From: an uncultured Trueperaceae bacterium
GTDB lineage: Bacteria > Deinococcota > Deinococci > Deinococcales > Trueperaceae
NCBI GenBank assembly: GCA_963815215.1
Contig: CAWFFU010000003.1
Span: 960,001-1,024,000, forward strand
Direction of reading: 5' to 3'
Length of the DNA stretch: 64,000 nt
Within the stretch, counting starts at the first letter, position 1. Each line of letters starts with the position of its first letter. Below the pieces are notes generated by a model. It did no database searches and had not been told where the DNA came from. It was given only the letters and a program-made list of their open reading frames with translations. Positions 1 to 64,000 of this stretch are shown piece by piece. A program made the position numbers and the translations under genes.

Positions 1-222
1 GAGGTGGAGGTGCCCAACCGGCCCGGCGCGCTGGCCGCCCTGCTGGCCGCCATCGCCGAGCGCCGCCACAACGTTTCCAGCGTGATGACCTCACGTGCCG
101 ACGCTGAGAGCGTCACCTTCGTGCTGCGGGTGAACACGGTCGACGGTCGTCGTCTGGCCGAGTACCTGCGGAGCGAGGGCTTCGTGATCCTGTGGCCGGT
201 CGACAGGGCCACCGAGCCGTGA
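1..222 (+). CDS. acuB: C-terminal ACT domain of AcuB-like CBS/ACT protein (5' partial)
   Basis: EVPNRPGALAALL...HNVSSV ACT-like motif; TGA overlaps the GTG of the downstream acuC-like gene. Confidence 0.7.
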   Translation, partial: EVEVPNRPGALAALLAAIAERRHNVSSVMTSRADAESVTFVLRVNTVDGRRLAEYLRSEGFVILWPVDRATEP

Positions 223-1463
223 GCGCGGAGGCGGCGGGCGGCCGCCAGAACGGCGCGTCCGCGAGCCCGGCGCTCTTCGTCTACGACCCCTCGCTGGCGG
301 AGTACGAGTTCTCCCCCGAGCACCCGTTCCGGCCTGAGCGGCTCGAGCTCACCCGCACCCTGCTCGAGTTCGTCGGCGCGTTGAGCCCAGCGGACTTCGC
401 CGGGGTGACCCCCATCACGGAGCGCGAGCTGGCCCGCGTCCACTCCACGCGCTATATCGACGCGGTACGGCACGCTTCGCGCGGGGAGGTCCACGAAGAG
501 GCCTACAACTTCGGGCTCGGAACCGGCGACAACCCGATCTTCCCCGACATGCACGAGGCGGTCCTGGGGGTGTGCAGCAGTACCGTCACCGCCGTGGAGT
601 TGGTGGCGAGCGGCGCTGCGCGGCGCGCGGTCAACCTGGCGGGCGGCCTGCACCACGCCATGCGTGCCAAGGCATCGGGATTCTGCGTGTACAACGACCT
701 CGCCCTCGGCATCCGTCGCGCCGTCGACGAACACGGCCTGCGCGTGGCCTACGTCGACCTCGACGTGCACCACGGCGACGGAGTGCAGTGGCTGTTCTAC
801 GACTCGCCCGACGTGATGACCGTCAGCCTGCACGAGTCCGGGCGTTACCTGTTCCCCGGTACGGGACACACCTACGAAACCGGCCGCGGGCCCGGGCGCG
901 GGACGTCGGTCAACATGCCACTGGAACCCTTCACCGAGGACGCCTCCTTCCTCGAGGTCTTCGAGCAGGTGGTCCCTCGCGCGATCGAGGCCTTCCGGCC
1001 CGATCTGATCGTGCTCCAGGCCGGGGCCGACATGCACCGCAACGACCCGCTTGCCGACCTCAGCCTCAGCCTGGCCGCGATGGGCGCGAGCTACCGGCGG
1101 ATGGCGGAGTTGAGCGAGCGCTTCACCGGCGGCCGCCTGGTGGCGACCGGCGGAGGCGGCTACGACCCCTACCGCACCGTGCCACGGGCGTGGGCACTGC
1201 TGTGGGCCGCGGTCACCGGCCGGGAGCTGCCCGAGTTCCTCCCCGAGACCTGGCGCGAGCGCTGGGCGGCCAGGAGCCCGGTGGGGCTGCCCGAGCGGAT
1301 GCTCGACGATCCCTCCGGCTGGGCGCCGGTCCCGCGGCGTGAAACGGTAAGCTCGCACAACCGGGCCGTGGCGACACGGCTCATGGAGGTACTCGAGACC
1401 ATCTGGAGCGGCCACGGCGCGCATCCAACAGGCGCCGGCGAGGATCGGGAGGACTCCCCATGA
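219..1463 (+). CDS. acuC: Acetoin utilization protein AcuC / Zn-dependent histone-deacetylase family
   Basis: HPFRPERL, GGLHHA, SGFC, DLDVHHGDGV, SLHE, GGGGY motifs; GTG start at 219 in a GTGA overlap. Confidence 0.9.
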   Translation: MSAEAAGGRQNGASASPALFVYDPSLAEYEFSPEHPFRPERLELTRTLLEFVGALSPADFAGVTPITERELARVHSTRYIDAVRHASRGEVHEEAYNFGLGTGDNPIFPDMHEAVLGVCSSTVTAVELVASGAARRAVNLAGGLHHAMRAKASGFCVYNDLALGIRRAVDEHGLRVAYVDLDVHHGDGVQWLFYDSPDVMTVSLHESGRYLFPGTGHTYETGRGPGRGTSVNMPLEPFTEDASFLEVFEQVVPRAIEAFRPDLIVLQAGADMHRNDPLADLSLSLAAMGASYRRMAELSERFTGGRLVATGGGGYDPYRTVPRAWALLWAAVTGRELPEFLPETWRERWAARSPVGLPERMLDDPSGWAPVPRRETVSSHNRAVATRLMEVLETIWSGHGAHPTGAGEDREDSP

Positions 1464-2344
1464 GGATCGGATTCATCGGACTGGGCACCATGGGCGCGCC
1501 CATGGCACGGCGCCTGCTCGAAGCAGGCCACGAGGTCACCGTGCACAACCGCACGCGTGGGCGCGAGGAGCCCCTCGAGCGACTCGGCGCCCGGCGCGCC
1601 GCCACGCCGCGCGAGTGCGCCCGCGACCAGGAGCTGGTGTTCACCATGGTGAGCGACACGCCCGACGTCCAGGCCGTGGTGCTCGGCGAGGAGGGAGCGG
1701 TCGAGGGCATGGAGAAGGGCGCGGTGCTCGTCGATATGAGCACCATCAGCCCCGCCACCACCCGGCTGATCGCCGCCGCGCTCGAGGACCGCGGCGTGGC
1801 GATGCTGGACGCCCCGGTGTCGGGCGGCAGCGAGGGCGCCGAGCGCGGCACGCTGTCGATCATGGTGGGCGGCGACGCCGCCGTTCTGGAGCGGTTGCGC
1901 GATGTGCTGGGGGTACTCGGGAAGACCGTGACCCATGTCGGCCCGATCGGCAGCGGACAGGTCACCAAGGCCGTCAACCAGGTCATCATCGCGGGCACCT
2001 ACGCGGCCATCGCCGAGGGCCTGGCCCTGGGCCTGGCGGCGGGCATCGACATCGAGGCGGCTCACGCCGCCGTGTCGGGCGGCGCCGCGGGCTCCTGGGG
2101 GCTGACCCATCGCGGGCCGAACATGATCCACAACCACTACCCGCTGGGCTTCCGTACGCGACTGCACCGCAAGGATCTCGGCATCGCGCTGGAGGCGGCG
2201 CGCGAGTTGGGCGTGTCCATCCCCCTCGCCGCTTACGTCGAGCAACTCGAGACCAGCCTGATCAAGCGGGGGTTCGGCGACGAGGACGTCTCCAACATCG
2301 CGCGCGTCGTACGCGAGCAGGCGGGCCTGGAGGAGCAGGGCTGA
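1460..2344 (+). CDS. NAD(P)-dependent oxidoreductase, 3-hydroxyisobutyrate dehydrogenase / tartronate semialdehyde reductase family
   Basis: IGFIGLGTMG, DAPVSGG, K-x-x-NQ motifs. Confidence 0.9.
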   Translation: MRIGFIGLGTMGAPMARRLLEAGHEVTVHNRTRGREEPLERLGARRAATPRECARDQELVFTMVSDTPDVQAVVLGEEGAVEGMEKGAVLVDMSTISPATTRLIAAALEDRGVAMLDAPVSGGSEGAERGTLSIMVGGDAAVLERLRDVLGVLGKTVTHVGPIGSGQVTKAVNQVIIAGTYAAIAEGLALGLAAGIDIEAAHAAVSGGAAGSWGLTHRGPNMIHNHYPLGFRTRLHRKDLGIALEAARELGVSIPLAAYVEQLETSLIKRGFGDEDVSNIARVVREQAGLEEQG

Positions 2345-2356
2345 AGGCCGGCGCGC

Positions 2357-3085
2357 TCAAGGGCCGCGCCGCGCCACCATCCACACGCGCGCCGCGTCCT
2401 CCGAGGCGCTCCCGCCACTGGGGTAGGTCAGGGCCTCCACCGAGGTGAAGCCGGCCGCCTCGAGCAACCGCGTCGCCTCCGGCGGATCGTAGGGGCGTTC
2501 GTAGTGCACCTCGGTGAAGGGGCCGCTCTCGGTCTCGCAGAAGGCCTCGACCCTGGCTAGCGAGGCTGCTTCGTCGAAAGAGTGGACCCAGCGGAAGTAC
2601 ACCTCGTCGGCCCACCCCTCCACCCGGCCGCCCTCCCACAGGTCGCGCAGGCCGACGGTGGTATTCACGTCGAAGATGAACAGACCGCCCGGGAGCAGGT
2701 GGTCGAACACGCGCCGGGCGGTGGCTTCGAAGTCGTGGGGCTCGAGCAGGTTGTTCAGGGCATCGAACACCGAGTAGACCAGCGTGAAGCGCCGCGGCAG
2801 CGTCATCGTCCGGAAGTCGCTGCAGTAGAAGCTCACCGTCGGGAGCTTGCGCTGCGCCACACGCAGCATCGACTCCGAGGCGTCGAGGCCGGACACGTCG
2901 ACGCCGAGCGCGCGCATCGGGAGGGTCGCATTGCCGGTCCCGCAGCCCACGTCCAACGCCGCGCCCCCCTGCCAACCCCGCTCGCGCGCCAACCGCAGGA
3001 TGAACGCCGCCCAGTCGTCGTACTCGACGTCAGCCATGATGGCGTCGTAGACGTCCGCCAGAGCGGTGAAGGGAGCGCGTGCCAT
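2357..3085 (-). CDS. Class I SAM-dependent methyltransferase
   Basis: ALDVGCGTG motif I, GLDAS, LLPGGLFIFD; TATACT 8 nt before ATG. Confidence 0.9.
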   Translation of the reverse strand: MARAPFTALADVYDAIMADVEYDDWAAFILRLARERGWQGGAALDVGCGTGNATLPMRALGVDVSGLDASESMLRVAQRKLPTVSFYCSDFRTMTLPRRFTLVYSVFDALNNLLEPHDFEATARRVFDHLLPGGLFIFDVNTTVGLRDLWEGGRVEGWADEVYFRWVHSFDEAASLARVEAFCETESGPFTEVHYERPYDPPEATRLLEAAGFTSVEALTYPSGGSASEDAARVWMVARRGP

Positions 3086-3210
3086 GCGCGCTCAGTATAC
3101 GCGGGGCCACCCGACTCGCATCTCGTCCTCGCTGCTGACGGCAGGTGCCTGGAGCAGCCCGGCACATGGTGGGCTGCGCCGCTGTGGCCCGCGGCCACCC
3201 TGCTAGCCTC

Positions 3211-3275
3211 GAGGAGAACTTTGAGGGTCGCCTCGCATCCGCTGCCCCCCGGCGAGGCTGCTCTCAAGGTTCCTC
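3211..3275 (+). ncRNA. Candidate small structured RNA (long hairpin)
   Basis: Arms 3216-3236 and 3252-3272 give 20/21 pairs on the + strand, 3 of them G-U; TAGCCT -10-like hexamer at 3204-3209. Confidence 0.35.
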
Positions 3276-3375
3276 TGTGTCGGGCACGTCCACGTGCGCA
3301 CCGCGCATCGTGCGCACCGCGCATCGTGCACAGCGGCGCCGGCGCGCCGGGCCCGGCCAGCAGCGGTGCGGCGCC

Positions 3376-4380
3376 TCAGGTCGAGCGCTCCGCCCCTTCC
3401 CTGACTACCAGGACGATCTTGCCGACGTTGCGGTTGGCCCGCATGCGCTCGTGGGCCTCGGCCACCTCGGCGATCGGCACGACGCTGTCGATGACGGGGT
3501 CGAGGCGTCCCTCGGCCAGCGCCTGTCCGAAGCGGTCCTCGAAGGCCTGGCGGATGCGCACCTTCTCGGCCAGCGGCCGGGAGCGGAGCGTCGACCCCTT
3601 CAGGGTCGCCCGCATCGCCATCAGACGACGGATGTCGAAGCTCGCCCTACTGCCTCCGAGGGTAGCGATGAACACCATGCGTCCGCCTACGCGCAGCAGC
3701 TCGAGGTTGCGTTCGAAGTAGGGCTCCCCCACCATGTCGAGGACGACATCGACGCAGCCGCCGCCGGCGGCCGTCCCGGTGTGCTCCCGGACCGCCTCCG
3801 CGAAGTCCCGCCGCGGGTAATCGACCGCGAGCTCCGCACCCAGTCGGCGACAGGTGGCCACCTTCGCGTCGCTGCCGGCGGTGGCGAACACCGAGGCACC
3901 GGCCAGCGTCGCCTGCTGGATGGCGGCCGTCCCCACGCCGCTGGCGCCACCGTGGATCAGTACCCGCTCCCCCGCCCGCAGTCCCGCCTCCAGGAAGAGG
4001 TTGAGGAACGCCGTGAAGGCGGCCTCCGGCAGCGCCGCTGCCTGGGCGCAGCTCCAACCCTCGGGCACCGGCATGAGCATCGCGGCCGGGACCGCCACGC
4101 GCTCGGCGTAGCCGCCCCCCGGCAGCAGGGCGGACACGCGGTCGCCGACGTGCACACCGCGCACTCCGTCGGGCACCTCGCTGACGACGCCCGCCATCTC
4201 CAGCCCCAGGATGTCGCTCTCGCCGGCCGGCGGCGGGTAGTGTCCGGCGCGCTGCGACAGGTCGGCGCGGTTGAGCGCCGTGGCATGGACGTCGACCATC
4301 ACCTCGCCGGGCCGGAGCACCGGGTCCGGCACCTCGCGATACGCGAGCGCGCCCCCTTCGCCAACCACGATCGCCTTCAT
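3376..4380 (-). CDS. NAD(P)H-quinone oxidoreductase, PIG3 family (MDR)
   Basis: ALNRAD, GHYPPP, LGLEMAG, LIHGGASGVG, GSTLRSR, GKIVL; GGAGG RBS before ATG 4380. Confidence 0.9.
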   Translation of the reverse strand: MKAIVVGEGGALAYREVPDPVLRPGEVMVDVHATALNRADLSQRAGHYPPPAGESDILGLEMAGVVSEVPDGVRGVHVGDRVSALLPGGGYAERVAVPAAMLMPVPEGWSCAQAAALPEAAFTAFLNLFLEAGLRAGERVLIHGGASGVGTAAIQQATLAGASVFATAGSDAKVATCRRLGAELAVDYPRRDFAEAVREHTGTAAGGGCVDVVLDMVGEPYFERNLELLRVGGRMVFIATLGGSRASFDIRRLMAMRATLKGSTLRSRPLAEKVRIRQAFEDRFGQALAEGRLDPVIDSVVPIAEVAEAHERMRANRNVGKIVLVVREGAERST

Positions 4381-4475
4381 GCGGGCCTCCTCCCGTCCCA
4401 TGCTAACGCGCGTGCCCGTCGCGACGTCCGACCCTCCTCCGTACGGGCCTCACGCAGACCTGTTAGCGTAGCGCC

Positions 4476-5486
4476 ATGATCGGTGTTGATCTCGGGACGA
4501 CGAACGTCCGCATCCATGTGAAGGGTAAGGGCGTGATGCTCCGCGAACCCGCCGTGATCGCGGTCGTCAAGGGCACCACCGACGTCAAGGCCGTCGGACA
4601 GGATGCCTACCGCATGCTCGGCCGGACGCCGGGCAACATCACCGCCGTCCGGCCCATGGCCGATGGCGTGATCGCCGACTACACGCTCACCGAGAAGATG
4701 CTCAAGGCCTTCATCTCGAAGGTCCTGACCGGCGCCAACCGCCTGCTCCGCCCCAACATCATGGTCTGCATCCCCAGCGGCATCACCGAGGTCGAGAAGC
4801 GCGCCGTGCTCCAAGCGGTCAACGAGATCGGGGCGCGCAAGGCGTTCCTCATCGAGGAGCCGGTCGCCGGAGCCATCGGCGCCGGCGTCAACATCGCCGA
4901 TCCGGTCGGCTCGATGGTCATCGACATCGGCGGCGGAACCACCGACATCGCCATCATCAGCATGGGCGGGATCGTCGTCTCCGAGAGCCTGCGCATCGCA
5001 GGCAACACCTTCGACCGCGACCTCATGGCCTTCATCAAGGCGCAGCACAACCTGCTCATCGGCGACCGGACCGCCGAGGAGATCAAGCGCACGGTGGGCG
5101 CCGCGGTGCTCGCCTCGGACGAAGACGACCGCGGCATGGAGGTGCGCGGCCGCGATCTCATCGACGGCATGCCCAAGAGCGTCACCATCACCACCGAAGA
5201 CGTGGTACGCAGCCTCAACGGGTCGCTCGACAAGATCGCGGCGGGCGTGCGGAAGGTGCTCGAGCACGCGCCCCCCGAGCTCGTCTCGGACGTCATCGAG
5301 CGTGGCATCGTGATGACGGGGGGCGGCGCCAAGCTACGCAACCTCGACGCTTTTCTCAGGCGCGTGACCAACATCCCGGTGGCGGTCGCCGAGTCGCCGG
5401 AGGACTGCGTGGTCCTCGGGACGGCCAAGGCGCTCGACATGTCGCACGTGCTGCAAGATGCCCGCAGCACGGTGCTGCGCTACTGA
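4476..5486 (+). CDS. mreB: Rod shape-determining protein MreB-family actin homologue
   Basis: IGVDLGTTN, GRTPGNI, RPMADGVIAD, DIGGGTTD, TGGGA motifs. Confidence 0.92.
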   Translation: MIGVDLGTTNVRIHVKGKGVMLREPAVIAVVKGTTDVKAVGQDAYRMLGRTPGNITAVRPMADGVIADYTLTEKMLKAFISKVLTGANRLLRPNIMVCIPSGITEVEKRAVLQAVNEIGARKAFLIEEPVAGAIGAGVNIADPVGSMVIDIGGGTTDIAIISMGGIVVSESLRIAGNTFDRDLMAFIKAQHNLLIGDRTAEEIKRTVGAAVLASDEDDRGMEVRGRDLIDGMPKSVTITTEDVVRSLNGSLDKIAAGVRKVLEHAPPELVSDVIERGIVMTGGGAKLRNLDAFLRRVTNIPVAVAESPEDCVVLGTAKALDMSHVLQDARSTVLRY

Positions 5487-5502
5487 CGCCACCGCACCCG
5501 GC

Positions 5503-5658
5503 TCAGGCCGGAGCTTCCCAGTATGTGTACCCGTGGTCGGTGGCGAAGCCGACCGATCCGTAGACGGCTCGCGCCGCCTCGTTGGCCGGGTGGACCGGCA
5601 GGTAGGCCTCGCGTGCTCCGCGATCCGACCCCCAGCCCGCCAGCGCGCGCAGCGTCAC
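5503..5658 (-). pseudogene. 5'-truncated GNAT acetyltransferase remnant (51 codons)
   Basis: Manual translation VTLRALAGWGSDRGAREAYLPVHPANEAARAVYGSVGFATDHGYTYWEAPA*, a typical GNAT C-terminal N-x-x-A-x-x-x-Y-x-x-x-GF motif; not in the ORF track. Confidence 0.6.
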
Positions 5659-6101
5659 GCCCCGGCCGACCCGCCTTCGATCGCGACCAGCTCGAGTTCG
5701 AAGCTCAGCGGTTCTCCGGCGAGCGGATGGTTGGCGTCGAGCGTGACGCTCTGTTCGCCGACCTCGGCCACGGTCACGGGCACGGGCTGCCCATCGGGCT
5801 GCCGCAGCTCGAGCCGCATGCCCGGCGCGATCTCCATGTCCGCGGGGATCTGGTCCTTGGGCAGGTCGAGCACGAGATCCTCGCGCCGCTCCCCGTAGGC
5901 GTCATCGGCTTCGATGCGCGTCTGGCACGCCTCGCCGACCTCCATCCCTTCGACCGCGCGCTCGAACCCGGCGATCACCTGCCCGGATCCCACCGTGAAC
6001 TCGAGCGGTTCGCGTTCACGCGAGGAGTCGAAGACGGTGCCGTCGTCGAGGCGTCCGGTGTAGTGGACGCGCACAGTGTCGCCAGACTTGGCTGTGGCCA
6101 T
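5655..6101 (-). CDS. slyD: FKBP-type peptidyl-prolyl cis-trans isomerase (SlyD/FkpB-like)
   Basis: GDTVRVHYTGRL, FDSS, AYG, LDANHPLAG. Confidence 0.9.
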   Translation of the reverse strand: MATAKSGDTVRVHYTGRLDDGTVFDSSREREPLEFTVGSGQVIAGFERAVEGMEVGEACQTRIEADDAYGERREDLVLDLPKDQIPADMEIAPGMRLELRQPDGQPVPVTVAEVGEQSVTLDANHPLAGEPLSFELELVAIEGGSAGA

Positions 6102-6239
6102 GGCGGCCTCCTTCCCTGCGCCGGCACGCCGACGCGACGCGAACGTCCCGACGACGCTCCCGCCGCAGTCCGCGCAGTCTACCCGTGGTCTCGGCCGGGC
6201 CGTGGTGGGTGAATCACGAAGCCCGGCGTGAGAGGCCGC

Positions 6240-6782
6240 TCAATGGATCACGAAGATGCCCAGCAGGCCCCCGGCCACGATCAGGATCGCCGGATGCACG
6301 TTGAAGCGGATGGAAAGGAAGAACGCGGCCGCCGCCAGCAACCATAACGCCCAGTTCTTCAGCCATTGCGGCGGCAGGCCGAACGCGCGCGGCGCGAACT
6401 CCCACACCACCAACGCGAGCAGGGCGATGACCACCGGGCGAACACCGCGCAGGAAGTTCTCGAACACGGGGCTGTTGCGGTAGCGAAGGTAGAGGCTTCC
6501 CAGCGCGATCATGGCGATGATGGTGGGCACGGCCACGCCGATGAGGCCCATGGCCGCCCCCGGCCAGCCCGACACCTTGAAGCCGACGTAGCCCGCCATC
6601 TTGGTGGCGATCGGGCCCGGCAGTGCGCTGCCGAAGGCGAAGGCGTCGAGGAACTCGTCCTTGGTGAGCCAGTGCTGGACCTCGACGACCTCCTCCTGGA
6701 TGAGCGGGATCATCGAGGGCCCTCCGCCGAAGCCGAACAGCCCGACCTTGGCGAACGACCAGAACAGTTGGAGGAGCTGCAT
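6240..6782 (-). CDS. Short-chain chromate transporter (CHR family)
   Basis: GLFGFGGG, LPGPIAT, LRGVRPVVIAL. Confidence 0.88.
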   Translation of the reverse strand: MQLLQLFWSFAKVGLFGFGGGPSMIPLIQEEVVEVQHWLTKDEFLDAFAFGSALPGPIATKMAGYVGFKVSGWPGAAMGLIGVAVPTIIAMIALGSLYLRYRNSPVFENFLRGVRPVVIALLALVVWEFAPRAFGLPPQWLKNWALWLLAAAAFFLSIRFNVHPAILIVAGGLLGIFVIH

Positions 6783-6830
6783 GTTGCCGAGTCTACCGTT
6801 CCAGGCGCGAGCGGGCGCCGATCAAGCGGC

Positions 6831-7736
6831 TCACCCCTCCACGCTCGTCTCGCGCACATCGAAGACGTCGCGCAGGTAGTCGCCGAAGAAGTTGATGCTC
6901 AACACCGTGATCATGATGGCCACACCCGGGAAGATGCCGAGCCACCAGGCGCGGCTGATGAAGCTGCGCGCGTCGCTGAGGATGAGGCCCCAGGTGGGCG
7001 TCGAGGCCTTCACTCCGAGCCCCAGGAAGCTCAGTCCGGCCTCGGCCAGGATAGCGTAGGACACGCTGACCGTGGCCTGCACGATGAGCGGGGCCATCGA
7101 GTTCGGCAGGATGTGCCGCAGCATCAGGCGGACGTCCGACGCGCCCAGCGCGCGCGCGGCCTCCACGAAGTCGCGCTCGCGCACGGTCAGCACCATGCCG
7201 CGCGCGATCCGCGCGAAATCGTCCAGGAACGCCAGCGCCACGGCGATGATGACGTTGGACAGCCCGGTCCCGAAGACGGCCACCAGGTACACCGCGATGA
7301 TGAAGTTGGGGAACGCCCACTGCAGATCGATGTAGCGCATGATGATGGTGTCCAGCCAGCCACCGTAGTAACCGGCCAGCACGCCCATGATCACGCCCAG
7401 GACCATCGAGGACACGACCGTCACGATGCCCACGAACAGGGAGATGCGCGCGCCGAAGATGACCCGGCTGAGCAGATCGCGACCCAGGTCGTCGGTGCCG
7501 AAGGGGTGGGCCCAGCTCGGCGGGGTCAACATGTCGAACGCCATGGAGGTCGGATCGGCGGGTGACACGTAGGGCGCCAGCGCGGCGGCGCCGACCAGCA
7601 CCACCAGCACCGCCAAGGAGATCGAGGCGCGCCGGTCGGCGAGCAGCAGCTTGAGCCAGCGCGGGCGCTTCTGCCGCGGGCGTACGGTCTGCGCGGCGCT
7701 CGGTCGGAGGGGGACGGGATCGGCCATGCGCTTCAC
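6831..7736 (-). CDS. Peptide/nickel ABC transporter permease (DppC-like)
   Basis: HPFGTDDLGRD, EAARALGAS, EAGLSFLGLG. Confidence 0.92.
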   Translation of the reverse strand: MKRMADPVPLRPSAAQTVRPRQKRPRWLKLLLADRRASISLAVLVVLVGAAALAPYVSPADPTSMAFDMLTPPSWAHPFGTDDLGRDLLSRVIFGARISLFVGIVTVVSSMVLGVIMGVLAGYYGGWLDTIIMRYIDLQWAFPNFIIAVYLVAVFGTGLSNVIIAVALAFLDDFARIARGMVLTVRERDFVEAARALGASDVRLMLRHILPNSMAPLIVQATVSVSYAILAEAGLSFLGLGVKASTPTWGLILSDARSFISRAWWLGIFPGVAIMITVLSINFFGDYLRDVFDVRETSVEG

Positions 7737-8680
7737 CTCAACCGGATGCGGGGGTCGATCACCGTGTACAGCACGTCGACCACGAGATTCGTAGCAACGA
7801 AGATGGCGGACACGACCAGGATCGCCCCCTGGACGACCGGGTAGTCACGATTGAGGATGCCCTGGATCAGCACCCTTCCCAGCCCCTTGATGGCGAAGAC
7901 GTTCTCCACCACCACCGCACCGGCCATGAGCAGCGCGAAGGCGATGCCGGTGACCGTGACCACGGGGATCAGGGCGTTGCGGAAGGCGTGCTTCATCACC
8001 ACGCGTTCCTCGACCAGCCCCTTGGAGCGCGCCACGGTGATGAAGTCCATCTTCATGACTTCCAGCATCGAGGAGCGGATCATGCGCGCCAGGATGGCGG
8101 AGAAGGCTGTGCCGATGGCGGTCGCCGGCAGGATCAGGTGCCGGATCCAGGGGATGAAGCCGTCGCTGAGCGGTGCGTAGCCGATGGCCGGGAACCACCG
8201 CAGATGCACCGCGAACACGATGATGAGCACGATCCCGAGCCAGAAGTCCGGCATCGACAGGCCCAGGAACGCCAGGAAAGTGAAGCCGTGGTCCAGCGCC
8301 GAGTTCTTGCGCACCGCCGAGATGATGCCGGCGGGAACGGCGATGGCCATGGCGATCACGAAGGCGAGCAGAGCCAGTGACATGGTGCGCGGCAACGATT
8401 CCGAGATGATCTGCGTCACCGGCACCCGGCTGCCGTAGATCGAGGCCCCGAGATCGCCGTGGGCGATGTTCCACATCCACAGGCCGTACTGCACGTACAC
8501 GGGCTTGTCGAGCCCGTACTTGTGGCGCAGCACGTCGGCGGCGTGCGGGTCACCGATGTCGAAGAGCATGGCCTGCAGGGGATCGCCGGGGACCGCCCTC
8601 AGCATGAAGAACACCAACGTCGCCACCGCCCACATCACCAGGATGGCGGCCACGATCCGCTTCAGAAGATAGGTCGTCAC
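7733..8680 (-). CDS. Peptide/nickel ABC transporter permease (DppB-like)
   Basis: PGDP, GLDKP, ARSKGL, RDYPVVQG, DPRIR; probable GTG start at 8680. Confidence 0.92.
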   Translation of the reverse strand: MTTYLLKRIVAAILVMWAVATLVFFMLRAVPGDPLQAMLFDIGDPHAADVLRHKYGLDKPVYVQYGLWMWNIAHGDLGASIYGSRVPVTQIISESLPRTMSLALLAFVIAMAIAVPAGIISAVRKNSALDHGFTFLAFLGLSMPDFWLGIVLIIVFAVHLRWFPAIGYAPLSDGFIPWIRHLILPATAIGTAFSAILARMIRSSMLEVMKMDFITVARSKGLVEERVVMKHAFRNALIPVVTVTGIAFALLMAGAVVVENVFAIKGLGRVLIQGILNRDYPVVQGAILVVSAIFVATNLVVDVLYTVIDPRIRLR

Positions 8681-8738
8681 GGTTGTCCTACCTCGGGCCA
8701 CCGAGCGGTGGCCGTTCGAAAGAGCCCGGCGCGGAGGG

Positions 8739-8768
8739 GGTCGCCGGGCCCGTGCGGGCCCGGCGACC
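8739..8768 (-). terminator. Perfect GC-rich hairpin between SBP and permease genes (mRNA stabiliser or partial terminator)
   Basis: ggtcgccgggccc-gcac-gggcccggcgacc; no U-tract. Confidence 0.55.
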
Positions 8769-8788
8769 GGCGAGCGGTCCTGTCGCGC

Positions 8789-10576
8789 CTACGCGAAGCT
8801 GACGCGGTCCAGGTCCACCAGACCGGGGATGCGGCTCTCGGCCGGGTAGACGATGTCCTTGCGGTAGACCAGGATGTCGAGCGGATGGTAGAGGAAGATG
8901 GACGCCACCTTGTCGGAGGTGAGCTTGTTCGCCTGCTGCACCAGCGCCTTGCGCTTGGCAAGGTCGGGCTGCACGCGCTCCTGTTCGGTGAGGCTGTCGA
9001 CCTCCTTGTCCGAGAAGTAGCCGAAGCTCTCGGTGGCCTTGTCGCGCTTGGGCCCGTTGAACTTCGAGGTCGTCTCCATCCAGTCGACCAGCCCGTCGTC
9101 GGGATCGTAGTCGCCGCCCGACCCGACCCGCAACAGGTCGTAGTTGTTGGCGTCGAACTCGTCGATGAGCACCGGGAAGTCCTTGGTATCGAGCTCCACG
9201 GTGATGCCCAGGTTGCGCTTGAGGATGTCGGCGATGATCTGGCCCTCGCGCCGTCCGGCCGGCGTGATGGTCAGCTTGAAGGTCGGGAAGCCCTTTCCGT
9301 CCGGGAAGCCCGCGTCCGCGAGCAGCTTCTTGGCCTCCGTGACATCGAAGCGCTGCTCGCTGGTGCCGTCGATGGCGTCGTCGTAGAAGTACCCCATGGC
9401 GGGGTTGATGCTGCCGAATGCCGGCACGCCCCGCCCGAACAGTGCGCGCTTGATCAGGTCGGCGCGGTCGAACGCCTTGGCGAGGGCAAGCCGGACCTTG
9501 AAGCCTTTCTCCTGCACCAGCTCCGAGAAGGGCTTGTTGAAGTCGGTCACCTTCATGGGATCGCGCCAGGGGTTGATCCAGAGCGACTGGAAGCCGGGAC
9601 CCGGGATCTGGCTGACCACCAGATCGGGGTTCGCCACGAAACGATCGATCAGCTCGGCCGCCGGGGGGTTGCCGCCGATGATCTGGATGTCGCCGGCCTC
9701 GATGGCGGCCGCCAGCGGCTCCGGCTCCACGATCGGGGTGATGGTCACGCGGTCCAGCTTGGGACGCGCCGGATCGTAGTAGTGCTCGAACTTCGCCAGC
9801 TCGACGCCCTGACCGAGCTGATGCGCGGTCACCTTGAAGGGCCCGGTACCGACCGGCATGAGGCCGTAGTTGGACTCGCCCATCTCCTTGATGGCACGTT
9901 GGTTGACGATCGCCATGGCACGGCCGCTGGAGCGCTCCAGCACCTTGACCAGGAACGAGGCCTGGGGCGCCTTGAGGTTGAAGCGCACGGTGTAGTCATC
10001 GACCTTGTCGACGCTGGCCACGCCCTCGAGCACGCTCGACTGGATCGACTGGTTGGGGTCCTTCGAGCGGTTGTAGGTGAACAGCACGTCGTCGGCGGTG
10101 AAGGGATCGCCGTTGTGGAAAGTGACGCCCTGGCGCAGCTTGAAGGTGTAGTGCAGGCCGTCGGACGTTACCGTCCAGTTCTCGGCGAGGTCACCTTCGG
10201 CCACCAGCTTCGGGTTGATGTGCGTCAGCCCGCTGAGCACGTTCGATGCGATCTGGAACTCCAGCACCTGGTTGATCTGGGCGGGATCGAGGGTGCGGAT
10301 CTCGCCCACGCCGGCCCAGCCCGCCTTCAGGTGACCGCCTGCAGTGCCCTGCGCGTAGGCGACGGACTCCATCCCGGGCGCGAAGCGGAGGGCGGACAGG
10401 ACGCCGGCCGCCGCCATCAGGCGAAGGACGGTTCGTCGGCTCAACCGCGGCCCGCTCAGATCCTCCACGGTCAACCCGAACAGCGGGTCCTCGGGGTCGT
10501 ACTGCTTGGCTTCGTCGATCTCGCGCTCGAGCGCCTTGCGCTCGGTGGCGTCGGCGTCCTTCCGTTTGTGGCCCAC
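8789..10576 (-). CDS. Family 5 ABC substrate-binding protein with Tat signal
   Basis: LSRRTVL twin-arginine motif, FKLRQGVTFHNG, PVGTGPF; AAGGAG RBS before GTG 10576. Confidence 0.88.
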   Translation of the reverse strand: MGHKRKDADATERKALEREIDEAKQYDPEDPLFGLTVEDLSGPRLSRRTVLRLMAAAGVLSALRFAPGMESVAYAQGTAGGHLKAGWAGVGEIRTLDPAQINQVLEFQIASNVLSGLTHINPKLVAEGDLAENWTVTSDGLHYTFKLRQGVTFHNGDPFTADDVLFTYNRSKDPNQSIQSSVLEGVASVDKVDDYTVRFNLKAPQASFLVKVLERSSGRAMAIVNQRAIKEMGESNYGLMPVGTGPFKVTAHQLGQGVELAKFEHYYDPARPKLDRVTITPIVEPEPLAAAIEAGDIQIIGGNPPAAELIDRFVANPDLVVSQIPGPGFQSLWINPWRDPMKVTDFNKPFSELVQEKGFKVRLALAKAFDRADLIKRALFGRGVPAFGSINPAMGYFYDDAIDGTSEQRFDVTEAKKLLADAGFPDGKGFPTFKLTITPAGRREGQIIADILKRNLGITVELDTKDFPVLIDEFDANNYDLLRVGSGGDYDPDDGLVDWMETTSKFNGPKRDKATESFGYFSDKEVDSLTEQERVQPDLAKRKALVQQANKLTSDKVASIFLYHPLDILVYRKDIVYPAESRIPGLVDLDRVSFA

Positions 10577-10751
10577 GACTCGCTCCTTGTCCCGATCTCC
10601 TTGGGCCGCGCGCCGCGGCCCGTCGAACGTGTGTCCTCTCGTCCACTCCTGGGTGCCGCTCGGGGCGTACCCGCCTCCCTCCCACAGGCTCGCTGCCGGT
10701 CTCCCTGCCACCATGCGGAGCGCCACCACGCCCGTCGCGACCGCGCCGGGA

Positions 10752-10856
10752 GGATATTGCGCATGGTGATACAAGTAAACGCAGAATCTTACGCATTGTC
10801 AACCTGAGCACGTCTCGTTATGCTGGATGCGTCGACATGGGCGTAAAGTTCCGCGC
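10752..10856. promoter_or_regulatory. Divergent promoter region for the ABC operon and Lrp gene, with possible Lrp operators
   Basis: AT-rich patch; TTGACA on - strand (10797-10802); TATGCT on + strand (10819-10824); related motifs gcgtaagattctgcg (-) and gcgtaaagttccgcg (+). Confidence 0.45.
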
Positions 10857-10867
10857 AAGGAGGTCGC

Positions 10868-11359
10868 ATGCATCTCGACGATCTCGACAAGGCGATCATC
10901 GTCGCCCTGGAGGATGATGGGCGCCGCCCCTTCCGGGACATCGCCCGGGACCTGGAGGTGGCCGAGAGCACCGTGCGCTCGCGCGTCGCACGCCTCCAGG
11001 AACGCCGGCTGATCCACATCACCGCGGTGGGGGACCCGCTACAGCTCGGCGTCGAGGCGGCTGCGATCATCCTGGTCCGGGTCCGACCGGGCACCGTCTT
11101 GCGCACGGCCGCCGACCTCGCCAAGCTCCCCTACGTGCGGTTCGTGGGCACGTCGTTCGGGCAGGCCGACATCATCCTCCAGACGCTGCACAGCAGCGTC
11201 AAGGCACTTCACACCTTCGTGTCCAACGAGCTCCCCTCACGCTGCCCCGACATCACCAGCACCGAGACGTTCCAGCTCGCCGAGGTCCTCAAGAGCTCGT
11301 GGGACTGGCGCGAGTGGTTCGCCCAGAGTGAACGCGAAGAGGCTTCCGCTGGGCATTGA
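10868..11359 (+). CDS. Lrp/AsnC family transcriptional regulator
   Basis: LDDLDKAII..LEDDGRRPFRDIA..L...ESTVRSRV HTH; AAGGAGG RBS. Confidence 0.92.
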   Translation: MHLDDLDKAIIVALEDDGRRPFRDIARDLEVAESTVRSRVARLQERRLIHITAVGDPLQLGVEAAAIILVRVRPGTVLRTAADLAKLPYVRFVGTSFGQADIILQTLHSSVKALHTFVSNELPSRCPDITSTETFQLAEVLKSSWDWREWFAQSEREEASAGH

Positions 11360-11384
11360 GCTTGGGCGCCGGCGGGCCGCGCCC

Positions 11385-11855
11385 TCAATCGTGCGACGCC
11401 GGGGGCGCGTTGGCGGCCCGTGCCGCCAGCGGTCCCGCGCCGGCCACGCCAAGGGCGTAGTACAGCGCCAGCAGAGCCCACAGCACCAGCACCGGCAGGC
11501 CGCGCTGGCCGGTGGCCAGCGCCAGCGCCGCGAACCACGCCGGCGTCGACAGGATCACGGCGCCCAGCAGCACCGCCGACAGTGCACGCCGGCGATCGTC
11601 GCCACGGCCGGCGATGCCGGCGAGTACGGCCCCCAGGGGCAACTCGGCTACCGATAGCAGCACCAGCACCCACCCCAGCAGGGCGCTCGGGCGCGTGTGC
11701 ACCTCGGTGACCAGGCGCACGACCACGGCGAGCAGCATGGCCACTACCATCTGTCCCAGGAACATCGTGGCGAACACCGCGCGCAACGCCGCCGCCGCTT
11801 GGGAACGGCGAAGATCCGGATCCAGAAGGTAGCGTTCTATACCGGGTAGACGCAT
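11385..11855 (-). CDS. Hypothetical membrane protein (about 4 TM)
   Basis: Four hydrophobic segments; fills the gap between convergent genes; start uncertain. Confidence 0.65.
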   Translation of the reverse strand: MRLPGIERYLLDPDLRRSQAAAALRAVFATMFLGQMVVAMLLAVVVRLVTEVHTRPSALLGWVLVLLSVAELPLGAVLAGIAGRGDDRRRALSAVLLGAVILSTPAWFAALALATGQRGLPVLVLWALLALYYALGVAGAGPLAARAANAPPASHD

Positions 11856-11945
11856 CGTCAGGGTTCCGCTCCGGGCGGTGGGCCCCTTCACCGCCGGGAG
11901 CGGCTCCCGCCCCGCCGGCACGGCCACGCGTCCCGAACGGCTACT

Positions 11946-13322
11946 CTACCGCAGCCCCGCCCGGGACGCTCGCAGGGCGCCACCGTATCGGCGCCGCAGC
12001 AAGCGGACGAAGCGCGTCGCCAGCAGCAGCGCAGCCGTCGCCAGGCCGGCGACGAGGCCGTACCACAGCCCCGAGGAACCGACGCCGGCACCGAAGGCGA
12101 GTCCGAGGCCGACCGGCACCCCCACGGCCCAGTACGCGACCGCCGTCAGCAGCATCGGCACCCGTGTGTCCTTGAGGCCCCGCAGGGCTCCCGACGCGGC
12201 CACCTGGGTGCCATCGAACACCTGGAAGATCGCCGCGATCGCCAGGAAGCGACGCGCGAACGCCACCACCTCGGCGTTGGCGGGCGCGTGAACCGGTAGG
12301 TAGAGCCCGATCACGACGTCGGGCACACCCCAGAACAGCGCCGCCGAGCCCACCATGAACAGGGCGCTCAGCGTCATCCCGGCCACGCCGCCGCGAACGA
12401 TGCCGTGCGCATCGTCCCTGCCCACCGCCTGACCGACCCGGATCCCGGCGGCGATGCTCACGCCGAGCGGCACCATGAAGGTCGTCGACGCGCTCTGCAG
12501 CGCGATCTGATGGCCGGCCAGCGCAGCCTCCCCGAAGCGACCCATGAGCAGCGCGGTGAGCCAGAACAGGCCCACCTCGAAACCCAGCGTCAGGCTGATG
12601 GGCCAGCCGACGCGCACGAGCTCCTTGAGGGTGGCCGGATCGGGCTGCCGCATCCCTGCGAACACGCGGTACGAGCGGTAGCGCGCGCGTACGTAGAAGG
12701 CGATGATCGAGGTCATCACCGCGTACACCAGCGATGTGGCGTAGCCCGTGCCCACCAGCCCGAGCGCAGGGAGGCCGAGTCGACCGAACATGAGGACGTC
12801 GTTGGCTACCACGTTGAGGCCCACCCCGATGGCGGCCACGACCAGGATGGGGCGGGTGTCGCCGTGACCCTCCAGCAGGCCCCGCAGAGCGGTGAACCCG
12901 AGCGCGAACGGGAACCCCCATGCCATCGCCCGCAGGTAACCGGCGGCGGCGGCGGCCGTGACCGCGTCCTGCCCCGCGAGCCGCAGCAACGGGCCGGCCT
13001 GCACGAACACGACCACGCCGAGCAGCGACAACGCCAGCGCCATCCACAGCCCCTGACGTACGGCCCGCGCGGCCTCCTCCGGACGTTTCGCGCCGTGCGC
13101 CTGGGCCACCATCGGCCCGACCGCGAACAGGACCCCCATGCACACGATGAACACGAAGCTGAACGTGGCGCCGCCGAGCGCGATGCCGGCCAGCTCGCGC
13201 GGGCCCAGTCTCCCCACCATGAGTGTGTCCACCACGCTCATGCCGTTCTGCGCCAGTTGCGCCACGACCAGCGGCGCGGCCAGTCGGCTCAGCTCCCGGA
13301 ACTCCCTTCGCCACAGCGCCAC
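11946..13322 (-). CDS. MATE family efflux transporter (NorM-like)
   Basis: VDTLMVGRLG, GHQIAL, GALRGLKDTR; probable leaderless GTG at 13322 after TATGGT. Confidence 0.92.
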   Translation of the reverse strand: MALWRREFRELSRLAAPLVVAQLAQNGMSVVDTLMVGRLGPRELAGIALGGATFSFVFIVCMGVLFAVGPMVAQAHGAKRPEEAARAVRQGLWMALALSLLGVVVFVQAGPLLRLAGQDAVTAAAAAGYLRAMAWGFPFALGFTALRGLLEGHGDTRPILVVAAIGVGLNVVANDVLMFGRLGLPALGLVGTGYATSLVYAVMTSIIAFYVRARYRSYRVFAGMRQPDPATLKELVRVGWPISLTLGFEVGLFWLTALLMGRFGEAALAGHQIALQSASTTFMVPLGVSIAAGIRVGQAVGRDDAHGIVRGGVAGMTLSALFMVGSAALFWGVPDVVIGLYLPVHAPANAEVVAFARRFLAIAAIFQVFDGTQVAASGALRGLKDTRVPMLLTAVAYWAVGVPVGLGLAFGAGVGSSGLWYGLVAGLATAALLLATRFVRLLRRRYGGALRASRAGLR

Positions 13323-13375
13323 GGTTGCCCACCATACCGCCGGCGCCACGGGCCCTGCGCACCGGCGTCAGCCAA

Positions 13376-13407
13376 GCGAGGCGCCCCGGAGTTCCGGGGC
13401 GCCTCGC
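13376..13407 (-). terminator. 15-bp perfect inverted repeat downstream of hsp20
   Basis: gcgaggcgccccgga-gt-tccggggcgcctcgc. Confidence 0.55.
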
Positions 13408-13447
13408 GAGTTCAGCGGGTCGAGCGCAGCCGTCGGGCAGCGCGTAC

Positions 13448-13885
13448 CTAATCGATGGCGATCTTGTGGACCTTGGCCTCCGCCAGCTTCGGCATGGTGA
13501 GCGTGAGCATGCCGTCGACCACGTGCGCCTGGATCCGGTCGACCTCGACCGCCGCGGGCAACTTCACGGTGCGGCTGACGTCGCCCCGCGGGATGCTCTG
13601 GAGCCAGTAGCGGCGGGAATCCTCCTCGGGTTCGGGCAGGCGCCCACGCACGCTGAGCTGCCGCCCTTCGATGCTGATGTCCAGGTCTTCGGTCTTGACG
13701 CCGGGCACCGCCATCTCCAGGACCAACTCACCGTCGGTCTCGTAGAGGTCGATGGGGTAACCCAGCCACTCGCTACGGCCAGGGAACGGCGCCGCGAACT
13801 CGCCCAGCATCCGGTCGAACCCCTCGAAGGGATCGAGCGCGAAACGCCGTATGGGAAGGGTACGAGCATTGCGAACCAGTGCCAT
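13448..13885 (-). CDS. Hsp20/alpha-crystallin small heat-shock protein
   Basis: PIDLYET, PGV, DGMLTLTMPK; AGGAGG RBS before ATG 13885. Confidence 0.9.
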   Translation of the reverse strand: MALVRNARTLPIRRFALDPFEGFDRMLGEFAAPFPGRSEWLGYPIDLYETDGELVLEMAVPGVKTEDLDISIEGRQLSVRGRLPEPEEDSRRYWLQSIPRGDVSRTVKLPAAVEVDRIQAHVVDGMLTLTMPKLAEAKVHKIAID

Positions 13886-13960
13886 GGTGATACCTCCTAG
13901 CGGATCCGGTCTCGGACGGGGCGACACCGGCGACACCGGGGATCGGCCCCTACACCCCAG

Positions 13961-13991
13961 AGTATAGAAATCTGAGTGCTGTCATGTCAAG
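13961..13991 (-). promoter_or_regulatory. Sigma70 promoter of hsp20 overlapped by a HAIR-like (HspR) operator
   Basis: TTGACA-N18-TATACT; CTTGACA-N7-ACTCAGA versus HAIR CTTGAGT-N7-ACTCAAG (10/14). Confidence 0.65.
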
Positions 13992-14050
13992 TCTCTTGCT
14001 GACTCAGCCTGCATGATACCTGACCACGGCGCCTCCGCGAGGGAAGCGGC

Positions 14051-14737
14051 TCACCAGGGCAGATTGAAGCCCCCGTGGTGCTCGCTTCGGTAGTAGTCGT
14101 CGATCTCGTCGGCGATGGTGCTGACGTCGTCGACCACCTTGAACAGGTGGAGGTCGCGCTCGCTGATCGTGCCCATGCGCAGCAGCGTCCCCTGCAGCCA
14201 CTGCAACAGCCCGCGCCAGAACTCCACACCGATGAGGTAGACGGGGAACGGCTTGATCTTGCGCGTCTGGATGAGCGTGAGCGCCTCGAACAGCTCGTCG
14301 ATCGTGCCGAACCCGCCCGGGAACACCACGAACGCGGTCGAGTACTTCACCAGCATGACCTTGCGCACGAAGAAGTACTTGAACTTGAGGCTGTCGGTCT
14401 GGAAGGCGTTGGGCCGCTGCTCGTGTGGCAGGTCGACATTGAGCCCGATGCTGCGTCCTTCGGCCTCGATGGCTCCCTGGTTACCGGCCTCCATGATGCC
14501 GGGACCGCCGCCCGTAAGGATGGCGTAGCCGGAACGGGCCAGGGCGGCCGCCAGCTCGCGCGCCTTGCCGTAGGTCTCGGTCTGTTCGTCCATGCGCGCC
14601 GAACCGAAGATCGTGACGGCCTTGCCGACGTCGGCCATCTCCTCGAAACCCTGCACGAACTCGCCCATGATCCGGAACATCCGCCACGAGTCCTCCGCGA
14701 GGGCATCGATGACGTATTGCTTCTCCAGATTGTCCAT
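14051..14737 (-). CDS. LOG-family (Rossmann-fold) nucleotide phosphoribohydrolase
   Basis: FGSAR, TGGGPGIMEA, YFFVRKVM, PGGFGTIDE. Confidence 0.92.
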   Translation of the reverse strand: MDNLEKQYVIDALAEDSWRMFRIMGEFVQGFEEMADVGKAVTIFGSARMDEQTETYGKARELAAALARSGYAILTGGGPGIMEAGNQGAIEAEGRSIGLNVDLPHEQRPNAFQTDSLKFKYFFVRKVMLVKYSTAFVVFPGGFGTIDELFEALTLIQTRKIKPFPVYLIGVEFWRGLLQWLQGTLLRMGTISERDLHLFKVVDDVSTIADEIDDYYRSEHHGGFNLPW

Positions 14738-14801
14738 GCTCCATGCTACCGAGCCCCGTGCGAAGCCCGTGTGAAGCGGCCATGCGCCCAACAGGCACGC
14801 G

Positions 14802-15425
14802 CTAAGGCAGCGACAGCAACGCCGTCAGGTCGGGCTCCAAGCGGTCCGGCCGCGCCGCCGAGAGCACGTCGGCACCCTGCGTTCCCCAGGTGACGGCGTA
14901 CGTCTTCAACCCCGCCGCCTGCCCCGCACGGATATCCCCGACCGTGTCACCGACCATCCAGGCGCCCCGGCCACCCACCGCCGCGAGTGAACGCAGCACC
15001 ACGTCGGGCGCCGGCTTGTAGGGAGCTGCGTCGGTTCCCTCCACGTGGTCGAGCACAGAGCCCAGCCCGGTCGCCTCCACCAGCCGGCGCGCCGTCTCGG
15101 TGCGCTTGGTGCTCGCCACCGTGCGCAGGTAGCCGCGCGCGCCCAGCTCGGTGAGCAACCCGGGCACGCCCGGGAACGGCCGGGTCCGATCGGCGAGGTG
15201 CTCGGCGTAGTGGGCGCGGTAGCGCCGGCACAGCGCGTCGACGCGCTCGGCCGGCGCGAAGGCGCCGTACATCGCCTCCAGCGGCTGGCCGAGCGTCACG
15301 CGGGCCGCGCTCTCATCGGGCGCAGGTAGGCCCTCGCGCTCGAACGCATGCAGGAAGCTTCGCAGGATGTCGGACAGGGAATCGACGAGAGTCCCGTCCA
15401 GGTCGAAAACGATCACGGGGCGCAT
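14802..15425 (-). CDS. HAD-family hydrolase (phosphoglycolate phosphatase-like)
   Basis: FDLDGTLVDS, KPAP, MVGDT..DI. Confidence 0.9.
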   Translation of the reverse strand: MRPVIVFDLDGTLVDSLSDILRSFLHAFEREGLPAPDESAARVTLGQPLEAMYGAFAPAERVDALCRRYRAHYAEHLADRTRPFPGVPGLLTELGARGYLRTVASTKRTETARRLVEATGLGSVLDHVEGTDAAPYKPAPDVVLRSLAAVGGRGAWMVGDTVGDIRAGQAAGLKTYAVTWGTQGADVLSAARPDRLEPDLTALLSLP

Positions 15426-15460
15426 GGCCGACAGTATGCCACGGCGCGGCTGCCGCGCCG

Positions 15461-17812
15461 TTACGAGCGCAGGTGGGCGACGGTGACGCCATGGCCGCCT
15501 TCGTAGGGCACCGCGTCCTCGAAGCGCTCGATGCGCTTGTCCCCCCTCAGGTAGGTGCGAACGGCATCCCTCAGGGCGCCCGTCCCCTTGCCGTGAAGGA
15601 TCCTCACCGCCCCGATCTTCAAGGCGTGCGCCTCGGTGACGAAGTCGCGCAGCTTCTCCAATCCCGCCTCAACGCGCTCGCCGCGGATGTTCAGCTCCGC
15701 GTCGAAGCGACCGAGCGCGGTGTCGGAGGCGGCGTCCGGCGCGCCGGCCAGCGGCGCCGGCCGGCGCTCGCCCGTACCCTCGCGCGGCGCGGCCGGCGTG
15801 ACCTCGCGGCGGGGCACCTCCACCTTGAGCAAGCCGAGCTGGACCAGCACCGTGTCGCCACGATCCTCCAGGATCGGCCCCTCGGCGTTGTAGGAAGCCA
15901 CGCGTACCTGCGCTCCCGGCCTCAAACCCGCCGACGCCGGCTTCGGAGCCCGGGCCTCCGCCCGGGTCCGGGTCTCGCGCCTCAGTTGCTGGATCTCCTC
16001 CAAGGCGCGCGAGCGCTGCTGGGGCTCGGTGGTCGCGGTGCGCTTGAGGCGCGCCGCCTGCTGAAGGGTGTCCTGCAGCAGGCTGTCGGCCCGCTCGGCA
16101 GCCTCGGCCAGCAGCGCCTCCTCGCGCTCCCGCAATCGCTCGATCTCGCCCCGCAGCAGCTCGGCCTCGCCCCGCGCACGTTCTCCCGCCGCCCGCGCAT
16201 CTTCGAGCTCCTGCCGAAGCTCGCCACGTTGCGACTCCAGCGTCTCCAGCAGGGCTTCGAGCCGCTCCCCGGACGGTCCGAGCAACGCCGAGGCACGCGC
16301 CAGGAGCGCCTCCCCCAGCCCCAGGCGACCGGCGATCGACAGTGCGTAGGAGCGTCCCGGCTGGCCGACGACCAGCTCGTAGGTCGGCACCAGCGCATCC
16401 ACATCGAAGCGCATCGCAGCGTTGCGTACGCCTGCGGTCTGCGACGCGAACACCTTGAGGGGAGCGAGGTGGGTCGTCACCAGGCCCCGCGCGCCCCGCT
16501 CCAGCACCCCCTCCAGGATCGCCTGCGAGAGGGCGGCGCCCTCGTCGGGATCGGTGCCGGAGCCGAGCTCGTCGATCAGCACCAGGGTGCGCTCGTTGGC
16601 TCGCTCCACCACTGCCTTGAGATTGTGGAGGTGGCCGGCGTAGGTGCTCAGGCTGGCCTCGATGCTCTGCTCGTCCCCGATGTCGCTCAGCAGCGCGTCG
16701 ACCCGCGGGAGCCGGGGCGCCTGTCGCCGCGCTCCGCCGCCGGCGCGCGCCGGCCCACCGGCCGCCACGAAGAGCCCGCTCGCCGCCATCACCGCCGCCA
16801 GCCCGAGGGTCTTGAGGAGCACCGTCTTGCCGCCGGCGTTCGGTCCGGTCACCACCAGCAGGCGGTGCTCCGCGGACAGCTCGAGCGTGTTGGGCACGCA
16901 GCCCTCGATGAGCGGGTGGCGGGCGTCGGGGAGCACCACGCCTCCGGCCTCGTCGATCTCGGGGCGGGCGAGGCGCCAGTCGCGGGCGAGGCGGGCGCTG
17001 GCGTTGGCGAGATCGAGCTCCGCCACGACCTCGAGGGACTCGTCGACGGCCGGCTCGGCCGCCAGCCGTTGCCCCAACGCCAGCAGGATGCGCCGGACCT
17101 CGTCCCGCTCCTCCATCTCCAACAACGCCAGCTCGTTGTTCATGGGCACCACCGACGCCGGCTCGATGAAGACGGTGGCCCCCGAATCGCTACGGTCCAC
17201 CGCGATGCCGGGCACGCTCGATTGCGCACTCGCCCGGATGGGGATGACGTAGCGGTCGCGCCTCAAGGTGACGATGGGCTCCTGCACGCTGCCGGCGTGG
17301 GTCTCCAGGAGCCGTGTCAGGCGCTCGCGGATGCGCCCCCTCAACGGCTGCAGGCGACGCCGGACGTCGGCCAGCTTGGGTGTAGCGTCGTCACGGACGT
17401 TGCCGTCGGGGTCGAGCTGCTCGCGGACCACACGCAGCACCCCATCGAAACTCCCGATGCGGGCGGCCAGCGCCGCCAGCGCGGGCCGCCCGCTGCCCTG
17501 AACGGAGCGCCGCAGCGTGGACGCCGCGTCCAGCGTGTAGGCCACCGACAGGATCTCGCGTCCCTCGAGCAGGTTGCCCGCCCGCACGCGCTCCAGCAAC
17601 GGCCGCACGTCCTCGATGCCGCCGAGCGACAGGTCGCCGCCCACCACCACCTCGTCCACGCGCGTCAGCGCCGCGTCGAGCGCATCCTGACCGAGCGTGG
17701 GCACCACGGCCAGAGCCCGTTCGACGCCCAGGCGCGTGGCCGCTCGCTCCGCCAGGGCCGCCCTCACGCGCCCGAACGATAGCTTCTCCAGGGTGGCGTC
17801 CGAGACCTTCAC
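15461..17812 (-). CDS. mutS2: MutS2 (Smr-domain) protein
   Basis: SGATVFIEP, Walker A GPNAGGKT, DELGSGTDP, coiled coil, C-terminal Smr ILHGKGTG; GTG start 17812. Confidence 0.93.
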   Translation of the reverse strand: MKVSDATLEKLSFGRVRAALAERAATRLGVERALAVVPTLGQDALDAALTRVDEVVVGGDLSLGGIEDVRPLLERVRAGNLLEGREILSVAYTLDAASTLRRSVQGSGRPALAALAARIGSFDGVLRVVREQLDPDGNVRDDATPKLADVRRRLQPLRGRIRERLTRLLETHAGSVQEPIVTLRRDRYVIPIRASAQSSVPGIAVDRSDSGATVFIEPASVVPMNNELALLEMEERDEVRRILLALGQRLAAEPAVDESLEVVAELDLANASARLARDWRLARPEIDEAGGVVLPDARHPLIEGCVPNTLELSAEHRLLVVTGPNAGGKTVLLKTLGLAAVMAASGLFVAAGGPARAGGGARRQAPRLPRVDALLSDIGDEQSIEASLSTYAGHLHNLKAVVERANERTLVLIDELGSGTDPDEGAALSQAILEGVLERGARGLVTTHLAPLKVFASQTAGVRNAAMRFDVDALVPTYELVVGQPGRSYALSIAGRLGLGEALLARASALLGPSGERLEALLETLESQRGELRQELEDARAAGERARGEAELLRGEIERLREREEALLAEAAERADSLLQDTLQQAARLKRTATTEPQQRSRALEEIQQLRRETRTRAEARAPKPASAGLRPGAQVRVASYNAEGPILEDRGDTVLVQLGLLKVEVPRREVTPAAPREGTGERRPAPLAGAPDAASDTALGRFDAELNIRGERVEAGLEKLRDFVTEAHALKIGAVRILHGKGTGALRDAVRTYLRGDKRIERFEDAVPYEGGHGVTVAHLRS

Positions 17813-17972
17813 AGCGCGCACAGTATACGGCGGCGATGAAGCAGTGGCCGGCAACGGGACCCGGGTCGATCGGCGAGGGAGGCCGCCTGGCGCATGCCGA
17901 GCGGGTGTCAACGCTCCCCGCCCACGGTAGGCTGGCGCCTGTCGGGACGGACCGCAAGCACAAGGAGACGCC

Positions 17973-19010
17973 ATGCGAGCAGCACAGTACGACACCTACC
18001 GGGCTCCCCTGCACATCGTGGACCATGCCGATCCCGAGCCCGGCCTCGACGGCGCCGTGGTGCGCGTCCGCGCCAGCGGAGTGTGCCGCAGCGACTGGCA
18101 CGCCTGGATGGGGCACGACGCCTCGGTGACGCCGCCCCACGTGCCCGGTCACGAGTTCGCCGGCGAAGTGGTGGCCGTGGGTCCCGGGGTGCGAGACGTG
18201 CGCGTCGGCGACCGGGCGACGGCACCCTTCTGCTGCGGCTGCGGCCACTGCGAGGAGTGCCGGACGGGCCACCAGAACCTCTGCCACCACGAGTACCAGC
18301 CGGGCTTCGATGGCCCCGGCTCGTTCGCCGAGTACGTGTTCGTGCCACACGCCGACGTGAACATCGTGCGGCTCCCCGAGGGTCTCGGCTTCGACGAGGC
18401 GGCCAGCCTGGGCTGCCGCTTCATGACATCGTTCGCGGCGCTGATCGACAAGGCGCGCCTCGCCGCCGGAGAGTCGCTGGTAGTGGTCGGTTGCGGCGGG
18501 GTCGGTCTCTGCGCCGTGATGATCGGCGCGGCGCTCGGCGCCAACGTGATCGCGGTCGACCTCGACGAAGGTCGCCTCGCCAGGGCGCTCGAGCTCGGGG
18601 CCCACGCCGTGGTTCCGGCCCGCGACGGCGATCCGACGGCGGCCGTGCTCGAGCTGACGGCCGGGGGCGCACACGTATCGCTCGACGCCGTGGGCTCGCC
18701 TGCCACCGCCGCGCAGTCGGTGCGCAGCCTGCGCCGCCGCGGCCGCCACGTTCAGGTGGGGTTGCTCCTGGCAGACGATGCCTTCCCGCCGATGCCGATG
18801 CTCGAGGTCATCAAGCGCGAGCTGGTGGTGACCGGCGTCCACGGCATGGCCGCCAGCCGCTACCGGGACCTGCTCGCCTTCGTGACCCACGCCGACCTCG
18901 ATGTCGGACGGCTGATCGGGAAGCGCATCGCGCTCGCCGACGCCGGCACCGAGCTGGCCGCCATGGGCGACTTCGCGCAGCAGGGGCTTAGCATCATCGA
19001 TCGTTTCTGA
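17973..19010 (+). CDS. Zinc-dependent alcohol dehydrogenase
   Basis: GVCRSDWH, PGHE, CGCGHCEEC...C structural Zn, GCGGVG. Confidence 0.92.
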   Translation: MRAAQYDTYRAPLHIVDHADPEPGLDGAVVRVRASGVCRSDWHAWMGHDASVTPPHVPGHEFAGEVVAVGPGVRDVRVGDRATAPFCCGCGHCEECRTGHQNLCHHEYQPGFDGPGSFAEYVFVPHADVNIVRLPEGLGFDEAASLGCRFMTSFAALIDKARLAAGESLVVVGCGGVGLCAVMIGAALGANVIAVDLDEGRLARALELGAHAVVPARDGDPTAAVLELTAGGAHVSLDAVGSPATAAQSVRSLRRRGRHVQVGLLLADDAFPPMPMLEVIKRELVVTGVHGMAASRYRDLLAFVTHADLDVGRLIGKRIALADAGTELAAMGDFAQQGLSIIDRF

Positions 19011-19076
19011 GAGGGCGCGTGCATGGCCCGCGGCACCTGCGCCGCGGGCCAGGACCGGCGTGGGTCATGCGTGGCC

Positions 19077-21254
19077 TCACTCCGCTGCGGCGGCGGCCGT
19101 CTCACGCTCCAACCGCTCGGCCTGCTCGGCCTGGATGGCCGTGAGGGCCACCGTGTAGATGATGTCGTCCACCAAGGCTCCCCGCGACAGGTCGTTCACA
19201 GGGCGGCGAAGGCCCTGCAGCATGGGGCCGATCGACACCACGTTGGCGCTGCGCTGAACCGCCTTGTAGGTCGCGTTGCCGGTGTTGAGGTCCGGGAAGA
19301 TCAGCACGGTCGCGCGGCCCGCCACCGGGCTGTCCGGCGCCTTGCTCCGACCCACGCTCTCCACCGTGGCCGCGTCGTACTGCAAGGGGCCGTCGAGCAC
19401 CAGCTCCGGACGGCGTTCCCGCGCGATGCGGGTGGCCTCGCGCACCTTCTCCACTTCGCTGCCGCCCCCGGAGGTGCCGGTGGAGTAGCTGATCATCGCC
19501 ACCCGCGGCGTGATGCCGAACGCCAGCGCCGACTCCGCCGACTGCACCGCGATATCGGCCAGCTCCTCGGCCGTGGGATCGGGGTTGACGGCGCAATCAC
19601 CGTAGATCAGCACCTGCTCCGGAAGGCACATGAAGAAGATCGACGACACCAGCTGTGCGTCCTCGCGCGTCTTGATGAGCTGCAATGCCGGCCGCACGGT
19701 ATTGGCGGTGGTGTGCAGGGCGCCGGACACCAGGCCGTCGACGTCGCCGCGGGCGAGCATCATGGTGCCGAGCACCACGTTGTCGCGCAACTGCTCGCGC
19801 GCCCCGTCGGCGGTCAGCCCCTTGTGTCGACGCAGCTCGACCATGCCCTCCACGTAGCGCTCACGAACGTCGTCGGTAGGCTTGAGGACCTCGATGCCCT
19901 CGCCCAGCTTGACCCCCTGCGCCTCGGCCACCCGTCGTACCTCGGCCGGATCCCCGATGAGCACGCAGTGCGCGATGCGGCGCTCGGCGCAGGCGGCGGC
20001 GGCCTTCACGGTTCGCGGCTCCTCCCCTTCGGGCAGCACGATGCGTTTCGACGCTCGCCGAGCGCCCTCCACCAGGCGGTACATGAAGGCCGGCGGCGAC
20101 AGCCGCGGCTCCCGGTCGGTGGCGATGCGCGCGCGCAGGCGCTCCGTGTCGAGGTAACTGGCCACGGTGTCCATCACACGCTCGATGCGCTCGACGTCGT
20201 CGATCGGCACCTCCAGATTCATGGCCGCGGCGCGCGCGGCCGTGACGTAGGAGTCGCTATCGGCCAGCAGCAGCGGCAGCCCGGTGGCCACCGCCTTCTC
20301 GCACAGCTTCATGATGTGCGCGTTGGGTCGGATCCCGCCGGTGAGCACCAGACCCGCCAGCGGCACGCCATTGAGCGCTGCCATGCAGGCCGCGAGGATG
20401 ATGTCGTCGCGATCGCCCGGCGTCACGAGCAGCGCATCGGGCCGCAACCGGTGGGTCATGTTGGCTACCGTCCGCGCTACCATCGACACGTCCACGACGC
20501 GGCGACCCGCGATGTCCCCGGCGACGAGCGGCTTGGCGTCGAGGTAGGCGGCGACGTCCATGGTGCGCGGCGAGACCATCGACTGGTGCCAGGGAATGGC
20601 GCCGTAGAGGTGGAACGACGCGTTGTTGAACACCGGGCAGGCCTCGACGATGCGCTCGGCCGTCAGCAGCTGGGCCGGCGGGCGAAGCTCGCTACGCGTG
20701 CTGGCCACGACCTCCTGCTGCGGAGCGTTGACCTTGTTGACGATGGCTCCCAGCACCTTGGGGCTGCGCACGCCGCCGTACTGCCCGGCCACCAGGTCGA
20801 GACGATCGTTGAACTCCTCGAGGTTGCTGCGCCCCGGCGCGCCCACCAGCAGGACCTCGGCGTCGAGCGCTTGCGTGATCTCGGCGTTGAGGGTGTCGAG
20901 GCCGGGCTGGTCGGCCGTCGCCACCAGGCCCTCGATGATCACCACGTCGGCGTCGCTGGCGCACCCCTGGTAGCGACCCACCACATCCTGGAGCAGCTCG
21001 GCGCGCTTGCTCGCGGTCAACAACGCCTCCGCCTCGCGGAACGGCATAGGTTCGGGCGGCTCCAGGGTGGTCGTGCGCCGCACGAAGTGGGTGGAGCGTT
21101 CCGGCCCCTCGTCGGAGCCGGGTTGCCGGATCGGTTTGAAGAAGCCGACCCGAAGCCCTTCCCGGTCGAGGGCGCGGACCAACCCCAGGCACACCGAGGT
21201 CAGCCCCACACCTGGGCCGGTGGGTACCACGAAGAAGGCGTGCGTTTGCGCCAT
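19077..21254 (-). CDS. pta: Phosphate acetyltransferase, long (BioD-like/DRTGG/PTA) form
   Basis: FFKPI, TPGDRDD, LPEGEEPR, DGPLQYDAA, PVNDLSRG. Confidence 0.95.
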   Translation of the reverse strand: MAQTHAFFVVPTGPGVGLTSVCLGLVRALDREGLRVGFFKPIRQPGSDEGPERSTHFVRRTTTLEPPEPMPFREAEALLTASKRAELLQDVVGRYQGCASDADVVIIEGLVATADQPGLDTLNAEITQALDAEVLLVGAPGRSNLEEFNDRLDLVAGQYGGVRSPKVLGAIVNKVNAPQQEVVASTRSELRPPAQLLTAERIVEACPVFNNASFHLYGAIPWHQSMVSPRTMDVAAYLDAKPLVAGDIAGRRVVDVSMVARTVANMTHRLRPDALLVTPGDRDDIILAACMAALNGVPLAGLVLTGGIRPNAHIMKLCEKAVATGLPLLLADSDSYVTAARAAAMNLEVPIDDVERIERVMDTVASYLDTERLRARIATDREPRLSPPAFMYRLVEGARRASKRIVLPEGEEPRTVKAAAACAERRIAHCVLIGDPAEVRRVAEAQGVKLGEGIEVLKPTDDVRERYVEGMVELRRHKGLTADGAREQLRDNVVLGTMMLARGDVDGLVSGALHTTANTVRPALQLIKTREDAQLVSSIFFMCLPEQVLIYGDCAVNPDPTAEELADIAVQSAESALAFGITPRVAMISYSTGTSGGGSEVEKVREATRIARERRPELVLDGPLQYDAATVESVGRSKAPDSPVAGRATVLIFPDLNTGNATYKAVQRSANVVSIGPMLQGLRRPVNDLSRGALVDDIIYTVALTAIQAEQAERLERETAAAAAE

Positions 21255-21495
21255 GCATCCTCGCTCGCGACGCCCAACGTGTGGGGCGACCGCGAACGCC
21301 TCCGCGACCACCTTACCCCGCGTGCTGCGGCCCCCAGGAGGGACGCCCGCCCCTCCCCGGCACGCGCGGCGGAGGGGGCGTATCGCACGCCCTCTCCGCC
21401 CGCACCACCCCTACACTGGGGCGTCGCGCCGCATCGGGTCGCCCCAGGGCGGTCCTGCACGGCGGCCGGCACCTTGGGAGCGAAGGGAGTTCGTC

Positions 21496-22047
21496 ATGAC
21501 CGATCCGAGCCATCACCAGGATCCTTCCGCGGGGGCCCCGTCGGACCCCGGCCCGCTCACGCCACAGTCCGAGCCGGCGGAGGGGACCGTCGCCGAACCG
21601 GTCGCGCCCGAAGCGCACAAGGCCGACCTGCTCAAGCGCTTCCTGGCCTTCCTCATCGACGGCGTGATCGCGGCCATCGTGAGCCGCATCCCATGGATCG
21701 GCGGTATCCTCGCCGCCCTCTACATCCTGCTGCGCGACGGCTTCGACTTCGAGTTCATGGACCATCGCTCGCTCGGCAAGCGCATCATGCGCCTCCGTCC
21801 GCTGTGCGACGACGGCTCGCCCGTCACGTTCGGCGTCTCGGCCGCGCGCAACTGGCCGCTGGTGGTCACCTCGCTGGCCGTCGTGCTGGTACTCATCCCC
21901 ATCCTGGGCTGGCTGCTGATCCCGCTGGCCTGGGTGGCCGGGCTCATCCTGCTGCTGGTGGAGGGCTTCCTGACGATCACCGACGAGCAGGGGCGCCGCT
22001 GGGGCGACAGGCTCGCCGGGACGCGGGTGGTGGAGACCGACAGCTGA
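21496..22047 (+). CDS. RDD-family membrane protein
   Basis: KRFLAFLID, SLGKRIMRL, RN, RRWGDRLAGTRVV; AAGGGAG RBS. Confidence 0.85.
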   Translation: MTDPSHHQDPSAGAPSDPGPLTPQSEPAEGTVAEPVAPEAHKADLLKRFLAFLIDGVIAAIVSRIPWIGGILAALYILLRDGFDFEFMDHRSLGKRIMRLRPLCDDGSPVTFGVSAARNWPLVVTSLAVVLVLIPILGWLLIPLAWVAGLILLLVEGFLTITDEQGRRWGDRLAGTRVVETDS

Positions 22048-22078
22048 CCATGAGCGCGCCGGCCTCGCCACGAGCCGG

Positions 22079-22516
22079 TCAGCTCGCGCTGCGTCGGCCG
22101 CGGCTGCGGGCGCGTACCTCGTCCTTCGTCACGATGCGCCGACGCATCGCCCAGGCGAAGGCGACCACCGCAGCCAGCGTTAGCGCGCCGGAGGTCACGA
22201 ACAGGTCATGAGGCAACCGCGCCTGGCTCGCGCGCCACCACGGTTCCGCCACCGCGCGCAGCACCAGCCCGGCGTTGAGCAGGTAGAAGCACGCCGCCTC
22301 CCAGCTCTCCTGACGGATCCCGCCGGGCCGGGGCATCATCCAGAACGCCACCCCCATCACCGTCGACAGGAAGAAGCCGACGAGACCCAGATGGGCGTGG
22401 GTCGGCCCGAACAGACCCACCAGGTCGGGACGCAGCGTGAACAGCACGCCGAGGGCCGCCGTGGCGAGCAGGTAGAGAACGGCGCCGCGCAGCAGAGCGA
22501 CCTGGTAGCGGCTCAC
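22079..22516 (-). CDS. Small 4-TM membrane protein resembling heme-copper oxidase subunit I fragments
   Basis: HAHLGLVGF and GVAFWMMPR motifs; GTG overlaps the upstream TGA. Confidence 0.65.
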   Translation of the reverse strand: MSRYQVALLRGAVLYLLATAALGVLFTLRPDLVGLFGPTHAHLGLVGFFLSTVMGVAFWMMPRPGGIRQESWEAACFYLLNAGLVLRAVAEPWWRASQARLPHDLFVTSGALTLAAVVAFAWAMRRRIVTKDEVRARSRGRRSAS

Positions 22517-23316
22517 AGGCCCGTCCACACGCCGACCAGGACCGCGGCCACCGTCGAGAGCCCGAACGCCATCTCCAGCATGCCGACGGACTTCGCGGCC
22601 AGCACGGGAGCCGACGGCCGCATGCCGGCGGCCGCCCGCGCCAGCAACACCGTGAACGCCCCCAGGGCGAGCCACGGCAGGGCATGCGCCACGCACGCCA
22701 CCGCCACCGCCACCCAGGCAGCCGCGTGGGCCGCGAGCACCGGCCCGTGGCGCACAGCCCCGCCACGCTGCAGCCGCAGCCGGGCCCTCACATACAGCAC
22801 CGAAGGAACGTTGCGGCCCGCGGCCACGAGCCACAACGCGAGAGCGAGGCCCCACGGCCCCCCGGCCGCCAGCACCACGGCCGAGGCGAGGGCACCCATG
22901 GCCAGCGCACCCGCGATCTCAGCGCGCGGGTCGCGCCCCCGGTTGCGGGCATCGAAGCCGAGCTGTACCAGCGCCATCGGCAGCACCAGCGCCAGCGGCA
23001 CCAGCGCAGCAGGCCGGGCGCCGAGGAGGAACGCCGCCACCCCCAGCAGCAGCGTGATCGCGCCGTAGCTCGTGGCCAGGCCTAGCGCCGGCAGGGTGCG
23101 CGGGAAGCGCCTGCCGCGACGCAGGTCGGCCAGCGCGAGCCCCAACGGGTGCTGCGCGAGCAGGGCACCCAGACCTGCGCCAACCAGGACCAGCCCGCCC
23201 GGGCTCGGCGCGGTGCCGAGCCCCAGCAGGGCCGGCTCCAGCAGGAAGGCCCAGGCACCGTGCTCGTTGGGGAGCGCCAGGGTGCGCCAGCGGACCTTGG
23301 TGCGGGTCACGGCCAC
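22513..23316 (-). CDS. YwiC-like membrane protein
   Basis: LPNEHGAW signature, VLYVRARL, KSVGMLE. Confidence 0.8.
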   Translation of the reverse strand: MAVTRTKVRWRTLALPNEHGAWAFLLEPALLGLGTAPSPGGLVLVGAGLGALLAQHPLGLALADLRRGRRFPRTLPALGLATSYGAITLLLGVAAFLLGARPAALVPLALVLPMALVQLGFDARNRGRDPRAEIAGALAMGALASAVVLAAGGPWGLALALWLVAAGRNVPSVLYVRARLRLQRGGAVRHGPVLAAHAAAWVAVAVACVAHALPWLALGAFTVLLARAAAGMRPSAPVLAAKSVGMLEMAFGLSTVAAVLVGVWTGL

Positions 23317-23326
23317 GGCTCGCGGC

Positions 23327-23674
23327 CTACGCCCTCCCGCCCGCCGGCAGCAGGGTGAGCACGAACTCGAGAGGCTCGAGCACGGTCACGCTGTGACGGA
23401 GTCCGGCCTCCATATGCAGGTGATCGCCGGGTCCGACCTCGACCGTGTCCGCCCCCAGGGTGAGGCGGGCACGGCCGCGCAGGAAATGCAGCAGTGCCGG
23501 CCGGCTGGAGGTGTGCTCGGTCAGCTCCTCGCCGGCCGCCATGCCGAACCAGGTGACCCGAACGCCGCCATCTCGGGCCAGCGTGCGGCTGAGGACACCG
23601 GCGTCCGGTAGCTCGCCGCCGGAAGCCCGCTCCAGGAGCTCGTACCCGATGGGTTCCGTCTCCTCCGCGCTCAT
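23327..23674 (-). CDS. Cupin-domain protein
   Basis: GEELTEH...G...HSV cupin motifs; ATGA overlap. Confidence 0.85.
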   Translation of the reverse strand: MSAEETEPIGYELLERASGGELPDAGVLSRTLARDGGVRVTWFGMAAGEELTEHTSSRPALLHFLRGRARLTLGADTVEVGPGDHLHMEAGLRHSVTVLEPLEFVLTLLPAGGRA

Positions 23675-23907
23675 GCCGTCCGGGCGATCCGCACCCGCCA
23701 CCGTTCGGGCCCCTGCTCCAGGTAGGTCCATTCCACGAGCCCGGGGCGCTCGGCCCGGAGCTGGTAGTACAGCGGCTTCGGGTCGTGGTCGTTGACCAGC
23801 TCGAAGGCCGCTCCGGGATCGAGCGCGTCCAGGGTCTCGAAGATCAGCGGGTGGCGCTCACGAGGCGCGATGGTACGCACGTCGAGCGTAGTCGTGGGGT
23901 TCGTCAT
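23671..23907 (-). CDS. DUF2249-domain protein
   Basis: LDVRTIAPRERHPLIF, LVNDHDPKPL, YLEQGPERW. Confidence 0.88.
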   Translation of the reverse strand: MTNPTTTLDVRTIAPRERHPLIFETLDALDPGAAFELVNDHDPKPLYYQLRAERPGLVEWTYLEQGPERWRVRIARTA

Positions 23908-24122
23908 GCGGGTCCTCTCCTTTCCAGTCCTTCCAACCAGCGGATGGCGCCGACCGGGCATTGGGCCATCGCCTCCAGGGTCCCCTGGGTGATGACGATG
24001 CGCTCCGGCCCTCGGAGCATCCCGGGCACGAGCCACTCGCATGCACCGCACTCGATGCAGACCTCGCGGTCGAGCATCATGGCGACGGGACGGCGTAGGC
24101 CGGGGAGCCGCGGGCTAGCCAT
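23904..24122 (-). CDS. Small mono-cluster ferredoxin
   Basis: CIECGAC plus distal CPVGAI. Confidence 0.75.
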   Translation of the reverse strand: MASPRLPGLRRPVAMMLDREVCIECGACEWLVPGMLRGPERIVITQGTLEAMAQCPVGAIRWLEGLERRGPA

Positions 24123-24195
24123 GTCGGCCCCCCGCCAGGCGCCGCACGCCCAGCACGGTGAACACGGTCTCGGTGAACACGGTCTCGGCCATCAC
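24115..24195 (-). CDS. Putative 26-aa leader peptide of the ferredoxin operon
   Basis: GTG-ATG-GCC... MMAETVFTETVFTVLGVRRLAGGRHG*; stop overlaps the ferredoxin start. Confidence 0.3.
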   Translation of the reverse strand: MMAETVFTETVFTVLGVRRLAGGRHG

Positions 24196-24231
24196 GACCG
24201 GCAGCATCACCCGCAGGCGCGCCCCGTCGCC

Positions 24232-24245
24232 ATGACCTGGGTCAA
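24232..24245 (-). promoter_or_regulatory. FNR/DNR-type box at class II activating position
   Basis: TTGAC-CCAG-GTCAT; centre about 42 nt upstream of the start predicted from GATGCT (24203-24208). Confidence 0.6.
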
Positions 24246-24340
24246 GGCTTCAACCCACGTCGAGCCGGAACCTGGCCGCCGTCCCCGCCACACGCTCGGC
24301 GAGTTCTGCCATCATCGCGGCTCAGGCCACCGCCTTCGCG

Positions 24341-25018
24341 TCACCGCCCCGCACGAGCGGCGAGGTCCCCGAGTGCGGGGCGGTCCAGCGACAGCACGGT
24401 GCGCCCCCGCAGCTCGAGCATGCCGCTCTGGTGCAGGCGCGACAGGTTGCGGCTCACGAGCTCCGGTACCGTGCCGAGCCGCCCAGCGATGGCCGCGTTG
24501 GTGTCGAGCGCGAAGGGGACGCCTCGCTCGGCGACCTCCAGCAGGTCGACGGCCAGGCGCTGGATGACCTCCTGGAAGGAGATCTGCTCGACCAGTCCCA
24601 CCAGCCGGCGCAACCGACGCCCCAGGGTCCGCACCAGATGCACGGCCAGACCGGGACGGCTGCGCAGCAGGCCCTGGAGCCCCTCCTGGTCGAGCCATAG
24701 CAACTCGCCGTCCTCCATCGCCTCGGCGCTCGCCGGGTAGGGGCCGCCGTCGAAGGCGACCAGCTCGGCCACGGCGCCGAACGGCCTCTCGATCGTCAGC
24801 ACGACCTCCCGTCCGCTGGTGGGGGACAGCACGAAGATCCGGACGCGACCGCGCACCACCAGCGGGAGTCCCCGCGCCCGCTCACCTGCCAGGAAGAGGA
24901 TCTCGCCGGCGGCGACGGGGCGCCGGACGCCGACCCCGGCGAGCGCGACCACGTCCTCGTCCGGGAGCTGCGCGAAGAGCGGACAACGCGCCACCACCTC
25001 GGCGTCGCTCAGCGTCAC
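24341..25018 (-). CDS. Crp/Fnr family transcriptional regulator
   Basis: cNMP-like domain (GREVVL, YPASA) and C-terminal HTH GTVPELVSRNL. Confidence 0.9.
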   Translation of the reverse strand: MTLSDAEVVARCPLFAQLPDEDVVALAGVGVRRPVAAGEILFLAGERARGLPLVVRGRVRIFVLSPTSGREVVLTIERPFGAVAELVAFDGGPYPASAEAMEDGELLWLDQEGLQGLLRSRPGLAVHLVRTLGRRLRRLVGLVEQISFQEVIQRLAVDLLEVAERGVPFALDTNAAIAGRLGTVPELVSRNLSRLHQSGMLELRGRTVLSLDRPALGDLAARAGR

Positions 25019-25048
25019 GTGGCCCGCCTCAGCGGACCTTTCGCGTGG

Positions 25049-26035
25049 TCACCAACGCCCGTGAACTTGCGCTCGGATGCGGGCGTCGTACACCTCCCGC
25101 ACATGCTGCATGGCCTCCGGTGTGAGGGCCGGGAGGTCGGAAGCCGCCGCGTTGTCGCCCGCCTGCTGGGGCCGACGGGCTCCGGGGATCACCACCGAAA
25201 CGGCCGGGTGCATGAGGATCCAGCGCAGCGCGAGCTGCGCCAGTGTCGACCCCTTCGGCACCAGCGCCTGCAGCTCCGTCGCCGCCGCCAGGCCGACCTC
25301 GAAATCCACGCCCGAGAAGGTCTCGCCTACGTCGAACGCCTCGCCGTGGCGGTTGAAGGCGCGGTGGTCGTCGGCCTCGAACGCACGCTCACGGGTCATC
25401 GCGCCCGACAGCAGGCCGCTCGCCAGCGGCACCCTCACGATGATCCCGACGTCGCGCGCTTTGGCGTGGGCGAAGAAGGCGTCCGCCGGCTTGAAGCGGA
25501 ACATGTTGTAGATGATCTGGATCGTCTCCACGCCTGCGTGTTCGAGCGCCAGCTCGGCCTCCTCGACGGTCTCGACACTCACCCCGTAGTGCCGCAGCAG
25601 GCCCTCGGACTTCATGCGCTCGAGCGCGTCGAAAGCGGTGTCGGCACGGTAGACGTCGGTGGGCGGACAGTGGAGCTGCAGCAGGTCGAGGCTCTCGACC
25701 CCGAGGTTGTCCAGGCTGCGCGCCACGAAACGTGCCAGATGCTCGTAGTCGTACCCCGACGCTACGTGCGGGTCGAGCCGTCGCCCGGCCTTGGTCGCCA
25801 CCACGACGTCTCCCTGTTCGCGCTCGGCGAACAACGATCGGATGAGGCGCTCGCTGCGCCCGTCGCCGTACACGTCGGCTGTGTCCAGGAAGGTCACGCC
25901 GGCGTCGAGCGCCGCCCGCAGCGTGGCCAGGGCGTCCGCTTCGGGGACGTCGCCCCAGCTCCCGCCGAGCGCCCAGGTGCCCAGCCCGACCTCCCCGACC
26001 TCGAGCGCCGTCTTCCCCAGCCGTCTGGTATGCAT
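25049..26035 (-). CDS. Aldo/keto reductase
   Basis: GLGTW, DTADVYG, TK, DLLQLH, PLASGLL, VIPGA. Confidence 0.93.
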   Translation of the reverse strand: MHTRRLGKTALEVGEVGLGTWALGGSWGDVPEADALATLRAALDAGVTFLDTADVYGDGRSERLIRSLFAEREQGDVVVATKAGRRLDPHVASGYDYEHLARFVARSLDNLGVESLDLLQLHCPPTDVYRADTAFDALERMKSEGLLRHYGVSVETVEEAELALEHAGVETIQIIYNMFRFKPADAFFAHAKARDVGIIVRVPLASGLLSGAMTRERAFEADDHRAFNRHGEAFDVGETFSGVDFEVGLAAATELQALVPKGSTLAQLALRWILMHPAVSVVIPGARRPQQAGDNAAASDLPALTPEAMQHVREVYDARIRAQVHGRW

Positions 26036-26107
26036 TCAGCTCACCCCTGTCTCCAGCCGACGCGCCTTCCGTGGGCGCCTCAGCCGTCAGTCTAGGACAC
26101 CGACGGA

Positions 26108-26136
26108 TTGACATCCGCGGCCCGGAGCGCTACGTT
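26108..26136 (+). promoter_or_regulatory. Sigma70 promoter of the thiamine cluster
   Basis: TTGACA-N17-TACGTT. Confidence 0.7.
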
Positions 26137-26144
26137 CGAGGGGT

Positions 26145-26216
26145 CACCAGGGGTGCCCCACGGGGCTGAGAAAGACCCTTGAACCTGATCCCGATCATGC
26201 GGGCGGAGGAAGCGTG
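26145..26216 (+). ncRNA. TPP riboswitch
   Basis: AGGGGTGC...GCTGAGA..ACCCTT.GAACCTGATC....ATGC...CGGAGGAAG consensus upstream of a thiB-like gene. Confidence 0.93.
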
Positions 26217-26281
26217 ACAGCGTTGAACTCCCGACAGCCCTGCTGCTCGACCCACCCGCTGGTGACCGAAGGGACCGCATC

Positions 26282-27358
26282 ATGAGAGTCGCGTTCCGTG
26301 TCTCGCTGCTGGCGGCGCTGACGACCCTGTTGACGCTTAACGGCGCCGCCCTGGCCGAGACGCTCACCGTGCTGACGCACAGCTCCTTCGCCGTGTCGAA
26401 GGACGTGATCCAGGCCTTCACGGAGCGGACGGGTATCCATGTCACCTTCGTGCAGGCAGGTGACGCCGGCGAAGTGGTCAATCGCGCCATCCTCACCAAG
26501 GAGCACCCGATCGCCGACGTTCTCTACGGTGTCGACAACAGCTTGCTGGTACGGGCCAGGACCGCCGGCATCTTCGAGCCCTACACCAGCCCCGCCTTCG
26601 ACACCGTGGAGCCGGCCTACCGCTTCGACCCCGATCATCTCGTTACCCCGATCGACGCCGCCTACGTCGACCTGAACGTCGCCAAGGCAGCCCTGAAGAA
26701 GGCGGGCGCGCCGGCCCCGGCCTCGCTCGAGGACCTCACCGGGCCCGCCTATAGGAACTTGCTGGCGGTCGAGAACCCGGCAACGTCGAGCCCGGGGCTC
26801 GCGTTCATGCTCACGACCATCGCGCGCTTCGGCGAGGGGCACGCCGGCGACTGGCTGGACTACTGGGCCAAGCTGCGCGACAACGGCGTGCTGGTCACCA
26901 ACGGCTGGGAGGAGGCCTACAACAGCGCCTTCAGCCCCTACGGCGGCGACCGACCCATCGTGGTGAGCTACACCACCAGTCCCCCTGCCGAGGTGATCTT
27001 CGCCAAGTCGACACCGACCATCAGCCCCACCGCCAACGTGACCTGCGACGGCTGCGCGTGGCTGCAGATCGAGGCGGCCGGCATCCTCAAGGGCACGAAG
27101 CATCTTCAGGCCGCGCGGCTGTTCATCGACTTCATGCTCTCCCGGCGCTTCCAGGAGGACATGCCGCTCACGATGTTCGTCTACCCGGTGATCCGCGGCG
27201 CTTCGGTGCCACCGGAGTTCCAGACCTACGGGCCGGTGCCGAGCGCCCGGCAGACGGCCAGCCTCAGCCCCGACGCCATCGCCGCAGGTGAGAAGCGTTG
27301 GATCCAGCAGTGGACCGAGGTGGTCCAGCAGGGTCGCGCGCCATCGGCGGTGCGCTGA
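26282..27358 (+). CDS. thiB: Thiamine ABC transporter substrate-binding protein
   Basis: Signal peptide, LTVLTHSSF, GDAG, NPATSSPG, VSYTTSP, QIE; TPP riboswitch upstream. Confidence 0.9.
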   Translation: MRVAFRVSLLAALTTLLTLNGAALAETLTVLTHSSFAVSKDVIQAFTERTGIHVTFVQAGDAGEVVNRAILTKEHPIADVLYGVDNSLLVRARTAGIFEPYTSPAFDTVEPAYRFDPDHLVTPIDAAYVDLNVAKAALKKAGAPAPASLEDLTGPAYRNLLAVENPATSSPGLAFMLTTIARFGEGHAGDWLDYWAKLRDNGVLVTNGWEEAYNSAFSPYGGDRPIVVSYTTSPPAEVIFAKSTPTISPTANVTCDGCAWLQIEAAGILKGTKHLQAARLFIDFMLSRRFQEDMPLTMFVYPVIRGASVPPEFQTYGPVPSARQTASLSPDAIAAGEKRWIQQWTEVVQQGRAPSAVR

Positions 27359-27412
27359 CGGTGGGCGCCGCCGGCAGGCTGCGGCGGGCGCCACCGGCGC
27401 CGTACCGCCACG

Positions 27413-27444
27413 GTTCGGGGGCGTCCGTGCGGACGCCCCCGAAC
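27413..27444. terminator. 15-bp perfect inverted repeat between thiB and the antisense small ORF
   Basis: gttcgggggcgtccg-tg-cggacgcccccgaac. Confidence 0.6.
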
Positions 27445-27474
27445 TCCCGTGTCAGACGGAACTCTGGCGACGGG

Positions 27475-27615
27475 TCAAGGAAGCTTGTAGGGATCGTTCG
27501 ATGTGCGCCTGGCCCAGCGCTCGAGTACCGCGCGTTCGTGTCGGATCGACCGAGCGACCGCGCGCGTAGGACGAGCCTTCGGGCGCAGGCGTATCTTTCT
27601 AAGCCAGCGGAGCAT
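27475..27615 (-). CDS. 46-aa Arg-rich small protein, antisense within the thi cluster
   Basis: GAGGAGG 6 nt before ATG; MLRWLRKIRLRPKARPTRAVARSIRHERAVLERWARRTSNDPYKLP; hairpin downstream. Confidence 0.55.
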   Translation of the reverse strand: MLRWLRKIRLRPKARPTRAVARSIRHERAVLERWARRTSNDPYKLP

Positions 27616-27847
27616 GGCCTGCCTCCTCGCATGCCTAACGCCCGATTCCCCGGGCGTCGGCTCCACGGGAGAGTTGTACCCGACCGGGGGCAGGCTTGTC
27701 TAGGGGCTCTGAACCATGGTGGTGCGGCACCCGTCCTGCACGCGTTCCGATGCCGGTCCGCGGGAGCGTTCCCGCACCTCCCCGCCGGTCCCAACACCCG
27801 CCGCGGACCGCCCACCCACCCCGGCGCGGGGCGCTAGACGGCCCGGT

Positions 27848-29428
27848 ATGCGACCGAGCTGGGTCAGCACCGCTCTAGGCGTCACCGCTTCGGCCTTCCT
27901 GGCGCTGTTCTTCCTGTTGCCGCTGGTCACCATCCTCGCCCGAAGCGCGGGCGACGGGAGCGCGCTGGCCAGCGTGGCATCGAATCCCTACTACTGGCAG
28001 CGCCTGGGCTTCACCACCGGCGAGGCGCTGCTGTCCACAGCGTTGACGGTGGCACTGGGGCTCCCGGGCGCGCTGCTGTTCGCGCGCTTCGACTTCACCG
28101 GCAAGCGCCTGTTGACGGCTGCCTTCACCATCCCCTTCGTCATGCCGACGGTGGTCGCCGGCATCGGCTTCCTCGCCCTGTTCGGACCGCGCGGCCTGAC
28201 CGGCATCGATCTGCGTGGGACGCTGCTGCTGGTGCTGCTCGCTCACGTGTTCTACAACTACGCCATCGTGGTCCGGGTCGTCGGCGGCTTCCTCGAGGGT
28301 GCGGCCCCGCGCCTGCTGGAAGCGGCGAGCACGCTGGGGGCCGGGGCGTGGCGCGGGACGCTGCGCGTCAGCCTGCCGCTGGCCCGGCCGGCGCTGCTGG
28401 CGGCGGCCACGCTGGTGTTCCTGTTCTGCTTCACCAGCTTCGGCGTCATCCTCATCCTGGCGCCGTCGCCCCGGCTCGCCACCCTCGAGGTGGAGATCTA
28501 CCAGCTCACCGCGCACCTGCTCGAGCTGGGTCCGGCGGCCGTGCTGGTCGTTGCTCAGCTCGTGGTGGTCGGCGCCATCACGCTGCTCTACACGCGCATG
28601 CAGGCGCGCGTTGCGGTGGCGCTGCCGGCACGCGCCCAGACGTTGCCCCGGCCGCGGGGCGCCGGCCGTTGGCTGCTCATCGTGAACCTGCTGGTGGCCG
28701 GCGTCCTGATCCTCGCCCCCCTCGTCGCCCTGGCGGTGCAGGCGCTGCAAGGGGCGAACGGGACCTTCCCATCGCTCGACAACCTGCTGGGCGCAGCCCG
28801 TAGCAGCAGCGTGCTGGGCTTCGCCACGCTCGGCACCGCGCTGCGCAACTCGCTGGCGTTCGCCACTGCCAGCACGGTCCTGGCCCTCGGCATCGGGTTC
28901 GCCTTCGCCTACGCCGTCGCACGCGGGCGCTGGCACGCCCTCGACCAGCTCAGCCTGCTGCCGCTGGCCACCAGCCCGGTGACGCTGGGCTTCGGCTACC
29001 TGCTGGCGTTCCCGTTGCTGGTCACCCACCCCTGGGGCATCCCCATCGCGCACGCCCTGATCGCGTTCCCGTTCGTGGCGCGCTCGCTGCTCCCGGCGTT
29101 GCGCGGCCTCGATCCGGCGCTGGCCGCCGCCGCCGCCACGCTGGGCGCGGGGCCGGCACGCATCCTGCGCCGCGTCGAGCTGCCACAGCTCGGTCCCGCC
29201 CTGCTCACGGCCGCCAGCTTCGCCTTCGCCGTGTCGATGGGCGAGTTCGGCGCCACCCTGCTGCTGGTACGCCCGGAGTACGCCACTCTTCCGATCGCCA
29301 TCTACAACCGGTTGGGGCGGCCGGGCCCACAGCACTACGGCGCCGCCCTGGCCCTGGCCCTGGTGCTGATGCTGGTCACCGGCGCGGTCATGATGCTCCT
29401 TCAGCGACGCGGCCGGAGCGAGTTCTGA
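27848..29428 (+). CDS. thiP: Thiamine/iron ABC transporter permease (two EAA repeats)
   Basis: PFVMP, AHVFYN, EAASTLGA, SMGEFGA. Confidence 0.9.
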   Translation: MRPSWVSTALGVTASAFLALFFLLPLVTILARSAGDGSALASVASNPYYWQRLGFTTGEALLSTALTVALGLPGALLFARFDFTGKRLLTAAFTIPFVMPTVVAGIGFLALFGPRGLTGIDLRGTLLLVLLAHVFYNYAIVVRVVGGFLEGAAPRLLEAASTLGAGAWRGTLRVSLPLARPALLAAATLVFLFCFTSFGVILILAPSPRLATLEVEIYQLTAHLLELGPAAVLVVAQLVVVGAITLLYTRMQARVAVALPARAQTLPRPRGAGRWLLIVNLLVAGVLILAPLVALAVQALQGANGTFPSLDNLLGAARSSSVLGFATLGTALRNSLAFATASTVLALGIGFAFAYAVARGRWHALDQLSLLPLATSPVTLGFGYLLAFPLLVTHPWGIPIAHALIAFPFVARSLLPALRGLDPALAAAAATLGAGPARILRRVELPQLGPALLTAASFAFAVSMGEFGATLLLVRPEYATLPIAIYNRLGRPGPQHYGAALALALVLMLVTGAVMMLLQRRGRSEF

Positions 29429-29481
29429 CGGGGCCCCGGGGCGGACCGCCACGGCCACGGCGGTATGATGCGTCGCGTCCC

Positions 29482-30522
29482 ATGAGCCTCCTTCTGAGCG
29501 AGCTCCAGAAGCACTACGGCGCCACCCGTGCCGTGGACGGCGTCAGCCTGGAGCTCGGCGAGCGGGAGACCCTGGCGCTGCTGGGGCCGAGTGGGTGCGG
29601 CAAGAGCACGCTGCTGAGGCTGGTGGCGGGGCTCGAGCCGCCCGACGCCGGACGCATCGTCCTGGACGGTGAGGACATCACGTCCCTCCCTCCGCAGCGT
29701 CGCCGCTTCGGCATGGTGTTCCAGGACTACGCCCTGTTCCCCCATCTGAACGTGGAGCGCAACGTGGCGTTCGGCCTGGTGGAGCTGCGTTGGAGCCAGG
29801 ACGATCAGCGCGCGCGAGTCGCGGAGCTGCTCGACCTGGTCGGCCTGTCCGGATTGCAGGACCGCCGCGTGCAACAGCTCTCGGGCGGCCAGCAGCAGCG
29901 GGTGGCGCTGGCGCGAGCGCTGGCGCCGCGGCCCGAGGTGCTGCTGCTCGACGAGCCGCTGTCCAACCTCGACCAGAGCCTGCGCGAGTCCCTCAAGGAG
30001 GAGCTCCGGAACCTCCTGGCGCGCCTGCCCGTGCGCGCCATCTACGTCACCCACGATCAGTCCGAGGCCTTCGCGATCGCCGGTCGGGTGGCCATCATGC
30101 GCGACGGCCGCATCGCCCAGGTGGGCACCCGCGAAGAGGTACTGGAACGGCCACGCAGCGCCTGGTCGGCGCGCTTCCTGGGACACCGCAACCTCTACGA
30201 TGGGGCCGCTCTGACCGCGGTACCCGGTGCCCCGGCCGCCGCCGATCCCGTCCTGCTGCGCGCGGATATGGTGACGTTGCTGGCGCCCGCAGCAGCGGAC
30301 GCCGCGACCGACGCCGGCGGCGGCGCGACCGTGGCCGGCGCCACGATCCGCCGTGCCCGCCGCGACGGGCTGCGCTGGCAGCTCGAGCTCGACGTGCCCT
30401 CCTGGTCGCTCGAGCTCGCCTGGGAGGGGTTCGCGCGGGAGCTGCGCGAGGCCCCCCGCGAAGGCGCTGCTCTGCGGGTGCGGGTACCGACGGCGGCATG
30501 GGTGAGGCTGGCGGAGCGATGA
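29482..30522 (+). CDS. thiQ: ABC transporter ATP-binding protein
   Basis: [26 protein letters not shown]; cluster context. Confidence 0.88.
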   Translation: MSLLLSELQKHYGATRAVDGVSLELGERETLALLGPSGCGKSTLLRLVAGLEPPDAGRIVLDGEDITSLPPQRRRFGMVFQDYALFPHLNVERNVAFGLVELRWSQDDQRARVAELLDLVGLSGLQDRRVQQLSGGQQQRVALARALAPRPEVLLLDEPLSNLDQSLRESLKEELRNLLARLPVRAIYVTHDQSEAFAIAGRVAIMRDGRIAQVGTREEVLERPRSAWSARFLGHRNLYDGAALTAVPGAPAAADPVLLRADMVTLLAPAAADAATDAGGGATVAGATIRRARRDGLRWQLELDVPSWSLELAWEGFARELREAPREGAALRVRVPTAAWVRLAER

Positions 30523-31205
30523 GCGGCGGCCCGGGAACGACGGATCCGGTTGCGGCGCGGCGGGTAGCGGCGGTGCTGGCGGGCGGGCCGGCACAGGCCG
30601 ACGCGCGTCTGCGGAGCGCGCTGCACGAGGCCGACCTGATCGTGGCCGCCGACGGCGGCATGGTCCTGGCCGAGGAGCTGGGCGTCCACGTCGACCTATG
30701 GGTGGGCGACTTCGACAGCGCCACGCCCGAGCAGCGGCGCCGCCACGCCGAGGTGGCCAGGCTCGAGTACCCCAGGGACAAGGACGAGCTCGACCTGGAG
30801 CTGGCCATCGCCGTGGCGCAGGAGCGCGGCGCCACCGAACTGATCCTGGCTGGCGTCTTCGACGGCCGCCTGGATCAGACGCTGGCCGCGCTCCTGATCG
30901 CCGCCCGCCTGCGCGAGGACGGCCTGCGCGTCCACCTGTACGGCGGCGTGCACGAAGCCCGGCTGCTGACCGCCGGGGACGAGTCGGCGCTGGAACTTCC
31001 GAAGGGCACCCTGTTCAGCCTGCTCAGCTTGTGCGGCGAGGCCCGTGTCGACCTACGTGGTGCCCGCTTTCCGCTCGAGGACGCTGCGCTCCCGTTCGGG
31101 GTCGGGCTGGGACTGTCGAACCGGGCGGAGGACGGCACGACCGTGACGGTACACTCGGGGACGGTGGCCGTCATCGTCGAGTGGGGCGAGGAGGCATCGG
31201 CATGA
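30519..31205 (+). CDS. thiN: Thiamine pyrophosphokinase
   Basis: AADGG, VGDFDS, KDELDLE, GRLDQ, GLSN. Confidence 0.9.
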   Translation: MSGGPGTTDPVAARRVAAVLAGGPAQADARLRSALHEADLIVAADGGMVLAEELGVHVDLWVGDFDSATPEQRRRHAEVARLEYPRDKDELDLELAIAVAQERGATELILAGVFDGRLDQTLAALLIAARLREDGLRVHLYGGVHEARLLTAGDESALELPKGTLFSLLSLCGEARVDLRGARFPLEDAALPFGVGLGLSNRAEDGTTVTVHSGTVAVIVEWGEEASA

Positions 31206-31585
31206 GCGACGACGAGCACGAGATCTCGGCCCGCGCGCGCATCTGGGGCAAAGACGCCGCGGCCATCGAGGCCAAGCTGGTCGAGGCCGACCCCGACCTG
31301 GCGGCGTTGATCATGCGGGTGGCCTACGACGAGGTGTTCGAGCGCCCGCAGCTCGATCTGCGCACCCGCGAGTTGCTGGCGGTGGCGCTGCTCAGCGCGC
31401 TCGGGGCCGAACGGGAGCTGCCCACCCACCTGCGGGGCGCGCTCCGCTGCGGGGCCAGCGTGGCCGAGGTGCGCGAGACCGTCCTGCAAGTGGCCATGTT
31501 CGCCGGCTTCCCCCGTGCGCTGGCAGCGATGCGGGTGCTGGCGCGGCACCTGGGCGACGCCGAGGACGCGGACGCGTCCGGCTAG
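31202..31585 (+). CDS. Carboxymuconolactone decarboxylase (CMD) family protein
   Basis: RPQLDLRTRELLAVA, H..GAL..G, AGFPRA. Confidence 0.88.
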   Translation: MSDDEHEISARARIWGKDAAAIEAKLVEADPDLAALIMRVAYDEVFERPQLDLRTRELLAVALLSALGAERELPTHLRGALRCGASVAEVRETVLQVAMFAGFPRALAAMRVLARHLGDAEDADASG

Positions 31586-31589
31586 CGTG

Positions 31590-31752
31590 CGGCCACGACG
31601 CCGTCCACCGGGTCCGACACCTGCTCGCGGACGCCGATGAGGGGAGAGCGATGACCGACCACAACCTGCAACTGGCGCGCCGCCACTACGGGCTGGACAC
31701 CCTGCGGCAGGTCACCGCCGAAGCCCTGTCACAATTGGGGGTCTCGCCGTGA
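31590..31752 (+). pseudogene. C-terminal remnant of a GT4 glycosyltransferase (MggS-like)
   Basis: Manual translation DAVHRVRHLLADADEGRAMTDHNLQLARRHYGLDTLRQVTAEALSQLGVSP*; TGA overlaps the GTG of the phosphorylase. Confidence 0.55.
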
Positions 31753-33461
31753 CCCCCGTTCCGCTGGCAGCGGCCGCGCATCGCCACCTCCGAACGCTCT
31801 ACGGCGAGGAGCGCGGCACCGCCTTGGCCGGCCTGCTCGAAGACGAGGCCGCCACCTTCCGCGCCGCCCATCCTCGCCCAGGCACGCCGCCCGAGGCGCG
31901 ACTGAGCGAGGACGACGTGCTCCTGATCGCCTACCCCGACCAGGTACGCGCCGCCGGAGAGCCTCCGCTGCGTAGCCTCGGCCGGCTGCTGGGCGGCCCC
32001 CTGGCCGGCACCGTGTCGGGGGTTCACCTGCTCCCGTTCTGCCCGTCATCGTCCGACGACGGTTTCAGCGTTGTCGACTACCGCGCCGTCGACCGGGATC
32101 ACGGCGACTGGGACGACATCGCTGCGCTGGCACGCGACCACCGGCTGATGTTCGACGCCGTCGTCAACCACGTCTCGGCACGCAGCGCCTACCTGCGGGG
32201 GTTCCTGGCGGACGATCCACGCTACGCAGGCTTCTTCCTGGAACTCACGCCGGGGATGGACCTGAGCACCGTGGTGCGACCCCGCACCACGCCGCTGGCC
32301 ACCGCCTTCCACGACGCGAGCGGACGGCGTCGGGACCTGTGGACCACCTTCAGCGCCGACCAGGTCGATCTGGACTACCACACACCCGAGGTGCTGCTGG
32401 AGGTCGCGCGGGTGCTGCTGAACTATGTGGCACGCGGTGCTCAGCTGCTGCGACTCGACGCCGTGACCTACCTCTGGAAGGAGTCGGGCACGTCGTGCGC
32501 AAGCCTCCCGCAGACGCACGCCGTGCTCAAGATCCTGCGCGCCGTGCTGGAGGTCGCCGCCCCCTGGGTGGTGGTGCTGACCGAGACGAACGTTCCCCAC
32601 CGCGAGAACATCGACTACTTCGGCGACGGCCACGACGAGGCGCAGATGGTCTACAACTTCGCGCTGCCGCCGCTCGTCCTGCACAGCGTGCTGTCCGGCG
32701 ACGCCACAGCGTTACGGAGCTGGGCGGCGGGGCTGACGACGCCGTCCGATGCGACCTGCTTCTTCAACTTCCTGGCCTCGCATGATGGCATCGGTCTCCG
32801 TGCCGTCGAGGGGATCCTGGACGATGCGGCGGTGGACGCCATGGTCGAGGCGACGCTGGAGCGCGGGGGCCACGTGTCGAGCCGCACCACCGCGGACGGC
32901 GAGCGGCCCTACGAGCTCAACGTCAACCTCTTCGACGTTCTCACGCCCCCGGAGGAACCGCTCGACGCCGGCGTGCGGCGCTTCGCCACCGCGCACGCCG
33001 TCATGCTCGCACTCGCCGGCGTGCCCGCGCTGTACGCCCACAGCCTGCTCGGATCGCGCGGCGCCCCCGGCGAGGTCGCGCGCACCGGCCGGGCGCGCAG
33101 CATCAACCGCGAGAAGCTCGATCTGGACCGGCTCGTCGCCGAGCTCGACGACGGACCGGGGCGCCGCGCCCGCGTGCTGGCGGCCCTACGCGGGCTGCTC
33201 GAGGTCCGGCGTCACCACCCGGCCTTCTCGCCCCAGGCCGGTCAGGCGATCCTGCCGACCGAGGGAGGCGTCTTCGGCGTGCGCCGCGAGGCGGCAGGCC
33301 GCAGCGTGTGGTGCCTGCACAACCTCTCCGACCACGCCGTCGCGGTGCCGCCGCGCGCCCGGCCCCGGCGCGGTCGGGACCTTCTCGGCGGCCGTGAGCT
33401 CGAGCCTTCCGACGAGCTCTCCCTGGAGCCCCTCGAGACGCTGTGGCTGGAGTCGAGCTAG
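31749..33461 (+). CDS. GH13_18 sugar phosphorylase, probably glucosylglycerate phosphorylase
   Basis: RLDAV nucleophile, TETNVPH, NFLASHDGIG, PYELN loop. Confidence 0.88.
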   Translation: MTPVPLAAAAHRHLRTLYGEERGTALAGLLEDEAATFRAAHPRPGTPPEARLSEDDVLLIAYPDQVRAAGEPPLRSLGRLLGGPLAGTVSGVHLLPFCPSSSDDGFSVVDYRAVDRDHGDWDDIAALARDHRLMFDAVVNHVSARSAYLRGFLADDPRYAGFFLELTPGMDLSTVVRPRTTPLATAFHDASGRRRDLWTTFSADQVDLDYHTPEVLLEVARVLLNYVARGAQLLRLDAVTYLWKESGTSCASLPQTHAVLKILRAVLEVAAPWVVVLTETNVPHRENIDYFGDGHDEAQMVYNFALPPLVLHSVLSGDATALRSWAAGLTTPSDATCFFNFLASHDGIGLRAVEGILDDAAVDAMVEATLERGGHVSSRTTADGERPYELNVNLFDVLTPPEEPLDAGVRRFATAHAVMLALAGVPALYAHSLLGSRGAPGEVARTGRARSINREKLDLDRLVAELDDGPGRRARVLAALRGLLEVRRHHPAFSPQAGQAILPTEGGVFGVRREAAGRSVWCLHNLSDHAVAVPPRARPRRGRDLLGGRELEPSDELSLEPLETLWLESS

Positions 33462-33599
33462 GCGTTGCCGGCCGGCCGATCGAGAGCGCCGTGCACGGCG
33501 CGGCGCCGCAGCGAGCTCCGAGGCCGGTGTCATGCGACGGCGGACAACGCCGCGAGCACGGCGCTCCATCTGCTTCAATGGAGACGAAGGAGCGCCTCC

Positions 33600-34808
33600 A
33601 TGAGTAGTGAACGCCGTCTTCACTTCGCGACGCGCGCGGTCCACGAGGGTCAGCATCCGGACCCCGGCACCGGCGCGCATGCAACCCCCATCTACCAGAC
33701 GTCCACCTTCAGCTACGGAAGCTACGCCCGCGGCGCGGCGCTGTTCGCCGGCGACGCCGAGGGCTACGTCTACAGCCGGATCGGCAACCCCACCACGCGT
33801 GCGTTCGAGGAGAAGCTCGCGTCGCTCGAAGGCACCGAGGACGCGGTCGCCTTCGCGTCCGGCATGGGCGCCATCAGCGCCCTGCTGCTCACCACGCTGC
33901 GCCCGGGCGACGAGGTGCTCACGCTCGGTCCGCTCTACGGCGGCACGGAGGGCCTGCTACGGGACCTGCTCGTGCCCTACGGCATCCGTCACCGCGACCT
34001 CGACGACGCCGACCTGGCTGACGCCATCGGTCCGGCGACCCGCATGATCTACCTCGAGACCCCGACCAATCCCACGCTCGGGCTGCACGATCTCGGCCAC
34101 GTCTCCGCCATGGCCCGGGGCAAGGGGATCCTCACCGTCGCCGACAACACCTTCAGCACGCCCTACCTGACACGCCCGGTCGAGCACGGCATCGACGTGG
34201 TGGTCCACTCCGCCACCAAGTACCTGAGCGGCCACGGCGATGTCGTCGCCGGGGTCGTCGCCGGACCCTCGGAACTGATGGCGGAGCTTCGCAGCCACGG
34301 GCTGCGCCATGTGGGCGCCGCCCTCGGCCCGTTCGAGAGCTTCCTGCTGCTGCGCGGCTGCAAGACGCTGGCGGTCCGCATGGAGCGCCACTGCGACAAC
34401 GCCGAGAGGGTGGCGCGCGGCGTGGAGGGCCACCCGGCGGTGGCCGCGGTGCACTTCCCCGGCCTCGAGCACCACCCCCGTCATGCGCTGGCCGCCCGCC
34501 AGATGGCGCGACCCGGGGGCATGCTGGCGCTCGAGCTCCGTGGCGGGACCGCTGCGGCCGAGCGCTTCCTCGACACCCTCACCCTCTTCGTCCAGGCGGT
34601 CTCGCTGGGGGACGTGGAGTCCCTCGCCACCCACCCGGCGAGCACCACCCACCAGCTCCTGGCGCCGGAGGCGCGGGCGCGCCACGGCATCACCGACGGC
34701 CTCGTGCGCTTGTCGATCGGCATCGAGGACGGCGACGACCTGCTCGAAGACGTGTTGCACGCCCTGGACGCCGTCGCCAAGGACGTCGCGGCGACCGTCG
34801 ACGCCTGA
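33600..34808 (+). CDS. PLP-dependent Cys/Met metabolism enzyme (methionine gamma-lyase / cystathionine lyase family)
   Basis: YSRIGNPT, ASGMGAI, ETPTNP, HSATKYLSGH, VSLG, RLSIGIE; LYGGT rather than the MGL-typical LYGCT. Confidence 0.9.
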   Translation: MSSERRLHFATRAVHEGQHPDPGTGAHATPIYQTSTFSYGSYARGAALFAGDAEGYVYSRIGNPTTRAFEEKLASLEGTEDAVAFASGMGAISALLLTTLRPGDEVLTLGPLYGGTEGLLRDLLVPYGIRHRDLDDADLADAIGPATRMIYLETPTNPTLGLHDLGHVSAMARGKGILTVADNTFSTPYLTRPVEHGIDVVVHSATKYLSGHGDVVAGVVAGPSELMAELRSHGLRHVGAALGPFESFLLLRGCKTLAVRMERHCDNAERVARGVEGHPAVAAVHFPGLEHHPRHALAARQMARPGGMLALELRGGTAAAERFLDTLTLFVQAVSLGDVESLATHPASTTHQLLAPEARARHGITDGLVRLSIGIEDGDDLLEDVLHALDAVAKDVAATVDA

Positions 34809-34846
34809 GCCCTCGGCGCGGCGTCGTGCGCCCACCGCTTCCCGGA

Positions 34847-35146
34847 TCAGACCGTCAGGACGGCGTTCTCCGTGCCCATGACGTTGCCCACCAGGCCGTC
34901 GGGGCGCTCGTCGTTGCGGTAGTCGACCGCTCCGTCCTTCAACAGCCGGTAGCGGTACTGATAGCTGCGGCCCGGCTCGAGCTCCTGAACGAGCTTCCAG
35001 CGCCCGTTCTTGAGGCGCCCGAAGGCCACGGGTCGCCAGTCGGTGAAATCGGCGACGAGCTGGACCTCGTCGGCAGCGACATCGGCGGCGACCTCGAAGG
35101 TCACCTTGGCCACGTTGCGTGTCTTCACGAACTGCTTCTTGACCAT
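34847..35146 (-). CDS. Isoamylase early-set / CBM48-like small protein
   Basis: KVTF, LVADFTDW, YQYRY, NVMGTENAVL. Confidence 0.82.
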   Translation of the reverse strand: MVKKQFVKTRNVAKVTFEVAADVAADEVQLVADFTDWRPVAFGRLKNGRWKLVQELEPGRSYQYRYRLLKDGAVDYRNDERPDGLVGNVMGTENAVLTV

Positions 35147-35319
35147 GGGAGGTCCTTCCCGGGGACCGGCCCCGCGGGCGTAGCGCACGCCCCCACCCGC
35201 CGGGCGGCAGGCCCGGGGACGGTTCGAGGAAGTCTAGGGTCCCTGTCCGCCAAGGTCAAGCGCCTGCCGCCACGTTTCGCGCCGGACGCTCGTGGGCTAG
35301 CCTGGACGCAGGAGGCGAT

Positions 35320-35754
35320 GTGGCTCAGCTCAGCGACGGCGAGATCACGGAGCACTACGTAGTGGCGGTAGCGGCGGCCGTCTTCCGAGACGGGCGGGTG
35401 CTGGCCATGCGCCGCTCCGCCACCCGCCAGGCCGGTCCCGGCCTGTGGGAGACCCTCTCGGGCCGCCTGCGCCTGGACGAGGATCCCGTGGCGGCGGTGG
35501 CGCGCGAGATCACCGAGGAGTGCGGCCTGCGGGTGCGCGTGCACCCGCGGCCCGTCACCGCCTATCAGGCGCGCCGCGCCGGCGAGCCCATGGTGGTGGT
35601 GGTCTACCGAGCGGACGCCGAACCGGGCGAAGTGGTGCGCACCGACGAGCACGACGATCACGCATGGCTGACGCCGGAGGCGTTCGCATCCGTCACCACG
35701 CTGGCTCCGCTGGCGCAGGCGGTATCCGCCGCGGCGGCGCTGACGGAGGGCTGA
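35320..35754 (+). CDS. NUDIX hydrolase
   Basis: G-x5-E-x7-REITEECG Nudix box; AGGAGG RBS. Confidence 0.88.
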   Translation: MAQLSDGEITEHYVVAVAAAVFRDGRVLAMRRSATRQAGPGLWETLSGRLRLDEDPVAAVAREITEECGLRVRVHPRPVTAYQARRAGEPMVVVVYRADAEPGEVVRTDEHDDHAWLTPEAFASVTTLAPLAQAVSAAAALTEG

Positions 35755-35763
35755 GTCCCGCCC

Positions 35764-36153
35764 ATGACGCGCGTCGAGGCGACCGAACGTCTGAGCGAGC
35801 TGGCGTTGCCTCCCGGAGGTTACGTCGTCCACGGCAGCGGCGCGCTGCTGCTCCGGGGCCTGATCGACCGCACCCGCGACCTGGACGTGCTGGCACGCGG
35901 CGACGCCTGGCAGGCCGCCTGCCGGCTGGCGGCGCCTCAGCGCGGCCTGAACGACCCGGTGGTCCGACCCGCGCCCGACCTCGAGATCTGGGGTGGCTGG
36001 CTGGGAGACGACGTCGACGCCCTGATCGACGGTGCCGAGCTGGTGGACGGTTGGCCCTGTGTCGAGCTGCGCGCGCTACTCGCCTTCAAGGAGCGCCTCG
36101 ACCGGCCCCAGGATCGCGAGCACATCGCGCTCTTGCGCGCCATGCTGGGCTGA
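35764..36153 (+). CDS. Hypothetical protein, nucleotidyltransferase-like fold
   Basis: GSGAL..RG...TRDLD and K...RPQD motifs. Confidence 0.7.
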   Translation: MTRVEATERLSELALPPGGYVVHGSGALLLRGLIDRTRDLDVLARGDAWQAACRLAAPQRGLNDPVVRPAPDLEIWGGWLGDDVDALIDGAELVDGWPCVELRALLAFKERLDRPQDREHIALLRAMLG

Positions 36154-36212
36154 CCCGTCGTCCCGGGCGCGGCCGTCCGCAGCCGGGCCGGCGCGTCCCG
36201 GCGCCCCCGCCG

Positions 36213-36241
36213 TTGACACGCCCGCGGACGCCTGCTAGATT
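36213..36241 (+). promoter_or_regulatory. Sigma70 promoter of the aspS leader
   Basis: TTGACA-N17-TAGATT. Confidence 0.75.
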
Positions 36242-36251
36242 ACCGCCCAAG

Positions 36252-36314
36252 ATGGGTGCGCCCCGGAACCTTATGGTTGACGACAATTTCCCCGCGAGGT
36301 GGCTCGGGGCGTAG
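36252..36314 (+). CDS. Putative Asp/Asn-sensing attenuator leader peptide
   Basis: MGAPRNLMVDDNFPARWLGA*; AAC and GAC-GAC-AAT codons; overlaps the antiterminator strand. Confidence 0.6.
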   Translation: MGAPRNLMVDDNFPARWLGA

Positions 36315-36334
36315 GCCGCGGTTCGGCCCTTTGG

Positions 36335-36367
36335 ACACCCCGAGGTTCCCCTCGGGGTGTTTTTCTT
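36335..36367 (+). terminator. Intrinsic terminator (attenuator) upstream of aspS
   Basis: acaccccgagg-ttcc-cctcggggtgt followed by TTTTCTT, 14 nt before the aspS ATG. Confidence 0.85.
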
Positions 36368-36380
36368 GGAGGAGCGTAGG

Positions 36381-37673
36381 ATGCAGACCTTGACCGACGA
36401 GCGAACGCTCACACGCGCGCTGCCGACCCAGCTGGGCGAGACCGTGACCCTGCAGGGCTGGGTCCACAACCGCCGTGACCTGGGCGGCATCCAGTTCCTG
36501 CTGCTGCGCGACCGGAGCGGCCTGGTGCAGTGCGTGTTCGAGCACACCGAGCTGCCGTTGCACGAGAGCTGCGTGCGGGTGCGGGGCACCGTGGTCGCCA
36601 ACGAACGCGCGCCCGGTGGCGTCGAGGTGCAGGCCGACGGGCTGGAGGTCCTCAGCCGTGCGCTGGTCCCGCCGCCGGTGGAGATCTCCAAGGAGGAGTG
36701 GCACGCCAACCCCGAGACGCTGCTGGAGTACCGCCACATGACCGTCCGCGGGCTCAAGGCGCAGGCGGCGCTGAAGGTGCAGGCCGAGCTGGTGAGCGCC
36801 TTCCGCGCCTACCTCGATGCCCGTGACTTCACCGAGATCTTCACGCCCAAGCTGGTGGCCGCGGGCGCCGAGAGCGGCGCCAACCTCTTCGAGGTCGACT
36901 ACTACGGCAAGCGCGCGTACCTGGCGCAATCGCCGCAGCTCTACAAGCAGATCATGGTCGCGGTGTACGAGCGCGTCTACGAGGTGGCGCCGGTGTTCCG
37001 GGCCGAGCCCAGCCACACCACCCGGCACCTGGCGGAGTACCTCTCGCTCGACGTGGAGTTCGGCTTCATCCGCGACGAGGGGGACGTGATGGACCTGCAG
37101 GAGGGGCTGTTCAAGGCGATGATGGCGCGGGTGGCGGAGCGCTGCGCTCCCCAGCTCGAGCTGATGGAGGCTGCGGCGCCCCCGCTGGACCCGGCCATCC
37201 CACGCATCCCGTTGCTCGAGGCGCGCGAGCTCGTGGCCGAGCGCTACGGCCACCGGACCGGCGGCAAGGACCTCGACCCCGAGGCCGAGCGCCTGCTGGG
37301 CCGCTGGGCACGCGAGGAGCACGGCAGCGACTTCGTCTTCGTCACCAAGTTCCCGCAAGCGGCGCGCCCCTTCTACACCTACCCCGAGCCGGACGGCGAG
37401 CTGACGCGCGGCATCGACCTGCTGTTCCGCGGCGTGGAGATCACCTCCGGCGGGCAGCGCGTGCACGACTACGACATGCTGCTCGGAGAGTTGGAGAAGC
37501 GGCACATGGACCCGGAAGCCTTCAGCGGCTACCTCGACGTCTTCCGCCACGGCATGCCGCCCCACGGCGGCTTCGCGGCCGGAGCAGAGCGACTCACCGC
37601 CCTGCTGCTCGGCATCCCCAACGTCCGCTTCGCGCGCGCCTTCCCCCGCGACGGCAGCCGGCTCCAGCCCTGA
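36381..37673 (+). CDS. aspS: Archaeal-type non-discriminating aspartyl-tRNA(Asp/Asn) synthetase
   Basis: About 430 aa with no GAD insert; GWVH..RDLGG, RAPGGVE (His/Pro determinants of ND enzymes), AQSPQLYKQ, FRAE, HLAEYLSLD, PPHGG. Confidence 0.9.
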   Translation: MQTLTDERTLTRALPTQLGETVTLQGWVHNRRDLGGIQFLLLRDRSGLVQCVFEHTELPLHESCVRVRGTVVANERAPGGVEVQADGLEVLSRALVPPPVEISKEEWHANPETLLEYRHMTVRGLKAQAALKVQAELVSAFRAYLDARDFTEIFTPKLVAAGAESGANLFEVDYYGKRAYLAQSPQLYKQIMVAVYERVYEVAPVFRAEPSHTTRHLAEYLSLDVEFGFIRDEGDVMDLQEGLFKAMMARVAERCAPQLELMEAAAPPLDPAIPRIPLLEARELVAERYGHRTGGKDLDPEAERLLGRWAREEHGSDFVFVTKFPQAARPFYTYPEPDGELTRGIDLLFRGVEITSGGQRVHDYDMLLGELEKRHMDPEAFSGYLDVFRHGMPPHGGFAAGAERLTALLLGIPNVRFARAFPRDGSRLQP

Positions 37674-37936
37674 GCCGCGAGCGGCCTCGGGGCGCCGCGC
37701 GAGCGACCGCAGGTCCGAGCGCTTGCGTGCGCCGCCCGCTCGCCGGACGATTGCGCCCCGGGAACGCGGCCTGCGGAGCACGATGGGACGGCGTTCGCCC
37801 CCTGAAGACCGCGCACGTGCACGTTCCGAAAGCGGGTTCGCCCCAGACTAGGGGCATGGCAGGGACGAGCCCCAGGGCCGACTGCGCATCGGCGCACCGT
37901 GCACGCGACGGCGCCGCTTCGGCGGGCGGCGCCCCC

Positions 37937-38230
37937 ATGGTCGGGCCGGCCGCAACCTTGAGAGAGGCGCGAGTCGTTCCGCGGGGCCTTCGGAGCTGCC
38001 TCGAGCACGAGCTGGAGAACCTGCGGCGACTGCTGCGCTATCGCGGCCTGGAGCGCAGGTTCGGCGATCAGCTCGGGCCCGTCGACGAAGCCGTGCGGGA
38101 GGCGCTGGATGCAGGCTCCCGAACCCTCTCGCTATCCGCTCTGCGAACGATCACCGCGTTGACGACCGAAGTGAACCGCGAGCCTTCGAAGCGTGTGGCT
38201 TCCGGCGACGGCAACGCGGACCGAGCCTGA
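37937..38230 (+). CDS. Hypothetical helical protein (start uncertain)
   Basis: C-terminal part of ORF 37727..38230 is amphipathic (LEHELENLRRLLRY...); no family recognised. Confidence 0.35.
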   Translation: MVGPAATLREARVVPRGLRSCLEHELENLRRLLRYRGLERRFGDQLGPVDEAVREALDAGSRTLSLSALRTITALTTEVNREPSKRVASGDGNADRA

Positions 38231-38469
38231 GCCGCTCTCCGGCAACGGGCGACCGTCGGTTCGAAGCGTCCTCGCGGGCCGCTCTGCTGAGGCCTCGCCA
38301 GGGTCTGCGCCACCACCACCGGCCGGGTCACGGTCCGGGCGCGGCTTCGCCTTCGTAAGCATGTCCATGACGACGGCCTCAGCGCGCCTCCTGGTGCGCC
38401 TCCTGGGATGCCAAGCTCACGCCACTCCGTCGATCGGCCATCGAGCTGCCAGTACGTGCGGTGGCAGGA

Positions 38470-38501
38470 TTGACGGCCGATTGACGGCCCTCCGCTACGC
38501 T
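38470..38501 (+). promoter_or_regulatory. SARP-type direct-repeat operator and -10 element for the CsgG-like gene
   Basis: TTGACGG-ccga-TTGACGG-ccctccgc-TACGCT. Confidence 0.75.
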
Positions 38502-38527
38502 CGCCGAAACCTGGAAGGAGGGTAACG

Positions 38528-39214
38528 ATGCGTCGAGGTGTCGTCTCGCTACTCTTGTCGATCGGTGTTCTCGGGCTGGGGGCGTGCGCCCCCGGAGCTA
38601 CCCGTGTTGCCGCGAGCCCTGCCGACAACGGATCCGCCGCCGCTCCCGCTGACACCATGGCGGCGGCTGACCAACCCTGCGCGTCACCGGACACGCCGGT
38701 GGTGGCGGTGATCCAGTTCGACAACACCACGGCGCAGTACGGCACCACCGTCACCGGCGTCGAGGACGCGGCCACCGCCCGCCTCATCACGCTGATGAAG
38801 GAGTCGGGCTGCTACACAGTCGTGGAGCGCAGCGTGCTGCAGGACCTCATCGCCCAGCAGGGCCTGGAGTCGACGGACCCGGTCGAACTCGCCAAGGCCG
38901 CGGGAGCCGGCTACGTGGTCACCGGCGTCGTCACGCGCGCCACCATCGCCAAGCCGCAGGTGGGGCTGTTCGGCGTGTCCGTCGGCGCCGCCACCGCCCG
39001 GGTCGAGGTAGACGTGCGCGCCACCGACATCATCACCGGCGAGGTCGTGGTGTCGATGACCGGCGGCGGGGACGCCTCGAACCCCAAGCTGGCCCTCAAC
39101 AGAACCCCTGTCGGCCGCATCTCGTACGACGATCCGACGCTCGGGCCGCTCCTAGCCGAGGCGTCGACGCAGGCGGTGGATCAGGTTGTGGCGGCGATCC
39201 GGGCGGAGTTCTGA
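38528..39214 (+). CDS. CsgG/HfaB-family lipoprotein
   Basis: Lipobox LGLGAC; VAVIQFDN, SGCYTVVERS..QDL..QQ, YVVTGVVT, VDVRATDIITGEV. Confidence 0.82.
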   Translation: MRRGVVSLLLSIGVLGLGACAPGATRVAASPADNGSAAAPADTMAAADQPCASPDTPVVAVIQFDNTTAQYGTTVTGVEDAATARLITLMKESGCYTVVERSVLQDLIAQQGLESTDPVELAKAAGAGYVVTGVVTRATIAKPQVGLFGVSVGAATARVEVDVRATDIITGEVVVSMTGGGDASNPKLALNRTPVGRISYDDPTLGPLLAEASTQAVDQVVAAIRAEF

Positions 39215-39289
39215 CGCCCACCCTACCTGTCCTCGGTTCGGTCACCCGCTGCGTCCAGCCCGGAGGACGACCACGGGGAACACCTGGGT

Positions 39290-39780
39290 CGTGGCCGAGT
39301 CCGAACCAATTCGGTCTCGCCGTGCGCCCTCGATGGCCCACAGGCGCCTTCTAGGAGCGTGCTCGCAAACGCTGCGGGGCATGCAGCGGTACACGAAGGC
39401 GGAAGTGCCCGCGCTCCCCGTCGGCGGAATCCACCACCGAGAGGGTGTGCGAAGCCCTGTGCGTGTCGACCCCGATGACGAAACCCATCCTGTCCACGAG
39501 CCCACCAGCACGCATGCCGCAATTCCCGTAGGCATAGTGGTGCGTCCGGTGTGGGCGCCGCAGGCAGGACTGTAGCGGGTCACGCCGATTCGAGTGCGGA
39601 CAGGCTTCCGATCAAGCCAGTCCCGGTGTTCGCGCCGGCGCCCCGGAAGACGAAATCTATCCTGAGCAAGAGCAGTCGCTCCCGACCGCCAATGCGTATA
39701 CAAGTTGCAGCCGGCGGTTTCCTGGAACCACCCTGACAGACAGTCCGCTCCCAAGAGCGGGATTGAGCGACCATTACAGC
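39290..39780 (-). mobile_element. Decayed IS110-family element: frameshifted transposase 5' fragment plus upstream non-coding end
   Basis: MGFVIGVDTHRASHTLSVVD from 39488 (first catalytic Asp of the DEDD domain), stop at 39351, HAPRRRLWAIEG in a different frame. Confidence 0.72.
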
Positions 39781-39789
39781 GTCCTTTCC

Positions 39790-42210
39790 TCAACCTCCTA
39801 CGACGGCCGCGATGCAGGCGTCCATGTACGCATCGTATGTCTCACCTGATAGGGCAGGCAGATTCCTCAGTTTCTTCAAGACAGCGATGACAATCCCGAG
39901 TCCGAACTTCACCCCGACCCCCGGCACCGTTGCGATGAGCGCGGCGAGCCCAAGGTACACCGCGATCTCGAACAGCACGAGGACCACGAGCACGCCCGCG
40001 CACAGCAGTCGCACGCCGAACGCCTCCTCGACCTTGATGAGATCACCTTCGGGGATCGTCTGGAGATCCAACTCTTCGGTGTCATCCTGCGCGAGGAGCG
40101 GTCGTGGCGGCACCCGCGGTTCGGAAAGCACGCTGCGTTGTTGGACTGCACCTCCCATGCCATTCCACAGCATGCCAACGGTCTCACCGGTTTGCGGATC
40201 GATTCGCCACCATGCCGGTGTTGCCGGTCGTGAAACAGGTGGAAGTACGATCACGTAACCAGCGGCCAGCTCGTGCTCGATCAACTCCTGAACGTGTGAC
40301 GGCAGTTGCGACACTGCGCTCGAATCTACGACGTCAGGGCGCAGTACCACGGGCAGCCCATTGGGACTCTCGACGAAGAGGCTTGCTGCCGTCACAGCCG
40401 GCGAGCCAGACAGGGCCGAAAGGTAGACGCCCTCCTGGAGTCCTTCGCGCACACCTGCACGGAGAGCCAGATCGGCACGGGCCTCAACGACCGAGCCACT
40501 CGCGTCGAGGACCCGCCAAGGGCTCTGAGCGAGGTCGATCGACCGATTCGTCGCGGGACCAGCCATCCCCTGCTGAAAGAGCACCACGGCCGGAGCGTTT
40601 CGGAACCGGACCACACCGTCATCAATGGGACCACGGTCGAAGCTCGCCATCAAGTACGAGAGCTGGGCGGTTCGCGCGTTGATACGGCCGAGTTCGCCTC
40701 GCACGTAGCCCTGCGGGATAGGTCCGATCGTTGGCGCACCGTTCCCTTCAACCATGATGCGCTTGAGCAAAGGTTCGGCGTCGACGAGATCACTCAACAA
40801 GTGATCGAGCACGTATGCGTCGGGGAAGCGAGCTCCGTCAGCCGCTATGGCCACGCGCGTCCACAAGCGATCTCCGAAACCGTCATCGGGCTCATTCAGT
40901 CCGCGCGATGCGATGTCGTGGCGATGGCTCGTCGCTTCGCCGTCCGGACCTACGACCGAGACTTTGAGCCAGACGGATGTCACGCGTCTCGCTCGCGCGT
41001 CCTGGTCAGCAACGTTGCCGCCACCGATTCCGCCGAGGGCACCGGCCGCTCGGTTCGTGGCTTTGGCCTCAGCCTGGAACACCCCGGCAAACGGGCTCGC
41101 TGCGGCCTCAAGCGGAGCCACGTTGCCATCGAGGTCGAATGCTTGCGCACCGGCTGGGATCGCACCAGACACCAGAGGGAAGAACATGTTGGGCGTGCCG
41201 GGGCCCGCTTGTGGGTCGCGGCCCAAAATGGAATCTGGGACCAGGGTGACTGAAACGGTGGAGCCATTCAGGTTCGCTACCGGGCGTTCCCACGGAGCTA
41301 TGAGGGCATGGGACTCCGTCTTGTCACCAGAGGTGACGTCCACGAAAGCCTCAACGCGCAGCCGGAACAACAGCCCTTGAGGGATCGTGTCCGTGAACGT
41401 TTCGTCCGGCCCGACCTGTGGCGGCTCGCCCGCAGGAAAACCAAGATGCACGTCCGTCCACGGAGCCGTCGGCGCGAGGCGATAGCGGACCCAGCAGTAA
41501 TCGCGGGCTTCCGCCACCAATTCGTCCGTTGACTGACTTCGCCCGAGTTGGACACCGGCGGTCGAGAGACCATCTGTGATTCGCGCTGTGATGTCTGCGA
41601 CGTACGTGTCGACTGCATCGGGCGATACCGGTCCCCACGCACCAGAAAGGTCCACAACTCTATCCACGGCGGTTTCGTCTGAACCGTTCGAGGTGCCCGC
41701 GATTGCATCGAGTTTGGACGAGTCTACCGAATCCGGGCGGGGCTCGACCTTCCTCCACATCGCGTTGACCAGACGTACGGCATCGTCCGGCCCGAGATTC
41801 CCCCGCGCGATAACGACGTCAAGGCCCGCGTCACGCAAGAGGTGCGCAAGCAGGAGGGATTGATCGAGGGAGTTGCCGGCCCGGCTCCTTAAGGTACCCG
41901 CCGCGCCGCGAAGCGCACCAGAGTAGTCTTCGTACGCAATGTTGGACCGAACCCAATTCACGATCTCATCCGGCCCCGAGAACGCGAAATCGGATGAAAG
42001 GAGATCAACGTCGAACTGCCTTCGGTCGACGGCGTCTCGGACAGCTCGTATCCGGGTCATCGCCGTGTCGAAGTCGACCGGTGCCGATCCCTGGGGGTTG
42101 CCAGCCGCTTGGGCGATCGCGAACTGCGAAGCTCCTGGGGACAGCAGAATCAAGCCAAAGATCAGCCGCAGAACCAAGACGGAGCGGGTCGGCAATGGCG
42201 GGAAACGCAT
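39790..42210 (-). CDS. 806-aa secreted transglutaminase-like protein with hydrophobic C-terminal tail
   Basis: Signal peptide; YEDYSGALRGAAGTL...GNSLDQSLLLAHLLRDAG; CWVRY; WWRIDPQTGE; two C-terminal hydrophobic helices. Confidence 0.75.
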   Translation of the reverse strand: MRFPPLPTRSVLVLRLIFGLILLSPGASQFAIAQAAGNPQGSAPVDFDTAMTRIRAVRDAVDRRQFDVDLLSSDFAFSGPDEIVNWVRSNIAYEDYSGALRGAAGTLRSRAGNSLDQSLLLAHLLRDAGLDVVIARGNLGPDDAVRLVNAMWRKVEPRPDSVDSSKLDAIAGTSNGSDETAVDRVVDLSGAWGPVSPDAVDTYVADITARITDGLSTAGVQLGRSQSTDELVAEARDYCWVRYRLAPTAPWTDVHLGFPAGEPPQVGPDETFTDTIPQGLLFRLRVEAFVDVTSGDKTESHALIAPWERPVANLNGSTVSVTLVPDSILGRDPQAGPGTPNMFFPLVSGAIPAGAQAFDLDGNVAPLEAAASPFAGVFQAEAKATNRAAGALGGIGGGNVADQDARARRVTSVWLKVSVVGPDGEATSHRHDIASRGLNEPDDGFGDRLWTRVAIAADGARFPDAYVLDHLLSDLVDAEPLLKRIMVEGNGAPTIGPIPQGYVRGELGRINARTAQLSYLMASFDRGPIDDGVVRFRNAPAVVLFQQGMAGPATNRSIDLAQSPWRVLDASGSVVEARADLALRAGVREGLQEGVYLSALSGSPAVTAASLFVESPNGLPVVLRPDVVDSSAVSQLPSHVQELIEHELAAGYVIVLPPVSRPATPAWWRIDPQTGETVGMLWNGMGGAVQQRSVLSEPRVPPRPLLAQDDTEELDLQTIPEGDLIKVEEAFGVRLLCAGVLVVLVLFEIAVYLGLAALIATVPGVGVKFGLGIVIAVLKKLRNLPALSGETYDAYMDACIAAVVGG

Positions 42211-42415
42211 TTGTCACCACCCCTTTCGTGTTGTGGCGGACACGATGCCCGCTCGAGCCAACGAAGCGCCAAGACCCCGGGAGCCGTGTGGGCGCCAGCG
42301 CGGGAACCTGGTCCACCGAACTGACGCGCCTACCAACCGGGCGATCGCGCACCGCTCAACGTCGCACGGAGGTGCTGAGCCCGTTGCACGTACCCATGCG
42401 TGCATCAGGGGGCCA

Positions 42416-45400
42416 TCAGCGTCCATTGGCCGTCACCTCGACCTCCTCTTCGGCCGACACTGCAACTGACCGAGATTCGGACTCGCCTCGAATTTGCAGC
42501 TGGTAGTGCCCGGCTGGCACCTGGACAGGGGGCCCGCCGACGTACCCTTCGTCGACCAGCGAGCCCTGGGTCGATATGATCTCGAAGATGATCCGCGAGC
42601 CCGATTTGATCTCCGCTCGCAGCTCGCTTGCGGAAGCCAGATTAGAGTAGCTAGCACCGGCCGCCTGCGCCAAGGATCGGAACCTGTCCTGGACGGCACC
42701 GTCTTCGATGCCGAGGGACACCATAGAAACACTGATACCAGCGCTAGCGAGGGTCTGCAGGGCAACGAGGGGATCACCCCCACACGACTCCTCACCGTCG
42801 GTCACCAGGAAGAGACGTGATCCACTTGGCGCTCTCCGCAGATCGTCGCCAACCGCCGCGATCGAGTCCGCCAACGGCGTCTGCGACAGCAGCTTCGGTT
42901 GGATGGCATCGATCGCCTTCGTGGCGGATGCCGGGTCGAGCGGCGCCAGCGGCACCTCGAGCCGGGTGTCGCACGACGAGGGCTTGATGTGGCCGAACAC
43001 GCGCAACGCGAAGGGTGTGCCCTCGGGCAGCACGTTGGTCACGAAGTCCTTCAGCACCTCGCGGGCGGCGTCGATGCGCGATGTACCATCGGGCAGCTTC
43101 TTGCCCATCGAGCCCGAGGCGTCGAAGATCACCTCGACCGCCGGCTGCGCGGCGCCCTCCGCCCGCACCACCCGGATCGAGCCGGGCCCGGGCGGGGCCT
43201 CGGCGCTCGTCGTGACCTCGACGCGGTAGCGCTTGGGGCGCCGCAGCAGGCAGCTCGCGCGCGCGAAGCCGACGTCGAAGTCCCCGACGTTGCGGGCGTA
43301 GTCGTAGAACCCGTGGTTCGCGTCGGCCCAGGCCTGCATGAGGTCCTGGGAGTAGTCCGAGCCGCCGGTGCTGATCTCGAACGTGAACACGCGTGCGCGC
43401 GAGGCCTCGAGGCTGCGCCACAGCTTCGGCGTCAGACCGTAGCCGGGCGACTCGGCGTCGGTGATCAGCAGTACGGCGCGCGTACCGTCGCGCTGGGCCA
43501 GCGCGTCGCTCGCGGTCAGCAGCGCGTTCTCCGAGTTGCTCGATTCGGCGCTGTCGCGGTCGAAGGTGTTGATGGCCTGCTGCGCCCGCACCGGATCGGC
43601 GCTCCAGTACGGCAGCAACCAGATCGGGCCGGGCTCGTTGTAGGCCAGCAGCTGCACGAACTCGCGGTCGGGATCGGTCCCGCGCGTGAAGCGCGCCAGC
43701 GACGCATAGGTGATGGGGATGTACGGTCCCACACTGCCGCTCGTGTCCCACGCGAAGATGACGGAGCGCTTGGGCTCCGCGAGGTGCAACGTGTACTCCC
43801 CGGGGTCGACATACGCGTCCAGCACGACGGCGTCGCCATCGTGGCGCTCGTCATACGCAACGGCATCGCCGGCCGCGCTCGTCAGCGCATAGTTGTACGC
43901 CAGCGTCGGGTCGCCCTCGAGCCGCAGGCTTAGGTGGTTCTGGCCGTCCGGAACGGTGATCGTGAACCAGTCCTCGTCCTCGGCCACGGCCACGGTGCCC
44001 TCCACCACGTCACCCGACGCCAGGGGGCGCGGGGCGTCGCGGCTGTCGCTGTCCGCGGCGTCCGGCCCGGTCTGGCCGGTCGCTGCGCCGTCGGCGCCCC
44101 CCTGCTGCCACTCGTACACGGCCTCCTTCCTGTACTGGCCCCACTCCCCCACCGCCGAACGGTACCCGTCGCCCGAGGGGCGTTCGAGGATGCGGAGGGT
44201 GTCGGGCGGGAACATCGACCTCACGCCCTGCTCCGGACCCGTGGCCGTGAAGCGCACGAAGCGCGCCCAGCTCGGCTCGGGCAACGCCAACGCCGCCGTG
44301 CCCGCTGCGTCGCGCTCCAGGTGCCAATCCGCCAGGTGTTCCCACGGACCGACCGGCGAAGACAGGCTCACGTCGACGGCGACGTCGGAGAAGGCTCCCT
44401 CGGACGTGCTGTCGCTCGACTCGACCCACTCGAGCCGCGTGAACTGAGCGGCCCGGTCGTCCCGGAAGCCGACCACCCAGGTGGCCCGCGGATTGCCATG
44501 CCCGTCCACGCGCGGCCGGTCGGCCTGCTCGTCGAGAATCATCGAGTGTCGTTGCGACTCGGGGATGAGCGGGTCCGACCAGAGGACGTGACCGCCCAGT
44601 GCGGGGTCCGCGAGGTTCAGCTCGCCCAACGGGTCGTCGGCCGCGGCCACGAGCTTCCACTCGCCGATCCACGCCCCGCTGTTCCCGGCCTGATCGGGGC
44701 CGAAGACCAGGCGCGCGTAGCGCGCTTCGACCGCTTTCGGGAACGCGAACGCCTGCTCGACACGGGCGGCCCGCAGGGACGATTCGAGCACCGTCTCGAA
44801 GGTCTCGCCGTCGAGCGACACCTGGATCGAGAAGTCGCGCAACTGCCGGCGCACGTCCGGGCCGCCCTGCGGTTGCAGAAGAGCGCCGGCCAGCGTGATC
44901 GGTTCGTCACCGGCGAGGTCGACGGTGATCGCCTCGCCGACCTCGTGGTGGGCGCCGGTCGCGGGCGACGTGAGGGCGTCGACGGTCTGGGCGTCGCGGC
45001 CGGCGTCGTCCACGATGGTGGCGCCGAGTCCGGACCAGGCCACGTCAAGGCGTCCGAGCATGGCGTCGGGCACGGCCCAGGAGGCCTTCGGGGCGACGGG
45101 CGCAGCTTCGCAGCGGGGCACGAGCGTGAGGCTCGTGGTCGCGATCCCCGCATCGCTGCGCGCGCCCACGGTCACGCGCACGGGCTGGTCGTCGCGGGCG
45201 TCCGGGGCGACGGTGACTGACAGCGGCACGCTCGCGCGTTGCCCCGGACCCACCGTCACCGTGGCGGGGACGTGGGGTGTGACGGCGACGCTGCTCGTGG
45301 CCACCTCCAAGGCGTACGTCTGCTTGCGATCGGAGGTGTTCTCGATCGTCAACTCGTCATCGAGCGCCTGTCCCTCGTACCAGTAGGCAGCCACGTCCCG

Positions 45401-47743
45401 GGCCGACCGCTCGAGCGCGAGGCTGGCCCCGGGATCACCGTTCGGCGGACGAAGCTCCGAGGCGTCGGGCGCGGAGCCGAAGCGAGCGACGAAGCGGTAG
45501 TCTCCCCTACCGTTCATGCGCAGGAACAGGTGTGCCCCGGCCGGGAGGTCAGCGTCGAAAGAGCCATCATTGTTGCGCACAAGACGCGGAGCGCCGTCAC
45601 CGAGCAGCGCGATGCGCGTGTCCTCACCGAGCGTCCCGTCGACATGAAGCGTGGTCGGAGCGTCGAATGCGGGCAGTGCGTAGAAGTCGGGGCCCGTGAT
45701 GTCGCCCACCTTCCCCTCCACGTCGAGGTCGGCGGGCAGCCGATTGGCCGTCGCGGGACTGTCGTTGGGCTCCACATCGTCGGGCAGAGTGAAGGGGTCG
45801 AGCTGGCTCATGCGGAGTTGGTAGTACCCGTCGGAGGCGGTATCGGCGCGCAACCACAGGTCGTAGTTCCCGGCCAGCAGCCGACGCTGGAAGACCACGG
45901 GCGAGCCCGGACCCTGGGACTGGGCGCGCACCCCTGCCTCGCGCACGTCGAAGAAGAGACTCCCGTCCTCAGGCGGCACCGCCTCGATGCGCACGTACTG
46001 GTCGCTGGCGAGGTAGAAGCGGTAGGCATCCACGTCGTTCGTGCCGGTGAGCACGCCGACGCGGGTCTGGCCGACCCGGAGGAGCTCGGCGCGGCTATCG
46101 TCGTCGTTGGGCTCGAGCTCGATCACGCCCGGGGGAGGCGGCGGCCCGGACGGCTCGATCGCCTCGGGCTCCGCCTGTGGCGGTGGCGCCGCGGCCTTCA
46201 GGGGCAGTTGCTGAGCGCCCGCATCTTCGGCCGAAGGCGGAGCCGGCTTCTCGTCGGGCACCGGGCCGAGCGCGAGCGCGCGCAGCGCGTAGGCGCCAGC
46301 GTTGCCGCCGACCTCGATGAAGTGCTCGCCCGGTAACAGCGCCACGTTGTCGAGCCGGATACGCCGCTCACCCTGCAGCGACGCCTGGCGCGCTCCGCCG
46401 GCGTCGTACGTGGTCAGCGAACGAACGCCCGAGCCGACGGCCTGGATGCGCCAGAGCTGCGCCGGACCCGTGGTGGTGAAGCGGTACACGTCCTTGTCCT
46501 GCACCTCCAGCCCCCCGCGCACCGTGAGCCCGTCGGAGAGCGGATCCGCGACCGCGAGGACGTCGTTCGGCTCGCTCTCGTGTCCGTCCTCGGGGGGGCT
46601 CGCCTCGGAGAACACCAACGTGTACGACGCGTCGCCGCCCACGCCCACGGTTACCCCGTAGCGGGGGGCGTCGAGGACAAGGCCGCGCATCGCTCCCGAC
46701 GCCCCGTGACGGGTCTGGATCTCCTCGTGGTCGGCGCTGAAAAGCGAGAGGTAGGCGTTGGCGTCCGACTCCAGGCTCAGGTCGTAGGTCTTGCCGCGCG
46801 CCGCGTCGGGCACGTCGAGCACGAAGTAGTCCTTGTCCGGTCCGGAGCCGTGCATCGCTCGTCCCAGCGACAACACATTGGCCTCGTCCCAGCCGTTGTT
46901 GGGCTCCACCTCGTTGCCGTCGGTGACGCGCCCGGCCGAGGTGGCGCTCAGGGTGAACGGGGCGCCGGACGGTAGTCCCGTAACGCTCACGGCTACCTCA
47001 CCGGCACCGACGCCGAGCGAGCGCAGCGTCGCCCGACCCAGCTCACCCGTGCCGCTCGCGGCCACCTCCGCCCCGTCGGCGCCTCGGAGCGCCAACCTGG
47101 CGTCGCTGCCCACCGCGGCTACGAGCTCGAGGTCCCACCGCAGCGACGCGTCGTCCGCGGCGAGCCGCCATGGCAACGCCACCTCACCGTTCGCCATGCC
47201 GAAGATCGCGAACGCTCCGTCGACGCCGTCGAGACCGTCGACGCCGCGTCGACCACGGCGAAGCGCATCGCCCGGATCGAGGTGGACAACGTAGGCGCCT
47301 TCACCCCCGCTCTTGGACACACCTAGCACGTACCTTCCCGGTGCCACGAGGACCGGCGCAGACTCGGTCAGGGCGCCGCCCGGCGACGTGAACGAGGCGA
47401 GCGTGTCGGCCGCCGTGACGTCGACACCGTTGTCCGCCAAGGTCACGCGGATCAGGTCGACCTTCGTGAGGTGACCCGGGATCCCCTCCATGCTCACAGA
47501 CCACCAGCGAGCCGCCGCCTCATCGTCGACCACCCACAGGTAGGCGTCCTGATCCTGCGCCGCCATCGACCCCGCGATGCACAGGGTGTCGCTCACATCC
47601 TGCGCCGTCGCGGGCGTGTCGTTGGGCTCAGCGTCGACGGTGCACACCTGGGCACCGGCCGTTGCAGCCAGGAGGATCGCGGTCACGGCGACGGCCACCC
47701 GTAGCACGCCGGGTGGGGCCTCACCCAGGTACGGCTTCGGCAT
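42416..47743 (-). CDS. 1775-aa secreted multidomain protein: PPC-like EPND repeats, discoidin-like region, two VWA domains
   Basis: Signal peptide ending AGA-Q; five EPN(D/N) repeats; SLDG..F..V/ARYARL discoidin-like motif; MIDAS DTSGS..ITDAE and DASGS..VTDGEESCGG. Confidence 0.85.
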   Translation of the reverse strand: MPKPYLGEAPPGVLRVAVAVTAILLAATAGAQVCTVDAEPNDTPATAQDVSDTLCIAGSMAAQDQDAYLWVVDDEAAARWWSVSMEGIPGHLTKVDLIRVTLADNGVDVTAADTLASFTSPGGALTESAPVLVAPGRYVLGVSKSGGEGAYVVHLDPGDALRRGRRGVDGLDGVDGAFAIFGMANGEVALPWRLAADDASLRWDLELVAAVGSDARLALRGADGAEVAASGTGELGRATLRSLGVGAGEVAVSVTGLPSGAPFTLSATSAGRVTDGNEVEPNNGWDEANVLSLGRAMHGSGPDKDYFVLDVPDAARGKTYDLSLESDANAYLSLFSADHEEIQTRHGASGAMRGLVLDAPRYGVTVGVGGDASYTLVFSEASPPEDGHESEPNDVLAVADPLSDGLTVRGGLEVQDKDVYRFTTTGPAQLWRIQAVGSGVRSLTTYDAGGARQASLQGERRIRLDNVALLPGEHFIEVGGNAGAYALRALALGPVPDEKPAPPSAEDAGAQQLPLKAAAPPPQAEPEAIEPSGPPPPPGVIELEPNDDDSRAELLRVGQTRVGVLTGTNDVDAYRFYLASDQYVRIEAVPPEDGSLFFDVREAGVRAQSQGPGSPVVFQRRLLAGNYDLWLRADTASDGYYQLRMSQLDPFTLPDDVEPNDSPATANRLPADLDVEGKVGDITGPDFYALPAFDAPTTLHVDGTLGEDTRIALLGDGAPRLVRNNDGSFDADLPAGAHLFLRMNGRGDYRFVARFGSAPDASELRPPNGDPGASLALERSARDVAAYWYEGQALDDELTIENTSDRKQTYALEVATSSVAVTPHVPATVTVGPGQRASVPLSVTVAPDARDDQPVRVTVGARSDAGIATTSLTLVPRCEAAPVAPKASWAVPDAMLGRLDVAWSGLGATIVDDAGRDAQTVDALTSPATGAHHEVGEAITVDLAGDEPITLAGALLQPQGGPDVRRQLRDFSIQVSLDGETFETVLESSLRAARVEQAFAFPKAVEARYARLVFGPDQAGNSGAWIGEWKLVAAADDPLGELNLADPALGGHVLWSDPLIPESQRHSMILDEQADRPRVDGHGNPRATWVVGFRDDRAAQFTRLEWVESSDSTSEGAFSDVAVDVSLSSPVGPWEHLADWHLERDAAGTAALALPEPSWARFVRFTATGPEQGVRSMFPPDTLRILERPSGDGYRSAVGEWGQYRKEAVYEWQQGGADGAATGQTGPDAADSDSRDAPRPLASGDVVEGTVAVAEDEDWFTITVPDGQNHLSLRLEGDPTLAYNYALTSAAGDAVAYDERHDGDAVVLDAYVDPGEYTLHLAEPKRSVIFAWDTSGSVGPYIPITYASLARFTRGTDPDREFVQLLAYNEPGPIWLLPYWSADPVRAQQAINTFDRDSAESSNSENALLTASDALAQRDGTRAVLLITDAESPGYGLTPKLWRSLEASRARVFTFEISTGGSDYSQDLMQAWADANHGFYDYARNVGDFDVGFARASCLLRRPKRYRVEVTTSAEAPPGPGSIRVVRAEGAAQPAVEVIFDASGSMGKKLPDGTSRIDAAREVLKDFVTNVLPEGTPFALRVFGHIKPSSCDTRLEVPLAPLDPASATKAIDAIQPKLLSQTPLADSIAAVGDDLRRAPSGSRLFLVTDGEESCGGDPLVALQTLASAGISVSMVSLGIEDGAVQDRFRSLAQAAGASYSNLASASELRAEIKSGSRIIFEIISTQGSLVDEGYVGGPPVQVPAGHYQLQIRGESESRSVAVSAEEEVEVTANGR

Positions 47744-47821
47744 GGTCCTCTCCCTTCCGCGGGCGCGCTCGCCGCACCCAGGCGAACGACGCGCTCGGCC
47801 CGGCACCCAGGGGCCGCGTCG

Positions 47822-48019
47822 TCACTGCTGATCTGGCATGAGGGCGTCGACCTCGAAGTGGCCCTCACTCGTCGTGAGCCCGAGGGTGCTCCAACTCCGC
47901 TCTTCGCCGCCCCGGGTCGCCGATACGGTGCCGGTGACCTGCGCCTGGCCAGCCACGGCGCCGACGACCGTGAGCGCCAGGATCACGAAAGCGCCATCCA
48001 GCCAGGCTCGCTGTCGCAT
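47822..48019 (-). CDS. 65-aa secreted protein (possibly internally deleted)
   Basis: AAGGAGG RBS; signal peptide ending GQA-Q; first gene after the SARP-type box. Confidence 0.6.
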   Translation of the reverse strand: MRQRAWLDGAFVILALTVVGAVAGQAQVTGTVSATRGGEERSWSTLGLTTSEGHFEVDALMPDQQ

Positions 48020-48268
48020 GGTTCCCTCCTTCGTGTGCCAGGCACCCTCTCGCACTGCTCCGAGGCTTCCTCCCACGACGCGCGCTGCGTGAAGCGCCGG
48101 ACGAGCGCCGCCAGGTCACGGACGTGGCGCAACGCACCCCTCCGTAGATCCGGCAGGGTGGCGCGCCAAGCTTCCTCAAGGCGCACATACCGCTACACGC
48201 GCAGCGCGAAGCGCCGGTCCGTCACCTGACGGCCGCTCGACTCCAGGTCGGCACATCGGCACGGAACA

Positions 48269-48300
48269 AGGCTAGGCGGGGGCCGTCAATCGGGCGTCAA
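48269..48300 (-). promoter_or_regulatory. Second SARP-type direct-repeat operator and -10 element
   Basis: TTGACGC-ccga-TTGACGG-cccccgcc-TAGCCT on the - strand, overlapping the stop codon of the BTAD gene. Confidence 0.75.
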
Positions 48301-50828
48301 ACGCTTCGAGGCACGTAGCGATCGAGGGACGCGGCGAGCGAGGCGGCCAGCTCCTGCGGGAGGCCCCTCGCCATCTCCAGGGCAAGACGTTCGGCTTCTC
48401 CCCGAAGGGCATCGGCGTCCAGGTCCGGGCAGCGCGCCAGCGCACCCAGCAGGCACAGCAGAAAGGGCGCCTCTGTCACCCGTGAGCCGCGCACCATCGC
48501 CGCTAGCTCCGCCGCCTCGGCGCAATCACCGTCGCCTGGTGCACCCCATCGCACCCGGAAGCGTCCTGCGCGCATCAACAGGGCACGGTGCGGGTTGATC
48601 GCAGTGGCGGTGACATCCCGCTCGCCATCCGCTGCAGGGGGGCGGTTGCCAACTCCCTCCTTTCCGAGCAGCGCGCTGGCCACTCCGGGTGGCGCAGTCA
48701 TGGCAAGGCCGCACGCGAGCCCTGTGGCCGCGTCGTCGAGGTTGGCACGGCGCAGCGCGTCGAGGAGCAGCATCGCGCGCGCCCAGGCACGGTCGCCAGG
48801 TGGGTGCGATCGCCCCGAGACCTCGAGCAACGTCTCGGCCGCCTGGAGTTGGAGCGAACGGCTTGGGTCGTCGTCCCCGAGTGCCGACCGGGCGCGTGCG
48901 AGGCAGGCGCGGGCCCGCTCGAATGCGCCGCACTGCCGCGCCACGTCGGCTTGCACGTCTGCCGCCTGGACCGCTACATGCCCATCGCATCGCTCGAGGG
49001 CCGATGCTTCGACCTCGGCTGCGGTGTTCCAGGCCGGCCCCAGCTCGCCTATCTTGGCGTTCACCGCAGCGAGGTTCACGAGGACCTGATCCTCATGAAG
49101 GCGGCTCGCGTGCCGGCGGGCGAGCCGGACCGCGTCGGCCAGGTGGTCATGAGCGCGGCCGTAGTCGCCCTGCCGTTCGGCGGTGGCCGCTAGGTTGTTG
49201 ACCGATTCCGCCACATCGTCGTGGCGGCCCGTCGCCCGGGCCAGCGTCAGGGCCCGCTCGAAGTATCGATACGACGTCTCCAGGTCACCTTGGAGTCCGG
49301 TGAGCGCACCGAGGTTGTTGAGCGCCCGGTAGCGCTCGACCGCCTCCTCAGCACCTTCGTTCTCGGCGAAGGCCTCGCGTGCCGCTGCGAGCTGACCGCT
49401 GAAGAAGAGCGCTGCGCCTACGGCGTTCCCGGCCCGCGCAACCAGTGCCGGCTGCGCCAGGCGCTCAGCGGAAGCGGCGGCGCGCCGGGCCAGCTTCAAC
49501 GCCTCCTGCGGGCGCCCACGTCGAAGATGCACCCGCGACCGGCGCAATCGCACCTCGAGCAGGGAGCGGTCGTCCTGCGACGCCCACGCCGACTCCTCAG
49601 CGGCAGCGAGCGCGGCATCCTGGAGGTCCCTATCCCGCCTCACCTCAGCCACGCCCTCGAGCAGCAGGAGCGCATCGAAGCGCACGCCCCGGTCGGTGCT
49701 GGCCCATAGGGCGCGGTATGCCCGGCGTTCGGCGGCTACGTCGGCGCCCTCCTCGGCGGCGGCGCGCGCGGCGCGCAGCAGCAGCGGCGCGGCGCGATCG
49801 GGCTCGTGTGCCCCGAGCCAGTGACGCGCGACGCGCGTCTCGCTGCCGCCGCCCGCCTCGAGGGCGGTGGCGATCCGCTCGTGGAGTACGCGTGCGACCG
49901 CAGGGGGCGCCAGGGTCCGCGCCTCCAGCAGCATCTCGCGCGGCAACTCGTGGTGGGCGTCGAGCACGCCCACCCGCATCAGGCGTTCGAGATCATCTGC
50001 GACGTCCAGCGAGTCACGGCCCACCACGGCCGCCAACACGCGCGGCCGAAGCGCTCCCCTAGCGACCGCGAGCGCCTGGACCACGCGCCGAAGGCGATCG
50101 TCGAGGCTCCAGAGCGATGCGCTCATCGGCAGCGGGCGACCGCGGTCGATGGCGTCGGCGAGCTCCACGGTAGCCTGCTGCGGCGCCACGTCGAGATCTC
50201 GACGCAGGCGCTCGCGACACCTGGCGAAGAGCGCCTGCGCGTCTCGGCGCCGCCCCAGCCGGTACAGCAGTCGCATGCCGACTCGATACGCGGTCTCGTT
50301 CAGCGAGTCGATCGCGATGAGCTGTTCGACGCGGCCGAGGGCCTCACTCTGGAGGCCCTCGGACTCGAGCTCGAGCGCGCAAGCCAGAAGGGCGTCGATG
50401 CGCATGGTGTCGAGGCGCGCACGTTCGACGTCCAACCATTCCACGAAAGGGGGCGCCGCAACGCTATCGAGCACCTGCGCCAGCGCCCCCCGCCAGAGCT
50501 CCAGCGCCGCGACATGCTCGCCATCGGCACAGAGGCGCTCGAACTCGGCGACGTCGGTGCGGGCGAGCACCCGCACACGGGAACCGTCGAGCTGCAACCA
50601 CGCCTCGGCTCCTCGCAGCTTGCGGAGCTCGTACAGGGCCTGGCGGACGCTTCCCAACCTGCCCGGACTCCACAGCAGCTCGGCGAGCTCGCCCCGGTCC
50701 GCACCGTTCGGCCGCAGCGCCAGAAACACGAGCAGCGCCAACGCCTTGCGGGCCGCGGGCCGAACCTCGGCGTCGCCCCAGCGGAACGCCGTTCCCCCGA
50801 ACAATGTGACGGAGAGCGCGGCGCGCAT
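48297..50828 (-). CDS. SARP/BTAD transcriptional activator with TPR repeats
   Basis: RKALALLVFLAL...ELAELLW wHTH; DVAEF, LWRG, WL..ER, NETAYR..M BTAD; NNLG/NNLA TPRs. Confidence 0.85.
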   Translation of the reverse strand: MRAALSVTLFGGTAFRWGDAEVRPAARKALALLVFLALRPNGADRGELAELLWSPGRLGSVRQALYELRKLRGAEAWLQLDGSRVRVLARTDVAEFERLCADGEHVAALELWRGALAQVLDSVAAPPFVEWLDVERARLDTMRIDALLACALELESEGLQSEALGRVEQLIAIDSLNETAYRVGMRLLYRLGRRRDAQALFARCRERLRRDLDVAPQQATVELADAIDRGRPLPMSASLWSLDDRLRRVVQALAVARGALRPRVLAAVVGRDSLDVADDLERLMRVGVLDAHHELPREMLLEARTLAPPAVARVLHERIATALEAGGGSETRVARHWLGAHEPDRAAPLLLRAARAAAEEGADVAAERRAYRALWASTDRGVRFDALLLLEGVAEVRRDRDLQDAALAAAEESAWASQDDRSLLEVRLRRSRVHLRRGRPQEALKLARRAAASAERLAQPALVARAGNAVGAALFFSGQLAAAREAFAENEGAEEAVERYRALNNLGALTGLQGDLETSYRYFERALTLARATGRHDDVAESVNNLAATAERQGDYGRAHDHLADAVRLARRHASRLHEDQVLVNLAAVNAKIGELGPAWNTAAEVEASALERCDGHVAVQAADVQADVARQCGAFERARACLARARSALGDDDPSRSLQLQAAETLLEVSGRSHPPGDRAWARAMLLLDALRRANLDDAATGLACGLAMTAPPGVASALLGKEGVGNRPPAADGERDVTATAINPHRALLMRAGRFRVRWGAPGDGDCAEAAELAAMVRGSRVTEAPFLLCLLGALARCPDLDADALRGEAERLALEMARGLPQELAASLAASLDRYVPRSV

Positions 50829-51080
50829 GGAGCGTGGCACCCCTCAAGCGCGAGCTGGAACGACGGCATGACCCTTGGAGGGCACGCCATCACGCGACTC
50901 GAGCGGCGGCGCGGCTCGCAACGCCCCGCAGCTCCTACCGGAATGATGCGGCCATCATAGCCGGAAGGTCGCGCGACGGATAGCTGTGATGTGCCCGCAG
51001 GTAGATTCGTCGCAGTGGCGGCACGGGATCTCATGCCGGGAGGTGTCATCCCGGACCTCGGCCATGCGCCGCTGGCGTGG

Positions 51081-51692
51081 CTAGGACGCCAGGTCGAACA
51101 GCGGAGTGTCGCGCGCTTCCTTGAGCACCACGTGGCAGCTGCGGCAGCGCGGCTCGTAGCGCTCCGAGGCCCCCACCAGGATCACCGGATCGTCGTAGTG
51201 AGCGGGCCGCCCGCCGATCAGCCGCTGCGTGCGCGTCGCAGCGCGCCCGCACGAGCAGATCGCGGTCAACTTCTCCACCACCTCGGCCTGCGCCAACAGC
51301 GTAGGCATGGGGCCGAAGGGCTCGGCCCGGAAGTCGAGGTCGAGCCCGGCCACGATGACGCGCTTGCCGGCATCGGCGAGGTCCAGCGCCAGCCCCACCA
51401 GCGCGTCGTCGAAGAACTGGGCCTCGTCCACCGCCACGACCTGGGTGTCGTCGGCGAGGAGCCGCCGAATTCCGGCGGTGTCGTCGACGGGGATGGCCTT
51501 CAGAGAGCGACCGTCGTGCGAGGCCACCGCCTCCGGCACGTAGCGGTCGTCGATGGCAGGCTTGAACACCTGCACCTGCTGCCGGGCGATGAGGGCGCGG
51601 TTCACGCGCCGGATGAGCTCCTCGGACTTGCCGCTGAACATGGGGCCGACGATCAGCTCGATCCAGCCTCCACCGAAGGCGTGCGCTAGCAT
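51081..51692 (-). CDS. tdk: Thymidine kinase
   Basis: [40 protein letters not shown]. Confidence 0.95.
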
Positions 51693-51804
51693 GCCGCCAT
51701 GCTACCGCAGCACCCTGCCGGCACCCGGAGGACCACGCCGGCGGTAGCGGACCCCGCTCCACGCGAGTAGACTCCAGGGGAATCGTTCCGCCCGGGAGGC
51801 ACAT

Positions 51805-53805
51805 ATGCGTCGCGCTATCGGCATCGTTGCGGTGGTTCTCGTCATCGCCCTGGCTTCGGCCCGGGCGCAGACCCAGGTCGAGCTCATCCTTGACGCCTCG
51901 GGTTCCATGTGGAACCGGGTCGCCGACGGCCGCTATCGGATCGATGCGGCCAAGGATGCTCTCACCACGTTCGTCCGCGGCCTTCCCGACGGCGGTCTGG
52001 ATGTGGGGCTGAGGATCTACGGTTCCACCGTGGACGCGCTGGCGCCGGGCGCCTGCGACGACACCCGGCTGTTCGTGCCGCTCTCGGGCGTGGACAAGGC
52101 GGGCCTGCAGAAGGCGGTCGACGCCGTCAAGGCCCGCGGGGCGACACCGATCGTCGGCTCCCTGCTGGCCGCGGCCGGCGACTTCAGCGGCACCTCGGGC
52201 CAGCGCATGATCGTGCTGGTCACCGACGGGCAGGAGTCGTGCGGCGGTGACCTCGCTGCGGCCGTGGCGCGGCTCAAGGCCATGCAGCCCCCGGTGGCGC
52301 TGCGTGTCATCGGCTTCGATCTCCCGCCCAAGGCGGCCAAGACGTTCTCCGACCTGGCGACCTTCGTCAACGCCGACGACGCCGCCACGCTGGTCAAGGC
52401 CCTCGCCGGCGCAGTCGAAGCCGTAGCGCCTGCCGCACCCGCGGCCAGCACGGCGCCGGCTCAGGTGACGCTCGAGGCTCCCGACGCGGTGCCGGCAGGC
52501 ACCGACTACAGCGTGCGCTGGAAGGGTGCGCCCGTCGCCGGCGACGCCGTCGTCGCCGTACCGCCCGGCGCGCCGGACGACGCCCAGGGACAGCTCCTCG
52601 GCTACGTCGAGGGCGTCGACCATCTCGCTGCGGTGGCTCCCCTGGAGGCCGGCACGCTGGAGCTGCGCTACCTGAGCGTCGGCACCGTCGCGGCGCGCCG
52701 CACGCTGAGCGTCACGCCCAGCCCCGCCACCTTGAAGGTCGTCGACGACGCCGTGTTCGCCGGCAGCACCTTCCACGTCGCGTGGACCGGGCCGAACGGT
52801 CCCAAAGACTACGTCACCCTGGTCAAGCCCGACGCCAAGGCCGGCGACTACGGAGACTACGTCTACACCCGCGACGGTACGACGGTCGCCTTCGTCGCGC
52901 CGTCCGATCCCGGCACCTACGAGCTGCGTTACCAGTCCGACGACGATCCCGGCACGGTGCTGGCGCGCACCCGCTTCGAGGTGCTGCCGCCCAAGCCGAT
53001 CACCCTCGAGGCCCTGGGCGAAGTGATCGCCGGCGCCGACTTCCAGGTGAGCTGGACCGGGCCCGACGCCGTGCAGGACTACATCACCATCGTGCCCAAG
53101 GGCGCGCCCGACGGCGACTACACGTCGTACCAGTACACCCGGGACGGCAGTCCCCTCACGCTCACGGCGCCACTCGCGCCCGGGGCGTACGAGCTGCGCT
53201 ACTCGACCGACCGCGCCGACGCCAAGGGTAGGGTGTACGCCTCCTACCCGATCACGGTGGTGGCGGCCGCCATCACCCTCACGCCCGCTCCCGAGATCCA
53301 TGCCGGATCGCCGTTCGACGTCCAGGTCAGCGGACCCGCCCACAGCCAGGACTACATCACGATCGTTGCCAAGGGCGCGCCCGACGGCGACTACCAGGCC
53401 TACGCCTACGTCGACCAGACGCGCGGGACCTTCTCGCTGCTGGCGCCTTCCCAGCCCGGGGCCTACGAGATCCGCTACCAGAACGACAACGATCCCACGC
53501 GGGTGCTGGCGCGCACGGCGGTCACGGTGGGCCAGGCCATCCCGGTGACGCTTGACGCCCCGGACAGCGCCGATGCCGGGGGCCAGATCGAGGTGCGCTG
53601 GACCGGCCCCGACGGTCCGCAGGACTACCTCACCATCGTGCCCAAGGGCGCGCCCGAGGGCGACTACGGCCCGTATACCTACACCGCGGACGGCTCACCG
53701 CTGACCCTCGACGTGCCCTCCGACCCCGGCGCCTACGAGATCCGCTATCAGAGCGATCGCACCGAGATCGGCGTGCTCGGCAGGCGCCCCCTGACCGTGC
53801 ACTGA
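51805..53805 (+). CDS. Secreted VWA-domain protein with five tandem Ig-like repeats
   Basis: Signal peptide; LDASGSM, VTDGQESCGG; repeats W.GP...DYITIV.KGAP.GDY...PG.YE.RY. Confidence 0.88.
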   Translation: MRRAIGIVAVVLVIALASARAQTQVELILDASGSMWNRVADGRYRIDAAKDALTTFVRGLPDGGLDVGLRIYGSTVDALAPGACDDTRLFVPLSGVDKAGLQKAVDAVKARGATPIVGSLLAAAGDFSGTSGQRMIVLVTDGQESCGGDLAAAVARLKAMQPPVALRVIGFDLPPKAAKTFSDLATFVNADDAATLVKALAGAVEAVAPAAPAASTAPAQVTLEAPDAVPAGTDYSVRWKGAPVAGDAVVAVPPGAPDDAQGQLLGYVEGVDHLAAVAPLEAGTLELRYLSVGTVAARRTLSVTPSPATLKVVDDAVFAGSTFHVAWTGPNGPKDYVTLVKPDAKAGDYGDYVYTRDGTTVAFVAPSDPGTYELRYQSDDDPGTVLARTRFEVLPPKPITLEALGEVIAGADFQVSWTGPDAVQDYITIVPKGAPDGDYTSYQYTRDGSPLTLTAPLAPGAYELRYSTDRADAKGRVYASYPITVVAAAITLTPAPEIHAGSPFDVQVSGPAHSQDYITIVAKGAPDGDYQAYAYVDQTRGTFSLLAPSQPGAYEIRYQNDNDPTRVLARTAVTVGQAIPVTLDAPDSADAGGQIEVRWTGPDGPQDYLTIVPKGAPEGDYGPYTYTADGSPLTLDVPSDPGAYEIRYQSDRTEIGVLGRRPLTVH

Positions 53806-53853
53806 CTGACTGTGCACGGACGGACCGTGCACGGACGGACCCGTGCACTGAGC
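53793..53853 (+). repeat. Four tandem about 15-bp repeats spanning the VWA gene stop
   Basis: gaccgtgcactgact / gactgtgcacggacg / gaccgtgcacggacg / gacccgtgcactgagc. Confidence 0.8.
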
Positions 53854-53910
53854 AGCGTCCGCGTGACGGATACCGGGCCACCAGCGGCGCTCTGATACGC
53901 TGCGGAACGT

Positions 53911-54528
53911 ATGAAGCGCATGCACGGCACTACCATCGTGGCCGTCCACCGGGACGGCAAGACCGCCATCGCGGGGGACGGCCAGGTCACGCTCGGCGAC
54001 ACCGTGGTGAAGCGCGGCGCCGTCAAGGTGCGGACCCTGGCGGACGGCCGCGTGCTCACCGGCTTCGCGGGCGCCGTCAGTGACGCCTTCACCCTGCTCG
54101 ACAAGTTCGAGGGCTACCTGAGCTCGGCCCGGGGGAACCTGCTGAAGGCCGCCGTCGACACCGTCAAGGAGTGGCGCACCGACCGCGCCCTGCGCAATCT
54201 GGAGGCGATGTTGATCGTGGCCGACGACGAGCAGATCCTCACCCTCTCCGGCGTCGGTGACGTGATCGCGCCGGACGACCCGGTCGCAGCGGTGGGCTCC
54301 GGCGGCCCCTACGCGCAGGCGGCCGCCACCGCGCTGCTGCGAGAGACCGACCTGAGCGCCGAGCAGATCGCCCGCAAGGCGCTCGCCATCGCCGCGGAGA
54401 TCGACATCTACACCTCGGGCACCGCCACCGTGCTCGTCACCGGCGGGGAAGCGGACGATGGAGCGGGAACCGAGGCGGACGACGACGCGGGCGACGACGA
54501 CCGCTCCGCCGAGGAGGCACGACCGTGA
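53911..54528 (+). CDS. hslV: ATP-dependent protease peptidase subunit HslV
   Basis: [33 protein letters not shown]. Confidence 0.95.
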
Positions 54529-55832
54529 GCGCCGACACGCTGATGACCCGCGCCGCGGAGCTCACGCCCCTGCAGATCGTGGAGGAACTCGACCGCCACA
54601 TCATCGGCCAGAGCAAGGCCAAGCGCTCGGTAGCGGTGGCGTTGCGCAACCACTACCGACGGCGGCGCCTGCCCGAGGAGCTGCAGGCCGAGATCACCCC
54701 CAAGAACATCCTCATGATCGGTCCCACGGGCGTCGGCAAGACCGAGATCGCGCGGCGCCTCGCGCGCCTGGCCAAGGCCCCCTTCCTGAAGGTCGAGGCC
54801 ACCAAGTTCACCGAGGTGGGCTACGTGGGTCGCGACGTCGAAGGCATCGTGCGCGACCTGGTGCGCTCGGCCACCGCCATGGTGGAGGCGGAGAAGAAGG
54901 AGGAAGTGCGCGGCAGCGCCCAGGCTGCGGCCAAGGAGCGCCTGCTCGACGCCCTCCTGCCGGGCGGCACCACCGAGGGCCGCGAGCGCATGCGCGTGCT
55001 CCTCGATGCCGGCTCCCTCGACGAGCGCAGCATCGAGATCGAGGTCGCGGACGAGAAGCCCGCCGGGGTGACGATGCCGGGCATGGAGGAGATGGGCCTC
55101 AACCTGCAGGACATGCTCTCGAACCTCATGCCCCAGCGCCGCGTGAAGCGCACCGTTCCGGTGCGCGACGCCCGCCGCATCCTGGAGGACGAGGAGGCCA
55201 ACCGTCTCATCGACCACGACGCCGTCGGACGCGATGCGGTCTACCGCGCCGAGAACATGGGCATCGTCTTCATCGACGAGATCGACAAGATCGCCGGCTC
55301 CGAGGGCAGCAGCGGCGGCGACGTCAGCGGCGAGGGCGTCCAGCGCGACCTGCTGCCGGTGGTCGAGGGCACCCAGGTCAACACCCGGCAGGGACCCGTC
55401 AAGACCGACCACATGCTCTTCATCGCGGCCGGCGCCTTCAACGTCTCCAAGCCCAGCGACCTGATCCCCGAGCTGCAGGGGCGCTTCCCGATCCGCGTGG
55501 AGCTCGAGGACCTCGACGCCGGCGACTTCCAGCGCATCCTCACGCAGCCGCGGCACGCCCTCACCAAGCAGTACACCGAGTTGTTGGCCGTCGACGGCAC
55601 GCACATCCGCTTCGACGAGTCGGGCATCGTCGCCATCGCGGAGTACGCCGAGCGCGTCAACCGCGAGCTCGAGGACATCGGCGCACGCCGCCTGCACACG
55701 ATCCTGGAGACGGTGCTCGAGGACGTCTCCTTCGGGACCGATCTCGGAACCGTCACCATCGACGACGGCTACGTGCGCCGCAAGCTCGACGGCATCGTGG
55801 ACAACGAGGATCTCAGCCGCTACGTGCTGTAG
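54525..55832 (+). CDS. hslU: ATP-dependent protease ATPase subunit HslU
   Basis: [40 protein letters not shown]. Confidence 0.96.
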
Positions 55833-55938
55833 AGCGCAGCCGCCGCGCCGCGGCTCAGGCGTACGCGCGAAGCGCCCCCAGCTGCCCTGCTAGCATGTGG
55901 GTGGCGCCAACGGCGCCGCTCCTGGAGGGAAGGGACCC

Positions 55939-57354
55939 GTGAGCGTACGCCTTCTCGGCTGGCTGGAACGACTGCGCTCGGGCTACTGGTTCCTCCCCGC
56001 GCTCATGGCCTTGGGGGCGTTGGCGCTGGCAGCCGCCACCCTCACGGTCGACCACTCGATCACTCTCGCGAGAATGCCCGCCCTGCGGGCGCTCGGTGGC
56101 CTCAACGGGCCCGCCGGAGCGCGCTCCCTGTTGAGTACGGTGGCGGGCTCGCTCATCACGGTGACCGGCGTGGTCTTCTCCATGACGCTGGTGGGGCTGT
56201 CGCTGGCCTCGCAACAGTTCGGCCCCCGGCTGGTGGGCAACTTCATGCGCGACCGTGGCAACCAGCTCGTCCTGGGCTCCTTCATCGGCACCTTCCTGTA
56301 CTGCCTCATGGTGCTCGTCACGGTACGCAGCGCCGACACCCAGCTCGGCATCCAGGCCTTCGTGCCGCATCTCTCCGTAGCCGTGGCGATGGTGCTCACC
56401 CTGCTGAGCCTCGGGGTGCTGATCTACTTCATCCATCACGCGGCCGAGAGCGTCCAGGTGAGCTACGTGCTGGCGCGTGTCGGCCGCGGCCTGACGCAGC
56501 AGATCCTGTCGTTCCCGGAAGCCGAGGAGCAGGAGGGCGAGGAGCCAGAGGACGAGGAGCCTGAGGACGACGAGGACGGCCGGAACGGCACCGGTGGCGA
56601 CGCCGAAACCGCTCGGGAGGGTGGGCCCCCCTCCACCCCGCCCGAGCTGCCGGAGGACTTCGGCCGGGAGGCGATCACCGTTCGGGCCACGCGCGCCGGT
56701 TACGTGCAGGCCATCGACCTCACGGGGCTGGTGAAGCTCGCACGGGAGAACGACGCCGTGCTGCGGCTGCACCACCCGCCGGGCAGCTTCCTCATGCTCG
56801 ACGGCCCCCTCGCCGACATCTACCCTCCCGGCGCCGGCGAAGCGCTCACCGGCCGCATCGAGCCGTACTACGTTCTCGGCGCAGTGCGGACTCCCCAGCA
56901 GGACCCCTACTTCCTGTTCGATCAGCTCCTCGAGGTGGCGCTGCGGGCGCTGTCACCCAGCATGAACGACCCCTTCACGGCCGTGACCTGCATCGACCGC
57001 ATGTCCGAAGCCCTCAACCTGTTGGCCCGCCGTCGCCTCCCCGACTCCTACATGACCGATGAGGAGGGCGCCCTGCGACTGGTCGTGCCACGTCCCGAAG
57101 TAGGCGAGCTGCTGGAGCACCTGTTCGGGGAGCTTCGCGCGAACGCCGCCGGCGATCCGATGGTGGCCCGCCACCTGGCACTGAGCCTGCGCCGCATGCA
57201 GGCCAGCTCCTCGCACAAGGAACTGCAACGTGCCGCCGACCGCGAGGTCCGCCGCTTGCTGGAGAGCGCCGTGACCCGGCTCTCCGTGTCGGACTACGAG
57301 GCCCTCAGGCTGGCCTCGCGCAGGGTCACCGCCTGGATCCGGCTGGAGGACTGA
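55939..57354 (+). CDS. DUF2254-family membrane protein
   Basis: YWFLP, ASQQFGPR, IYFIHH, GYVQ, RALSPSMNDPFTA. Confidence 0.85.
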   Translation: MSVRLLGWLERLRSGYWFLPALMALGALALAAATLTVDHSITLARMPALRALGGLNGPAGARSLLSTVAGSLITVTGVVFSMTLVGLSLASQQFGPRLVGNFMRDRGNQLVLGSFIGTFLYCLMVLVTVRSADTQLGIQAFVPHLSVAVAMVLTLLSLGVLIYFIHHAAESVQVSYVLARVGRGLTQQILSFPEAEEQEGEEPEDEEPEDDEDGRNGTGGDAETAREGGPPSTPPELPEDFGREAITVRATRAGYVQAIDLTGLVKLARENDAVLRLHHPPGSFLMLDGPLADIYPPGAGEALTGRIEPYYVLGAVRTPQQDPYFLFDQLLEVALRALSPSMNDPFTAVTCIDRMSEALNLLARRRLPDSYMTDEEGALRLVVPRPEVGELLEHLFGELRANAAGDPMVARHLALSLRRMQASSSHKELQRAADREVRRLLESAVTRLSVSDYEALRLASRRVTAWIRLED

Positions 57355-57379
57355 GGCCGCCGTCAGGCGAGAGGGCGCT

Positions 57380-59527
<2,148 letters not shown>

Positions 59528-59540
59528 CCTTGGCTCCGTC

Positions 59541-60407
59541 TCAGAGGTCCCAGAACCGTAGCTGCGCGTCCTCGAAGGTGGGGTCGCTGGCCTTGGCGAA
59601 CGCCAGCAGGCCGTCGCGGTCGGGGAGCTCGAGGTAGTAGCGGAAGTTAGCGAGGTAGCGCTGCACCACCTGAAGCGACAACCCCAGGCGCTCGGCCTCG
59701 ACCTGCGCGACCTCCGCCAGCCGGCCCAGGCCGGCCTCCCGCGCCGCCCGGAAACGGGCGACCAGCATCTCCGACGGCGGCCGGTCGTCGAGCGACGCCC
59801 ACACCGCGAACGTGAACGGCAGGCGCGTGTGCTGGTACCAGGCCTCGCCCAGGTCGGTGACGAGCGGCCGTCGGCCGCCCAGCTCGCGCTGCGCCACCGC
59901 CTCACGCAGGGCGGCGTCGCCGATCAGCAGCGCCGCGTCGCAACGCGAGAGCATAGCGTCCAGATCGGGCTCGACGGGCACCAGCTCGGCCCGAAGGCCA
60001 TCGGCTTCGAGCAGCACCTGCAGCAGCTGCACGCTGGTTGCCGAGTGGGTGGTGACGGCGATGCGCGCACCCTGCAGCTCCCGCCAGGGGCGCCAGTGGA
60101 ACAGCATCACGCTGTACACCGGCCCCAGCGTGGCGATGGAGAAGTCGGGCAGGGCGCGCAACCGCTCGCGGTTGCGCACGAACTCCACCGAGGAGATCAG
60201 GGTGAGGTCGATGGCGCCGTCCATCAGTGCGGCATTGAGCTCGGTGGGCACGCCACGCACGAACTCGGCGCTCCCCTGGCGCGTGGTCCAGGGGGTGAGG
60301 CCCCAGTGCAGCGGCGCCACGTTGGTATAGGAGACGATGCCGAGACGTTCGACGCGCCCGGACGACGCACCCGACGCTTCCGGGGACGGCCGCGCGCACC
60401 CGTTCAC
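59541..60407 (-). CDS. mqnA: Chorismate dehydratase, futalosine pathway
   Basis: [30 protein letters not shown]...T.LPFTFAVW; next to mqnE; start uncertain. Confidence 0.9.
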
Positions 60408-60423
60408 GACCGACGCTCCCGCG

Positions 60424-61554
<1,131 letters not shown>

Positions 61555-61648
61555 TGGGCCGAGTATAGCTCCGGTCCGGCGGCGTCCCGGGTCGCCGACG
61601 CGCACGTCGGCGACCCGCGCGAACGCGTCGACCGCCCGGGGACCGCGC

Positions 61649-63046
61649 TCACATGTGCAGCGCACGGCCGTCGACGGCCAGCGCTGCTTCCTTCACGATC
61701 TCCGACAGCGTCGGGTGCGCGTGAACGGTGCGCGCGAGGTCCTCGGCGCTGGCACCGTAGGTCATGGCCGCCACCGCCTCGGCGATGAGATCGCCGGCTC
61801 GGGCACCCAGGATGTGCACACCGAGCACGCGGTCGGTCTCCTCGTGGGCGAGGATCTTCACCCGGCCCTCGGTCTTGCCGAGCGCGCGGGCGCGCCCGTT
61901 GGCGGAGTACGGGAACACCCCCTTGCGGTAGGGCACCCCGTCCTCCTTCAGGCGTTCCTCGCTGCGCCCCACCGTGGCGATCTCGGGGTCGGTGTAGACG
62001 ATCCCAGGCACCAGATCGTAGTCGACACGGCCGGCTCCGCCGGCGAGGCGCTCCATCAGTGCCACGCCGTCCTCCTCGGCCTTGTGCGCGAGCATGGGAC
62101 CCTCGACGAGGTCGCCGATGGCGTAGACGCCGTCGGCCGAGGTGCGGAAGCCGTCCTCCACCCGCACGCGGCCGCGCTCGCCGAGATCGACGCCGGCGGC
62201 CTCGAGGCCCAGGCCCTCGGTGGCAGGCCTGCGCCCGACCGCGACGAGCACCTTTTCCGCCTCGACCGGCTCGCTTCCTTCGATCTCGACGGTGACCTTG
62301 CGGTTGCCGCCGCGCCCCGACACCCTCGCGCCGGTGACGCGCGCGCCGAGCTGGAAGTCCAGCCCCTGACGCTTGAAGACCTTCAGGGCCTCCTTGGCGG
62401 TCTCCAGGTCCATGCCCGGCAGGATGCGGTCGAAGTACTCGAGGACCGTCACCTCAGCGCCCAGGCGCGACCACACCGAGCCCAGCTCGAGCCCGATGTA
62501 CCCCGCCCCGATGACGACCAGACGCTCGGGCACCGACGCGAAGTCCAGTGCCTCGCTGCTGCTCACCACCGCACTGCCGTCGAAGGCCACGCCGGGCAGG
62601 GATGTCGGTACCGACCCGGTGGCCAGCACGATGTTCGGCGCCTGGAGCTCCTGCTCGCCGTCGTCGCCGTGGACCGCCACCTTGCCGCCGCCGACGAGCT
62701 CGCCCCTGCCCCGGTAGCGGGTGATCTTGTTCTTCTTGAACAGGAAGGCGACCCCATCGGTGTTCTGCTTCACCACGCTGTCCTTGCGGCTCAGCATGGT
62801 CGCGAGATCCAGCGTCACCTCCTTGGCGATGACGCCGTGCTCGGCCAGCCGCTCGCGCGCCTCGAGGTAGCGCTCGCTCGACTCCAGCAGCACTTTGCTG
62901 GGGATGCAACCGACGCGCACGCAGGTGCCGCCGAGCGCCTCCTCCTTCTCCACCACGGCCACGTCGAAGCCGAGCTGCGCGCCGCGCAGGGCGGCGACGT
63001 AGCCGCCCGGCCCGGCACCGAGGATGACGATGTCGTGCTTGGGCAT
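61649..63046 (-). CDS. lpdA: Dihydrolipoyl dehydrogenase (E3)
   Basis: GAGPGGY, GGTCVRVGCIPSK, GAGYIGLE, HAHPTLSE. Confidence 0.96.
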   Translation of the reverse strand: MPKHDIVILGAGPGGYVAALRGAQLGFDVAVVEKEEALGGTCVRVGCIPSKVLLESSERYLEARERLAEHGVIAKEVTLDLATMLSRKDSVVKQNTDGVAFLFKKNKITRYRGRGELVGGGKVAVHGDDGEQELQAPNIVLATGSVPTSLPGVAFDGSAVVSSSEALDFASVPERLVVIGAGYIGLELGSVWSRLGAEVTVLEYFDRILPGMDLETAKEALKVFKRQGLDFQLGARVTGARVSGRGGNRKVTVEIEGSEPVEAEKVLVAVGRRPATEGLGLEAAGVDLGERGRVRVEDGFRTSADGVYAIGDLVEGPMLAHKAEEDGVALMERLAGGAGRVDYDLVPGIVYTDPEIATVGRSEERLKEDGVPYRKGVFPYSANGRARALGKTEGRVKILAHEETDRVLGVHILGARAGDLIAEAVAAMTYGASAEDLARTVHAHPTLSEIVKEAALAVDGRALHM

Positions 63047-63049
63047 GCT

Positions 63050-64000
63050 TCAGACCTCCAGCAACATGCGCGCCGGGCTCTCGATGGCGTCCTTGATGCG
63101 CTTGAGGAAGGTGACCGCTTCGCGGCCATCGACGATGCGGTGATCGTAGGTGAGCGCAAGGTACATCATCGGCCGGATCTCCACCTGACCGCTCACCGCC
63201 ACCGGGCGCTCCTGGATACTGTGCATGCCGAGCACCCCGGACTGGGGCGGGTTGACGATGGGCGTGGACATGAGCGACCCGAACACGCCGCCGTTGCTGA
63301 TGGTGAAGGTGCCGCCCTGGAGCTCCTCGGGGCTGAGCTTGTTGTCGCCGGCGCGCTTGCCGAAGTCGCCGATGACGCTCTCCAGCTCCGCGAAGCTGAG
63401 CCGCTCGGCGTCGCGTACGACCGGCACGACCAGCCCCTTCTTGCTGGAGACCGCCACCCCGATGTCGTAGTAGTTCTTGTAGACGATGGCATCGTCGCGG
63501 ATCTCGGCGTTGAGTTGCGGGATGCGCTTGAGCGCGTCGATGGCGGCCTTGACGAAGAACGACATGAAGCCCAGGCGCACGCCATAACGCTTCTCGAAGT
63601 CGTCGCGGTAGGCCTTGCGCAAGGTCATCACCGCGCTCATGTCCACCTCGTTGAAGGTCGTGAGCAACGCGGCCGTTCGTTGCGCCTCTACCAGCCGCTC
63701 GGCGATGCGGCGGCGGAGCGGGCTGAGGGGAACCGTCTCCTCCTGCCGCTCGTAGCCGCCCTGCCCCTCCGCCGCTCCGCTCCCGGCCGGCTCCGGAACA
63801 CGCCCGCGTTCGGCGGCCCGCCGCTCGCGCTCGGCCACGAAGCGCTGCACGTCCTCCTTCAAGAGGCGCCCGCCCGGCCCGCTGGCGGGCACGTCGCCCG
63901 CTGACAGGTCGTGCTCGTCCAACAGATGCTGGGCGGCCGGCATGACGATGGGGACGTCCCCGCCGGAGGGGCTGGGCGCCCCGGCGGCCGGGGCCGGCAC
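63050..64000 (-). CDS. sucB: 2-oxoglutarate dehydrogenase E2 dihydrolipoamide succinyltransferase (5' partial)
   Basis: E3-binding [43 protein letters not shown]. Confidence 0.93.

Follow-up and report, generated by a model that had tools for sequence, protein, structure and literature searches.

Between aspS and tdk, an uncultured Trueperaceae bacterium carries genes for a SARP-type regulator, a very large secreted protein (GIANT), a partner with a transglutaminase fold (TG) and a CsgG-family lipoprotein. They lie in the window, by which we mean the whole stretch of 64,000 nucleotides that was analysed, and a first-pass annotation had read them as one inducible system that exports an adhesin or a surface scaffold. 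Do these four proteins belong together, and what might they do? Every gene named in that annotation is present at its position; a small ORF with an in-frame TAG (LRVW) had been overlooked. The features are listed below, where G008 is a genome of the same genus as the window's own genome (G000).

36357–37673, plus strand: aspS
38470–38501, plus strand: SARP box and promoter of the lipoprotein gene (exact genome copy)
38528–39214, plus strand: CsgG-family lipoprotein gene, 228 aa (Pfam CsgG 67.1 bits, lipobox LGLGAC)
39216–42771, minus strand: replaceable 3.55-kb cassette (break in nucleotide homology to G008)
39790–42210, minus strand: TG, 806 aa (signal peptide, C-terminal hydrophobic helices)
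42416–47743, minus strand: GIANT, 1775 aa (F5/8 type C and FixG_C Ig-like matches)
47822–48019, minus strand: 65-aa ORF, remnant of f5_192 (deletion relative to G008)
47983–48225, minus strand: LRVW, small conserved ORF with an in-frame TAG (from the translation)
48269–48300, minus strand: SARP box and promoter of the GIANT operon (exact genome copy)
48297–50840, minus strand: BTAD-TPR (SARP-type) regulator, 847 aa (BTAD 62.6 bits)
51081–51692, minus strand: tdk

An operator shared by two promoters

The regulator consists of an N-terminal region, a BTAD domain and a TPR region (TPR_12, 50.2 bits). Pfam reports neither an OmpR-type DNA-binding domain nor NB-ARC, and no P-loop motif is seen by eye. 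The protein is 97% identical to that of G008 and 39–53% identical to those of other genera, and tdk adjoins its gene in every case.

The first-pass annotation proposed that one operator serves both transcription units, and the genome bears this out: the box TTGACGS-N4-TTGACGG, followed after 8 nt by TAnnnT, has only two exact copies in the 3,316,786 bp searched (97% complete), one at each promoter. Likewise, TTGACG-N5-TTGACGG has exactly two genome matches, at 38470–38487 (+) and 48283–48300 (−). On the lipoprotein side, TTGACGG (38470–38476), a 4-nt spacer and TTGACGG (38481–38487) are followed after 8 nt by a −10-like TACGCT (38496–38501), and the ATG is at 38528. On the operon side (minus strand), TTGACGC (48300–48294), a 4-nt spacer and TTGACGG (48289–48283) precede, again by 8 nt, a −10-like TAGCCT (48274–48269); this box lies just after the regulator gene and overlaps its stop codon. 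When up to two mismatches are allowed the window holds five matches, a count reached by none of 100 shuffles.

Published accounts of SARP operators give heptamer repeats in classical 11-bp units (PMC10972967) and a distance of 8 nt between the repeats and the −10 element downstream of them (PMC11301090). Two direct TTGACGS heptamers with an 11-bp period, 8 bp before TAnnnT, reproduce this classical geometry of a SARP-activated promoter. The support is strong for this reading, for the BTAD-TPR regulator having what is probably a dedicated operator, and for the presence of this operator at exactly two promoters here, that of the lipoprotein gene and that of the unit LRVW(psi)-S65(psi)-GIANT(-TG), in which S65 is the 65-aa ORF. 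The Streptomyces SARP regulons (ActII-ORF4, DnrI, AfsR-afsS) share this geometry, and also have a BTAD activator encoded inside the cluster that it controls and a small-protein gene as first target, afsS being an example. They differ in that the phylum here is Deinococcota, the repeat is TTGACGS, the targets are envelope or secreted proteins rather than antibiotic biosynthesis genes, and the C-terminal half of the regulator is TPR, with no ATPase detected.

Of 8 related regions, 6 have an exact box before the orthologous lipoprotein gene, and a seventh has it with one mismatch. Within a 79-locus set the count is 6 out of 9 loci, and LRVW has the box upstream in 7 loci. All of the 21 exact boxes found in 16 related regions are intergenic, upstream of lipoprotein, LRVW, fam7, f5_192, TG, GIANT or small ORF genes. 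The 79 loci without the window's own, a set which partly overlaps the former, contain 28 exact boxes, 27 of them intergenic and each at a distance of 150 nt or less before a cluster gene or a small ORF. These 28 are all in loci that have Deinococcota-type synteny or are titled Trueperaceae, Deinococcaceae or "uncultured bacterium"; the loci of this set that are titled as other phyla have no exact box. Since relatives, too, have this box in front of the lipoprotein gene and of further genes of the cluster, co-regulation is well supported at the level of sequence. No RNA run contains the stretch.

It could be argued that the lipoprotein gene is a mere syntenic neighbour, lying between the cluster and aspS and having an unrelated role of its own, because it has its own promoter, is mostly convergent to the operon and does not appear beside the module in the loci of other phyla. 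This explanation is disfavoured and we find it very improbable: the lipoprotein gene has the same rare box in most relatives, and its phyletic pattern is about that of TG (among 37 genomes of the family, the window's included, 13 have a full-length TG, 12 a close orthologue of the lipoprotein, and 11 both).

A two-gene module inside a lineage cluster

GIANT and TG are found together in Deinococcota, Gammaproteobacteria, Burkholderiaceae, Chloroflexota, Acidobacteriota and others. GIANT adjoins TG in 53 of the 79 loci, and in 31 of the 37 that have at least 6.5 kb on both sides. Their divergences are correlated (r 0.75 over 861 pairs), TG being generally the faster, and the TG family comprises 2,552 clusters at 50% identity (E ≤ 1e-30). 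These comparisons strongly support the view that GIANT and TG make up a conserved two-gene module across phyla. Among the neighbour families of the 79 loci, none other is common beyond about ten Deinococcota-type loci, and in no phylum does the pair have conserved secretion-system genes next to it.

By contrast, SARP, the lipoprotein and four more small or membrane proteins are seen almost exclusively in loci that have the tdk/aspS synteny typical of Trueperaceae and Deinococcaceae, in which the canonical order is tdk, then SARP-LRVW-f5_192-fam7-fam15-TG-GIANT-(M20)-lipoprotein, then aspS. In 8 of the 11 genomes that have both TG and the lipoprotein, a single contig carries the two genes within 11 kb; for a ninth, the contig with TG ends in sequence that matches the 3' end of the lipoprotein gene. 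One genome (G035) has TG and the lipoprotein in the locus without GIANT or SARP.

The co-occurrence of the four proteins that had been anticipated is thus found within the family, where TG and the lipoprotein occur together in 11 genomes, while across phyla it is limited to GIANT and TG. Neither CsgG nor SARP is seen in the loci of other phyla, where the pair is self-contained, so that the four proteins are not one indivisible system; the lipoprotein, which is not seen in module loci outside Deinococcota, is not essential to the module. We lean, by a little, towards the view that the cluster is a SARP regulon of Trueperaceae and Deinococcaceae built around an older two-gene envelope module.

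What the components resemble

The PPC, discoidin and double VWA content attributed to GIANT holds. In the window's copy, F5/8 type C (37.7 bits) and FixG_C Ig-like (25.9 bits) are matched, with PPC (20.8 bits) and VWA_3 (25.4 bits) under the cut-off; an orthologue is over it for PPC (35.3 bits) and VWA_2 (38.7 bits), and neither MIDAS motif varies in any of the 37 sequences aligned. The domain map shows five collagenase-CBD-like (PPC) modules marked by EPND or EPNN, an Ig-like domain and discoidin/CBM32 domains. These are followed by another PPC, the sixth, by a pair of VWA domains whose MIDAS motifs are intact and by a C-terminal tail for which the sequence predicts a beta-rich structure. The solved structures matched by the GIANT profile include ColG/ColH collagen-binding domains (best 5iku, E 2.5e-17; 1nqj, 4.6e-09), the VWA of a mussel thread protein (4cn8, E 1.6e-07) and CBM32 entries (E 2e-06 to 1e-04). 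It resembles in sequence the collagen-binding domains of clostridial collagenases, CBM32/discoidin domains and PTMP1 (tandem VWA), but strings such modules in one non-enzymatic protein with a dedicated membrane partner. This domain content suggests an adhesin or a surface scaffold.

TG has a signal peptide, a transglutaminase/papain-like fold (residues ~67–280), a further ectodomain for which structure comparison gives no clear match, and membrane helices (721–805). Transglut_core is matched by 22 of 26 family members (best E 5.9e-08), the window's copy scoring 19.5 bits for a cut-off of 23, and the AF2 model (pLDDT 74.1, pTM 0.78) resembles PeiW (Z 10.3), LapG (10.1) and TglA (10.0). The earlier description of TG as a transglutaminase-like anchor is therefore right about the fold (Z about 10), but the protein has no Cys-His-Asp triad. 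The residues at the triad positions are S114, Y238 and H255, and none of 159 family members has Cys at the nucleophile position. The place of the triad is occupied by an invariant Asn/Asp/Tyr/His set (N113 and D116 in 159/159, Y238 in 156/159, H255 in 152/159).

In the Lap system of Pseudomonas, the giant VWA-bearing adhesin LapA is associated with the periplasmic transglutaminase-like protease LapG. The likeness is that of a very large VWA adhesin-like protein and a transglutaminase/papain-like partner predicted to face the periplasm; contrary to LapG, TG lacks Cys-His-Asp and is itself membrane-anchored, and GIANT has a Sec signal peptide, with no type I secretion or LapD-like genes conserved nearby.

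Regarding the lipoprotein, its CsgG score is far above the cut-off of 20.8 bits, and it has the CsgG/PelC/TolB-N superfold after a low-complexity linker that follows the lipobox Cys. Its orthologues (55–70% identity) keep the lipobox and two more conserved Cys. The AF2 model (pLDDT 77.1) comes about as close to PelC (Z 13.9) as to a flagellar LPHT-ring protein (13.0) or to CsgG (12.5), and PelC-, LpoB-, LptE- and TolB-N-like lipoproteins are among its structural matches. The export role inferred from the CsgG family is thus not supported by the model, which shows no preference for CsgG; it fits PelC rings as well, so that a channel role is unproven.

Like the curli channel, the lipoprotein has a lipobox, the Pfam match and the fold (rmsd 4.2 over 147 residues), and a Gly-rich stretch in it falls, in the alignment, on the first membrane hairpin of the E. 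coli protein. On the contrary, its core is of ~175 aa against 262 aa for mature E. coli chains, the aligned hairpin region is shorter by 6 residues, and the similarity to solved CsgG is marginal (E 0.06). The annotation had noted the lack of csgA/B/E/F genes in the window, and indeed CsgE, CsgF and the curlin repeat are not found in the whole genome (97% complete), whose single CsgG-family gene is that of the cluster. The structure matched best is that of PelC (rmsd 2.3 over 130 residues; further matches Z 13.3 and 12.7), an outer-membrane lipoprotein of similar size that makes up a ring in the exporter of Pel polysaccharide; here neither Pel genes nor a PelB-type porin are conserved in the cluster, and the presumed cargo is a protein. 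A folded 190-kDa protein is not among the known cargoes of CsgG or PelC.

It may also be that GIANT never leaves the periplasm and is held there by TG as a guard or envelope-maintenance module that binds polymers or intruding proteins, in the manner of a bacterial alpha-2-macroglobulin and its partner. The Sec signal peptide as sole export signal, the lack of conserved secretion-system genes beside the pair, the predicted periplasmic orientation of the TG ectodomain and the mostly periplasmic action of lipoproteins such as those matched above are consistent with this proposal. We regard it as unlikely, given that its collagenase-type binding modules, CBM32 and VWA domains are of the kind that binders outside the cell typically have, and that no protease-trap features are seen.

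The rearranged copy and the function of the system

Three or four parts of the cluster are missing or broken in this genome compared to relatives. The membrane proteins fam7 and fam15 are not found in the 97%-complete genome. LRVW, whose family members are found in related loci and which is the first gene past the SARP box in relatives, has TAG (48193–48195) in place of a conserved Trp codon (TGG in G008). Of the three genes with a signal peptide that the annotation counted, GIANT and TG stand; the 65-aa ORF is a deletion remnant of f5_192, a ~190-aa secreted family with full-length members at the same position in 10 loci. It has lost 173 bp relative to G008 (whose own gene is frameshifted). 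What is left encodes the signal peptide, ~20 residues at the start of the mature protein and ~14 at its end; in runs X1 and X3, contigs span this site without gaps. With fam7 and fam15 missing, LRVW stopped and f5_192 a stub, the system of this genome may not work as in relatives.

The nucleotide homology to G008 (93%) ends at 42771 and restarts at 39216. Besides the TG gene, the cassette in between has 575 nt in which no gene is recognised and ~118 codons from the end of GIANT; its GC drops to 0.63–0.65, and the GC3 of TG is 0.695 against 0.82–0.95 for neighbouring genes. Metagenome contigs break near both ends in all four runs, and in run X5 one contig joins 39216 directly to 42771. While GIANT is 91% identical between G000 and G008, TG is only 33% identical and the GIANT tail 24–56%, and the genes of the two cassettes have opposite orientations. 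Judging from these alignments, the window's TG is not the co-evolved partner of its GIANT.

One could conclude that the locus is a relic, decaying and no longer working as a unit, whose operator and large ORFs are leftovers. The broken LRVW, the f5_192 stub, the missing fam7 and fam15, the foreign composition around TG and a ~800-bp stretch without recognised gene between aspS and the box all point that way. We think this doubtful, however, since the 5.3-kb GIANT ORF, the 2.4-kb TG ORF, the regulator and the lipoprotein are uninterrupted, the latter two are 97–98% identical to G008, and both boxes are exact. The ancestral TG has been lost from its usual place, yet TG is again found beside GIANT in G000 and G008 as unlike alleles, which argues for selection keeping the pair.

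Another hypothesis is that TG and the C-terminus of GIANT are an exchanged specificity determinant of a strain-recognition or antagonist-driven surface locus, comparable to self-recognition pairs and phage-receptor loci. The unlike, inverted cassettes within flanks of 93% identity, the contigs that break at their borders or span the join, the faster divergence of TG and its atypical GC3 in three genomes (0.70, 0.74 and 0.60) would fit. This is quite improbable in our opinion: the final 130 residues of GIANT vary no more than the rest in 10 other close pairs, the alleles are still homologous rather than unrelated folds of toxins or immunity proteins, PADLOC gives no defence-family match, and one recombination event could explain the difference between G000 and G008.

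The first-pass interpretation therefore holds for co-regulation and co-occurrence, and not for an indivisible system or an export pore. What the system does is still something that we infer. The TPR part of the regulator would read a signal, and the regulator would recruit RNA polymerase to both promoters. GIANT, exported by Sec, would be a multivalent, metal-dependent binder by virtue of its collagenase-type modules, CBM32 lectin-type domains and two MIDAS VWA. TG, with its C-terminal helices in the cytoplasmic membrane and its ectodomain in the periplasm, would be a receptor, holder or processing partner of GIANT, acting by its repurposed active-site pocket (N113, D116, Y238, H255) and not by Cys catalysis. 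At the outer membrane the lipoprotein may assemble into a ring like that of PelC or CsgG, and in this lineage the ring would help GIANT to reach or stay at the cell surface. Counted against this explanation is that GIANT and TG could both remain periplasmic.

GIANT and TG are a widespread module, so far unstudied, and on balance we slightly favor the view that the locus is a local, partly eroded copy of the regulon, the end result of which would be regulated adhesion or matrix building.

Genes and predicted operator between aspS and tdk

The genes that the first-pass annotation had placed between aspS and tdk, in a window of about 70% G+C, are all found by gene calls and Pfam. They comprise the two large genes that we refer to as GIANT and TG, and a 65-aa open reading frame that is a trace of f5_192, an accessory family of the cluster; a trace of a second accessory family, LRVW, is added here.

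Genes from aspS to tdk in the window (coordinates, strand, description)
36357–37673, +, aspS
38528–39214, +, lipoprotein of the CsgG family (Pfam CsgG, 67.1 bits)
39790–42210, −, TG, 806 aa, transglutaminase fold (Transglut_core 19.5 bits, just below the cut-off)
42416–47743, −, GIANT, 1775 aa (F5/8 type C, 37.7 bits; Ig-like FixG_C)
47822–48019, −, 65-aa open reading frame, remnant of f5_192
47983–48225, −, LRVW open reading frame with an in-frame TAG
48297–50840, −, BTAD-TPR regulator (BTAD 62.6 bits, and TPR)
51081–51692, −, tdk

The BTAD domain of the regulator (PF03704, cut-off 22.1, score 62.6 bits) spans residues 111–231. It is preceded by about 100 residues, as is the case in SARPs, and no match of the regulator to Trans_reg_C is listed in Pfam at E up to 5. 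Ahead of the lipoprotein gene lies TTGACGG-CCGA-TTGACGG, followed after 8 nt by TACGCT, and directly past the stop codon of the regulator lies TTGACGC-CCGA-TTGACGG, followed after 8 nt by TAGCCT. The pattern TTGACG-N5-TTGACGG has exactly two copies in the genome (3,316,786 bp), one at each of these sites, which bears out the earlier proposal of an operator common to the lipoprotein gene and the minus-strand unit; the number of boxes observed in the window with up to two mismatches was reached in none of 100 shuffles. Passages of two papers describe the targets of SARPs as direct heptamer repeats with an 11-bp period (PMC10972967), which end 8 nt upstream of the −10 element (PMC11301090). The boxes of the window have this geometry (heptamers, 11-bp period, 8 bp to the −10 element) and are a predicted operator.

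The box is conserved in relatives. In 16 related regions, 21 exact boxes were found, all of them intergenic, which precede genes encoding the lipoprotein, LRVW, f5_192, TG, GIANT, a small open reading frame or fam7 (another accessory family). A scan of one genome per species gave 28 exact boxes, 27 of which are intergenic, all located at most 150 nt upstream of a gene of the cluster or of a small open reading frame (LRVW 7, lipoprotein 6, TG 5, fam7 3, f5_192 2, GIANT 1, small open reading frames 4); the two sets overlap partly because some of the loci are the same places. Every locus that carries one of these 28 boxes either has the tdk/aspS synteny or is titled Trueperaceae, Deinococcaceae or "uncultured bacterium", and no exact box lies in the scanned loci titled Proteobacteria, Chloroflexota, Acidobacteriota or Rhodothermales. 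This phylogenetic footprinting is evidence, at the level of sequence, for a single SARP regulon that includes both the lipoprotein gene and the operon.

PADLOC gave no match for nine cluster proteins, NCBIfam returned nothing specific for the cluster proteins, Rfam found no RNA family over 36000–54000, the promoter and terminator scan gave no useful output, no RNA run was listed among the public sequencing runs with this stretch, and searches of one full-text collection turned up no account of the cluster. No gene is recognised in the roughly 800 bp that separate aspS from the SARP box (37674–38469); the only sizeable open reading frame there (37727–38230, 167 aa, GC3 0.79) is without a Pfam match, and none of the fetched loci contains a relative.

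GIANT and TG as a widespread pair

When 1.84 billion cluster representatives were searched with the profile of TG, 7,658 relatives came up at E ≤ 0.001, and 2,552 (clusters at 50% identity) at E ≤ 1e-30; the best 150 matches are mostly full length; a word-based protein search returned just 13 relatives, all without a name. The scan of one genome per species gave 159 stretches with TG relatives, 80 of which were kept, and their titles include Trueperaceae, Deinococcaceae, Rhodothermales, many Gammaproteobacteria, Burkholderiaceae, Desulfobulbaceae, Acidobacteriota and Chloroflexota. When the locus of the window is excluded, GIANT adjoins TG in 53 of 79 loci, and in 31 of the 37 that extend at least 6.5 kb on each side; the two genes are co-oriented in 45 of the 53 adjacent pairs. 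The divergence of TG is correlated with that of GIANT (r = 0.75 over 861 locus pairs), TG being the faster of the two. No further gene family is common to more than about ten loci, and those ten are of the Deinococcota type. The size of the TG family and its adjacency to GIANT make GIANT+TG a widespread two-gene module, to which a single lineage is seen to have added the SARP, the lipoprotein and the small proteins. The co-occurrence of four proteins, as initially proposed, stands within the family, where TG and the lipoprotein are found together in 11 genomes; of the four, only GIANT and TG were seen together elsewhere. Weak relatives of fam7 (141–143 bits) lie 3–4 kb from TG in two Burkholderiaceae loci (L062:3643–4692 and L078:14718–15701), which makes fam7 the sole accessory family met outside Deinococcota.

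According to its motifs, GIANT consists of a signal peptide, five PPC-type modules marked by EPND or EPNN, an Ig-like domain, a discoidin region, a sixth PPC module, VWA1 (from about residue 1326), VWA2 (from about 1535) and a tail of about 60 residues. In this copy, PPC (20.8 bits) and, in a C-terminal piece, VWA_3 (25.4 against 27) are below the Pfam cut-off, and an orthologue scores 35.3 bits for PPC and 38.7 for VWA_2; these weak assignments, and that of Transglut_core in TG, hold because relatives match and the MIDAS motifs are invariant. Indeed, D1333/S1335/S1337 and D1429 of VWA1, and D1541/S1543/S1545, T1622 and D1649 of VWA2, are invariant in 37/37 aligned sequences from several phyla; in the metal-site motif DxSxS...T...D, the middle position of VWA1 is S1401/S1402, not T. 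Among solved structures, the GIANT profile matches the collagen-binding domains of clostridial collagenases (E 2.5e-17), as well as CBM32/discoidin modules and a VWA domain from a matrix protein of mussel threads. Another secreted protein with a VWA domain (666 aa, 51805–53805, +), the VWA being N-terminal and about 39% identical to VWA2 of GIANT and followed by about five beta-sandwich repeats, is encoded nearby, with no SARP box upstream of its gene in the window; in the related genome G019, a relative of 730 aa is encoded between aspS and the lipoprotein gene.

TG had been described as transglutaminase-like, and this is true of its fold only. The AF2 model (pLDDT 74.1, pTM 0.78) has a domain of papain/transglutaminase type and matches, over residues ~58–427, the pseudomurein endoisopeptidase PeiW (Z 10.3), LapG (Z 10.1) and TglA (Z 10.0), and 22 of 26 relatives match PF01841. 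Foldseek with the whole model gave no PDB match at E ≤ 0.001, neither the TG profile nor residues 60–300 matched the sequences of solved structures, and a wide structure search outside ~67–280 gave no clear match, the helical-bundle matches being at non-discriminating Z. Residues 721–805 form helices that are hydrophobic by sequence. In a relative, the canonical transglutaminase core is GVCQDYA...SHAWVE...FDPT; hhalign places its His at Y238 and its Asp at H255, and the motif register places its Cys at S114. In the 159 members of the TG family, the Cys site is A (113), S (40), T (5) or V (1) and never Cys, the His site is Y in 156 and the Asp site is H in 152, while N113 and D116 are present in all 159. 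A Cys-His-Asp transglutaminase or peptidase was rejected, the triad being absent from all 159 members.

One of the main rival explanations is that the locus is decaying, and lesions do exist in the local copy. The LRVW reading frame has a TAG where G008, a relative of the same genus, has a conserved TGG, and a 173-bp deletion has reduced f5_192, already frameshifted in G008, to the 65-aa open reading frame, which is thus a leftover and not the component that it was taken for. As for TG, the near-invariance of the pocket residues argues that the site is not decayed but fixed in another state, and points to a binding pocket or to other chemistry. A prediction of the complex between residues 41–690 of TG and 1530–1775 of GIANT gave a score of 0.00; it was run without controls and weighs neither way.

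The lipoprotein and the cluster in the family

We searched 61 genomes, 37 from the family (including that of the window) and 24 from four sister families. TG is present in 13 of the 36 other family genomes and in none of the 24 sister-family genomes, and close orthologues of the lipoprotein (E ≤ 6e-51) are found in 11 other genomes, all from the family. Counting the genome of the window, full-length TG is found in 13, the lipoprotein in 12 and both in 11; two genomes have TG without the lipoprotein, and one has the lipoprotein and, close to it, no more than a fragment of TG. For 8 of the 11 genomes, the two genes are on a single contig at most 11 kb apart, and in G008 the contig with TG ends in 44 nt that correspond to the 3' end of the lipoprotein gene.

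The cluster occupies a fixed chromosomal site, with the canonical order hslUV-tdk, SARP, LRVW, f5_192, fam7, fam15 (the fourth accessory family), TG, GIANT, (M20 peptidase), lipoprotein, aspS, the lipoprotein gene being usually convergent. Pfam has no family for the four accessory proteins, and in the ESM Atlas fam7 fell only into clusters labelled "hypothetical protein".

Accessory families of the cluster (approximate length, topology)
LRVW, ~70 aa, signal peptide absent
f5_192, ~190 aa, secreted
fam7, ~350 aa, several membrane helices
fam15, ~210 aa, one membrane helix

LRVW (motif RYLLRVWRE...W.A.LRD, for example L048:8565–8774) is always the first gene past the regulator and box in the relatives seen, and it may be a co-factor or a read-out of the SARP. 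The cluster is a frequent insertion target: in genome G029, a DDE_3 transposase gene splits f5_192 (L014:11197–12797), and between GIANT and the lipoprotein gene there are genes for a transposase of the Mutator family and for a 526-aa lectin+VWA protein. The composition of the locus also varies. In G024 (L021/L032), GIANT and TG are present with a SARP box ahead of GIANT, but the 31.5 kb fetched contain no regulator, and a close orthologue of the lipoprotein was not found in the genome; in G035 (L016), fam15, the lipoprotein and TG lie between tdk and aspS, with no GIANT or SARP there.

The assignment of the lipoprotein to the CsgG family stands on its Pfam score and on a lipobox whose Cys is kept in 13 of 14 orthologues, but its model (pLDDT 77.1) is matched about equally by PelC (5t0z, Z 13.9, rmsd 2.3 over 130 aligned residues; 5t10, Z 13.3; 9h80, Z 12.7), by a flagellar LPHT-ring protein (Z 13.0) and by CsgG (Z 12.5), scores that are tied within about 1.5 Z; TolB-N, LptE and LpoB follow at Z about 10. 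In the CsgG channel, each subunit contributes two membrane-spanning beta-hairpins to an oligomeric barrel. By sequence, solved CsgG is matched only marginally (E 0.06), and the aligned hairpin region of E. coli CsgG is 6 residues longer than that of the lipoprotein, whose monomer model has long strands at 129–141 and 155–167 with a 13-residue loop. A complete curli system was rejected: as the first-pass annotation had stated for the window, curli partners are lacking, and even genome-wide (97% complete) there is no match to CsgE (PF10627), CsgF (PF10614) or curlin repeats (PF07012), the E. coli control being positive. PelC systems, for their part, have a PelB-type porin and Pel synthesis genes, none of which is conserved within the loci of this cluster. 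We keep the lipoprotein as a member of the Pfam CsgG family that may form a pore. Another main rival explanation is that the role is periplasmic rather than at the surface.

Probable exchange of the cassette and a proposed machine

Compared with G008, the local copy is rearranged. The regulator (97% identical), GIANT (91%) and the lipoprotein (98%) are well conserved, and in both genomes TG sits after GIANT and not in its usual place before it, but the two TG are only 33% identical and in opposite orientation. Nucleotide homology (93%) ends at 42771, inside the 3' end of GIANT, and is back at 39216, two bases past the stop codon of the lipoprotein gene. Per 50 residues, the identity of GIANT is 84–100%, except for 68% at 501–550, and it drops to 56%, 34% and 24% in the last 125 residues. 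The GC3 of TG is 0.695, against 0.82–0.95 in neighbouring genes, and the 575-nt spacer of the cassette (39216–42771) is unique in the genome. Pairs of loci whose GIANT are more than 90% identical have TG at 80–93%, which makes the G000/G008 pair (the genome of the window and its relative), with 91% and 33%, an outlier. Neither fam7 nor fam15 was found anywhere in the genome of the window. The simplest reading is that fam7-fam15-TG disappeared in the common ancestor of G000 and G008, that a segment with a GIANT tail and TG then entered by recombination in the conserved VWA2 region, and that one or both of the present cassettes are later arrivals or replacements.

A cassette of this kind recalls a last main rival, a strain-specificity or antagonist-driven locus. 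The particular case of a polymorphic toxin or contact-dependent inhibition cassette was rejected: the switch at 42771 is sharp, yet the tails are homologous (24–56%), the next gene encodes a member of a conserved family of about 800 aa and not a small immunity protein, and in 10 other close pairs the tail of GIANT is not especially variable, no more so than the rest. An IS110-type transposase remnant at 39351–39515, suggested by a motif, was also discarded, since Pfam gave nothing and a genome search with PF01548 had no match there.

Metagenome contigs break near both borders of the cassette in all four public runs, and in run X5 one contig joins 39216 to 42771, whatever lies between the two. 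Runs X1 and X3 have the 173-bp deletion of the genome of the window, and X2 and X5 have about 168 extra letters, as in G008. Contig-based run depths across the cassette were left out of the argument, since they give no valid ranking of the segments within a stretch. A contig of 3,746 bp from a Gemmatimonadaceae bin (L035), 99.7% identical to 39161–42906, most likely belongs to the organism of the window, and was probably mis-binned through the composition of the cassette (64% G+C, against 70% for the genome).

Evidence supports the regulon and the pairing of the two genes, while we infer the functional role from domain content and topology. A programme activated by the SARP would yield a large, multivalent, metal-dependent binding protein, GIANT, which would be handled by its membrane partner TG via a repurposed transglutaminase pocket, and the same programme would, in this lineage, also yield an outer-membrane ring-type lipoprotein. 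Taken to its end, and as a whole we hold this for unlikely, GIANT+TG would be an unrecognised and widespread two-component envelope machine, in which a Cys-less TG with an invariant Asn-Asp-Tyr-His pocket (new chemistry, or a lock for the MIDAS site of a VWA) loads, modifies or holds a multivalent binder of about 190 kDa; in Trueperaceae it would have been placed under a SARP, with the small LRVW co-factor and a PelC/CsgG-like ring, and exchange of the TG/GIANT-tail cassette would set strain specificity.

The TG family is large and uncharacterised, and its partner is in almost every case a giant protein of the VWA/lectin type, in bacteria from sediment, soil and saline habitats that belong to several phyla. 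So large a conserved pair, without an assigned role, deserves structural and genetic work, and the altered but invariant residue set of TG hints at a repurposed enzyme or else at a dedicated receptor. Since close strains differ by a replaceable cassette, nature offers an experiment on partner specificity. A SARP regulon found outside actinomycetes, whose operator is defined and whose targets are not antibiotic genes, is clean and testable, and widens the range of functions controlled by this class of regulators. If the proposed machine exists, its PelC/CsgG-like ring would be a new route for a large folded protein to the surface of diderms.
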